Source: Perkinsus chesapeaki ATCC PRA-425
Taxonomy: Eukaryota; Protista; Perkinsozoa
NCBI GenBank assembly: GCA_013115145.1
Contig: JAAPAO010000012.1
Location: 79,563-143,562 of the forward strand
Direction of reading: 5' to 3'
DNA length: 64,000 nt
Shown: positions 1 to 64,000 of the stretch, in pieces
Position numbering within the stretch: the stretch's first letter is position 1
Layout of the letters: each line of letters starts with the position of its first letter
The notes under the pieces: model-generated
Database searches by the model: none
Seen by the model: the letters and a program-made list of their open reading frames with translations, nothing else
Told to the model about the DNA's origin: nothing
Program-made: the position numbers and the translations under genes

Positions 1-3
1 CAG

Positions 4-2545
4 GTGTTGGAACCGTCGACGGGCTTTTACCAGTTGCCGATAGCCACCCTTGATTTTGCCTCGCTGTACCCGAGTATCATGCAAGCTCACAACCTCTGCT
101 ACTCGACATTAGTGCAGCCATCAGTGGCACAGAGGGAGGGCCTCACTGAAGGGGAGGGAGGAGATGTAAGCTTTTAAAGTTTCATTGAACGAGCGTGCTC
201 TGATAGGTCACCCGTACGCCGTGTGGGCATTTATTTGTGAAGCAGAGCGTCCGAAAGGGTCTCCTACCTATGGTGCTGGAGGAGCTCCTCCAAGCTAGAA
301 AGAGAGCAAAGAAAGAGATGGCACAGGCAACAGACCCTTTGAAGAAAATGGTAGGAATACTAGTAACCAGTAAAGACTTCTTGTGCGTCATTCTTCAAGA
401 CTGACACATAGTAACACCTTTCTCAACACATTCGTCATGCGTAGTGCATCACAACGACATGCTGCCGCTCGGCAGTGCCGAGTCGGCACAGCGAGGAATG
501 CCAACCGGCAATAGTTAATAACCAGTCCATCTCAGAAGAGCGTTTCTCTTTCAGAGTTTATAGGGATTCTCGCCTCGAATATCTCGCGCAGGTCCTCAAT
601 GGCCGTCAGCTCGCATTGAAGGTGTCTGCCAACTCGGTCTACGGTTTCACTGGTGCCACAGTCGGTATGATGCCCTGCCTTGAGATAAGTAGCAGCGTTA
701 CTGCTTTTGGCCGCCAAATGATTGAACACACCAAAACACTGGTGGAACAGAAGCAAGTCGATTTCTGTCTCCCCCTATCGGCGACACTTCTCCTAAGGTA
801 CCGTGTGGAGAACGGCTACGCCCATGATGCTACGGTCATCTATGGTGATACCGATTCTGTTTTTGTTAAGTTCGGTTGTGATACTGTGGAGGAGGCAATG
901 AAGCTTGGACAGGAAGCTGCGGCATACGTTTCGACCACATTCATTGATCCCATTAAACTGGAATTCGAGAAGGTGGCTCGAGATTGGCATACTGAAAATG
1001 AGACTGTAGTTCTCTTTTGCGGCAGGTATACTTCCCGTACTTATTGATGAATAAGAAACGCTACGCTGGACTGTACTGGACGAACCCTGTGAAGGCCGAT
1101 AAGCTGGATGCTAAAGGTGGGCCACGCCTTCCGTTTTTACTAGCGGTCAATATATGCTTGATTCCACCGGTCTACAATTTTGTACGGAAGCACGAGGAGT
1201 TAAAGTGCTATTTTCGGCAGGTATTGAGACAGTACGGAGAGATAACTGTGAGCTCGTCAAAGTGGTGGTAGAGAACACTCTGAATATCATTCTTAAGGAG
1301 AACTCCCTTGACAGAGCCATTGCGTAAGACTGCGCTATTTTCATAATATCGAAGGGTCACTATACTCCGCGGAGCGAGGGACAATTCAATAGTAATGCTG
1401 CAGCATCACAATTGGTCATTTTCGTCAGTGCTTACCTTAGAATACTATCATTTATTATAGGCCAACATTTACCTAATCCTAAAAGCTATCTATGTACCCA
1501 TTCTCCCTTTCACTGTGTTCTCTTTTCCAGGTTCATTCGTAACACTCTCTCTGAGTTGCTGCAGAATAAAGTGGACATGTCCATGTTGGTTATCTCCAAA
1601 TCCTTAGCGAAGGGGATGGATGATGTACCTCGAGCTGCCCCACTTGGCTGGATTCTCGTCTCTCTGTAGGGGGCATACGCTGCAAAGCAAGCCCACGTTG
1701 AACTAGCAAAGCGAATGGCTCAGCGTGATCCCGGTAATGCCCCGGCCATTGGTGATCGAATACAGTAAGCCGCAGGGTCCCTGATGCCATCTGGGAGGTG
1801 CCCGCCAGGTACGTCATCATCAAAGCGCCAAAGGGAGTGGCTCAGTATGAGAAAGCCGAGGATCCTCTCTATGTGCGTGGCAGAACGAAGAGCGGTAGAA
1901 CGTGTGCTTTCATCAGGCTGTTGAAAATAATATTCCCGTGGACGGTCAGCACTACATCGATCACCAATTGAAGCAACCTTTAATGAGAATCTTTGAGAAC
2001 ATCTTACCGAATGCAGAGTCCGTACTCTTTTCTGGAGAGCATATGCGAAAAGTACGCAAATCAGCCAGGGGATCTCTGCAGTACGTTTGCAGGTGTTCCA
2101 ATCGGCGCCATCGGCTACTGGTGGCCTGTCCATGTTTCTCAAGAAAACGCATAAATGTCTGTCGTGTAAGGCAGTATTGAAGGACGGCCATGGCGGCGCG
2201 CTCTGTCAGCATTGCAAGAATGTAAAGGAAGGACAGGTGAGTTTGTTCGAGTTTGTCTTCCTTTTCGTGAAACGCTCGGACGGCTCCAGGTGGTTGTCGA
2301 GAAGACGAACGAGTTGCGCGCGCTGGAGGTTCAATTCGCGCGGTTATGGAGCGAATGCCAGAGGTGTCAAGGAAGCGTCGAACAGGATGTCATCTGCACA
2401 TCCCGAGACTGTCCAGTATTCTATCGGCGAGCTAAAGTAACATAATGATGCCATCGGCATGAAGCATATGCTACTGCAGGTGCGGAAAGACGCCGCCAGG
2501 GCCGCAGATGCTGTGAGCCGGCTAAGAGAGGCTGTTGACTGGTAG
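4..2545 (+). CDS. POLD1: DNA polymerase delta catalytic subunit (5'-truncated by window edge, multi-exon)
   Basis: Spliced translation gives B-family motifs [20 protein letters not shown] (region II), [16 protein letters not shown] (region III) and YGDTDS (region I). The C-terminal CysA (CLSC...CQHC) and CysB (CQRC...CTSRDC) motifs are those of pol delta. Stop TAG at 2543-2545. Confidence 0.97.
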
Positions 2546-3498
2546 AGGACGAGGCTTGGCGAATTTCCACCTAATTTCGTGCACTGCAAATGGAATAGTT
2601 TTGTTATCAATTCAATTCAGCCATAAGAGAGTTAGAGTTCAAGTAGCGACGGACTAAAATGTCATCCAAAAGGGAAGCTCAGGAGTGTCGAAAAGCTCAC
2701 ACCAGGCTACGCACCGGAGCCTTTCAGTCGCTGTAGTTCTTGGCGAGTGCATCACTACCGAGCCAGTCCCAGTGAGTTACACGCTGCAGCGGACCTTTAT
2801 AACTCGTAAACCGAGCCATGACGTCCTGATTCGGCAGTCAAGATTGTTGACTCAAGAATTACACAGGCTCCCAGTAACATCGCATCTAACTATGGCTCTA
2901 TGTTCATTTTATCACATGAGGTTGCACAACTTGTTCTGGCCTTGGCTAGACTACTCGTATACCGTTAGCTCCTAGAGATTCCCGAAGACGGAGCTTCATC
3001 GCCTATCCTTCCTCGAGATTCGATGCGAGCAGAGAAAGAGCAACATCATACAAAGTGCTCGCTAGCGAAGCTGAGGCACAACCTTCAGGCTGAACACTTC
3101 TGGGTGAACTATGCAGTAACACAGGAGGATGAGCAAACAAGCGCACTATGTGCCGCAATAGCCAGGTAAATATCAATCTTCCCGGTTGCACGGCCAGCAG
3201 AGGTGTCATAGAGCAAGCGCCGCGTTGCTCGGATGTCTTTCGCTCGGGCCACTGCCCGGCGCTCGACCTCTGGCGATTTATCCCTATTAACGCAAAACTA
3301 CATATACCTATGATCGAAAAGCTTATGCGGAAAAGGCTATCCACTTGGCAACTTCATGACAACGAAGGCCGTTATGCAGCGAGCGAGATCATAAGGCTCA
3401 ACAAAAGCCAAGATTGAGGTATTCTCAGCTGTTCGCGACGCTCTACACGAACGTCGCTACAGAACGAACGTGCTGGTGAACCTCGCAATCTTGTTGTA

Positions 3499-3702
3499 TT
3501 AGCAAGGGTTTGTGAACAGATCTCTTCCTTCGCAGCAAACGATATGACCAAGCACATCATGGTCACAGTGATTGCGACTTTGACCATGGTATCTAATACA
3601 CGTGCCATAATTCCGCCCGAAGGAGACACAATCCTTGGTGCAGCAATCATCGGCGCCCCATAGTGCGACGAAAGCGATGTTGCAGAGAATACGAAATATC
3701 AT
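3499..3702 (-). CDS. Small secreted cysteine-rich peptide (67 aa)
   Basis: ATG-started single-exon ORF with a hydrophobic N-terminus (MIFRILCNIAFVALWGA). The following ~50 aa carry 8 Cys in the pattern CC-x3-C-x9-C-x10-C-x9-CC-x9-C, ending at the last residue. No family recognised. Confidence 0.6.
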   Translation of the reverse strand: MIFRILCNIAFVALWGADDCCTKDCVSFGRNYGTCIRYHGQSRNHCDHDVLGHIVCCEGRDLFTNPC

Positions 3703-4688
3703 GTTGGGATGTAGACAGCGAAAGGAGAGCTGAAAGGGCGAGACAACGCCTAAAGCAATATGGATATCTCTCAGTGGGACTCGGCTACGGATTTTCTATC
3801 CCTTGGGTGATGTCTTGTTCCGATATTCGAAAACAACACATGGGGTGAACGAGCCAAAAACGTTGTACTAGGCGTAAATTATTTCCGTTGCTAACATCGA
3901 CTTTAGATGAGTAGTTCTTGTATGGGATGCGAACTAAATTCTTTGGGCTGCGATCACTTCGGCCCGCGTACCTTTTACCTATGCGTGCGTACGCAAACTG
4001 CGGCCAAAGTGAGATTCAAACGACCGACGCTGTTCTTTATATTAGTGAAGTCTAGCTTCTGCTTAAGCTAGACTTCCTATACCCCGTAGACTGCCGGAAA
4101 CAGAAGATCTGCTGAGTACTATGAGTAGTGTGGGCCCCCGCATACTATGCATGCGACGCATAGCGAGTGCCTATGCGCGTCATGTCACCCAACTTCCGAG
4201 TCGAAAATTTCGACGCCTCACCTTGCCCGACATTCGAAACCGACCACAGTGATCAACAGCTCCAGGTCAACGAGGAACTTGTTGGTGGTCTCAGAGTAGC
4301 ATCGAGTGTTGTCAGACGGACAGTGCGAGTTGCTCCCAGCATGTAGCAAGGAACCCTTTGTTGCATGAAGCGTGAAGCCCACAGCACGCCATTGGCACAC
4401 TGCCAATGGGCCAAATATATGTCGATTCGATGCTTTGGAAGCGTTTACCCACCCAATTATATGCTACGAAGCAGAATGTCCTATTATAAGATCTTGCTAC
4501 TTGTACTCGTAGTTTCTTGCTTTTAATGCTCTCGCTGGATAGTTTAGTTAACTCTTCCGCTGTCTCAGATCAATGTTTTCAACTCAATTTTACTAGTAAT
4601 AAATTACCATTCAAGTGGACATACAATACGACATCAATAACTCATACTCTACGCTAATCGTTAAAGTTGCTTTTTTGGTTTGAAAAAC

Positions 4689-7127
4689 ATGCCAGACCTT
4701 AGCAAAGATGACAACACAGCTATCCAGGACGTCTTGGGATCGGAAACCATCAGCTACTATGACTTGCTTGATCGTAGCTCTGGGTCACATCCAGAGAAGA
4801 GCGAGTGCAAGACAATCATTGGATTACTGCGCTCCAAGGCTCCGGAAAAGGTCGTCAGGTAGGAATATGCCGCTGACGCTATGGTCACTAACTTTGTCAT
4901 ATTCGTTAGGTTCCGAGGATTCCAGTGTTATCGATAAAGATGGAGCTAAATGCACCGTTGCAGGAACTCCTAAGCCCTACGAGCGTGCCACGCTCAGCGT
5001 GGTCCATTTTTGGTATTTGCAAAATTGAAAGCACACCAGCACTGAATATTTAGGAGACCGGTACGACTGACGATATCGCAAGCGCGGACGTTCACAAACA
5101 GCAGCCGTGACACCGAGCACCGTTGCGCCTCCGTATTAAACAAGAAACCTGAGAAGAATCTACACCATATGTTAATCGCCGTCTCTGCTGCGGTAGGCGG
5201 GCGGCTGGTCCAAAAGTTTTGGACCAAAACCAAGTTCGACGCCAAGCGCCGACTCTTAGCAGTGGCTGAGTCGAGGGGGGCTCGCTTAGTTCCTTTTGAG
5301 CTGAATATCTTAGCGGCCCTACTTTCTACGAAGTGGCCACCAGGGGGACTAATTCGATACTCAAGCACAACATTCTCACTGGGCCTTATGGCCCGCGCCT
5401 GAGATCGGAGGATCTCTCGGACGCAAGGAAGATAGCTTCTAGACTTTCAAAAAACCATGAGCGTTGGTTCTTGGCGAACGGAAAAACTTGTTCAGCGATC
5501 GACGCCGACAGAGAGGTAAGGTGCGGTGCTTGACGTAACATAGCTTGACTTGCCTTAGGCTGAATGTGGAGAAACATCTCCAGCGATTGACGCAGACAGA
5601 GAGGTAAAAAAAGAAACGTTCACTTCCCGACTCAACATAGCTCGATCTGCTCTAGGCTGAATGTGGGGAAACATCTACAGCGATTGCGAATGGAGTTGTA
5701 CGACCCCACCGTGAAGGTGAACCGGAAGCTCCTACATCCTACCCTAGCGTAAGCTCTCTCTCAAAAGTAGTCCATCTTCCCGTGATTCAAAACATCTTTA
5801 CAATGAAGAATGCCGAACAGCGCTCCGTCGAGAACGACCGTATCTCGCTGAACCTTCCGAAACTCCCTGCTCAACTGGCATTCCGAGTAACTCCGGCAAG
5901 CCCGCATCGAGTAGTCCTAGTACTGCATGCTGGCGGATCTGTAACTAACCACTTCGGTTCGTCACGGGGAACATGGTGGCCCAACTCGAGTCGGTGCATG
6001 TCGGTAAAAGCGACAATAGGGCCTGGTGAAAGTGCTCAAATTCATGGGAAGATCTCTGTGGCGCTGTTATTCTCGATCTACAGTAGCAAGACTGACGGCT
6101 GCGAGGGCTACTCAACCTCTTGCCGATGAAGAACACCAGGGACCATTCACCGATGAGAAGGTTCTGCCGTTTCACATCGCCTCACTGTCTCTAAATACTC
6201 GATCCAGACAGGTTGTAATGAGTCTAACACCAGAAACGTTGGAGGCCGATATGCTTCAAGGTAGCAACCAGAACAAGAGGTTCATGGCTGAGCAATCTTA
6301 TCTTAGATGGTTGCTCTGCTATGATGTTCTTACTGGTGAGCCGGTAATAATGTTATGCAATTAGCATTGGCAAGTAAAACTGTGATCTTTTCAGGTGGCG
6401 GTTATCACCTACACTTAGCAGGCGAGTCACCAACTTCTAAAGCTTACTGGTTATCTCTAGGCTGGCGCAACAGCCGCTGTGGACGAACCAGCAACAGTTG
6501 GCCGTTTAGGCAGCGGCTCAAAGTTGCTGTCTTCTCCCGACAGATTGGTCCCAATTGGGACCGACGATGTCTAACAACGGTAACAGAGGTACCGTACTAC
6601 GCAGAATTGAACGCTCTACTCATTATCGAGCAAATTCCGCGTACCCACTGTTGTTTTAGTGACGGCAACTGTCGCGGTGGACTGCCGCTTTGGCCCCTTG
6701 TGCGATGTACAAGGTTTGACCAACAAGCGCTTTGGCTGCGTCCCAACCGATGCGACCAAAAGTAGATGGCCGCTTCAGTTTGTCTTCAAGACACCAACTC
6801 TGAACCATTCCATAACTTTGCATCGGTTGACGGCTTTCATCGTTGAGTGGCATGTATGTATTATATACAGTTGGCCTTATATACTATATAAGGCCGCGTG
6901 TCAGAGCCATTGCAGACTACATCAATGGCAATGAAGGATGCTTGGCTACTGTTTGGGTCAAGCCCGGGAGGGCTGTCGCGATAGCGGACGAGCCGGGTGC
7001 CATCACAGAGTCAGAACTACATGTTTACTCTTCGCGGCCTTTCCATTCCAATCCTGATTTCCTTAATAAAGTCGTGGCTATGGGGTGGGAAATTTGCTTT
7101 CTTTGCGTAGCATATTCTTGTGTGTAG
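4689..7127 (+). pseudogene. Hypothetical multi-exon gene, possibly degenerate
   Basis: Several protein-like ORF segments (4680-4862, 5169-5402, 6026-6364, 6659-6934, 6843-7127) are separated by gtag/gtaa...ag intron-like stretches. I could not build one stop-free spliced frame, and no domain was recognised. Confidence 0.35.
5507..5686 (+). repeat. Tandem duplication of a short exon plus splice sites
   Basis: taggctgaatgtggagaaacatctccagcgattg (5556-5589) recurs as taggctgaatgtggggaaacatctacagcgattg (5653-5686). The donor context gacagagag|gtaa occurs at ~5507 and ~5596. Confidence 0.8.
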
Positions 7128-7163
7128 ATTGAAACGTGAAGTTAGAGACCCTAGCCTACTCAA

Positions 7164-8535
7164 TATCAGACTCTGATAATCAGAGCCATCCAAGGACCTC
7201 AGAGGCATAATATCAACCAACCGAGTACGTGAAACGGCCGCTCATCGAATGTATTATTATTTTTTAGATGCCACAGCACAGCAAGCTGTTAACCAAGGGA
7301 ATCAGGCCGCTTTTCCAGCACAACCAGTAGTATATCGTTATCGTTGAATACGTTCATACGTTCAATAGCTTGACTTGAAACTGCGCTCGTATTACTCTCG
7401 TCGCTATTGCCTCTTTTTAGGTCAATATCGCACCATTTGAGATCGAGACGAGACCGACAATCTCGAACTCCCGAGTCTCGATGCCGCTCTCTGTAGAAGC
7501 CACTTCAGCAAGCAACGTTAAATTTTCACTAAGAATAGCTGAGCTGGTTGAGTTTCGGGGCTCGAGAGTCTTGAGTCATGACCTGTACTACAGGTCCTGT
7601 AGGTCATGAGCTCGAACCCGGCAGTGAGATCACTCATTGAGAGGATTTTGTATGCATCCCTGGCACCGTGCCAGTGGCACGCAAACTATATCCGTTTGTG
7701 TCACACAAATTGTGTGCCAGGGATAACTGGGATAACTCTTCTCGTCGGTCTAACTGACGAAAAGCGTTTCGCAGAGCACGCGGAACTTCACTACGGAGGC
7801 GTGTACCGGCCAGCTCATAAGATACAGTAGTTATGGTGCAAAATTTGCACTGCACATTCCCCGGTATTCGTGTCCATGGACTCACTGTCCGTGGCATGGT
7901 GAGGAAATTATAATTTCATGGATGTAGTACAAATTTCACTCTAAATTTTAGTAAATTACAGTTTTAAACTGTAATTTGAAATACTGTTTGTTATTCTCAA
8001 TGTCCAAGTAGCTACTTTTGTTAGTTTTGTGTCCGAATTATTTTACTAGTTGGTGTCCTTATGCCGCATAAGCACACGCATAAGATATACGCTATTGGAC
8101 CGCGGCGGTCCTATAGCTCCCTTGAGGGTCAAGCTCTGCTTTAACTTATTTCTAACTTGAGTTACAACCGTGCGTCTCGGAGTCGCCCGAAGTCGGAATG
8201 GGGGGTGAAGCGGAGTCGCTCACTACTAGTCCCATAACCGGTTATCAAACCTTACAGCTTTCGATCGACACCAACAAATCTTAAATATCCATAATCATGT
8301 AAACTATGACGACTCGTCATTGACGAGCACAGTATTTACCATTGACCGACACAAGAGAAGTCGAGGTCAGCCAAGTTTGGTATTGACAGCATTGATGAGT
8401 GTTATCGAAACATCGGTCTTGGAGCCTCCTAAGCTACAGGCTAATGAAACTATAGCTCGGGATTCTCGAGCCGGGAGATTAAGTGATACTAGGTTACCTA
8501 GTCTTAACTTCTACCTAGTCTAGGTAGAAGTTAAG
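7164..8535. repeat. Dense cluster of short perfect palindromes, mostly with a 1-nt centre
   Basis: Examples read directly: 7164-7178, 7171-7185, 7580-7596, 7660-7674, 7695-7709, 7702-7716, 7836-7850, 7953-7977 (12-bp arms), 8058-8072, 8097-8111, 8488-8502 and 8503-8535 (16-bp arms cttaacttctacctag-t-ctaggtagaagttaag). Confidence 0.9.
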
Positions 8536-8660
8536 TTTTCAACCCTGAGTCAAACGAGAACACGGTACCTAAGAATAGGTCTGTTCTTCAGCTGAGAATA
8601 AGAATTGAAGTGGGAATAATATTGTATTATAAGCTAGGGCTGAGGACCATCAAACTATCA

Positions 8661-10377
8661 TCATGCACGGCACTGAGCTCCGGGGTGAGCTCTTGAGAGG
8701 TTCGGCCTTGTGGGTGGCATTACGAACATGTTACACGGGCCTAGAGGAGATGGTCACCAGATAGTACCATAAGAGCGAGTAGGTTTACCATCAGGCCTTT
8801 CATCTTGTTTCTTGACAATCCTCATATATCCTCCTTCACCCCACTCTTCTCCCCTCGAGTTCTTGAGAATCCAATAGCTACCATTAATAACCAATCACGT
8901 GAATTTTATCGCATCTCGCACTCACTCTTTTCCCACATTTGTGTCCGTTCCAAACCCGACTAATAACATAGCATGGTCTGGCTTGCCATTGCACTCCTGG
9001 CCTGCAAACGGATGTGATAGACATCCGTGACACGGGTAACACCGTGTTACCAACACGGATTCCGTGTAACCCCGCGTGGTAGCACGGGAGTACTCCGGGG
9101 TTGCCAATACGGCTTGTTTATCAGAATATATCTCCTTACTATCAAACACTCCTCCTTTGTACTGTTGGAATTCGTGGGAGTTCGCAGAGATGCCCACAGC
9201 CACTGGGCCTAGGCGAAGGTGTGTAGCTACGAGTTGGGAATCTCGAGGTGGGATTATCCGAATATCGAAGCTTCTCAGGTCTCCAACCTACGAAAAGCTC
9301 TGTACGACCAAACAGCATACCTCTTGCCTGTAAACATTGATCTCCCTTGTTCGAGACGATGGCGTTGTTGCATGTCCCATTTTGTTCGGTGTAGAGGTAG
9401 CTGCTTGCTGAGACGATCCCTTTGTCACTCACATATCTCATTGCGTACACGGGCTTGCCATCAATACAGCCGCTGAGATGCAAATATAACTATATATGTA
9501 TAAGTTGTACAGAGACTCAATCATTGAGACTCTCAATCAGAAGCGAAATGGTCTCATATCATCTTGTCACATGGTGGGGCTCACCGGTTTCCAAAATCGC
9601 CTGAGCAGTCTACAATTTGCTGCACTGAAAATTCGACAAGGCTTTTGGTTTTGATCTGGAAAGCTGATTCAAGCGCACCTGACAACTGTTGTCAGACAAC
9701 ATAAGTTCATCCATTCGAGTACCGCCCTCCTCAACATACCTACTGCCGCGAACGCATAGCAGCTACCGCAGTCGCCTTGATCCTTGGGTGGAGTTACGGC
9801 GCCATTATTTACCCAATTGATTGCTTCGCCTGCAAATGTGTGACCCCCGGCCCGGCTACTTATTGTCGGAGATTTCTGCGAGAGGCGGGTTGCCGAAGGC
9901 TCATTGCCTGAAACAATTATGCGTGGATACAAAGTATTTATTTCCAGCCGTACCTGGATCACCTAAACAGCTACGTATTTTGGCCATCTCTTGTGACTCA
10001 AGGAATGTCACCCTATTTGCTTCCATCTTGAATGAAGCTAAAACCGACCAGCTTTCCAATTATTGGAATCCAATACGCCGTTTATTCTATGATCGCATAC
10101 AATTGCCAGCATTGTGCTTTTCAATGAGCTTGTAGTTCTCGGTGAAGATTTTGAATCGATAATCGTTCTCCTTATAACCGTATCTTAGACCATACCTGAT
10201 ATTAATGCGGCACAAGTATTTATTAGAAAAGCGTGGCATCGTGATGAGGTAGCTTCACCAACGCGCCTACTTTTTCTTAAGGCGACCATAAACATCTCCT
10301 ATTTCCTTCAGAGAGGCTCCAGTTGACAGGGTAATCAGCAACACCAAATGGAAGAAGATAGCTTGACAGCGTAGCAT
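8661..10377 (-). CDS. Papain-family (C1A) cysteine protease, cathepsin L-like preproenzyme, multi-exon
   Basis: Signal peptide MLRCQAIFFHLVLLITLSTG and an ERFNIN-like prodomain (ENDYRFKIFTENYKLIEKHN). Catalytic motifs are KDQGDCGSCYAF (Gln/Cys), DHAMLLVGFG (His) and YWILKNSRGEEWGEGGY (Asn). Stop at 8661. Confidence 0.92.
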
Positions 10378-10831
10378 GATTCACTAGAGAACAATGCCAG
10401 CACTTATACATTCTATATCACTTAAATGCCAAAACAGGATGGCCGGCTCGGCCCCCACGAGAGCTCTAAGGTGTACCGCTAAGAGTTCAGGAAAGATGGT
10501 CTTCAACTCGCAGCATCTGGCGCGACATGACATCCATCAATGATAGACCATCATGTCACGAAATATATTATTTGTCATGTCACGTGTAACTCAAACGGTG
10601 TGAACCACAACGCATTACCGCTTTTTCCTCGTAGCACCAGTACCGGGCGAGTAGGTTCTTATTCTAAACTCGAGCAATGCTCGGCCTTAGAGCCGGATAC
10701 TTAGATAACTTGCCAGCCTAAGGCGGGTGTAATGGCCCAAAGCAGAGCTTGTAAGATATGATTTAGAGTTGCTGTTCAGAGTTGCTGCAGTCCGCGGTGC
10801 TTGTAGCGGCTACAACGTGAGCTACAATGTA

Positions 10832-10964
10832 GCTCAGTATGAGAAAGTCAAGGATTCTCTCTATGTGCGTAGAAGAGTAAAGGTCGGTAGAACGCGTGCT
10901 TCCATCAGGCCGTTGAAAATAATATTCCCGTGGACGGCCAGCACTACATCGATCACCAATTGAA
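10832..10964 (+). pseudogene. Dispersed ~133-bp copy of an internal piece of the pol delta gene, intron included
   Basis: Near-identical to 1840-1972 (gctcagtatgagaaag...gatcaccaattgaa), including the short intron gtgcgt...catcag. No other pol delta sequence flanks it. Confidence 0.9.
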
Positions 10965-12339
10965 ACGCTTTTCCCTATTGGGAGCAGCAGTCCCTCGGAA
11001 GAACTCCGCGCTATGTAGAATGCGGGGTCGTTCCTATTTAGATAAGCAACTTGTCACAATCCATTCGCCTGAGCTAAGGGCGGGTATGCTGAGGCTCAGC
11101 TGCTCATGAGCAGCTGAGCTGACAGCACTTCGATCTGGTCAGCGGCGGCCGCTGAGAGAGGGCCGTCACAGAGCGACGCAGTCGATGAAACGGTGAATCG
11201 ACTCGGGTTTCTCGGTGAAGTCTGCTGCTGCTGATGAAACACAACGCGCTCCAGCGATTGTGGTGTTCCCCGCGTCTCCTGCGTCGATTAGTATCTGTAA
11301 CAAAGATACCACGGCCAGCAAGGACCCGATTAACGAGAATTGTAGCGAAATTGTTGTTCTTCTCAGAACCAGCTCGCTGCAGTCTGATTTTCTCGCACTT
11401 GAACTTCCGCGGTGTTGCGAGTGGACCACTTCATTCTGCGGGACGATTTCAATTCAGGCTTCCTACGCAGTCGATCGAGGAGACCTGTCCCACACAGACT
11501 AGTGATTAGTTACTAATCTGGCCCTATGGTGTGCAGATGTCCGACCACGTCGATCACTTCTTCAATGAAGAATCCTCATCACCTAATTATGAGGGGTAGA
11601 TGTGATATAGAGCCAAATTGACTCAGCCAATGTAAATTAAGAGGACGCGGAAATGTTATTGTATAGCATCTCGGCTTAAACCCTCTGCAACTACGTGATT
11701 ATTAGTTTGAGTAACGATATGTATCCCCCAGCATTGTATGGTGGCTTATGGCTACCGATAAGTTATATGTTGTCATAACACGACGCATTTCAGTCGTGAA
11801 AGATTTGCCAGCGTTGATGGACCTCCAGCGACGAGTTATAAACATACCCTTCTAAGCAATTCGTAAGCTGACAACTGGAGGGTTCGACTTTACGTCATCA
11901 GTACTCACGTCGTTATGTTTTCTGTATTTGATGAGCCAGGCTTGGTTGTTCACGATTAATGACTAGTGCGGTGACGCTAATCCACAGTACGACTAAGCGC
12001 ACTCAGTGACAAACTAAAAACTGGGGTACCGAATGTTAATAGAGAGTATATTCCTGTTGAGGCCCGTGCCGATAAAATGAAAACGTTCGATCATCAACAA
12101 CATCTTATCAGTCTGACTTCCATCAGTTGAAAGCGCAATCGGGGAGCTTGCGACTCTTCCGCTCTCATAGTTCGGGTGATGTCGCAAGGATGGACTTGGA
12201 GCCAGTATCTGTGGAGGTGCAAACTCCAGTGGAAGTATTCCACTTATGCCATTGGGAACTCGAGCATTCATATGGGACTGCAAGCTTCTCCTATGTGGTT
12301 GCAGTGGAGAATTCCCGTAAGAAACCAATAAGCAATTCA

Positions 12340-14397
12340 CTAGTGGAGAGGTTGCTCTCCGAAATGGCATCGTGAGTTTAATAGTACAGACTTAAGCCTA
12401 CACTGGTCTTTCCTTCTTATAGACATAGCACTGTTGACAAAACGCTTGATCAAATCCATAGCCGCATCAGGCTGATTCATGGGAACCATATGGCCAGCAT
12501 TTCTACATGCAAAGTAACATGCGAGTGAGGCTATACGTAGAAGTCTGGTTACCGAACAGAGTAATGACTCAATGGGCCAAAGTGGCATTCGTATCCATAG
12601 ACAGCTTCCTCTGGACTGGTTGGCTGAGAATATACAAACCGTGGGGCATCGATATGAGACGACAGACAAGAAGGCTGAGCTGTGTTTTGCATGACTCTTC
12701 TAGCCCGAAAGTGTTATGACTCGGTGTTTGACCAACAATAGAGGATAGAACCACGCGCTAAACTTACGTCGGGTCCCCTCCATATATTCCGCTTGCTGGC
12801 AAGGAAACCGGCCATGCCATCCCACACCATTTCCGGAATCCAGGCGTTTGTCCTGGAATTCAAGCGATGTGACTTATGATGTGAGAAACGCTCACGCTAG
12901 CAAGCCGTCCCTCGCATCTTTGTCTCCTTGGTAAAGCATGACCGGCACTTTAGCGTTGAGCAGAGGGGGTAAGCAGTGCATCATGGGCTTCATTATGTCT
13001 TCAAGCAAATGCTTGTGAACGGCATCATCAGTTCTGATAAACGTACCATCTGAAGCCTAGCGCGAAGTAAGAGCTACCCGAAATGTCTGTCCGCAGGGAC
13101 ATGGAAGGTTTCTTTAACCTCAGGGAGATTTAAAAAATGCTGTAGCCTCTCGTCGAGAAAACTGTAAGTACCAGTGACTCTGAGGAGGACAGCTAGTAAT
13201 ACAGTATTCCCTAGCAGCGCCAGGGATCACCGAACGTCGTAGATGTTAACTCCACCGCTCTCTTCCAGCATCATTTTCTCAAGGCTCTCGCGAAGCGTCA
13301 AGGCTTCCAACCATCTGAGGAAGCGAATGGCCATTGCAGATGACTCACAAAAATAACTTTTCTTCTAGGGCAAGCTTCTTCGCCTTCTGTCCCAGTTCAC
13401 GGGCTTCATCAATCTTATCGGGGCCGATAAGGCCGAAATAGTACGCAACATCGGCTTTGGCGGCAACTTGGAAAGCTAAAACAATACAGAGGTCGTTTGT
13501 CACCCGATATCGCGATGGGATATCGTTCAGTATTCCACACCGAGGACCATGTGAAATGGACTGACCTGGAAAGGTGAGTCCATTTCCTATGGCAACTCCA
13601 CTGAGGGGTGTCTTATCGATAGGGTTCTCTATTAGGTACTTCCCTAAGGCCGGGATATAGTGGCCTGCGTATGATTCACCAACGATGAACCTATTGGAAG
13701 ATAATCGGAAGAAAGTGCCAATGGGCGGCTTACAATGGATGCTCTTTTAGCTCAGGTTTGACTTCCCTATAGAATGTCGTTAGGAACGTATACAACTGCT
13801 CTGTCACATCATGTTCGGTACTATTGGCATAACCTTCCGGATAGTCAGTGTAACTGTAACCAGTCCCCACTGGGCTATCAACAAACACCATGTGGTAAGA
13901 ATTAGCCCAGGTTACATTTCTACGAACCTATGTTGATCAAACGAACGATGCTGTTGGCAAGATCACAGACTTACGAGGGTTGTGTTGTTGATCAAGTTGA
14001 GAGGGCCCATCTCAAAGAAATTGCCGAAGAACCCAGGGGCACCGGGCCCGCCTTGGAGCCACAGAATCAAGGGTGTATTTTTGTCGTCTTTAAGCAAATC
14101 ATCAAGCGGGGGAAAGTACCTTGTTAAAAAATACGACCAGTACTTCTACCTACAATGTTAATGATTGGCACTACCAATAGAACATGGAAGAATTGAAATT
14201 GGTATCAACTGCTACCATTCCAGCATCACTTTGTATTTCTGTAACCTTAAAAGGTTGAGGTGGTCGAATAGCGCGTTCACAAGAGGCGCCATTCTTACCC
14301 GAGTATCTTTTGATATTTTATTCAGGTCTACCGGTAGGCTAAAGACGCCAAGAGTATAAAGGATAGCCAGCCACGTAGTGCAGAGCCTTGCTGGCAT
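12340..14397 (-). CDS. Serine carboxypeptidase (S10 family, CPVL-like), copy 1, multi-exon
   Basis: Signal peptide MPARLCTTWLAILYTLGVFS. Motifs LILWLQGGPG, FVDSPVGTGYSY, catalytic-Ser GESYAGHYIP and catalytic-His NAGHMVPMNQP. The 3' end is uncertain. Confidence 0.93.
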
Positions 14398-14999
14398 TGC
14401 AAGTCTTCTACACTGACAAAGGCGCTCCCACCATTGTGGATCATTGTCTGCGGTGCTCAATGTCAGTGCAAGGTGTTTTCTTATGCACGTTCCGATTGTA
14501 GAAAAGTAGATGAGGGTTCGCCGTGCTCGTGGGGCAAATGTTAACAGAGCCTATGCCTCCTGGTATGCACGTGCTAGGTCGACGGGGCCCTCATCCCCTG
14601 CCACTGAATCCAAGTAAGCTTGTCACTGTAGGATGGTCTATACGGCTAATCGATTTTATAACTCCACCAAACTCAAGTTGAAGATACAACACATATAAGA
14701 AGAGAGCGCAGTTACGACGCTAGTAGCGGCCTCCTCTCTGGCAATCCTCGGGATTAAGCCATGCAACTGTTGCGGTATATTGTAGTGCAACATGTGGAAT
14801 CCCGCCATGCAAGGTGGTAGACGCAGTGCGTCTGACGCACGCATGCGCAGAGACTAAGACGGCGCGGACTCTGCACCTAGGAGGAAGGCTCCCAAGAGCC
14901 GCAAGCTATGCACGGTTCCATGGGTTCGGCAAAACTCGCGACTTATGGGCAGAGGCAACCATTCCATTGGACTTACGTCTGCCTCTTTGAAACGAATTA

Positions 15000-15420
15000 G
15001 TGCTTGAAGCAAATGGAATGGAGCAGCGCACAGAGCAACACAAGATCTGTCTTACATGTCGATATGATCAAGTCTGCCCGTATGTCAGCAAGCGAACCGC
15101 ATACATCCGCAGTTCCTCAGTTGGATGCTTAGTCCAGTGTTCTATTATGCCACCCTCGCGGACACTGTATTGGCTTACACGGTATGACTGTTACAATCGC
15201 GTGATACTTTTGCGAGCTTGCAAAAACTTGTCCCAGGGATCCGTGACGCGCAGCACGATTATAATGAGTGACGAATGCAGGTCATATACAGACTCAGCTC
15301 AAAATGTGAACCAAACGAATCTGTGAGTCGAAGAGAGCAACCGACAATGAGTCTCCGCTGATGGGCATTGAATCCTGTCCCGAATTATCTCAAGCGCCGA
15401 GAGGCGTCAATGTGGATGGT
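15000..15420 (+). mobile_element. Possible decayed Merlin/IS1595 (ISXO2-like) DDE transposase relic
   Basis: ORF 15000-15326 contains GSVTRSTIIMSDECRSY, similar to the family motif GSTIxSDxWRAY, then NVNQT (compare TVNHS). Downstream out-of-frame pieces read GIESC and YLKRREASMW. Eye match only; no TIRs found. Confidence 0.35.
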
Positions 15421-17165
15421 AAATGTTACAAAAGCCAAACGGATGAGCGGCGCTGATTGAGACTTGACGGTTGGGCTTCCGATGGATTCGGTGGGGTCAC
15501 TACCAAACCAACGAGTAGTAGTAGAAGCAAATTTGCCTTAGCAACTTCTGCCTGAACTCCTTGCTCAACCAACACAACGAAAACTCACGGAGCGAAAAGT
15601 GAACTACAAAATAGATTGTCCTCCCGGATTACAAGCGCAGACATCTGGAGTAGATATCCGACAGGAGATCAACCTCGTGGCCGACTCGCCACTGGCCACA
15701 AAGGCCATAACATGAGAACTGATAGCAGCAGGTAGGCAACGGATACTTAGTAGGCTTCGTCTATCTTCAGGGGGAGCCCCGCTGGAGATAATTAGGTAGA
15801 GAATGTCTACTAGACACCCAAGACATCAAAGCAAGGGTCTCTGCGCAAATCTTTACCCTCACAGCAGGAGAAGAATTGATCAGGCAAGCAGCGATTCCCA
15901 AGCCCGGTGACTTCACCACAAACTCCGGGTCCGGTCATGCCCAGCCAACAGTCATTGAAACAGCAATCGTCTACTGCCCATGAAACAATGAAGAGAATGT
16001 TGCAGAGTGCCAGACGTAGTATTTAGTGCGCGGGAGCTGATGAGTGAAAGGTCTACAAAAATACGAATGATGCCAGAGAGGCACTCTATAAAGGTGCACT
16101 ATAACTCGATGCAGTGTGACACAATAAGACAAGGCTTAATTGTGAGTACGCTTAGTGCCCTGAGAGTCGATCAGCCCTGCGCGATGAGTCGATCACGCAA
16201 TCGATAGCTGATTGTAGGTATTTGATACGCAAGTGCAAGCACTAACGCACAGAGGTCGGCAACAGTAATAGACAAGACCATACAGTAGGAATAGCGCACA
16301 GCCTGTGCGGCACAGGTTGCGCGTCGAACAAGTAGGAAGACGCTTCTCCTCCTCACGAGCAGTGAAGCGGCACTTTCTGAAATGAATCTGTGCGATCTTT
16401 TGAGACGTGACGCCCCTGTTGCCACGTATCGCGGGATACGCGTACGTGTTCGGTGTTCCCTCTCGGCTCTATCCTTTCGAAAGCGGGGAGGAGTGGACTC
16501 AAGTCCTCCTTTAGCAGGCCTCCGTCGCCAAACCTCCGGAAAGGATCCCATGAGAACCAGAAGCACGCATGACAAATATGAGGTTTGGTCGGTGTTTTAA
16601 GTAGCATGCTTATTCGAAGCCTCTTTGACAGGTATCAGATAATACAAGTAAACTACGCATCTCTTCGAGTACTTTGTAGATCTTGCCTTCCTCAACTGAT
16701 GTTTTCTACCGATGTAACACTGCCAATCCTTGAAAATGGCTTAGCGAAAAAACAGTTTCCCATATAACAGCGACTGGCGAATTTCGTACCACCAGGGTGT
16801 GAGTGTAACATCAGTCCACCTCCGGCAGCAAGATTTACTGGGAGCTGTTCGCACTATTAACTACTATGGCAGCCTTTGGAGGACGGAATCAGTTTCGTGA
16901 GTCTTACTGAACTCCACCGAACTTTCCGAGCACTTTGAAATGAATGACTAAAACACCACAAAGATAAGAAGAAACTAACGTGTGGTGAGGGCACGAGTCC
17001 ATAAAATAAAAATTGTTTTATAGCCATAACATTTAATATAACGAAACCTCGGCCAGTCGAAGCCCACCACTTGGTCGGAGAGTATCACTCAATCTCTGGT
17101 GACGCAGCGAGAAAAGACTTAGATTTAGTATCTGAAGGAAACGGTGTCCACCATAGAGAGTTAGG

Positions 17166-19398
17166 CTACACTAGCCAAACAAGAAGCCCGTGTCCAATGC
17201 CACTAGACACGGGCTTCTTGACCATGAAACTGAGATAAATCATGTTCCTTGAGGATGATGTACGGTACGCGAAGTTGTACAAGGTGAGGACGGTATGCTT
17301 ACCGTTTATTGAGATAGCATTTATAATGAAACGTTTGATCAAATCCATAGCCGCATCAGGCTGATCCATGGGAACCATATGGCCGGCATTTCTACATGCA
17401 AAATAACATGCGAGTGAGGCTATAGAAGTGTGGTTACCGAACAGAGTAATGACTTAATGGGCCATAGTGGCGTTCGTATCCATAGACAGCTTCCTGTGGA
17501 CTGGTAGGCTGAGGAAGAGATCACAATACGGCTATGCAGTGCATAGTATGCACTAAAGGCAAACAAACCAGATATCTAGCTATGAGCTGTATAACTCGAT
17601 CGGCATTCTATAGCGCATCATAGTGGTCATTGTGTAGTGAATTGCCAGATGTTGGTACTACTGCCGGCAACAGCAACACCTGGCGAGCCCCCGCCTGTGA
17701 GTTCTGTAAAAACGACTATGCAACCGACTTACGTCTCGTCCTCTCCATATATTGCGTTCACTGGAAAGGTAGTCGGATATACCGTCCCATGGCAGCTCGG
17801 GGATCCACGCTTCAACTCTAAAATATGGTAGGCACTTAATACGGGACGAACCGAGCTGAGCTGCGTTACGATATTAATCCGTCCTTCGCATCCTTGTCGC
17901 CCTCAAAGAGCATCACAGGCACTTCAGCGTTCAGCAATGGCGGTAAGCAATGTACCATTGGCATCATTATATCCTCCAGCAAATGTGCCTCGACGGCCTC
18001 ATCGGTTCTAAAAGACGAAAACCTTGAGATACGAAATATGCAGTAAGCGCTACTTGAAGGACCGATCAACGGGAACATGCAGGGTGGCCTTAACCTCCGG
18101 AAGATTCAGGAAGTGCTCAAGCCTTTCGTCTTGCCAGCCATAATCGTCTGTGGTACTGAAGAGAGCGGCAGTTTCCGTCGCAGCTACTAAAGCGTGCCGC
18201 AGCTGACCGAATATCGTAAAGATTAATTCCACCACTCTCCTCCTGCATCAACTTCTCGAGGCTCTTACGTGCCTCCAGAGCTTCCAGCCATCTGGCAAAA
18301 CAGGGTCAGCACTGGCTTACAGGAGGAACTCACCTTCCCTCTAGTGCGAGTTTCTTCCCTTTTTGTCCTAGTTCACGGGCTTCATCAATTCTATCGGGAC
18401 CGATAAGGCCGAAATAGTACGCAACATCGGCTTTGGCGGCAACTTGGAAAGCTGAAAACAAAACAGAAATTCTGTATTCTGTAACAGAATTCAGCCTCGT
18501 CGTGAGAAGGAAGTAGCCGACGACAAAATGGCAGGGAAATACGGCATTTAAGTGAAGTGAACTAACCTGGAAAGGTGAGCCCATCTCCTATAGCAACTCC
18601 ACTGAGTGGTATCTTATCGATAGGGTTCTCTATTAGGTACTTCCCCAAGGCCGGGATATAGTGGCCTGCGTATGATTCACCAACGATGAACCTATCGAAG
18701 GTAATCGGAAAAGGAATGCCAATGGGCGGCTTACAATGGATGCTCTTTTAGCTCAGGTTTGACTTCCCTATAGAATGTCGTTAGGAACGTATACAACTGC
18801 TCTGTGACATCATGTTCGGTATTATTGGCATAACCTTCCGGATAGTCAGTGTAACTGTAACCAGTCCCCACTGGGCTATCAACAAACACCATGTGGTAAG
18901 AATTAGCCCAGGTTACATTTCTACGAACCTATGTTGATCAGCTCATGAACGATGCTATCGACATCAGAAGCTCACCAAAGTAGTTCGGTTAATCAAGTTG
19001 AGCGGGCCAAGCTCGAAGAAGTTGCCGATGAATCCTGACGAACCAGGTCCTCCCTGGATCCACAGAATCAAGGGTGTGTTCACATCATTTTGAAGTGAAT
19101 CGTCTAGAGGGGGGAAATACCTTGAAAAGGAATGGACGAATTAAACACTCGGAGGTTAATGCAAGTTCTACCAGTAGAACATAGAAGAGTTCAAGTTGGA
19201 ATTGATGCTCACCATCCCGGCATCGCTTCGGATTTCTGTGACCTGAGGACTAAGGGTATTCCGATGGAAGAATATACGAGCCAGTCTCGGAATAGCTACC
19301 TTGGGGTCTGTCGAGATCTTAGAGAGGTCCACAGGTAAACCGGAGACACTCCATAGATATATCAGCGCCACGAGAGTGGTAGGGAGAGCCGCGGGCAT
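17166..19398 (-). CDS. Serine carboxypeptidase (S10 family, CPVL-like), copy 2, multi-exon
   Basis: Paralogue of 12340-14397 with matching intron positions. Signal peptide MPAALPTTLVALIYLWSVSG; motifs GESYAGHYIP, LFEGDKDAKDG and AGHMVPMDQP. The 3' end is uncertain. Confidence 0.93.
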
Positions 19399-19955
19399 AT
19401 GGAAATTATTTTGCACTAGGTGACGTATAATCATGATACAACGGTTGGTCTTGTTTCGCTAGGGGAAGCTAGTACAACGGAATTGGCGAGACCCGTCAAG
19501 TAGCATGTGTAGGCGTATTACAGTTGATACGTACAATACTCATAACGTGAGATATAACTTATGTATATGAATATGAAAGAATTCACAGATTCTGAAACCG
19601 TAAGGTAGACAGTACATCGCTGAGCGGTCGTGAAAAAGGGACATCTTCGCGACACAACTGTGAGTAACTTCTAGCAGACTAACTCCTTGACAGGCTTTGA
19701 TGGAGATTCTCGAAGAGTGTACATTTGAGCCTGCACGAGTCGAACGACGGGTTCGCTTGGTGCTTCAGCTTTATAAGCGAAGCATGCACAGTTACTCTCT
19801 GTACATGAACGTTGCCCGGGTTTTCGTCGTACCATCGCCGACCTCGTTATGCTTTCACAATGTGCTCTGACTGTTCTAACACAACCACTGGTAATACCGG
19901 CGATGAAACATATACGACAAAGTGAAGTATATCGCCTAACATACAGTTATCATCC

Positions 19956-23135
<3,180 letters not shown>

Positions 23136-23497
23136 AATGAAAATGACTCAAACTGATCAGAGCCGCCTTGGCGCTGCTAATACACAACAGCAGCTAGCAG
23201 TGTCAGCCACACCATACCACACTTCCCTCAAATCAAGGTTACAGGACACGTTCCTCTGTCAAGTTTCAGCAATACCAACATCGTCAAATCCAGTACAAGT
23301 GGCTGCTACTTTCGCCTTATACAAAGGCACCTATATACCTATGCTCCACACTGTACAGTGAAGGTGGTCAGTATGACCGAAATGTAAGTAGCGCGCGCCC
23401 AGCTGATCGATATACAACGCAACACCGAAAGTGATGTCTGCTACACAACATCTTACATAAAACGTGTAATGCATGCGTGAATACCTCAGCGAAATGC

Positions 23498-26400
23498 TCA
23501 GCCGGAATGCCGCCATTTTCGGCTGTCCGAAGCGCATCGCTCCGCCGCCTCGCACATCCTAGTGTAGTCGATCCAGCCATCTCCCCTACCAAAGGCTTGA
23601 GCTAGGGCTTGAACCTCGGACTGCTTCGCGTGGATATTGGCACGCGCCAGGATATTAGAGAGGTCCCAAACTCTGACGCAGCCAGACCGATTGTGATCGA
23701 AGGCCTTGCAGTGGGGCATGAGCTGCACATCAGAGGCCTTGGTGAGCACTGATGTCGGGTCAAGGGCATCCAGCTCTACTTGGGGGACAGGGGTAGGGAT
23801 ACCAGCCGCCGCGGCGCACAGACGCCTATACGAGGGGGCAAAGTGCGCGGTAAGGCAGTCGACGTCGACCTGTGTGAGGGGGGTGTCTTGAGTGAGTGCG
23901 CTCAAGAGCTGGGACAGGCTCCTGTGGAACAGGTCTGTTGTTGCGGTCTCACCGCGCATACGGTCTATAGCCGAGGTCACGTTGGTCTCGAAGTAGTCAC
24001 CAAGCGCCGCTGGTGATATGACATAGGCGGTCATATGGTGCTTCAGTCTTGTCAAGGCCTCCTCTACTCCTTCGGTGCTTTTAGCCAGCACGTTAATAGA
24101 CTGCGGCGTCCACTCTTGGACGACCGGCTCTGTCGCCTTTGTGATCCTGAAGTCATTGTGTGAGAAGTTCCAAACGAACCTTTTATAGGCCTCGTGGAGG
24201 CGATACGGGTCTATGCAGAAGCCTTGGCCAGCAGTAGGCAGCCCGAAAGTGTCCATCATTGTCTGGGCGTCTTCTTCGGACAGGTGAACGTTCAGTCGGT
24301 GAGCTATCCTCCACGGACTGCCTTCAGCCTCGGCGCAGAGCTCACGTAGATCAACTCGTTGGTCAAAGGCAGCACGAAATAATATACGGACAGCCTCGGG
24401 TATGTCCGAGGATCTGCAAGCCCAAACCTGCTTTGGTCTTTCTCCCTTCAGAGTGTCGACATCCCGCTGGAAGTTCCGGTAGTTGACCTTTTCTGGATAG
24501 GTAACGGACTTGTATCGTTCAGCCAAGGCCTGCACTTGGACGGGCGTCAACACAGGGAACTCATCGGTGATTTTTCTGATGAACACTTCTCTGAAGCACT
24601 TAGTATGCTGCTTGCAAGATCTCAAGGTATGTTGAAAGATATCGCGCAAGTCCTTGGCGCCGGTGCCATCGCACCTGCTGGCGATCAAACGTAAAGCGCT
24701 GTCGGCCTCATCACCCGGCTCAGGGCTTCCGTGATAAGCGGTGACCATTCAACAAGTACTGAATAAAAACAGGTACACCGGTAGCGGAGCACGCAACATA
24801 GTAGCTATAAGACACCGTGGGCAACTTGACATAGAGAGGCCTAACAGGCCTCGTACGAAAACTGGTAGAATAGGATCTGCCACTAGAAAAAGCATGAGTC
24901 CTGGCCATGCGATCGAACATCTGTTGATGCCTGGTCGAGGCGGGTGCTTGAAGGGTCCTGCCTTTAGACTTCAAACCGAGGGCCGTGGCGGAGCGCTGAG
25001 TAACAATGAGCTGCATAGCTGGCGAGGAAGGACCGTACCACGCGCCCCGAAGCCGAATCTTCACTGTAAAACGGCTCACGAGCGCTGAAGGGGTGCCTGA
25101 GCTCGTCGGCAGTGAAGCGCCAGGGGTGATGAAGCGCCATGGCCTCCGCTTCTTTGCTCAAAATCTTCATCGCGAACTCGTTCGGTCCCCGGTCATCCGA
25201 GAAAGGGTCGATGAACCCCCGTATCTGCTCCGGAAATTAAGGTACGACGAGCGGCAAGGAACCTACCCCAGCGAATTTGGCGGCCTCCGAATTTCTCAGA
25301 TCGCCTGTGGCCTCCGCACGCCACTCTCCACGAGCCCACCGGCTAACGGCGTCGGCGTATCTGCACGCGCCAACGTTCCGATGTGTGATGTACTGCAAGG
25401 GCTCACAGTCTGAGGAACACTTTCTCTCTTGCGCTGTATTCTCGCCATCGCCGCGATGGCCCAATGGACTTCAGGAGACTCGCTGGAAACTTGATACCCC
25501 GCTGCTGCGGGCTGGCATTGGAGCCTCGTGAGGTTAGCTCGAGCAACAAATCCTTAAGTTGCTCATTCTCTAGCTTCAGAGCTTCAACCTCCTTTTCGGA
25601 GGTGCTCGAATGCCAGGGCGGCATCAGAAACAGTTTCGGTGAACCTGCGGACAAATTCACAAACACCAGCCGTTTGGATGTTGGTTACTAGTGCTAGCTG
25701 GAGCACCGTCAGCCGAAGCCGATTGCTGATCGTCGACTCTTGGACCAGCGTTACGCTCAGCTGATGGCTGATATGTGGCACCAGCTTCCGCGCTTCCCAT
25801 CGCCGACGCATACTCCAGGCAGATGGCGGCCAGCCGCTGCAATTCTTCGATGGAGCCATCGGATTCTAAAGGGGCAAAGATGGGCATACTCAGACTCCCA
25901 ACATTCTCACCGTCTAGGTCACTCGCCACGAAATTCCCAGCCACGGTGGCCAGTTGTATCGTAGCGTCAGACATCATTCGCAATGCCTTTGCAGTTTCCG
26001 GCTCCCGCTCATCAGCCACAGCATCCGGTGCTGTGAAGCCGTCAGAGAGCCTCCGGCGGATACTCCGTTGACTAGGCTTGCTCGCTACTCGAGCGATGAT
26101 ATCCCTCGTGACGATCGTCGATAAGACACAGTCTCCGACCCCGGTGATTCCCTCTGAATCGGCCTTAACAATGTCGCTATGCTCCGCAGCGGCCGATCCC
26201 TGCGAACACATATTTGAGCGCGGCTCCCATGCTACACGACTGGACTGCCGCCTGATGTCAGGTTGATGCGGGGTGTCCGGCGCGTCTGTGAATGTAGGGA
26301 TTAACCCATCGGTGGCTTCTATTAGTCGTCTTCGCACACTCCTCCGCGGTGTGGCTTCCGACTTGACAGAGTGCCGCTTCATGTCAGTATGTGAGTTATC

Positions 26401-28191
26401 GCTGCTCTCGTCGGCTCTGCAAGGTGAAGTGGAGTCTTGAAGATCTTTCGAAGCTCCCGAGTCTTCCTGGGAGTACTCAGATATTGAAGGACTAGCTTCG
26501 CAGGAAGCAGACCGAGGACAGTTAGGCTGCGATGCGTGTGATTCCTCCGCTTCGGCGTGTGCCAGAACCGGGCTGTTCTCTGCCTTCACGACTTGATCGA
26601 TTTCGCCACTCGCTGGGTTCCTCGTTTGCTTGCCTACTGTAGACTCCTCTGCGTTATGAAGGCGGATATGAAGGCCTTCTGGGGAATCGTCTGGCCCCAC
26701 TGCGACACGATTCGTGCTCATTAGTTGCACCGTGGCAGTTGGTGTTAAACGCTCCGATGCGCTTTCTGTTTGGCTTGCCGCATCTGTGGCAGCCTTGCCA
26801 GTTTCGACGTCATCAGTTTGCACGAGAGCAGACGAAGAGGCAGTCTCATCCGTCTGTATCTCAACTCCTTCCAACGAAGGCGTATCCGTTTTTCTCGGAG
26901 ACTTTGGCTCTGGAGGTATTTCTACTCGCCCTGGAACAACTCGAGCTGACCGCGAGGCCTGAAAAACTTGACAGTGACATAGTCCATGTTCTGAGGGAAC
27001 GTACAGAAGACGGAAGGCCAGTTTTCGCCAAAGAGTTATCATTTGTCCGTTGTCGGCGCCATCTGGGGGAGTTGGCTAAAAGACCCATCACATTCGGGTG
27101 AGCCTGCCCTTCTCCCACCAAGTACTCAACCTTCGCCTCGACCTAGCACTGTCATTCACGGTAAGAGTACATTGCCGACAGCACTCACACATTGCTGCAG
27201 CACTTGACGTGTCTTATCATCGAAGTGAGTGAGTGGGTCGTAGAACTCGGGTTCCAGGGCTTCTGGGGCAAACTGGTCGAGCGAGTTGTCGTTGAGATTT
27301 CTGTGGCGGCGAAGCAACAGTATCTTTCAGAGGGGCGGCGGCTTGAACTCAAATCAGAGCGTATATGTTACCTCCTTGGCAGCATCAGATTGGCATCGCA
27401 AGAGAGTCTCCTCACTCTGACGAAGCCTTTTACTCAGGAAGGAGCAACCGATGCACTAAAGACAGTACGGCACTAACTCGACTGGATCGCAAGCCTACGC
27501 TTTCTTGGGCGCCAGCCTGGGGCGAGAAAGCCAGTTCTTGAGCCAGCTTCCACACTATATCGTGGACAACTTCTGGATGATCGAGAGCACCACCTAGCTC
27601 GCTTGTGGTTTTGGAGACGAGCCCTAGTGGTAACATCGCTCCCCCGGCTGCGAACTGGAACCGATTTCCTACTGCTGATGTCAACATCGTTTGGTAACTT
27701 CAGTAGAGCATTCGAACTGAGATTCGAGCTTTCACCAAGAGTGCTACCGTTCGGGCTATCAGCATGCTCTTGTTGCCTCGGGTTACTGAAAGGCACAAAA
27801 TTTGGAATCCTATACGGTGCACGCCGAAGTCTCGAGTCCAAATACGAGTATGGCGAAAACAAGAGTTGAGGTCGCGTTCCTCACCAGCCTAACTGTGCGG
27901 CTTTTAGTTTCGCTAGATGCTCCTGCAGTTTGGCGATGATGGAGTCTTTGCCCTGAACACCGGAAAGGGTCGTCACGAAAACAAAGAAGGTTGATAACGC
28001 TCCTCCGATACCTGAAGCTCCGCAGCGGACTCCGCTTCGTGGCCACGTTTAACATTCGGACCATGGACTTTAGCTCTGAGTTCTAAACGGTTAGGTTTTC
28101 TTGTCCCGGAATCCCCCATCGGAACAGTAGGTCTGGTGTATTTACGCCTCCGCGGACCACTGGGCCCGTGACCTCCCTTTTTGAGGCCCAT
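23498..28191 (-). CDS. Large hypothetical protein: coiled-coil/low-complexity N-terminal half and EF-hand-like C-terminal region (may be more than one gene)
   Basis: Long ORFs 25657-27042 and 23498-24748 are linked by short exons with GT-AG introns. The C-terminal region has EF-hand-like loops (FDHNRSGCVRVWDL, GRGDGWIDYTRM). The start codon is uncertain. Confidence 0.6.
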
Positions 28192-28391
28192 GAAGAAACC
28201 ATTGGCGCTATAGAGGAGCGGAGTTGGAGACTGCTTCATGAGAAACGTGGCATTTGACTTCACCTTGCGAGTGGCACGCGTTCGGTGGCAGGTGACTTTA
28301 ATTGACAACACTATGCTGATAGAGCAGAAACTATTGTTATTGAAATCGAGAACTATAATTTATGCGTTCAGTAGCAGAGAATCGAATTCAC

Positions 28392-30041
28392 TCAATCTCG
28401 TTTGGTCTTCGGGCTTTCAACCGGCTGAGGGGCCCAAACATACCCAAGGGAGCCAACTAGCAGCGCCAATGCGCCAAGAGCCATGGTCGGGGGCGGGTAC
28501 GGAGGTGCGTGGAAGGCGTAGGCAGAAAGCAGCAGACAAGCAAAGCGTTGGACGGTAGCCATGAGCTCGCAAGTCACGTGCTGAGTGGTACTCGAGAGCT
28601 TCAGCTGATAGCGCCGACACAATTGAGCGAGTACCATGTTACCTGGAAGAAAAATGAGTTAGGATATCTGAACCGCTGGTCTCACCAGTGAGGCACGCTA
28701 AAGTTAAGACAGCAGCGTGGCGCGATGAGTGGGAGAGGAGCACCCGTCTGACGGACTCAGCGCCCTTTGGTGAGGCCAGCAGCAACGGCAAGCCAATGAG
28801 ATGCTGCATGAGCAACTGCTCTTCCACTTGAGGACCGTAGATAATGAAACAACGGTTAACTAGGAAAGTCTGGAACGTGCCGCACAAAACTGCTATGAAC
28901 ATCAAAAACAAGCCGAGCGCCATCGCACTGTCATCGGAGGCCGAAGAGGAGCCGGAGGATGAAAGCGCCGCACACGATATGATGCCAGCTGTTGTGAGCA
29001 GCACGGAGCAAATCTGCATGCGAGAATATCTGAGATTAAGAAATATTTCACATTGGTGCTGCATTGTACCGTTTATCGAGCAATATCGCCCCGACTATCA
29101 TACCGGTAGCAAGCTGCAAGTTGGACACAACCACCTGAAACAACGAGCACTCATTAAGGAAATTCCACGATACTATTCGCCATTGGTGGATTCAGCAACG
29201 TAAAATTTGTGCAAGGGAATGAAACGGAAAACCCCAACCTACAACTGCTGTCATCGGCAGCATCGTGATGCCGAGCGCCTTGAGGTAGGCATAGCCAAAG
29301 GAGCATCCACTAAAGACCAGATGCCACTTCCAAGGGATCTTATGATGAGCAATTATTGATGGTATAGAAGTGGCCCGCTTTAGAACAATAAATACGTGAA
29401 CCTGAGCAGATTATGCGGTAGGACAGCAGGTGGCTCCAAAAATGGGGTTTAATTCTGCCTACAAGGATTGCGCACAGGAAAGCAGCAGACTTGTCCTCGC
29501 TGACTAGTAGCTCCATCGGAATGTGGGACCCGACACCACAGAGGAAATACAACGACGCGAACGTGGTCGCCTGCATAGTAGCGATAACGATCTGATGGCA
29601 CCACTGCTTACCATCTTAACCCGGCGTCTTCTCGTAGCTGTCAGTTCGCGCTGCCATCTTGCCACAGCTTTGACCTTCGCCCAGTTCTGGGAAGTTCGGG
29701 CCGCAATCTCGTCAGGAGCCATACTGCCAGATTCTAGAGAAGATACGAACCTCTCAGACGATCTTGCCGGGAATATTCCCCGCAGGCCGTCACTAATGAC
29801 CTCACGAAGGCTATTTTAACGCTATATTAGAGAACACCGCTGCCAGATTTTGTCCTGTGGAACCACCCCATGCCACACAGATACTCGATCGGAAATGGTC
29901 ACCCTGAGATGATGGTTCTTCCCCACCGTCCGAAGACGTCGGGGTTTCTCCTATCAAATCGGCTTCGACATCCTCAGGGATAGCATCGTAGTCGCAGGAG
30001 TCGAAAATGAAGCTGGGCTCGAAGCACGATACCGACGACAT
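28392..30041 (-). CDS. Nucleotide-sugar transporter, UAA family (SLC35B4/YEA4-like), with acidic N-terminal extension
   Basis: Multiple hydrophobic helices (CGVGSHIPMELLVSEDKSAAFL; YSRMQICSVLLTTAGII; EEQLLMQHLIGLPLLL; LLVGSLGYVW) and a dilysine-like tail KTKRD*. An intron gtaagc...atgcag links the N-terminal exons. Confidence 0.7.
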
Positions 30042-30352
30042 AGACCGAGGGACGCTCGAGGCAAACGGCGCCCCTGGCGGCGTGGGGATCCTAAAATCGA
30101 CGGCTGGGCTTTGACGTGCTCTGAAGGCCCTACCATCCGGAAGAGGATAGTCTTCTCAATCTGTGTCTTGGATGTGCGAGACCGTCAATAGCGTGACCGA
30201 TTGCCGGCAGCTGGGTGTCGGTCTCATATTTGCTCATGGCTGAAAATACAATCAACTGTCGAATCACTCAGGAAGCAAGGAAGACGTCACGGCGAGCGGG
30301 ATACTCAGCCCCAAGGCTGCCGACAAACGCAAGCCAGTGGAGAGCTGAAATT

Positions 30353-31546
30353 CTACATCGGGTCCATGATTCGGCCTCCACCCCAATCCATGTCGCTGTC
30401 TTCTTCCCATGGCATCGGCATGGGCCGGCTTGGCACGACCGGGCCGAGCTCCGCATCCAACCACGACTCCCGGGTGTGAGTATCCAAGTACTTCAACCTC
30501 AGGCCCATTGGGAGATCAGTCGAGTCGCTAATTATAGGGTACTCTGGCGAGGAACCGAAGATGACGTGCCAAACTCGATCTAAGGACGCGCAGGCGCACG
30601 CGGGTATTCCGGCCGCAACAGCGCGGAGCAAAGCGTCTTTTCGGACAATAAAGAGCCCGGAGTCGTAGCCAGCAAGTTGGCCTCGAGCCGTGTGTAAACC
30701 ACAAACGTTGGAGCCTGGGGGCCTCAGGTGACGACTGCCGCCAAGATAAGCGAACCTCGTGTGGAAGGTGCCAGCTGAGATAGCCCGCAGAACTAGCTCC
30801 GCATATTCTACAGAGAACGCACCGTTCAGGAACATAACGTAATCAGCGCCTACGGTAGCAGTGCGAAGAAAGTGGCTGTAGACATCACAGTGGGACTTGC
30901 CGGTCCACAGCCCAGTGCATGTGTTATAGGTAATGACACGAGTACCATTGAAGAGACTGTCAATCGCCTGGCAACCAGCATAGACGATTTCAGCGATGGC
31001 ACCATCGGATTGCAGTACTCCGTTTAAATTAGCAACGACGCTTGTAAGCGGCCAACCAGAGAATAAGTGTTCTCGCCGCGCCTCGGGGATGTTTTCGTAC
31101 ACCGCTTGAAAAACGGCCAGCCATCGCAGGCCAGCGGCGTCTTCGGGATCGATGGAGAGACGAGATTCGGCTAGAAGGCCGTAGGCAATGACCATAGCAC
31201 TTGGGCATTCGTCGATCATACGCATCACGAAGTCCCTCGGGGACCGTGCAAGCACGTAGGCCTCCTTTAAAGGCGGGCGCTTGCCGGTATCGTAGAAATT
31301 GACAGCCTTGAGTTGGAAGTGGGAGGCGCTGAAGGTGTAGTTGAACTCTTCACCACGTGCTCCCCACCAGGACACTTCATACTCGGAAAAGCAATTGAAG
31401 GCAATAGAGGGAAAGAGACGATGGCAAAACAACACAAGGAGGGGACAAAGCAACAGCATGAAACAAAATGCACAACTCTGGCAAAGCCAACAGGGGATCT
31501 GTAGGCACGCTTTGACTGAAACCCACTGGGTAGTGCCCGCACCCAA
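30353..31546 (-). CDS. Hypothetical signal-anchored protein, DUF3431-like
   Basis: 397-aa intronless ORF with an N-terminal hydrophobic segment. Motifs CDVYSHFL...ADYVMFLNG, SGLFIVRKDAL and LDRVWHVIFG resemble DUF3431 (eye match). Confidence 0.55.
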   Translation of the reverse strand: MGAGTTQWVSVKACLQIPCWLCQSCAFCFMLLLCPLLVLFCHRLFPSIAFNCFSEYEVSWWGARGEEFNYTFSASHFQLKAVNFYDTGKRPPLKEAYVLARSPRDFVMRMIDECPSAMVIAYGLLAESRLSIDPEDAAGLRWLAVFQAVYENIPEARREHLFSGWPLTSVVANLNGVLQSDGAIAEIVYAGCQAIDSLFNGTRVITYNTCTGLWTGKSHCDVYSHFLRTATVGADYVMFLNGAFSVEYAELVLRAISAGTFHTRFAYLGGSRHLRPPGSNVCGLHTARGQLAGYDSGLFIVRKDALLRAVAAGIPACACASLDRVWHVIFGSSPEYPIISDSTDLPMGLRLKYLDTHTRESWLDAELGPVVPSRPMPMPWEEDSDMDWGGGRIMDPM

Positions 31547-31696
31547 CCGAGACTCGACGACTGGCTCGCGTTACGAGTTATCCAATGATCGCATCTTGTT
31601 CCGCGGAACCAAACTCCATGGAGAACGTCGATCCGATCGCTACCGCAGCATTCACACAACACAACAAAGATGAACGTCTGGTAATAATACATCTCC

Positions 31697-33874
31697 TCAT
31701 CTGCCTGATCTCGGCCTGGCCCTTTGGGCTGCCTGGGACCGTTGTAGTGTACCAGCTCGAGAGAGCAACTTAATCCGCTGGGTCAGATTGGTGTACTCAG
31801 AATGGAGGTCCTCCACTTGCAGCCGTCCTGAGATATCCGGACTCCACGGAGACAGTAAGTAGACTTACTCTGTGCATGGATTTCCCGCAACATGGCCAGT
31901 ATCTCGATCTTCTTGCAAAGGACCGCGAATCTGCACAAGCCGTACAGCGTTAGCAACACAGACTGTGGAGCTTACAGTCGGCAGGTCCTTGGTGTTCGAC
32001 ACTGTGGTTGTAACTGGCGGAAACCCATACCAGACAGAACTGCGTTGATCTCGCTCTGAATGCACTTCGCCGCACTGTCCTGTTGCTTGTTCTGCCCCGA
32101 GCGCGGATTCTGGAAGACAGGATTGCCCGGAGAGAAAAGCCATGTCCCGCGGCGCTCACTCCGTTGACGAGAGATCCTCCTTGTCCCATTAGCACGTGAT
32201 AGTGGAGTGGATGTCGGATATTCGCAGCTGAAAAATATCGATAGCATTTAGTGGCACTATGGCATGCCGATGCCCAGGACGCTCCAGGTAAGGTACGTAC
32301 TGGAAAGGCTGGCACCGATAACCGGCGGAGGAAACAGGGAGCAACTTCTAGCTGCTCGAACTTCCGAAGGATCCGCCTGAGTAAAAGGAGATGCTGTCGA
32401 AAATGCCAAGTGACAATCATCGACAGCCATGTGATACTCCGGCCGCAGCCAAGGATCGCCGTCGCCCACCTTCATCTCCCTCTTTCGCTTCTTCCGTGAT
32501 TTGGTAACGTGCTCACCCTTCACAGTGTCGACAAATTCACCGTACTTGCTAGTCTGAAAAGTTGATATCTCAAAATAGATCGCCCGGCTACCTTACCACA
32601 GGTATCTGACATGCTCGCAGTAGATTCCGAAAGTTGAGCCGGAAATGCAAACGTGAGCCCTCGTCGAGACTTAGTTGCTTCTCCAGTATTATCCGCCGAT
32701 TATCATCGTACTCCTTATGGTACCTATCACAACTATAGTTCGAAGAGTATGGAGCGGAATTGCTCACTTTGTGGCCAGAATAGAGCACGACTTCTGCTGG
32801 GCATCGTTGACCGCGTGGATGCCGTCTTTTCTCTCAACGGAGAGTAAGTGGACGAGCATGAGGTACATCAAACTCTTTAGAAAACGTTCTCGGCATGGAC
32901 CTGCCAAAGCAAAATACTGCAAGTGTCGAGAGCGCCCTCCACTGACAGTGACTTGTCTTCAAATCCGAGTCGCAACGGGTGATCCAACGGTCCACTATGA
33001 CCGGCCATCGTTCATAACCACCGTAGGTCTTTGCCGCCTCGAGGAGATACTGACACTCCTCCTGGGTATACACTGGCTTCGAGGTGGTAGCGCTGCTCGA
33101 ACATGTACCTGACGCGGGGCGGCAGACTGGCAGTTCGCAGGGCATAATGCACCGATTGCGCGAAACACTCGTTTGTGATTTCCCGAGCTACAGAACTGGC
33201 TCGCTTTTTAGCCAATCCGAAAGGAAAGCGGAGCTGGTAGCTTTCCGTACATTTGAAACGCCTATCGGTCTCCTCCTTAATCTTCACCCATGTCCTCTGA
33301 TCCAGAGTAGCAGGCACGAGGCCCTCTTCGCCCTGGAACGTCCTGGCATACTTCGGAGGCAGATCTGTCGTGAGGGAGGTGCTCGGCCGAGCCTCGACGC
33401 CGTCAGCTTGCTGCTGCTGGTTCTCCTCCTCATCGGGAACCTTCTCCCAGTGATAAAGTGTGAGCCCACTGGGCTGGAGCTGAAACAATTCCTCGGGCAG
33501 CCCAGAGCGGCCGGGCTATCTCACCACTGGTCTCCGGCGCCATCGGGGTCTGCTCTTGCACGCCAGCCCAGCCTTCACCGGTTCATCGACTGTGATGCCT
33601 AGATTGCAACTATGGATTCCCGACGGGCACTGGGCTGCTCACCAATGGGGAATAGTCGAGCCGGTCGAAACCTGTCCGACTCGAACAGGCTCTGGTCCGT
33701 GTCCACCGTGGAGGGCGGCGGCGACGGAGTTGTGGTTCTATCGCTGAAAACAACAGTCACGGTTTGGAGGACGGGAAGTAGAGGACCCACTCTTCATCTC
33801 GCACCTCCGACTTTGCCTCGGTGGACATTTGGCACAACCCTAGTGACTTCCCATAGTTACCAAACCGATGTCAT
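31697..33874 (-). CDS. DMAP1/SWC4-like SANT-domain chromatin protein, multi-exon
   Basis: SGLTLYHWEK, SANT-like YTQEECQYLLEAAKTYGGYERWPVIVDRW, YHKEYDDNRRIILEKQL and a C-terminal helical part, in the order expected for DMAP1/Swc4. The start is uncertain. Confidence 0.65.
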
Positions 33875-34064
33875 TCGAACGAGACGCGCACGGTGATCAA
33901 GAAAAGTGTGAATGCAATAGTGATTACTGACAGTACTATTAAAGGGAGAATATCCGCAAGCCGCGACTCCAAAAGGGCTCTTGGCTCGGCAGGGCCCGAG
34001 TCGGCTTGACACTAGAAGAAAAAATCTGAGCATATAAAAGATTACATAAAGCGAGTAGCGACGC

Positions 34065-37000
34065 TCAGAAATCAAGCAGAGTATCTCTGCCGCTGGCGAC
34101 GAGTAGAACTCTCTGGAGACCTTGCGTGAGGCAATCGCAATACCTGAGAGAAGGGGTAGTCTTACGACAGTCACGCGCCCCAGATAGATCGATGAGCAGC
34201 TTACGCAGTGAATGCTTCGCAATCATCATCTGTTTCGACCGACCAAATGCTGGGCATGTTCATCAGCACCAGGGAGCTATCGGAGGACCTGAGGCGACAA
34301 CTCAGTATAGGGTACTGGTGGCGGAGGAAGCTCACCTTGACAGGATTATCTGATTGAGAGTGTAGAAGTAATGCTCGCAGTCGTCATGACTCGTCGGCGA
34401 CTCTCGCGGGCTCTCTTCTTGGCTGCCGGCCGTCGGGGACTCTCCAGAGCTCTCCTCTACTGGAACCTGTCCAAATCGAGAGTGAGGTGCCACCAGTAGG
34501 AAAAGGTGGCAACGAAACATTCTCGTGATAAAGGACAAAAAGGGAGATAGTAGGAAACGGCCAACTGCCTTACCATAGGAGGACTCTCGAGCTCCGCAGT
34601 AGGGCTGTGCACCGTTGAGGCATTCTTGCTGTCGATCGGATGTGGCACGAAGTTGCTGGACGGAGGCAGATCGTAGTGCGGGGCTCCAGCACTGGCCTGG
34701 GGCGGCTGCAGGTACATCTGGCTCTGGAGCCTGTTGAAGCTGGGCTGGCCAGTCTTATGAGCCATCAGCCTGCTAGGGGCATGAGAGGTACCGTCGAAGG
34801 CAGACGAGGGAACTGGCGTAGGGCCAACCATACCTGTAAGGGGGGCAGAGGCGGCAAGGCGTGGAAGAGGTAATTATTACTCGGCAATCTAGATCCAGGT
34901 AGTAGCGGATCAAGCAACGGTCCTGCAGAATGGGTTCGATATACTCTCCCTCAGAAGGCTCACCTGATGCGCGTCGATCGTCGCTCGAGCAAGTGTTTTC
35001 GAACATAGCAGGGTTTGCCATCATAGAGGACGGTCCGACCATTGAGGGGCTGTTGTGGTCGTAGGCTGAAAGGAAGCAAATAACGTAGCAAACGACCATG
35101 GCGATAAGCCCCTCACCTCCGGCGTTCTCCATAACTGCCCTCTTGTTGAGCACACGACTGCCAACGCTCCTAAGGAGCTGCTTCTCGCGGTCAGGGCTGA
35201 TCGATACTAGGAGACACACGTGATAGGAGATAGCAACAACAACAACGCTGCCATACCTCCCTGGGCTCTTAACGACTCTGCAATTTTACGGCGCAGCTCC
35301 GCCTCATCGATAGAGCCAATACTATTATAGACTTGGCTGCGACGCCGACCGTCCTCGGTGTACACCGCTGGGCCCTCACTGAAAAAATGATAATGAAGTA
35401 GGATAGTAAGACGGGGCTGTGGTTACGCATAGCTGGCAGACTCGAGACTGGACGCCGATGATCTTCTGTGGGGCGGCTGAGCTACATCAGGCTGATGGCT
35501 GTCCTCGCTTGGCTTGGTCGGGGGTAGCCTCTGCGCATCTTGGATGTTGATGACAGGCAGGTCATGCCGGTCGTTGCCAGCTGGTTGTGTTACATCAATC
35601 TAAGCAAATATACACTACCCCCGTAAACGGGAGAGCAGCAGTAACCTACGAGCATCGGCTCAGTGTTCTCTCCATTGGCCGATCTCGGCTCTGGTTTTTC
35701 TGCCAGCTCATCGAGCGAGTTCTTGCTGTCTTTCGACGCCTCTAGTTGAGGGTCTTGCTCCTCGTAGGCATCGTTGCCACTAATGTCGGGGAAGAGGTCA
35801 TCAAGCTGGCTTGGCAGGACGTTCTTCTTAGTGTGCGCCTTGTGGAGCTGACAGCAGCTCCGATCTACTGGTCACCTTCCCCACAACAGCCCACCGTTGG
35901 CTGGAACTGCGCCCTTTCCTCGTAACGAAGAGTCCAATCGTAGGTGTACGGCTCGATCATTTTGTCATCGAGAACGACAACCTCCACCTCGACCGTCTGG
36001 AATAGCCTCTTCCGCCTCAGAGTGTTCTCTAATTTCTGTCCCGCGGCAGCTGCCTGCTCTGCCGTTATCTCCTCCATTATAACAAATATGCGAACCTAAG
36101 CCGCGCATGATGACAATGTAGAGAGCATCCATTACAGCAGCTTACTCGACTCGTTTTCCAGACCCAATCCTCATGAGTGGTGAAGAGCCACGCTAGAAGG
36201 GCCAACAGGCCGCCATCGTGAATGATCCACCAGACATCCACAACCTAACAGGCTGGTGAAGATATCTCGATGCCCTTCAGCTCACCTTAGAGTGCTCCTT
36301 GTAGGAGGGGTTCTCGAAGTAATCGAGGAAGCACTGAGAGAGGGAGTGAGTCGAGTCACCCTTCACGCAGATGACAGCCTTCTGTTCTATACGGCACACT
36401 TCCAACGTCTTCACCTGCACGAGAACGCGTCACAGCCAAACGCATGCGGGAACCGCTCACAAATTCGACAGCGGCGTTGGCACCGAGATCTCCGCCATCC
36501 GCCTTTTCCGGCCAGGCCAGGATGACCTACGAAGGGACGGCGTGAACAGAATGCTTCTCGGAGGCAATTACGGTATTCGGTCGAAGGCCTCCTAGACCGG
36601 TGATGGTTACCGCGCTGGATGCGCCCTCGTACATGGAAGGGCTCGGTATGACGGAAGCGAAACCCGCCAGCTTGCCTAGGAAACAGATAGGAAAATGCTA
36701 TACGCGCCTGTCGTACGTTGAGTGAGCTTGTGCTCTAAAAGAGCAGCTTCGGCCGACCTGGCCTCTTGCAGATGCTGGAAGGGGCATGAGACACACCGGC
36801 TGGCTCTGGGCTTACCCTGTCAGTCCTGTCACCGACTTCGATGGCTGCCACGACGCACATACCGTTGCTAACGCCTCGGATCTGGCTGCAGATGCCCAAG
36901 AGCACGTCACCCTGCCTGAGATGGACGGAATCCACATTGGCATGGGGCAAGCCTTGAGGCTTACCCCTCCCTGCCAGCCTGGTAGATGACCAGCGGCTGC

Positions 37001-39368
37001 GGACGCCAATTGACTCTACGGCTCTGTTCGTTGCCTTTAGCAAGCAAGGTCTGCAAGGCGAGGTTGTATCTGAAGGAGATGTACAGCTGTCATGAAGGGA
37101 AGATCAGCCGCTCACCTGATACCATCGATACCGGAGCCCCAAGCCGCCTGCTCGTTAACGTAGTCGGTGTAAAGGTAGACGGCAATACAAATGGCAAAGA
37201 CAACCAAAGCGAATACAACATGGACGGTCAGCATCATGCCACAGCAGGCGATGAACCCTAGGAGGCTTGAGGTAATATACCATGCTCTGCCGTAGGTGGT
37301 ATGGATACCCTCCGGCCGCCAGCTGACCGACCTCAGCACGGTCTGAAGGAAGAGTATCGGAGAGGACAGGAGAAGTGGCGTGTCTTACCTGGACCAGACA
37401 ACTGAGGTTGATGCAGGCGTAACAGAGCAGGAAGCACATAGTCAGCAGCGGAGCGATGCTGTCCAAGGAGGAGCCAAGGATGCCCAAAGCCAGACATGCA
37501 GGAATCATTGTAACAAGCAGCGCTCGGTGGGGCTCCTGGGAGGAATTTACCACCAGAGATGGACGGTGAGAGGCTACCTGGGATTTCCCGCTGAGGACAG
37601 CGATGGGCCTGAGCGGTGGCAGAAGGTTATCGGATGCTATCGAGTAGAGGAGCCTTGGAGCGACAACCTGACGACAACTACCAAGTGAAGGGCAGCTGAA
37701 TTTAAAAACAGTGTAACCGCGTTCACTTAAGAGTCAAGCACCAGTGGAGATACACCGCTAGGAATGGCGGTTAGATTCTCGCGGCCGAAGCTGGAAAGGA
37801 ACCCTTTCTTACAAGGCACTGAAGACTCTGCGATAGGGAAGATATCATGACCCCAACAAATACAACAGGGGCGTTGGGAAGTAAAATGCGGTACAATAAA
37901 CCATTCTCCATGGCACCTGACAGAAAGCCATATCCGCGTCACGGCGTCACAGCGGCCATACCCCTCAGTGTGCCGGCGTCCGCCACAGCAGCCCAAAGCA
38001 CCATAAAGAGAGCGTACATCACCAAAGAGAAAGTGATGGCTCCGAAGGTTCCCCGCTTCAGGTTCACCGGAGGATTTTTCAACACGTCGGTGCGATTGGC
38101 GCCAGACAGGATCCCTGTGAAGCACGGGAAGAAGAGCGACAGCATCGAATTGAAACTGGTGCCGTCAGTGTACTGTGGCCAGAGATTTCCGTGTACGTAG
38201 TTCGAACCGGTGGTGAACACTGGGACAGCTAATGAGACAAAGAAGGCCACCACGGTGGCCAGCACGGTGACGATGAAGATGACCGCCAGCTTGGAGACAG
38301 CATCGATACCGCCGATAAAAACCGTGAGGAATTGCACGAACAGGAGGGCAAACGACAGAGGTAGAGGTGTCAGAAACGGTGATAGCCAAGATAGGGATTG
38401 CGGCAGTAGGACAGCCCCTGCCGACGTCTTGGGCAATAGCATTAGGAGGGTGTCGATGGCACCAACAGACTCCATGACAGCGAGAAGGAGGCCACCCAAC
38501 CAGTAGGCAATGCCAATCGAGACGCCTGGGTAAGCGCCGATGGTACCTATAAAAGCAAGGGTTACTCACACAAGAAGATGAGTTAAAGTCCCATGCGGAG
38601 ATAGTAGGTGCAGGAGGACGTGACAGAAAGTATGTAATATATATCTAATCAATATATAATATATATAGGACTCCTTGACGAAGACCAGATAGTATTATTC
38701 CCGACAAAGATTCCTCTAGGTTTCTTTGATGCCCTGGGCAACTTACGTGATATCATATAGTACGGTCCACCCTCGGAGGCAATACCACCGCTGCTGGCCA
38801 TAGCTGACATACACGCGGTTGTACCTGATTAAGCTGGGTTGATCTCGAGAAGGCCGACTGTTCCTTACAGAAGGCAACAACGAAACTGCACAGGACAATC
38901 AAGAGGGAATGAAAGAGACCAGCGTTGCCGACGATAATGAAGAAACGCAGAAAGATAAGAACCTAAAGGGGACCAGGTCGATGAGACTGAGACGCACCAC
39001 AGTGGAGATGAACTCACCCCCCACATGTTCTCGCAAGTGGGGACGAACACACCAGAGAAGGATCCTAAGAGTGGCGATGGCAGGCGGAGCGAAGCGATGC
39101 GGCTTACCTCTTTTCTTCTTGGCAGGCCTGGTCTGGTTGGTGGAGCTGCTCCCTCCCAAATGGTTCCCACCGTCGTCGTCGGACTCCAGCAGCTTATACG
39201 CCTGACAAACTAAACGTCGACAACGGCTCGGCCTCTCGCCGCTACTCTCGATGCGTTGGAGCGCATGGTGAAGTTGTTGGCTGCGCCGGGTCCGCCCGAT
39301 AAGAGGCGCTCACGGAGACCGGGGTGCGCGCCGTCTACTGTTCCGGAGCCTACAGACTCGTAGGGCAT
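34065..39368 (-). CDS. Cation-chloride cotransporter (SLC12, KCC-like), multi-exon
   Basis: GSFSGVFVPTCENMWGV and SLFFPCFTGILSGANRTDVLKNP in the membrane domain. The C-terminal domain has VDVWWIIHDGGLL...RIFVI...EVEVVVLDDKMIEPYTYDWTL and ends SSLVLMNMP...LTQGLQRVLLVASGRDTLLDF*. Confidence 0.92.
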
Positions 39369-39467
39369 GACAAGAGATAAACAAGCCAGTCACTGAGAGA
39401 CGCTCTCGCAAAGAACCAAACGCAAGGCAGACTTCTTAAGCACACCAAGTTGACAGCATAAGGAAGG

Positions 39468-42400
39468 CTAGTCCCATGACAGTATGTTCCTAACTGATGA
39501 CCTATTCCGATGCTGCCTCATCGCATCGTTGTAAGCTCGACCTCTGGTGACCTCGGGAGACCCAGCAGGGGCGATCTTACCGACCCCAAGAGGATCTTCG
39601 GGATCGACATTGGTCTCGGCATCAAGCCAGGCGCATCTAGCCACGCCGGTAGGCTGGCCGCCGCGTGTCCTCGGCACCACCTTCCATTGAATCACACAAT
39701 GGTCGCCCCCTCCAATAGAGACCAAAGTGTTCATCGGACTGAACCGCACCTGAGCAGGAAGCCATGCCATCTCGGGCGGCATCCGGCGCCCTACATTAGT
39801 GACGTGGCTAGCATGGCCGCTGTAGGCTGCTGCACGAGCGTTCAAATAGGGGGAAGGAAATCTCAGAAGCTTAACTTTGCCGTTGTCATCACCCAGGGCC
39901 AGGAGGGTGGGGTTCTTGCCGGACGACTGGTGCACCGCATTAACGTCGGTCTGGTCGTACTCCGGATCTGCCCAGACGCCTATGACCGGCCAGCCCAGCA
40001 CACAGGACCAGTTATCTTGCCATTTGGCGTCTCTGAACCTGAGCGGCGATGGGCCTCGGTCGGCATACCGGGGATGACTACATGCTGCTGGAGGTCATAC
40101 GGGCGCCGTCTCTGGTTCGCCAGTAGAGGATCTGTGTGTCCTTGCTGTTGCTCATAACCACGGAGCCGTCCTTGGTGAACATGACATTCAGTGGTGAGGA
40201 GGAATTGCCTCTCAGTGTGGCATGCAATGATACGTTGATGCCCTTCACAGCCTGAGAGTAAGCGAAACGAATGTCGGAGCGGCGTGTACAGAAAGCAGCA
40301 GTCGTTGATAATCATTCGCAGTGGCGTCCAGCAATGCGTTGCACTCTGGACAGTATGGCCAGCCACATGCTGCAAATCGACCAAGCGGCGCTCTCTGCGC
40401 TACACACTGCGATTAACGCAGCGCCAGTTTGGCACTTGAGTGAGCGTATAGTGCGAGTGGTCGCTAGTACCACGGTGGGAGAGTGTGGTTCCACCGACCG
40501 CGGTCGGCGGGTCGGTGCTGCGTGTGGTCCCAGCGATTGTCGGTAATGATCCCCTTACTACTTTATCATTAACATCGACCCTCACTGTGACACCGTAGTC
40601 AATTCGGAGAAGATAGACCTTCTGATCCCAGCAAGCCGCTGCCAACCACTGGCCGTTGTCGGCGAAACGAATGTCGCATATCCTCTCCCGAGTGGCAGAC
40701 AGCCTGTGGGCATAGACCTGATCGCGAAAGTGTAGCAGATGAGCCCGCAAGCTCCGAGCTACCTGCGTGAGGCTCGGAAAGTGCAGGACAGTGAGAAGGC
40801 CTTCACCTTGGCCGATGGCGAGCAGGTCACCTTGGGCGTTGAAAGCGAGCGAGTACACTGCTTCGGCGCATGAAACAACCTATGAAGGATCCACGGCTGT
40901 CAGCAGGCAATTCGTCTTCATTAAGCAATGACGTAAGATACGCGGCAGGTATCCACCAGATAGTAGTCGCGATCACTTAACGAGTGGCGGTAATACGAGA
41001 TAAGCGAAGATTCGGAGTACCGTCTCCGAGTACTGGACAGACTTCCTCCACCAATAGAGTAGGTGCATACCGCACACTGAATTGGATACCCTCACTCAGC
41101 TACAGTTATCACTTTCATAAGAAAGCGGGAGGGTGAACGATATGAAAGTAACGAGCAAGGCTTACCTTGCCAACCAGTGGGGCCCTCTCGGAGGTATTCC
41201 AGAACCTAACGTCACGATTGGTGCCACCAGTAGCACACAGTGCATGTGTCGGATGGTGGGCCAGGCCCCACATCTCTCCACCGTGCCCAACCTGAACCAT
41301 CATTGACAAAACGCTAAAACATACATCGGCAGCACCTGCACGACCGATAGGATCGCTCGCTGGGTGACGTCGAAGTGGAGCAAGCTGTGTCCGGCAGTGC
41401 CCAGCACGGCAGTTGTCCGCTGACCGCCACAAGCAACTGAGATGCTGTTGAATCTAGCCCCACCGCTAGTATCTGAATCAGAGGACTCCATGGGGATGAG
41501 GGAGCTGCTTACCACCGATTGCCATAAGCCTCTTGACCTCTCCAGTCCGACCAGCAAGCTCCTGGATCCCGTGCTTCCATAGAACCTTCAACCGCCCGCC
41601 CTCGAGGGCAAGCAGCGCTATCTCACCGCCGTATGTTGCGGCCAGGATGGTCCCATCGGGTAGGCCAGCAGCGCAGCCGACCTTCTTCGTGCCAAGCGAC
41701 ACTGCCTGGGTGGCGACGCCGTTTTGAAGGAGGTAGAGGTAACCGTTACAGGCGCACAGAAACGATATCTCCCCAGCGAAACCGCAGCACTGGGGTTGCT
41801 TGCTGGCCGGTGTCTTGCCAAAGGTGCCTCGCTTGCAGGCAATCTCCCCCGTCTCGCCGTCAACCTTCCAGAACTTGTAGTGACCCTCGCCCACCGATAG
41901 CAGTAAAGAGCTATCACAGGCGGAGAGAGCATAGGTGGGGCTGCGGCCGCTGCTCATGGTGAACAGCGGCGCCGTTAAGCGAACTGGCTTCGATGGTTGG
42001 CCGTCTGCTCCGCGGCCGGCCGAGCGACGCGGCAATCGGCCCCACACAGCCACCATGTTAGCCTCGTCTGTGCCAACGCTGACGAGCATGCTGCCACCGT
42101 GGACGAACGATAACGCACTGACGCTCCTCTGGTGGTAGTGTAGCTGAGCCAGAGTCACTGAAGGCTTGCTCGGGGACCAAAGACATATAAAGGGCCCCTC
42201 GATGCCCTTGGGATCCTGCTGCCCGCTAGCAGCCATATCAGCTTCGCTGGAGTAGTCCAAGCACAGCACGTCCGCTGAGTGCCCCTCGAAGTAGCGTTGG
42301 GAAGCGTCCTCCAAGGAATGCATGACGACCATAGCACCGAGTGGGTACATGGCAGTTCGCCCGTCATCGATAAGCCGAAGCGAGCCTCGAAGGTCACCGT

Positions 42401-42707
42401 TGTAGCCGTAGACCGCCTCCTTCACCAGCTCCCAGTCAGGCAGCTGGGCCAGCTTCGGCTCGGGATGCCACTCGGTGGGCGGGAATACCAGACCGTAGCT
42501 GCGACCAAACACTACGCGCATAGAACCGTCAGGGCCTTGCTGAGCGAGCTCGGGAATCAATGGCGGATCAGCCGTCGTCGGCGCCGGCGCCGGCTTCGGA
42601 GGAAACTTAGGGACTGCTACGGACCTCCGACCACCTGTTTCCCGCTGCCTTGTGGAAGGTCTGTCGAAAAGCAAACTCATTCTACGAAGGGGAGCTGGAG
42701 GCCCCAT
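39468..42707 (-). CDS. Echinoderm microtubule-associated protein-like (EML/EMAP) HELP-WD40 protein, multi-exon
   Basis: HELP motif EAVYGYNG, QRYFEGHSADVLCL, WD40 repeats and the EML-type terminal repeat WPVIGVW...DQTDVNAV...LGDDNGKVKLLRFP...GHASHVTNVRF...SIGGGDHCVIQW. The start is uncertain. Confidence 0.88.
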
Positions 42708-42885
42708 TGAAAACCCAATGCACTGGAGCGACTAGACAAATGCTTCAAGAAATCCGAGAGGCTCCCATGACAGGAGGAAGCATGCTCCACTGTGTTACAC
42801 ATCAACTTGAAAGGATAATAATCGAGGTATCTACTCTGCCGTAGTAGTAGCAGGGTTCATCATAACACTTTTAAATGATATAATC

Positions 42886-44226
42886 TCACTCTTCCTTGTC
42901 ACCGCGCTGCTCTCTGATGGCTTCACGGGCATGGCCGGCATTGGAGGCACCAAAGGTGTTAGCAAGCAGCGTCTCCTTATCAAACTCGGACACCTTCATA
43001 AAACGCTTCATGTCGACCTTCCTCGAATCCTCCTTCGCCTGCCTTTCCCTCTCAACCTCTTCAGCACGCATCTTCAACGCATTAGGTCCACCGCCACCGA
43101 GCACTGCAATATCGCAAATGTCGGAGTCCCTCATGCTGTCCGTATCCTCCTCGTCATCTCCAACAGCGCTCAGTATCTGTCCCGCGTCGTAGGTAGCATC
43201 ATAGTCCATCACACTAGCCTTATTAAGGTCCTCGTTGATCCACACACGGCAGTCACCTTCGCCGCCGCTCCTCCCACCGAAGCCGAGGCCCTTCGCTCTG
43301 ACCTTGTTCCTGGCGTTCAGATAAACGTAGTTATCAGCGCTCGAGCGTGTGCGGCCTCGAATGACTCTGATCTCTGGCTCTAGCTGGAACAGCGTCGTCG
43401 TTACAGCGATCTTGTTGAAGAGGTCGTAGCCGTTGGTCGCTGCGTTATCAGGCACAATGGTGTCTTTGGACCAGTCCAAGGCGCTCCCAGTGGCTGCCCC
43501 CCAAACACGTCCCTTGGTGTCCTTTATAATAAGCGCAGTCGGGCCGGGATAGTGACCAGAGTTGCTCATGAGCCTCTGTAGTGAACGGCCGTGAGTGGAG
43601 CTCCAGTAAAGCGTGCTCAGTGGGGGAACGAGATCAGGATATATGATCCTCAGCAGCAAGACGTGGTACTCTTTGACGAAGGACGGCGGGTTGGCCTCAC
43701 TGCCGCCTGAAATGCTCATTCGGCGCTTGTTCATGCGAAGAGCGCATCTGAGCGACTCGTTGAAGACCGAACCAATGCCAGGCAGCATGGTCTGGAACTC
43801 GTGACCGAACACTGCCGAGTTCTCGGCAATCTTGATGTCTCGAGGAGGCTCGTTGGGATCGATCGATGCGACAACGAACTGGAGAACAGCGTGGGGTGTC
43901 CCAAACGCTTGGATTAGCGAGGCCCAGTCCGAACGATTGGCCAAGAGCTCCGCAGCGTCCTGGACCATCTCCTCGACCTTTGCTGACTTCTTACCACCGC
44001 CTGTGATGAAGTCGAAGAGTGCGGGCGCGAATGGCTTGTAGGCGATGAACAACTGGTTGCTGAAGGACTCCGGCGTGACATGACCGTTGCTCTCAGCAGA
44101 CTTGAAGAAGCTCTGTAGGAGGCTCATATCCGTATCAGGCAGGGCGTGACTACTGTTTCGACGCGTGCTTGCAGCCGCTGCTGCTGCATGAGCGGCAGAC
44201 GACTCAGTTGATGCTTTATTTCCCAT
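42886..44226 (-). CDS. TLDc-domain protein with N-myristoylation motif (MEAK7/TLDC1-like), intronless
   Basis: MGNKAS N-terminus. TLDc motifs LYWSSTHGRSL, GPTALIIKDTKGRVWGA, TLFQLEPEIRV, NYVYLN, GLGFGG and VWINEDL. Confidence 0.85.
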   Translation of the reverse strand: MGNKASTESSAAHAAAAAASTRRNSSHALPDTDMSLLQSFFKSAESNGHVTPESFSNQLFIAYKPFAPALFDFITGGGKKSAKVEEMVQDAAELLANRSDWASLIQAFGTPHAVLQFVVASIDPNEPPRDIKIAENSAVFGHEFQTMLPGIGSVFNESLRCALRMNKRRMSISGGSEANPPSFVKEYHVLLLRIIYPDLVPPLSTLYWSSTHGRSLQRLMSNSGHYPGPTALIIKDTKGRVWGAATGSALDWSKDTIVPDNAATNGYDLFNKIAVTTTLFQLEPEIRVIRGRTRSSADNYVYLNARNKVRAKGLGFGGRSGGEGDCRVWINEDLNKASVMDYDATYDAGQILSAVGDDEEDTDSMRDSDICDIAVLGGGGPNALKMRAEEVERERQAKEDSRKVDMKRFMKVSEFDKETLLANTFGASNAGHAREAIREQRGDKEE

Positions 44227-44670
44227 AGTGACAAATGGCTTAACCTAGAGGGAAATAATGTCACGCGCACAGAGCTAAGCTCAGCGACGAACGCGATCGC
44301 CTAGGAACACGAGAATTCGAGGAAGTCTTTCAGAGCGCCCAGGAACTTGAAGAGAGAAGAAGACATCCACTGGGAACGAAAGTAACATCTACTCGGTTAA
44401 CCGTGCAGGAACGGAAACCCAAGTTACACTGTCTAGCAGACAACCAACACAATCGCTGTCCCCCTCGACCACAGCCTGCAAACTAACGAGAATCGCACGC
44501 CTCTTGCCGAACAGAATCCACCACGAACCGGTAATCCACCAGGGCCACGCAACACCACGAAGCTAACAGAGCAGCTGCCACTACTTATGTAGACGACAAC
44601 CGCCGAACTCGGGTATAATATAATGTTATAGTGCAAGTTATTCAACATCAAAGTCAGCAGCAGCCTCTTG

Positions 44671-45609
44671 CTAGCCTTCTGCGGCAGCGTCGTGCCCAAT
44701 CTCGGCACTCGAACCAGCGGGCTGAGAACAAGTGTCGCTGAATGCTTGTTGTATGGGCGTTACTTCGGCATCTGTTTTCGCCGGGCTCTGAATTGGCTTG
44801 TCGGTCTCATCGTCAACTTTACGCCTCTTATTCTCCCTCTCGCTCTCCTGCGCAGCGCCACCGTCGTTCTCCTTGGACTCTGCTTCTTGAGTATCATCAA
44901 CCGGCGCAGCAGCACTCGATGACGACGAAGCTGCTCCCTCCTACAGGCAGATCATATTTACCCAAGCACAGCGCGAGACCTTACCTCCTCCACATTTTGC
45001 TGTTGTTGCTCCTCCTCAACTCGGCGTCGCTCTCGTGCAGCCTCAGCCAGGGCCGCCAGCCATCGTTGATACTGTCGCAGTTGCTCATGGTATTGTAGCT
45101 CCACCAGTTGCCGAGCCTCTCGTGGCGTTAAATTCCGCTTTATATCCGACGGGCTCGGCTTGTCGACTGGCATGTCAGCCATCAAAGGCTGAGCCGACGG
45201 CGGCAGTACGGCGGCTGAGAGGACGTCCCTTTCAATCGCCGAGGAGCCGAACACGCCTACCTTGAGGCTGCGAGCCAGTGTATTCCCGAAGGCCGTCAGC
45301 TTGCGGTTGCAGCGTTCCCTGCTTTCTTGCCTCTGGATCGTTATCCACCGGGACATCGGGGATTGCGGGGCCTAAGAGGCATTTCCGAAAGGCCGTGCGC
45401 AATCTCGACTCACCATCCGCTTTGTCGTCGGCCATGGTTTGATCGCCTTTGCCGCTGTCACCCATCTCCATGTTGTCGGTTTTGGTGGGGTCGCCCGAGG
45501 CTGGCGCGGTTTGTGGTTCCTCTTTCTCAGCATCCCCGGGGTCCTCTTTTTTCAGAGCTGCCACCTTAGCACGAGTCATCATACCGGCCGTCGAGGAGAC
45601 CTCAGACAT
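44671..45609 (-). CDS. Hypothetical acidic/coiled-coil protein, probably 3 exons
   Basis: ORFs 45232-45609 and 44958-45356 plus a terminal exon EGAASSSSAAAPVDDTQE...DAAAEG* (stop at 44671). No domain recognised. Confidence 0.5.
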
Positions 45610-45779
45610 GCCGATTCAGCGGAGGAGGTTTCAAAGCTACACAGGGGGGGGCGTGGAACGCTGGTCGCGGGTGAACTCAACATACGGGGCAAGCTGAAAC
45701 CAGGACAGATAAAAAGACATCAAAAACTTTCATGTGTGAGGGTAAAAAATCGGCCACCACAGTGGCGTACCACAACTGC

Positions 45780-48700
45780 CTAAACTCGGCCATAGCCGCC
45801 CCCGCCGGGTGTCATCAGTCTCAGTCTGTCGCCCCTAGCCATTTGCACCGTCCTCTTGCCGCCGATGTTAACCTCTTGAGCAGCTTCGCGCTTCAACCAA
45901 AGATTCAGTCCTTTCATACCGCACCCGCCGCCAGCCATACCATACGGCGATCTTGCCCTGCGTTCCGTTAGAACCGAAACATGAAGTGCGCGAACAAATT
46001 CTAGCTCTCTGAGCACGCCACAACCTCCAGAATGAGCGCCCTCTCCACCGCTGCCCTCGCGGAGGCCGAAGCGACGAACGATGCAGGGATAGCGGCGCTC
46101 CATGATCTCGACGTCGGTGATCCTGGTATTGGTCATATGCGTGTGGACTCCGCTGACCCCGTTCCAGGTCGGGCCGGCTCCGGAGCCGCCTGCCACGGTC
46201 TCGTAGTAGCCGAAGGTTTCATCACCGAAGGTGACGTTGTTCATGCAGCCACAGCTGGCCGCGCAAAACTCGAATGCTCGGAAGATCACGTCGACCACTC
46301 TTTGACTGGTCACGACATTGCCGCCGACAACGGCAGCGGTGGGGGACGGGTTCAGCATGCACTGCCCTCGCTCTGGCAGGACCACCTGGACAGCTTCGAG
46401 GCACCCCTGATTGAGCGGGATGTCCGAGTCTACCATGCAGCGTAGGCAGTAGATGACTGCTGACATAGTGACAGCCGGTGGGGCATTGGTGTTGCCGACC
46501 ACCTCCGGCCCAGAATCGGTGAAATCGAAGATCGCGCTGGCCCGTTTGCCCCCTCCGCCATCTTTGAGCAAACGAACCTACAGTGAAATGTACAACCTCA
46601 ACAAGCGCACCGGTTACCTTCAGCTTGATGGCGCTGCCGTCGTCCATGAAGTCCTCAGCCTCCCCCTCCATACCGTGCTTCTCCGCCCAGGTGTAGAGCA
46701 TGCTAAGCACCGCCTGTCTGGCGTTTTCCCTAATGTGATGCAAGTACGCGTGCACAACCTTCAGGCCGTAAGTCTGGACCATCTCGTGAACCAAAGAGAT
46801 TCCTTGTTGATTAGCAGCCACCTGGGCTCGGAGGTCCGCCAGGTTGTCCTCGAGGTTCCTCGTCCCGGCAGTAGTGAGCAGCTTGGTGATCCCCACTTCG
46901 TCAAAGCCTTGCTCGGCACAGACCAGTTTATGGGTGACGATAGCGCAGCCCTCCTGAGCCAGGCTGGTAGAGTTGGGTGGCATGCTGCCAGGCTCGACGC
47001 CACCGACATCAGCGTGGTGGCCTCGTGACGCCACAACAAAAGCGACGTTATCTCCCTCGAAGACCGGTGTCATGACCGTGATGTCCGGTAAATGGGACCC
47101 TCCAGCCAGCTGGGGATGATTCGACACCAGCACATCGCCGTGGCGGAGCTTCCCTTCCCACAGGCCTAGTTGGATTTTAACAGCCTCCTGCATGGCTCCC
47201 AAGTGCACAGGTATGTGCGGAGCGTTCGCGATGAGACCGCCGTCGGGGCCGAAGACGGCACAGGAAAAGTCAAGTCTGTCCTTGACGTTGACGCTGGTGG
47301 CGGTGCGCTGCAGGCATCTGCCCATCTGCTCGGCGATGCTCATGAACTTGTGGCTGAAAATGGACAGCTGTATCGGGTCCGCCACTTCCACGTTTAGAAG
47401 GGTGTTGGTGTCACCAAGCTGCTTAACATCGACAACATAGTCGCCGTCACCGTTGACCCTAGCCGTGCAGTCTGGCTCTATAACAATAGTGCCGGTGGTC
47501 TGCACGATGATGGCTGGTCCCCGAACACACGCCCCTGGCTTCAAGTTGGCCTCCAGGAACACTGGAGTGTCCTTCACTCGACCATGCCCTTCGAAATAAG
47601 CACTTGTCAGCTCGTCGGGCATGGCCTGGTACTCCTCGGTAGACGGTGGGCGAGTGAACTCGAAGGCATCCTCTTTAACTGCGCGTGCTCTCACTCTGAT
47701 GTCGTCGATGAGGAGGTCCCTGCCGACCATCAGGAAGCCATATTCCCTCTGGTAGGCTCGCTCGAAGGCTCTCTGGTAGTCCCCGTTGTCGCCGTCCTCG
47801 ACTGCGGTCATGATGGCTGTGTCAGTGCCGGCGTAGCGCATGTTCAGGTAGTACTTAGTGTGGATGTTGCCGTGGTGCCCGGCCTTCTCCAGCGACCTCA
47901 CCGCCTCCCTCTCGAGCTCCGCAAGGGTCTCCGCCCATGGACCGTTCGCTTGCCATTTCTGCGCGGCCGGGACCTGCTTGTCAACAACCTCATCAGCAAG
48001 AGCCAGACCAAAGGCGGACAGTACCCCAGCGAACCGGTGAACGAAAACCGTTTCAATGCCAAGTGCTCTAGCCATCGCACAAGCGTGCTGCCCACCAGCG
48101 CCTCCGAAGCAGGCCAGGACGTGCGCTCTCACATCGTAGCCCCTCATCTGAGTCATATTGCGGATGGGTCTGCACATAGCCTCATTGGCAACCCTGATAA
48201 ACCCCGCAGCGCAGGCGTCGATGTCGTCACCGAGCCCCATCTGCGCGGCTAGCTCCCCGAGGGCTGCCCGCGACGCCTCGACATCCAGAGGTTGATCTTG
48301 GGTCTCGCCGAATATCCGAGGGAAGTGGCTCGGTATGAGCCTTCCCAAAACCAAGTTGGCGTCGGTCACAGCCAGCTTGCCTCCTCTCTTCCTGTAGCAC
48401 ACCGGGCCCGGGTGGGCTCCTGCCGACTCTGGACCGACGCACAGCAGACCGTGCTCGTAGGTTAAGAGACTGCCGCCTCCAGCAGCCACAGTGGTGATGT
48501 CCAGCTGCGGGGCCTGGACCGTCACGCCAGCTGTAACCGTCTCATATATGTGCTCGAATCCAACCTTTGGGTCGTAGCGACTGACATCGGTGGAGGTGCC
48601 GCCCATATCGAAGCCAACCACTGGAGTGTCATTCCCGAGGGCGCGAGCGGTGGTTTTTGCGAAGCCGACCACTCCTCCGGCCGGCCCAGACAGGATCGCC

Positions 48701-49621
48701 TTGTGGCCGGTGAAGTCTTGCATCCGAGCCAAGCCCCCATCAGACTGCATGAACAAAAGCCTGGTGTTGTCCGTCTCCACCAGTGCGCGTTCGAAGCCAT
48801 TGCAGAAGTTCCTGAGATAGGTTCTGATGGTCGGCGTCAAATACGCGTCGGCCACCACCGTGTGGCCCCTCGCAACGGCCTTGGCCATTGCCAGCACCTC
48901 ACTGGATGCCGAGACATGGGCGAAGCCCATAGACCGGCACAGGGCGGCCACCTCCTTCTCGTGGTCGCCATAGATATAGCTGTGCATGAGCAGGATAGCC
49001 ACACTCTGGATGCCCTCATCAAGCAAGATCTGCAGCCTCGCCCTCAAAGTTTCGACGTCCAGTGGGCGCTCAATTCGGACTTCCTCGCCTGTTCGACCTT
49101 TCACCACTCTCCCGGGGAGATAGTCGGTCTCCCGCGCCAAGACCACACGCTCCGGCACCTCAACCACCTTCGTGTACAGCGTGTCCGGGCGCCTTATTTT
49201 AACGTCGAAAATGGCGGGTCGAGTCTGGTTGCCGATTTCCAAGAGATCCGCGAAACCCTCCGTGACGAGCAGTGCGCAGGTCGTTCCCTTCCTCTCTAGC
49301 AAGGCGTTGGTGGCCACAGTGGTGCCCATCCGAATGGACTCTATCTCACCGCAGCGGACTGGCTCCCCGGCTGGATGCGGCTTGCCTGTGAACTCCTGCA
49401 GAATTCGACGGATGCCTTCTCTCGGAGCATCCCTGAAAAACGGAGTCTGGCAACGAGACAAGAATGACAGCATCAACCTACGGGTAGTTGTCGGGGTCCT
49501 CGGAGAGGAGCTTGCGGACGATCTTCCGATGGCCGCCGTGACCGTCGGGTACCTCTGCATAGACGTCGGTGAAGGTGCCACCACGATCGATGGCAAAACG
49601 GAATTTCCCACCGTCAGACAT
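45780..49621 (-). CDS. OPLAH: 5-oxoprolinase (fused hydantoinase A/B)
   Basis: [96 protein letters not shown] and TPGGGGYG. Only two short introns seen (~49440-49485 and ~46572-46625). Confidence 0.97.
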
Positions 49622-49793
49622 TTTAAAACGGGAACGCTGGACTGCAGCGGCTGGAGAGACAAATGGACACGGAGAGAACTCAACAGAAAAAGAGATACGT
49701 AAGGCACTCGGTAAGGGATAGGGAGTCCACACTATGATAGGATGCAATGATATAACAGGGTTCGGAGATCAGTAAACAGGTCGATAAAGATGA

Positions 49794-51728
49794 TTAGGTA
49801 GGTTGGACAAACCTTTGAGAATACCGCCAGAGTAGGAGGACAGTGGCTCGCTCTTCCAGCGTGATCGATTTCCTTCTGTAAGCCTCACACATGGCTTTTC
49901 TGATCGGCGCCACTTCCCCATTTCTGTCAGCTCTCGGCAGCTCCTCCATTATAGGTTGATATGTCCGAGTGAGCAGGTGACCGAGGCACCTCTCTCTCAT
50001 CTTACCGATCCTCTCTATTCGGCAACTGCATATCAAACTCGCACACAGTCGAGCAAGCGTCCACTGCTGCGGTGGGAGGCCGGCACCACCTTCATCCAGA
50101 GCCTTCTCGATGTCTCTATGAAGGTGGTAGCTCACAGGAACTGAAGTCGTGGTGCCACGGGCCAATAAGACCCCCACCAGAGGCGTCGGGCAGAAGACCC
50201 CGGCGATCTTAGGCCTCTCCGTCGGCGGCCGGCTCTTCCTCTCCTCGAAGGCACGAGCCACCTCGTACTTCCTCCTGATCTCCGCCGCATGGTTGCTCCC
50301 CTGATGCTTCGCCAAGACATGGTTGTCCATCCCGGATGCCGACAGCATCTCATGGCACCCTCTCACCGGGCATTCCCGCTCTACCTCTGTTACCACACCG
50401 TTGCGCAAGTATGTTTCCTCGACGGCCTTCTGTTCCTTAGGCTTTTGCCACTCCCAGTCCGAATCGATCTCATCCCTCTTCCCCTCCTCAGCCTTCGCCT
50501 TTTTCCCCGACTTAGGCCTCTTGCGCTGCTTTTTCCTGCATCGCTCCCCTCCTCTGGACATGCCATCTGCTCCGTGAGCTTCCTTCCCCAAGCTCGCCGG
50601 GGTGCCACTGGAGGACGCAGAGCTCCGTCGAGTAGATGGCGATGACAGTTCAACTCCTACAGCCTCCCCTTGCCCTTTCATATTCAAGCCACTTGCGTTC
50701 CCCGCATCGGCAACGCCACCATCACTACTGGTCCTCGCAGGCCCGGCCTCATGCCTGTCACCTTCCCTAGGCACGTCTGGTAGCCCTTCGACCTTCGCTT
50801 TCTTATTCCACTCCCGTGACTTCTTGGTAAGCTTCTTCCTCTTCACCCCGCTCGCCCTCCCACCTCTTGGTGACGACGACGATGCATCTACATCATCCCA
50901 AGACTGTCTGCTGGTCCCCCATGCGTTCCCGGAAGTCGCAACCGTCGGAGCCGAGCTCTGACTCTCTCCCCAGTTAATCGCCACTGGGGCCTTCTTTTCC
51001 GGTGCTCTTATAAGTGACGTCTCCCGCCTTCTACGTCGCCGAGGTATTTCAGCCTCAGACCCAGCCGGCTGCGTCTGGCATATAGGACCCGGTCCGCCCC
51101 CTTCTTGCCCCCCAGAACAATAGTTTTGCCACGGTGCTCCATTGCGCTCCTCTTGAAGGTTCCCTTCGGAGCCCTGCCTCCTCGCATCCTTCCTCCGATA
51201 CCTCCTCCCTAGTACCTTATCCTCCCTCGATTCTGCACTCCACTCCCGCCTCCTTCCCCACTGACTAGGTCCTTCAGTACCAACACAATTAGCTGCAAAT
51301 CTATTATACGGTATTCTTTGAGCCGGTGGCGGTGGCGGCGGCGGCGGAGGAGGCTGGGAGTCGCTGCCATCTGTCCTCCTACGAACACTGCTTCCCCTAT
51401 CGTATGGCCTCTGCGGTGGTGGCGGCGGTGGAGGGGGTGGAGACGGGTGAGGCGACGAGTAACTCTGCGAGCCATGATTCGACCTCCTATCCCTTTGGAC
51501 ACTTCGGTCTCTATCACGCCGCTGCCACCAAGGCCGCCGCTCAACAGGACTGTTGTTCTCCTCCTCCTCCTTGGTAAGGTCCACCTTCTCTGTCTGATGC
51601 TTCCTCTGGCCCACTCTCAGACGCTTGGCTGCCAGAGTCATCTCATACAAGTCCTTTGAAAAGGTTGGGGATTCTTCCGATGAGGAGCTCTTGACCTCCT
51701 CCACGTGATGAGCCCCTCGTGGGGACAT
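49794..51728 (-). CDS. Uncharacterised intronless protein A: Arg/Ser/Pro-rich N-terminus, C2H2-type finger, conserved helical C-terminal domain
   Basis: Long ORF (49794-51782; likely start MSPRGAHH at 51728). Finger CPVRGCHEMLSASGMDNHVLAKH. The C-terminal ~150 aa are homologous to neighbour 51906-52808. Confidence 0.75.
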   Translation of the reverse strand: MSPRGAHHVEEVKSSSSEESPTFSKDLYEMTLAAKRLRVGQRKHQTEKVDLTKEEEENNSPVERRPWWQRRDRDRSVQRDRRSNHGSQSYSSPHPSPPPPPPPPPQRPYDRGSSVRRRTDGSDSQPPPPPPPPPPAQRIPYNRFAANCVGTEGPSQWGRRREWSAESREDKVLGRRYRRKDARRQGSEGNLQEERNGAPWQNYCSGGQEGGGPGPICQTQPAGSEAEIPRRRRRRETSLIRAPEKKAPVAINWGESQSSAPTVATSGNAWGTSRQSWDDVDASSSSPRGGRASGVKRKKLTKKSREWNKKAKVEGLPDVPREGDRHEAGPARTSSDGGVADAGNASGLNMKGQGEAVGVELSSPSTRRSSASSSGTPASLGKEAHGADGMSRGGERCRKKQRKRPKSGKKAKAEEGKRDEIDSDWEWQKPKEQKAVEETYLRNGVVTEVERECPVRGCHEMLSASGMDNHVLAKHQGSNHAAEIRRKYEVARAFEERKSRPPTERPKIAGVFCPTPLVGVLLARGTTTSVPVSYHLHRDIEKALDEGGAGLPPQQWTLARLCASLICSCRIERIGKMRERCLGHLLTRTYQPIMEELPRADRNGEVAPIRKAMCEAYRRKSITLEERATVLLLWRYSQRFVQPT

Positions 51729-51905
51729 GGTAATGGGACGCAAACTAAACAGGAAGTCACATCCAACACAACAGCAATCCAAGAGTCAGAAAACGACTTT
51801 CTGATGGGGGCCCTTGCAGCCTCCCCGGGCGTGGTCCTGATAGCCGCCAACTGCCGCTCTGGCCGTCTCCTACTCTATGTTAACTACACGTGCCCATCAA
51901 CACTT

Positions 51906-52808
51906 TCAACGCTCTAATCTCTTCGAGAACCTATACAACAGCAGGGCCATGGCGCGGCCTTCAACTTGGTCGACGTGCAGGAATAGTGGGCTTCTTCTAT
52001 ATAGCCCCTTCAGCGTGCGCCGCACCTTGTCCAGGCCCTCTGCCCTCGGACACCTCTGCGCTCCAGCCTTATACACCGCCTCAATGAGTATCTCCATCCC
52101 TCTCAAAGGGACTCCCTTTATCTTCTGTTCCACCCTCATGGCCGTGATGAAAGCTCCGCAGACTGTGGCCAGGTCCCAGCGCCCAGGACGGTTATGAGTA
52201 ATCTCGTCCGATATCGCTTGCTCCAAGGCCGGATGCAGCCGAGACCGAGGCACCTTCCCACCATTGGAGAAGCCAGGGCAGTGATACCGCAGCAGAGGTC
52301 GAGGGCACCTGACGCCCCCGACGGTCAAGGGGGTGCCGGCCTGGTCCACCTCCTTCGCGAACGCTCTCGACCGAAGCTCAAATGCTTCTTGGCTGTCTCT
52401 GTGGAAAAGCCCGACGTGCTCGTCCCTTTCCCGACTGGTATCGAATACCCGAATGCACGTACGGCGCACCGGACAGGGGAACCGCCGAAGGTCGTCGAAC
52501 TCACCGGGCTCAACAGGAGCAAGGTTGAGCTCTCCCCACTCCGAATCTATGTCGCTACTCGCCCGGGTTTCCTCAGAGCGGCTCCTGCTGCGCTCTCGTC
52601 TCTGACAATGGTTCCCTCGACGCTGGCCATCCTTCCCGCGAAGGTTCGATCCCCAGTGGCGGCCTATCCGCCAGTCGTGGATCTCCGGTAACTGCGGATT
52701 CCCCCCTTCCGCTTTCACTCCCTCATCCTCCCCCACTAGATCAATCACCACCGGGTCCTCCTGCTTGAAGACCGGCCCAGAGCCCTTACCGCCGAAGCTC
52801 GACGGCAT
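51906..52808 (-). CDS. Uncharacterised intronless protein B, paralogue of A
   Basis: ORF 51906-52889 (likely start MPSSFGG at 52808). Finger CPVRRTCIRVFDTSRERDEHVGLFH. Shares GVxCPxPL, LHxxxExA, WxLAxxC and RAxxLLLxRxSxR with A. Confidence 0.75.
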   Translation of the reverse strand: MPSSFGGKGSGPVFKQEDPVVIDLVGEDEGVKAEGGNPQLPEIHDWRIGRHWGSNLRGKDGQRRGNHCQRRERSRSRSEETRASSDIDSEWGELNLAPVEPGEFDDLRRFPCPVRRTCIRVFDTSRERDEHVGLFHRDSQEAFELRSRAFAKEVDQAGTPLTVGGVRCPRPLLRYHCPGFSNGGKVPRSRLHPALEQAISDEITHNRPGRWDLATVCGAFITAMRVEQKIKGVPLRGMEILIEAVYKAGAQRCPRAEGLDKVRRTLKGLYRRSPLFLHVDQVEGRAMALLLYRFSKRLER

Positions 52809-53054
52809 TGAGAAATATAACCAATCAACTGGCATCAAGACGTGCAGCACGATGGAACACAACAGCGTCGAGGAGGACACTAGAAACATCGCTCGTACAC
52901 GAAACTAAAAACACAGCTAAAGGCTGGCCACCAGACCAGCTGCCGAGCCGACCAAAGTCAGCATCGGAAGAAGTCACTCGTGGCCACCTTGGGGTAATTA
53001 CGTTTAGTAAGGAGAACCTTCCACGAGGATCAGTTCTACCTTAATAGGGAATCT

Positions 53055-53474
53055 TCATTTCTTCACAGTGCGCTTCTTCCGGCCACCAAGTCTCGTTGGC
53101 TTCTCAATAGGATTCCCTTCACTGTCAATTTTGACACACGCCTTCCTAACCCTCTCCTCAGCCTTCTCATCCTCCCTCAACTCCCTCAGATATCTTCGCT
53201 CGGCCCGCTCTGCCGCCAGTTTGCTGCTCTTCAACTGTCGCCGATCCCTCGCCCTATAGTACGGTTTGTACGACTTGTCTCTCGGCCTCCCTCGGCAGGG
53301 CGCTCTCTCCAGACTCTCACTAGCCTCGATCTCTCGGCGTTGCGACCCGGGAAGCCTCTGTGAGGCCTCCAGGGCTCGGTCCATCACATTGGTGGTCCTG
53401 CCGATAATAACATCATCATCGGACTCCACCTCAGCCGCCTCGGCACCTTCGTCGGTGTAATGGAGATATGGCAT
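53055..53474 (-). CDS. Small basic protein C with AT-hook-like RGRP motif
   Basis: ORF 53055-53519 (start possibly MPYLHY at 53474). Contains RGRPRDKSYKPYYRARDRRQ and a basic tail GGRKKRTVKK. Confidence 0.6.
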   Translation of the reverse strand: MPYLHYTDEGAEAAEVESDDDVIIGRTTNVMDRALEASQRLPGSQRREIEASESLERAPCRGRPRDKSYKPYYRARDRRQLKSSKLAAERAERRYLRELREDEKAEERVRKACVKIDSEGNPIEKPTRLGGRKKRTVKK

Positions 53475-53712
53475 CGACCAAAAGGCGAACAGTACAACTC
53501 CAACCAAGAACTTCGCCAAGAGACAACACGGAGCTAGGAGCGTGATATTGAAACGCTTTGTAGGAAGACAGAGCCGAACGGTCGCGGAATAGGAACACTG
53601 GAGCTAATGGCGTCGATGGATTCATTTAAGTAGATTTCCGGTCAGGCGCATATAAGGGGTGAATGAAGGAATAATGGTAGTACTATCAACCATGGACAGG
53701 CAGCTCTCCAAA

Positions 53713-53952
53713 CTACTCTTCTCCACCAGCTGCCTCCTTTTTGACTTCGTCCTCCCTCTCGCTCACCCTCCTCGGTAGCGCATCCAGATCCACTTGGCGC
53801 CATGTTGGGTCCTCTCTGCTCCTCCTATACTGTCGCCTGTCCTTCCCCACGTAGTAGGGCTTGTAAGACTTGTCACGAGGCCTCCCTCGCATCGGCACTC
53901 GCCGCCGGTCCATCGCGCTCACGTCGATTGTGCGCCTCTTCACCTTCCGCAC
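53713..53952 (-). CDS. Small basic protein D (79 aa) with AT-hook-like RGRP motif, paralogue of C
   Basis: ATG-started ORF containing RGRPRDKSYKPYYVGKDRRQ. The RGRPRDKSYKPYY peptide is identical to C while the DNA differs at silent codon positions. Confidence 0.6.
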   Translation of the reverse strand: MRKVKRRTIDVSAMDRRRVPMRGRPRDKSYKPYYVGKDRRQYRRSREDPTWRQVDLDALPRRVSEREDEVKKEAAGGEE

Positions 53953-54142
53953 ATGCTTCGCGGAATCACCCGTGCCGTGCTGGTAAGATGCTCAGGAGCT
54001 CTATTCGGATGCCCTCTATCTGGGCTGCAATCCACCATCCCAAAAATGGAAACAATCTGACACCTCTAGCCACCGAAGCCCTGAACTCAACAACCAATCA
54101 CTAAGTGTAACGAAACGACGTTGTGGCTGGTAAAGTGCCACT

Positions 54143-56711
54143 TTAAGTGAAGGCAGTGACCTTCCCTGGTGGAGCCGTCAGCAGCTTCGGCAGCCTCTCC
54201 CTCCCCACCAGCCTCTCCAACTCATACCCATCGCAACTGCTATAGAGGCAGGTCGAGTAGCACTGGCTCGGCACTCGGACATCTCGGAGGAGATCCTCGT
54301 AGATCTCAGGCCTCTCTGGGACGCCATAGAAGAGGTAGTGCTGGATTCCCTTAATGCGGAGCTTCCTGTACCACAGCAGCCTCCCGCTGATGAGGATCAC
54401 CTTCTTCTGCTGAGTCAGAAAGAACTGCCGCGCCCGTCCCATCGACTTGTTCGAAGAATACTCATCGATGGCCACGAAGGACGCGTCGTTCTTCTTGAGG
54501 AAGGCTCGAAGTCGGAGGTACTCAAAGTACGAACTCACGCAGATCGCCAGACGCCCCAGACCGGAACCGATGTCCCTCCAGTACCTTTCCTCGAAGAACT
54601 TTAGGAACTTATCGGAAGCCTCCGCAGGATCGTCAACAGCCACGTGCATGAACATCTGCTTGGCGATACCGAGATTGATCGAGCACTTGGCGACCGTGCC
54701 CCGCTTGGTCGACGGCAGCATCCGCACCCAACCGCGCCAGTTGCCCTCAGCTCCCTCGGACCAAGAGTCATGTACAACCGATTCCATAACAGGGTTGTAG
54801 ACGTCTGTCAACACCACAGTCTGACGGAACCTTCTAGCGAGACCATCCGCTATCCACGGCCTCAATCTCGAGATGTCGGCGCCATCTGGCAGAGTCGAGG
54901 GCTGTACGTTGGTGACCTTGAGAATCTCCAGGACGTGATCCCAGTTCTGCATGCTCAGAATGTCCGCGCGGTCCAGCACGACCATCTCTATCGACGAGAG
55001 GAAATCAAACTCTCGTTTGGTGTCGCCCTCCGCGCCTGTGATGAGCCTGAGGCCCAACGGCGAGGCTATTATGATGTCCGAGGCGCTAAAGGGGGCGTAC
55101 AACCGTACCATTCTCCGCCCCACTTGGATGCCAACTCTGAAGTCATCGTCGTTGAAATCATCCTCGGGGAAAATCCCTTCGCGCCAGCTAGTAGCCTCCG
55201 CTTGGCTGGAGAACTCCTCATTACCGAATTGTTCATCAAATCGTTTCCGGTTCATCGTCTGTTGGTTATTAGGCGCCAGTTTCAGCAGCCACTGGACGTA
55301 CTCCCGAGCGACGTTGCGGAAGGGGCACAAGATCAGCACCCTCGGCCTGGAGAAGCCCTGGTCCCTGTAGGGGTCGGTGTCGAACTCCTCGGTCTTCTCG
55401 CCCAGCAAGGCATGCCTCCTCAGCTTTTCATTATTCTTCCAAACCGTGTTCCTCGCCCGCACTACATGGGCCATCACATGGGCCATCGCCACTTTGCGTG
55501 TTTCCCTCTCGGTCTCGTAGTTCATGCCGCCGTAGACCACATCACTGTAGGATGACAGAGCCGAGGCCAGAGCGAGTCCTTCCGAGCTCAAAGATTCATT
55601 ATAGCACCCGTGCTCCTTGAATGACCGTTCAATCTTCGGCAGCAGGTCCGCGAACCCCTCACTGGCCTCCACTCGCTCCACCATCGCCCGACTACCATGC
55701 ACCTTACAGCGATCCAGCTGCTCAGTCAACCTGAGAGTGGCGTCCATGGAGTCATCCTCTACCCTGGGAATCTCCTGAAGGTTGTATGAAGCGTAACCGA
55801 TAGCATCACTTCCCCCCTCATCTGCGTCGCTGCCCGCCTCACTGCCGCCATCTTCCTCGTCGTCCGCTACTGCTATGGTTTCATCAGGCGCGTCACCATC
55901 TGCTATTTCCCCAGCTTCACCGGCAGGTTCCTCAGAGATCTCCTCGGATTCAACTTCCCCCTCATTCTCGAAAGTATCCTCTTCAACCTCCTGAGTATCT
56001 TCTTCAAGCAAAGATTCCTCCTCGTCACTTGAGAGCCTGTCAGCGTCCACCCCCAGGGACATCAGTAACTTATCGAAGTCGCCAGGCCCGTCCTCTGGCC
56101 CCTCCGACGGAGCCGTCAGCGCTTCCCTAACAGCCGCATGGGTCGCCCTTGATGCTGCTTCTGCCGCCGCCGCAGCCTGCATCCTAGCACTTCTTAAGGC
56201 ACCTGAGAGATGCATACATCATAGCGGAAGCTACGATATATCTAGCATGGTTCAAGCTCGGATACATACAGCCCTATGGGAAGATTCATGAGCAGACACC
56301 GGGAAACATGTGAAGCGCTCTATGCATAGTCGCCGGAGTAATCATTTTATAATAGCGATGTTACCTAGGAGAGCTCAATGGAAAAGCTTATCTTATACAG
56401 ATTCAATCCACAGGGTTACATTAACCATCGGCAATGATGATGAGTAAATTTTCTACGACGAATCCTCCACTCGGTCGTCGCTGGAAATATATTCGCTGTG
56501 GATCAATGACGGCATTTTCAGAGTAATAGATCACACCGTTGGCAGCAGTGCCTTTAGCCAATATCCTCTTTCTACCCTTGGCCTCCTGCCTGGCCTTCTT
56601 GTCCAGCTTCTTTTGTTTCTTCTCCATTACATCCTCCGCATCCATCTTCCGCTTTCTCTTCTTCCCCAAAGGGTTCTTTGCCTTATTCTTGTAGTTACGA
56701 AACTTTGGCAT
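54143..56711 (-). CDS. UTP25: U3 snoRNA-associated protein 25 (UTP25/DIEXF)
   Basis: RDQGFSRPRVLILCPFRN, DDDFRVGI, LYAPFSASDIIIASPLGLR, DFLSSIEMVVLDRAD, MQNWDHV, RQTVVLT, ILISGRLLWYRK and FYGVPERPEIY. A probable Lys-rich first exon MPKFRNYKNK starts at 56711. Confidence 0.93.
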
Positions 56712-57419
56712 CAAAGCACAACCTTTTCGACAACTATCGAGCATCCCGACCCACCGACAACACAAACCTCTACTATTTGAAGATAAAAGGAAGCTCTCTA
56801 AAGATATTCCCGACAGCTCCTGGGTTCGGGAAACCTCGACGTGGTCGACGACCTGGCAAGTCTGTTCTCATCCAAATGACCGTCCAAACTGCCATCTGAC
56901 CCCGGGACGTTCGAGACGGTATTTCGCCCATGGTTCCCCTTTTTACACCACGCCTACTGCCTGTTAAGCCACGTTAATACTCCTGTTCGCTACATTCGGT
57001 CGTCTCATCGGTACACACAGGCCGCTACGTTGAGTGGTTAAATTCGCAGACTTGTACGATTGTATACATTATCCTTCTGTAAGTCTATCACTTCCAGTTC
57101 GTATTTTATTCCCAAGATCCTTCCCGTCCACGTTGCCCTCCGCGCTGGATGAGCTAGTTCTTGCATCATTTCCGTTCCTATTTGAAAGCCCGCTTCACTC
57201 AGATCTGCTAGCTGTGTGCCTTTCTGACACTGCTGTTTGCCTATACCAATACTTCCAGCATTTCACTTCGTGCGACATCGCCCCCGAAATTGCCGATAGC
57301 ACGCGCACGGTCGATCACAATGGCGGGCGCAACTAACGAAAAAACCGTTTCGCCCGCCGACTCGGCTCAGCTTTTCAGCGCAAGATATCGGTTCATTCTT
57401 CGGCCACTACTACTCGTCT

Positions 57420-59011
57420 ATGTCCACTGAAGCAGCTCCTATCAACGTTGATCCTGCATCGATCCCCGCCGATGAGGTAAAGCCTCAGCCTGCCGTCGAG
57501 CTTGACGGTCTAAGTCCTATGCCCCAGTTTGGCGAAACGCCTATGGTAACGCTTATTTGACGTTTTAATGCCCGTCATGTTCTCTTAGTCGAGAGCGCAG
57601 TGTGTTTCCAATGAGCTAGGGGTTGTCCTCAGTTTACTGTGTCTTGCTCAGGCTCCTTGGGCTGCTCAGCCTATCGCTCCTCCTCTTCCGTCTGCAAGGA
57701 ACCTAGCTCCGACTGACTTTCAACAGCAGTTCTTGAATAGCTGCTTATATACTGGCAAGAATGTTCTGGATGAAGGGGCCACAGCGTAGGTCTTTCTTAA
57801 TCTTAGAGTTGCGCAGTTTTATTCAGGTTCTCTGCTCCTGGTATCCCTGATGGCACTGATCTAATGTTCAAGGCCAACGGTACTCAGGTCGGCGGCCCCT
57901 CCTTTGCCTCGCTTCTTCAACCTCCAGCTCAACCTGACTACTTTGGTCACTTGCTTGGGCACCCTATGAACCCTACCTTGTATGAGGATGACAGCGACAA
58001 CTCTGATGTCGATGACAGCAATGACGAATGCGACGATTCCAAGTCCGTGGAAGCTACTGAGAAGAAGCCTCTTGACTCACCTAACTCGAAGGAAGAGTCT
58101 CCTGTTGGCAAAGCCAAGTATAAGGCTACTCCCGACCTTGCTTCCGCTGAGGAGGACGACGACGACGCGAGTTCCGAGGATTCTGGAGATGATGACATCG
58201 ATTACTTTGGTCACATTATGGGCCACCCTATGAACATTGGCTCTGGCTCACAGAAGACCCCTAAATCGAAAAAGAAGTCTAAGAAGAAGAAGAGCAAGAC
58301 CGAGAAAGTGGATTCTGATGAACCGCAGGTGTCTGTTCTTAATCTATTCTTGGGTGGCGTGGAAGTATGTGATCGCGATGAGAACATATCGTAAGTTCTC
58401 GCCGATCTTGTGAATTTCAGTTTCTTTTCGCGCAGGCACTTTGCGAAGAACGAAGACGACTCAAGCATGGAGATGTCGAAGGAGGAGGAAGGCCCTGTAG
58501 AGTATGGCAACAAGGAGAATGTCGACGAGGAAGAGGAAGAAAAGATCGACCAATCTGCGTTCGAAAGCAGTCCTATCAAAGATGTCTCTGCCTTGGTGGA
58601 AGAGCCGTCCAAGATCGAGCCTCCTGTCGAGTCGCCGAAGGTTAAACCAGCTGAGGAGCCTGAGAAGACGGTGGAGCCTGAGAAGACCGTCGAGCCTGTG
58701 GCGCCTCCTGTGGTTAAACAGGCCCCCGCTCCTGTGCCAGTTCCTCGTCCTATAGAGGAGGTTAAAACTGCAAGTCAGAGTCCAAAGGAACTTGTCGCCG
58801 ATATGTCGTACAAGCGACCTCAGGCGTCTACTAATAAGTAACATGGCTTTTGTTGTTCTACTGCAATTTTGCTTGTCTCAGGATTTCAACGAAGGAGAAT
58901 ATTGATAAAGTTGTCGAAGATAATGCGATCTCTGGTAGAGTTCGAAGCGGACCAGCTGCTACCACGAAGAAGAAGTCATTCTTCGGCAGCCTGTGTGGTA
59001 GCAAGAATTGA
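57420..59011 (+). CDS. Tandem family member 1: acidic protein with two DYFGHxxGHP motifs, LFLGGVEVCDR motif and C-terminal KKKSFFGSLCGSKN
   Basis: Exons read by eye: MSTEAAP...SPMPQFGETPM | APWAAQPIAPPLPS...CLY | ...QPDYFGHLLGHP...DYFGHIMGHPM...LFLGGVEVCDRDENI | acidic exon | KKKSFFGSLCGSKN*. Confidence 0.8.
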
Positions 59012-59438
59012 GTGCAAGCCATGCTCAGCTGCTTTTGCGGATGGGTTGACTGGTTAGTATTCTATTGTCTGCTGGTAAACTTCATTTCTATCAAGACCGT
59101 GATCTTGGTGGTTGCATGGTAACATGACTCACAGTACATTATTTGTTCTAATTAGACGTTCAGAAGGGAAGATGGTAAGGTGGTAGAGGTACTCGTTTCA
59201 CGCATAGCGTTGCATCCGAGTGCTTGAGCAATCTGTCGTCTGCTATGGAGGGATCCTCCTGTTGGAATCTGGCATCTGTCACTCCTTACCGTATCTCGCA
59301 TGTCTTATTATCATCGTTGGGACCGGAACTGCCAGTACTTACATGGGTATCTCCATTTTAAACTCTATTATTGCGTTATCTGTAAATTCATTATTAGCGC
59401 CTGTTCCTTTCAGCGGACTCTTCTATCGTCTATTTAAA

Positions 59439-60843
59439 ATGGCCGTTAGCGTCCAAGCTCCTGAGCAAGTTTACGAGCAGCACATTGAGTCCTACGAGGG
59501 AGCCTATACCACGAGTCCCATGCCTCAGTACGGCGATGCGCCTATGGTGGGACTTCTGCTGTGTGGTCTAATTCGCTCATTTGTCTTTTTTTAGGGAATG
59601 TGGCACTCTGTACCAATTGCGCCCCCGCTGCCCTCTGCGAGAGACATTGCTCCTATGGACTTCCAGCAAGCTTTTGTCCACAAGTGCCTCTATCCCAGCC
59701 AGAGCTTTCTCGTGTCAGAGGGGTTCGCAGAGGAGGAGAGAGAAGATGAGGAGTAAGTATTGCATTTAATTAGTGCTTTGAGAGCTCACTTTGTTCAGAG
59801 TCGTCGTCGAGACTAAGGTTCGTACTCCTAGACGACCTCGTGAACCTCAACCGGACTATTTTGGTCATCTTCTTGGTCACCCTCTTTCTGCGGACGACGA
59901 TGAGGATGAGGATGAGAAGAGCGACGATGATATCGATGCCGACCACTCTCAGGCAGAGGCTGATGTTGTCGATAATATCCCTGAAAAGCCTTGTGAGGAG
60001 TCTCCTGAAGAGCCCGAGTGTGTTCAAGAGGCACCGGAAGGCGAACCTGAAGCTGGTGACCCTGCTGTGGAGACTCCATCTGAGTCGGGCAAGGACGATG
60101 TTGTTTCTGATGACTCCACTGAAGACGCCGATGCTGATTACTTTGGGCATATAATGGGACATCCCATGGTTCACAATGGCAGTCAGCGTAAGAGCAAGAC
60201 ACCAAAGTCCAAGAAGGATATCGAGTCCAAGAAGGAAATCGAGTCGAAGACTCAAGAATCTGACTCTCAAGAGACCCAAGAATCTGTGCTTGGCTTGTTC
60301 CTAGGCGGTGTTGAAGTTTGCGACCGCGAAGAGAACATTGGGTAAGCAGGCTTAGGTGGTCTTTGAAACTCTGGTATTCATCTTCAGGAAATTCACTGCT
60401 CGCCCCGGAGAAGAGACAGCTTCAGCCGAGCCTCCCGTGAAACCAATCGAGGAGCCTGCAGTGGAAGCTGAAAAGACTCCGGAATGTGACGTTCTCGAGG
60501 AGGCTCCGGAGGTTGTGAACGAGCCCGAGTCTAGTGTCCCGGCCAAGGCTACCGAACCTACTGCACCGTCGCGCACCGAAGCAGCTGTGCCTGCTAAGCG
60601 GAACACTTCACCTCTTCCTGTTGAACAACCTTCTAGGGATCCTGAGGTCGTACAGCCTCGCTCTGTCCAAATTGAGGCTAAGGAGTAAGTCCGGTTGTTA
60701 AACTATCGCTCTTACCGTTGGCTTTCAGGTATGAAAAGGTCGCCAGGCCTCCAACGGAGTTGACGTCCTCAGGGCCGGCTAGACCTGCCGCCAAAAAGAA
60801 GTCTTTCTTTGCTGGTCTCTGCGGTAGTCGCAATCAGGACTAG
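59439..60843 (+). CDS. Tandem family member 2
   Basis: MAVSVQAPEQ...SPMPQYGDAPM | GMWHSVPIAPPLPS...KCLYPSQ | QPDYFGHLLGHP...DYFGHIMGHPM...LFLGGVEVCDREENI | acidic exon | KKKSFFAGLCGSRNQD*. Intron positions match members 1 and 3. Confidence 0.82.
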
Positions 60844-61622
60844 ATCCTCCTTCCAAGTTACAGGGACTGTGCTCTCAGTATCTCATCATGATGCATGCTA
60901 AACCGTGTACACTATACTGCGAATTAATACGAGTATCTAGGAGGCTGTCATACGCACTTGCTGTGGTGGTTTGCTTACGATGGTTCTTTCTGGAATCAGA
61001 TGTGTCATTAAACGTCAACTATTTTTCATCACTTGCCTTGTTTATCCGCTACTGATCATATTAGTATAACGGCTACCGAAAACGAGGTTTATCATGTAAC
61101 CTGGTAATGTTTGGTTTGTCAATTAGCAATTGGGATATTCCTCTTCTCTTTCCTTTTGCGTCAGGCGTACTTCACGTTTTCAGCCTTTCGGTAGACTTGG
61201 CTCTCTGGCTTCATTGTCTGTACCCGTTTTCTTCGTGCATCGCTCTCTTCCGGTTTCGGTCTTACTCTTTTGGAAGGAAATGTTGCGCTTCCTTGCATCA
61301 TTGCATTTCAATTAGATAATTATTGTCGGACGCTACATTTTTTCTGACTACGTCTATGCTTCGTTTGCTGCTTTTACCTTCCAACCTCGAAGCCTTTGTA
61401 AGTAGGTACACTGTATATCTCAGGTCAATGGGGTTCAGAAGAGCTAGTGATTAACTGCGCAACGCTGCACACTCTTGTGTCTCGACGGTTTCGTGACAGT
61501 TTCGCTGTAGTCCAGAATGGCGTAGCGAAATCATTCCTAGCTCGTTCTGTGACATGATCGCAACCATTATTCTCTATTTACTCATTTCTTCCAGTAGCTT
61601 TGCTTTCTAGCTCTCTGAAACA

Positions 61623-63200
61623 ATGGCCGTCAGCGTTGAAGCACCCAAGCAAATCAACGTAGATCAGCAGGCTGAGTCCTACAATGAAGCTAACGCCTTG
61701 AGTCCGATGGCCCAATATGGCGAAACCCCCATGGTGAGTGGTGATTAAATTATCTCAAAGTACTCTGTTTTATTTTAGGCGTTGTGGCAGTCTGTCCCTA
61801 TTGCCCCGCCTCTTCCTTCTGGTGACAACATCGCTCCTCCCGATTTTACGGAGAATTTTGTCCAGAGGTGTCTGTACCCCAGCCAAACTTTTCTAGTTTC
61901 TGAGGGATTCGCACCTGAAGAATCAAAGTGGGTTACTGATCAGTGTAATTTTTCGGTGTATTTATTTATCTTGTTAACACTGTAGGCCCGAGGAGAAGTC
62001 GCCTGAGAAGTCCGAGTCACCCGAGAAGGAACCATCCCGTCCCCGCACCCCGAAGGCTCCTCGTGAACCTCAGCCTGACTACTTCGGTCACTTGCTTGGT
62101 CATCCGTTGAGCGTTGAGGAGGAAGAGGATAGCGAAGAGGGTAGCGTCAAGGATGAACCGAAGGACGAAGTTGAGGTCGTGGAGGACAACGAAGTCAAGG
62201 ACGAGGAAAAGCCTGCTTCCCCTGGAAATGCTGATGATGAGGTGGCGGAGAAGAATGTGGTTGAAGAAACTGAGAGAACCCAGAAGGACGTCTCGGCCGA
62301 GTCTGGTGGAAAAGCTACCGAGGAGTCGCCCGCTGAAGTTGCTCAGAAGCCGGTTAATGACGATTCCGAAGTAGCTAAGAAAGAACCCTCCGAGCCAGAG
62401 GCTTCGGAAGATGGTGATGACGATGTCGACTACTTCGGCTACATCATGGGCCACCCGATGAATCGGGGAACTGGAAGCCGCAAGGTGAAGAAGGCTCGTA
62501 CTCCGGTTCCAGAAGCTTCATCTCCGGCTAAGGAAGAACCAAAGAAGGAAGAAGAGTCCCAAGACTCTCAACCGTCCGTTCTCGGACTGTTTTTGGGTGG
62601 CGTCGAAGTGTGTGATCGAGAGGAGAATATTGGGTAGGTGGTTGGGTCTTTCTTCTGGTCGAGCTAATCGCTGTTTATTTCGTATTTTTAGTCAATTCAC
62701 CTCCCGCGGCGACGAGCCTGTAGATGAAGCTGCTGACGAGAAGGTCGAGGAAGATGTTCCAGCTCCCGCTAAGGGCGAGCAAGCGCCAGTTGAGAAGTCT
62801 TGTGAAGAGGAAGGTCGCGAACAACCCCCAGCATTCACCAACGAAGAGGTTGCTGAGGTCGCTGAGCCCACTGAGACCAGTCCGGCTGATGTTCGAGTAG
62901 AAGAGGTAGCTCCCACCAAAGCTGACGAGCCTACTGAGAAGAAAGCCGAGGGCGAAGTCGAGGCAGCGGTGGAAAGAAAGTCAGATGATAAGGATCTGGA
63001 GAAGCCCGCTGAGAAATCAGAGGCCGCTGTGGGCGATAAGCAGTGAGTGTTTAGGAATTACCGTAGCGCAGCGTATGATTCTCTTCAGACCTGAGAAGAG
63101 AAGTAACGAGGTGATCGGAGCCTCTAACACTAGCAAGAAGCCGGCCAAGAAGAGCCGATCTTTCCTCGGTGGCTTATGCGGCAGCAAGACAATGGACTAG
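61623..63200 (+). CDS. Tandem family member 3
   Basis: MAVSVEAPKQ...SPMAQYGETPM | ALWQSVPIAPPLPS...RCLYPSQ | QPDYFGHLLGHP...DYFGYIMGHPM...LFLGGVEVCDREENI | acidic exon | KKSRSFLGGLCGSKTMD*. Confidence 0.82.
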
Positions 63201-64000
63201 CTCCTTGTTCTTTTTTGTTCACCCGCTTCAGCGCTTCAGGAGGCTGTGACCTCGGACCGCTGCACGTATTTCGCAGTACAGTATCAATTAACTAGTGTGT
63301 GATGAGTATTCGTGAGTAGAGTAAAATGCTGAGTCAATTGGTTTGTGTTGAGTTGATTAGTGTCGAATGGCAGTTAGAGCTTTTTGAGTGATGTGTCGAG
63401 TGATCTATCATTGATAGACTACCAAGTGTGTACTAAGGCTAGACGATATTACGAAAAACTTGGCGGCGGAAGGTTGCTGCCAGTGTTGTAATATCTGCCG
63501 GCCATGAGCCCACTCAACTGCTGTTGAGTAGTCAATGCAGTTATTAAACTTGTAAGCAGTTGCAAACCTGCTGGAGTTCAGTGCAGATCTCATAAATTCA
63601 TTTCTTCGCCAACATACGTAGGGAAACTCATGCATATAATGCAAGTTACGTATGTATTGTTGTACCCCTGACAACTGGTCTCTGCATCGGAATGAGCAGA
63701 GAACAACTTGCTGTCCATCACTGTAGGACACAACACTGATGAACTGGAAAATCGATAGCTTTGACAGAAAATACGCCCTATGAGGGCAAAATAATAAGGA
63801 TGGACTCTGGCTCGAAATGTACCTCCAAGCACTTCGTGCTTTTCGAAACAAAAATATGCGCGACTACGAAGGCAACAAAACTAAAATTTTATTCGCTTTA
63901 CGGTACTGTTCGATCCAGACCTCCCCATCCAAGTTGGACTAGGAAGGTTGGAGTCTTAGGTTGAACTATCCAACCTAACAAACCCACAGTGGCGTGTGAC

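What the first reader, a model, noticed from the sequence alone, without database searches (positions are those of the whole stretch)
7164..8535. Chained, single-base-centred micro-palindromes: a possible fold-back/hairpin repair signature
Seen: this non-coding stretch is packed with perfect inverted repeats whose arms are separated by exactly one base (arms 7-16 bp; e.g. 7580-7596, 7953-7977, 8503-8535). Several are chained X-n-X'-n-X, so the second arm of one is the first arm of the next (7164-7178/7171-7185; 7695-7709/7702-7716). The arm sequences differ from one another, so this is not one repeat family or one protein-binding motif. A given 7-bp-arm, 1-nt-centre palindrome is expected about once per 4^7 (~16 kb) positions at uniform composition, and this 1.4 kb holds at least a dozen. 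Established: opening of DNA hairpins (hAT-type excision footprints, V(D)J P-nucleotides) and template switching or polymerase-theta snap-back synthesis all create local inverted duplications. Inference: a recurrent hairpin or strand-switch repair process, not selection for RNA stems, is building non-coding DNA here, since a 1-nt loop cannot close a normal hairpin.
Basis: partly seen in the sequence, partly recalled or inferred. Interest (0 to 1): 0.75.

Follow-up and report, generated by a model that had tools for sequence, protein, structure and literature searches.

The report
Transposon excision scars fill spacer
This stretch between two genes of the clam parasite Perkinsus chesapeaki is packed with small mirror-image scars, most likely left each time a hAT-type jumping gene cut itself out; the mechanism is known, but the scars here are unusually long, uniform and dense.

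Summary
The region 7164-8535 holds 16 perfect palindromes with 7-16 bp arms and exactly one central base. Shuffled sequence gives 0.1. No other spacer length is enriched.

Most of them belong to one 22-bp architecture: an 8-bp site followed by an inverted 6-mer and then the site again, with the two junction bases complemented. This is what a hAT-type transposon should leave on excision: an 8-bp target duplication, flank hairpins with one unpaired tip base, hairpins opened 6-19 nt from the tip, and rejoining through the two complementary inverted target copies. The net gain is 14 bp.

Tests done here:
- Only an 8-bp geometry occurs (33 perfect chains in 263 kb, none for 7, 9-12 bp).
- Separated twin palindromes rebuild identical 8-mers.
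- Copies of a small repeat give filled versus empty sites.
- The inferred targets show the hAT preference nTnnnnAn.
- Intact hAT transposase ORFs exist in the genome.

Not shown: no resident element with inverted ends and an 8-bp duplication was found, and raw reads and sister-species DNA could not be checked.

The scan had already reported the same scars on other pieces of this genome. The mechanism is known. The form (long P-nucleotides, stereotyped 22-mer) and the density (about 15% of this spacer) look undescribed.

The parts
7164..7185 (.). Canonical 22-bp scar; inferred 8-bp target TATCAGAG
   Evidence: Two perfect 7-1-7 palindromes with centres 7171 and 7178
7561..7582 (.). Older, decayed 22-bp scar (2 of 14 pairs broken), abutting the next one; nested events
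   Evidence: chance expectation for 2 mismatches is about 0.2 per window (own calculation)
7581..7602 (.). Canonical 22-bp scar; target ACCTGTAG; lies inside a longer, older inverted repeat
7660..7681 (.). Canonical 22-bp scar; target CTGGCACG
7695..7716 (.). Canonical 22-bp scar; target TTTGTGTG
7836..7857 (.). 22-bp scar with one later substitution; target GTGCAAAT
   Evidence: 1 mismatch
7953..7977 (.). One-sided scar: 12-1-12 palindrome, i.e. a long P-nucleotide tract from one flank with the partner target copy lost
8020..8257 (+). Old copy of a roughly 220-bp MITE-like repeat (7 copies in the genome); used as the reference for filled versus empty sites
   Evidence: alignment A4
8053..8077 (.). 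One-sided scar inside the repeat. The central base is the complement of the base found in the other copies. The inverted tract is 12 nt, and about 12 nt of the right flank are deleted
8091..8117 (.). One-sided scar inside the repeat, apparently joined to the right flank through a 5-nt microhomology
   Evidence: the junction reading is inference
8172..8219 (.). Complex scar inside the repeat: a 7-1-7 palindrome with one mismatch at target GCGACTCC (central base complemented relative to the other copies), followed by an inverted copy of the right flank. About 30 bp extra compared with the other copies
   Evidence: only partly resolved
8306..8327 (.). Canonical 22-bp scar; target ATGACGAG
8488..8535 (.). 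Twin scar that was not annealed: a left 7-1-7 and a right 16-1-16 palindrome abut, and both rebuild the same target ACTAGGTA (8 of 8)
468..489 (.). Canonical scar outside the finding, at the edge of a DNA polymerase delta exon. Further perfect ones lie at 4981-5002, 5209-5230, 9680-9701, 10054-10075, 14819-14840, 16295-16316 and 17532-17553
10801..10836 (.). Twin scar (targets agree at 7 of 8) at the left junction of a duplicated polymerase delta fragment. Another twin lies at about 18463-18490

Best explanation
These are excision footprints of hAT-type cut-and-paste transposons, laid down repeatedly in a spacer that tolerates them.

Proposed steps:
1. Insertion duplicates an 8-bp target t1..t8.
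2. On excision the transposase nicks one base into each flank and seals each flank into a hairpin. The single unpaired tip base is the complement of t8 on the left and of t1 on the right.
3. The host opens each hairpin 6-19 nt from the tip, not 1-4 nt as in plants or vertebrates. Each end then carries a long self-complementary 3' tail.
4. The two tails contain complementary inverted copies of the target. They anneal over up to 8 nt, flaps are trimmed and gaps are filled.

The product is always t1 W t8' W' t1' W t8, where W is t2-t7. That is 22 bp where 8 bp stood, a gain of 14 bp. If annealing fails, the ends are joined directly and leave twin long palindromes. If one end is resected, a single palindrome remains.

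Shown here: the geometry, the complemented tip bases, insertion into previously empty sites, the target preference, and the presence of hAT transposases in the genome.

Inferred: the identity of the hairpin-opening nuclease (Mre11-type end clipping is my guess), the annealing step, and which hAT family did it.
For: (1) Chains occur only with centres 7 bp apart. There are 33 perfect chains in 263 kb, 0 at distances 6 and 8-11, and no even-centred chains with arms of 6-9.
(2) Of 74 neighbouring palindrome pairs at other distances, 7 rebuild an identical 8-mer from both sides and 2 agree at 7 of 8. The rest follow chance. The inverted tracts in these pairs are 6-19 nt long.
(3) Filled versus empty sites in a 7-copy repeat. 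The C2870 copy has exactly 14 bp extra, turning the single GTGCAAAT of the other copies into a perfect 22-mer (L023:1608-1629). The C278 copy has 38 bp extra, made of a complemented t8, 13 nt of inverted left flank, 2 filler nt, 15 nt of inverted right flank and a complemented t1, at target CTCTCACT. The window copy shows complemented tip bases at two sites.
(4) Target preference nTnnnRAn. Canonical events have T at position 2 in 14 of 33 and A at position 7 in 16 of 33 (combined p = 3e-4). Single palindromes independently give p = 0.01 and 4e-4. This matches the published hAT preference nTnnnnAn, which I cite from my own knowledge.
(5) The hAT dimerisation domain has 11 hits in the genome, with open frames of 515-534 aa on C18, C616, C767 and C449. 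The C-terminus matches the Hermes transposase.
(6) Scars are absent from the coding-dense 45 kb of the window, as expected for 14-bp insertions under selection.
[quoted passage not shown] Mre11-Sae2 nicks hairpin-capped ends: PMC6315862.
Against: No resident element with inverted ends and an 8-bp duplication was found in about 300 kb, and no hAT transposase lies on this contig. The transposase matches rest on the C-terminal domain only, and the catalytic residues were not checked. Mutator-like transposases are more numerous in this genome and can also make 8-bp duplications and flank hairpins. Raw reads, other isolates and sister species could not be examined. The repair-gene survey was inconclusive. 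Some scars (8172-8219 and the nest at 7561-7612) are not fully explained by a single event.
Confidence: 0.84

Rival explanations
1. The scars come from another hairpin-forming superfamily, most plausibly Mutator-like elements, not from hAT.
For: The MULE transposase domain has at least 25 hits with long open frames in this genome. MULEs make 8-10 bp duplications and flank hairpins (PMC5499845).
Against: The duplication is strictly 8 bp, with 0 chains for 9-12 bp, whereas Muta1 gives 8 or 9. The Muta1 hairpin was reported as 43+43 nt, which is even, while every scar here is odd-centred and no even-centred chains with arms of 6-9 exist. More than 90% of Muta1 excisions are precise. The nTnnnnAn preference is a hAT trait.
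Confidence: 0.07
2. Transposon-independent fold-back synthesis or template switching at breaks (polymerase snap-back) makes the inverted copies.
For: Such processes do create local inverted duplications, and no transposon is present at any scar.
Against: They predict variable spacers and arm lengths and no direct repeat. Here the spacer is always 1, the direct repeat is always 8 bp, the tip bases are complemented, and the sites show a transposase-like target preference.
Confidence: 0.04
3. The palindromes are an assembly, amplification or polishing artefact.
For: Raw reads could not be inspected, and the assembly is fragmented (3544 contigs).
Against: An artefact would not avoid coding DNA. 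It would not show a target-base preference, would not exist in decayed versions with 1-3 substitutions, and would not appear as a clean 14-bp difference between old, diverged repeat copies.
Confidence: 0.02
4. The palindromes are selected functional elements, such as protein-binding sites, terminators or RNA stems.
For: They lie in a convergent 3' spacer, where termination signals would be expected.
Against: The arm sequences are all different. A 1-nt loop cannot close a stem. There is no Rfam match. The 22-bp three-arm layout and the filled versus empty sites point to a mutational origin.
Confidence: 0.02

Closest known systems
Ac/Ds, Tam3 and Hermes (hAT) excision footprints
   Same: An 8-bp target duplication is kept on both sides. 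The bases next to the element are replaced by their complements because the flank hairpin has one unpaired tip base. Rejoining uses microhomology (PMC1978519).
   Different: Published plant footprints carry 1-3 palindromic nucleotides and are heterogeneous. Here the inverted tracts are 6-19 nt, and most events converge on one deterministic 22-bp product. The density is far higher: about 11 events in 1.4 kb.
P-nucleotides in V(D)J coding joints
   Same: Palindromic additions arise from off-centre opening of a transposase-made flank hairpin.
   Different: V(D)J P-tracts are usually 1-4 nt (Artemis opening, my own knowledge). There is no 8-bp duplication, and the events are somatic, not germline genomic history.
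Mre11-Sae2 processing of hairpin-capped breaks in yeast
   Same: A host nuclease nicks internally to a hairpin-capped end (PMC6315862). That would give the long tails needed here.
   Different: The link to Perkinsus is inference only. Mre11 is present, but nothing ties it to these scars.
Mutator-like element excision (Muta1)
   Same: Flank hairpins and 8-9 bp duplications (PMC5499845).
   Different: Excision is mostly precise, the hairpin is reported as even-length, and the duplication length is variable.

Membership tests
hAT-superfamily excision footprint | 8-bp target-site duplication retained around the scar | tested here: met
   Chains occur only at centre distance 7 (33 against 0 at distances 6 and 8-11). 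Twin palindromes rebuild identical 8-mers. The empty sites hold the 8-mer once.
hAT-superfamily excision footprint | The base adjoining the element is replaced by its complement (hairpin with a one-base offset) | tested here: met
   The central bases are the complements of the bases in the empty-site copies at C2870, C278 and window 8065 and 8179. All palindromes are odd-centred.
hAT-superfamily excision footprint | Target preference nTnnnnAn | tested here: met
   Canonical events: T at position 2 in 14 of 33 and A at position 7 in 16 of 33, p = 3e-4. Replicated in single palindromes. The preference is moderate, not absolute.
hAT-superfamily excision footprint | hAT transposase encoded in the same genome | tested here: met
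   PF05699 has 11 hits. ORFs of 515-534 aa exist. The C-terminus matches Hermes. The catalytic triad was not examined.
hAT-superfamily excision footprint | Resident elements with short inverted ends flanked by 8-bp duplications | tested here: inconclusive
   None in about 300 kb. The transposase loci were cut too short to reach the element ends, and no more DNA could be fetched.
hAT-superfamily excision footprint | Short (1-3 nt), heterogeneous palindromic additions, as in plants | tested here: not met
   Tracts are 6-19 nt and mostly resolve to one 22-bp form. This is the feature that makes it a variant.
Mutator-like element footprint | Duplication of 8-10 bp, typically 9, variable within a family | tested here: not met
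   0 chains for 9-12 bp.
Transib / RAG-type footprint | 5-bp target duplication | tested here: not met
   Chains at centre distance 4 number 12 against 4 expected, with no clear signal. All twin pairs that rebuild a target do so with an 8-bp one.
Template-switch or snap-back inverted duplication | Variable spacer and arm length, no flanking direct repeat | tested here: not met
   Only a spacer of 1 is enriched, and there is a fixed 8-bp direct repeat.

The most novel reading that the evidence does not exclude
Perkinsus resolves transposase-made hairpins by a route unlike the Artemis-type tip opening of plants and vertebrates. It nicks 6-19 nt from the tip and then anneals the two inverted target copies, so every hAT visit adds exactly 14 bp. 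Transposon traffic, not transposon residency, would then act as a ratchet that builds a tenth or more of some spacers and introns. It would also leave a self-dating, sequence-independent record of every insertion and excision, and would keep seeding new palindromes that could later be recruited as signals.
Probability: 0.4. Interest if true: 0.65.

Novelty: new variant of a known kind. Interest (0 to 1): 0.55.

Why it matters
Excision footprints are usually a few bases long and invisible in genome sequence, so the history of cut-and-paste transposition is lost once the element leaves. Here each event leaves a scar that can be recognised from its form alone, without knowing the element. This has several consequences:
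- Past insertions can be counted: roughly one scar per 2.6 kb in the 263 kb sampled, and one per about 125 bp in this spacer.
- Their target choice can be read off.
- They can be dated by decay of the arms.
- Their contribution to non-coding DNA can be measured: about 200 of 1372 bp here, by my own tally.

The scars also point to an unusual way of opening DNA hairpins in an alveolate parasite whose DNA repair is almost unstudied. Annotators of Perkinsus genomes should not read these palindromes as regulatory sites.

Tried and rejected
- Sister-species and independent-assembly comparison.
- More genome sampling.
- Haplotigs of window 1-19500. None in the assembly.
- Tandem serine carboxypeptidase paralogues as filled/empty references. 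The exons align but the introns do not.
- Scan for inverted ends plus direct repeats of 6-10 bp. Nothing for 7-10 bp.
- Rfam and tRNA scans. No hits.
- Repair-gene survey. One weak Ku hit, several family-A polymerases, Mre11 present, no DNA-PKcs domain, but that search found nothing anywhere. This is too weak to support or exclude any pathway.
- Assigning the 220-bp repeat at 8020-8257 to hAT. Its flanks suggest about a 5-bp duplication, so it was not used as evidence for hAT.
- My first idea of a 15-mer k-mer artefact. Dropped once the 22-bp layout, the target preference and the filled versus empty sites were seen.

Full report
WHAT IS THERE. The window is Perkinsus chesapeaki contig C222:79563-143562. 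A 690-aa ORF in it is 100% identical to an NCBI protein of that species, on a contig of the same length. The finding lies between the 3' ends of two convergent genes. One is an unnamed gene on the plus strand that ends near 7127. The other is a papain-like cysteine protease on the minus strand, whose last exon ends near 8700. There is no Rfam or tRNA match.

- Perfect palindromes with arms of at least 7 bp and exactly one central base number 16 in 7164-8535. Other spacer lengths give 0-3, and dinucleotide shuffles give 0.10.
- The excess covers window 1-19000, which is intron-rich and about 47% GC: 43 against 1.0 expected. It vanishes in the coding-dense remainder: 5 against 3.2.
- Arm length peaks sharply at 7.
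- Chained pairs always have centres 7 bp apart. This defines a 22-bp unit, n1 W n2 W' n1' W n2', with W a 6-mer. Thirteen units are perfect in the window, and others carry 1-3 broken pairs.

WHAT THE ARCHITECTURE MEANS. Reading the unit as t1 W t8' W' t1' W t8 gives an 8-bp site, an inverted copy of its core, and the site again. The two junction bases are the complements of t8 and t1.

This is what follows from published hAT chemistry. [quoted passage not shown] A flank hairpin made this way has one unpaired tip base, which explains the single central base. If both hairpins are opened far enough from the tip, the two 3' tails contain complementary inverted copies of the target. Annealing and fill-in then give the 22-mer whatever the exact opening points were. 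This derivation is mine. Earlier notes of this scan had already proposed hAT scars, and that turned me away from an artefact reading.

TESTS OF THE MODEL.
1. Size specificity. In 263 kb (the window plus 200 kb from three contigs) perfect chains occur only at centre distance 7. There are 33 of them, none at distances 6 and 8-11, and no even-centred chains with arms of 6-9.
2. Twin test. For pairs of odd palindromes within 90 bp that are not 7 apart, I rebuilt the target from the left and from the right. Seven of 74 pairs agree at 8 of 8 positions and two at 7 of 8, where about 0.001 perfect agreements are expected. The other pairs scatter around 2 of 8. One perfect twin is 8488-8535 in the finding. 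The inverted tracts in twins are 6-19 nt, so the hairpins were opened far from the tip.
3. Filled versus empty sites. The spacer contains an old copy (8020-8257) of a roughly 220-bp repeat that has six other copies in the genome.
   - One copy (L023:1608-1629) has exactly 14 extra bases, which turn a single 8-mer into a perfect 22-mer.
   - One copy (L002, about 1525-1584) has 38 extra bases that decompose into a complemented t8, an inverted left flank, two filler bases, an inverted right flank and a complemented t1.
   - One copy (L025:1540-1561) holds another perfect 22-mer.
   - In the window copy the central bases at 8065 and 8179 are the complements of the bases in the other copies. Here one flank was partly deleted, which explains the single palindromes.
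4. Target preference. The inferred targets favour T at position 2 and A at position 7, with a purine at position 6. This holds in canonical events (p = 3e-4) and independently in single palindromes (p = 0.01 and 4e-4). It matches the nTnnnnAn preference known for Ac/Hermes-type hAT elements (my own knowledge).
5. The enzyme. The genome has at least 11 hAT dimerisation-domain hits and several open frames of 515-534 aa. These are about 32% identical to each other, and one of them matches the Hermes transposase at its C-terminus.

WHAT IS NOT SHOWN.
- No resident element with inverted ends and an 8-bp duplication was found in about 300 kb, and none of the transposase hits lies on this contig.
- Mutator-like transposases are more numerous, and they can also form flank hairpins with 8-9 bp duplications. 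I rank them second for four reasons: the duplication here is strictly 8 bp, the hairpins are odd-centred, Muta1 excision is mostly precise, and the target logo is hAT-like.
- The nuclease that opens the hairpins is unknown. Mre11-type internal nicking of hairpin-capped ends (PMC6315862) would fit the long tracts, and Mre11 is present, but the repair-gene survey was otherwise uninformative.

SIZE OF THE EFFECT. The finding holds about 11 events: five perfect and two decayed 22-mers, one twin, and three single or complex scars. By my tally they add about 200 of the 1372 bp, and 265 bp lie inside such palindromes. Some are nested (7561-7612), so the same spot was hit repeatedly. In the 263-kb sample there are 155 odd palindromes where about 21 are expected, and they are strongly clustered.

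NOVELTY. The mechanism is textbook. Long P-nucleotide tracts resolved into one stereotyped 22-bp product, at this density in a wild genome, are not described in the papers I could search. The scan itself has already reported the same scars on several other pieces of this genome. This report adds the size-specificity test, the twin test, the target logo, the repeat-family empty sites and the comparison with Mutator-like elements.

Noticed in passing
window 8020-8257; L020-L025: A roughly 220-bp MITE-like repeat with imperfect inverted ends of about 11 bp and 7 copies in the genome. The flanks of three copies suggest a duplication of about 5 bp, so it is probably not a hAT derivative. Two copies (C278, C3377) share further sequence to the right.
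   Followed up: partly
window 12380-13900 and 17270-18900: Tandem paralogues of a serine carboxypeptidase gene (minus strand). The exons are 88-93% identical but the introns cannot be aligned. This suggests fast intron turnover or exon-limited gene conversion.
   Followed up: partly
window 10829-10964 vs 1837-1972: A 136-bp copy (89% identical) of a DNA polymerase delta exon-intron piece sits 9 kb downstream of the gene. Its left junction coincides with a twin scar (10801-10836), so the fragment may have been captured during break repair.
   Followed up: partly
window 19000-21000: Sharp change in character. Window 1-19 kb is about 47% GC, intron-rich and full of scars. From 20 kb on it is 52-60% GC, has long uninterrupted ORFs and holds no scars above chance.
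   Followed up: no
window 54131-54145 and 63404-63425: Isolated scars in the gene-dense part. One is a 7-1-7 palindrome that overlaps the stop codon end of the UTP25 ORF. The other is a 22-mer with one mismatch.
   Followed up: no
G000, many contigs: Mutator-like transposase domains are abundant: at least 25 hits, with open frames up to 1368 aa. No even-centred or 9-bp footprints were seen, so their excision, if it occurs, seems to be repaired differently.
   Followed up: partly
L027, L035, L041, L043, L044: Each of these 10-kb stretches holds one run of 97-99 N (gap or withheld DNA). L042 and L043 share repeated AT-rich segments.
   Followed up: no
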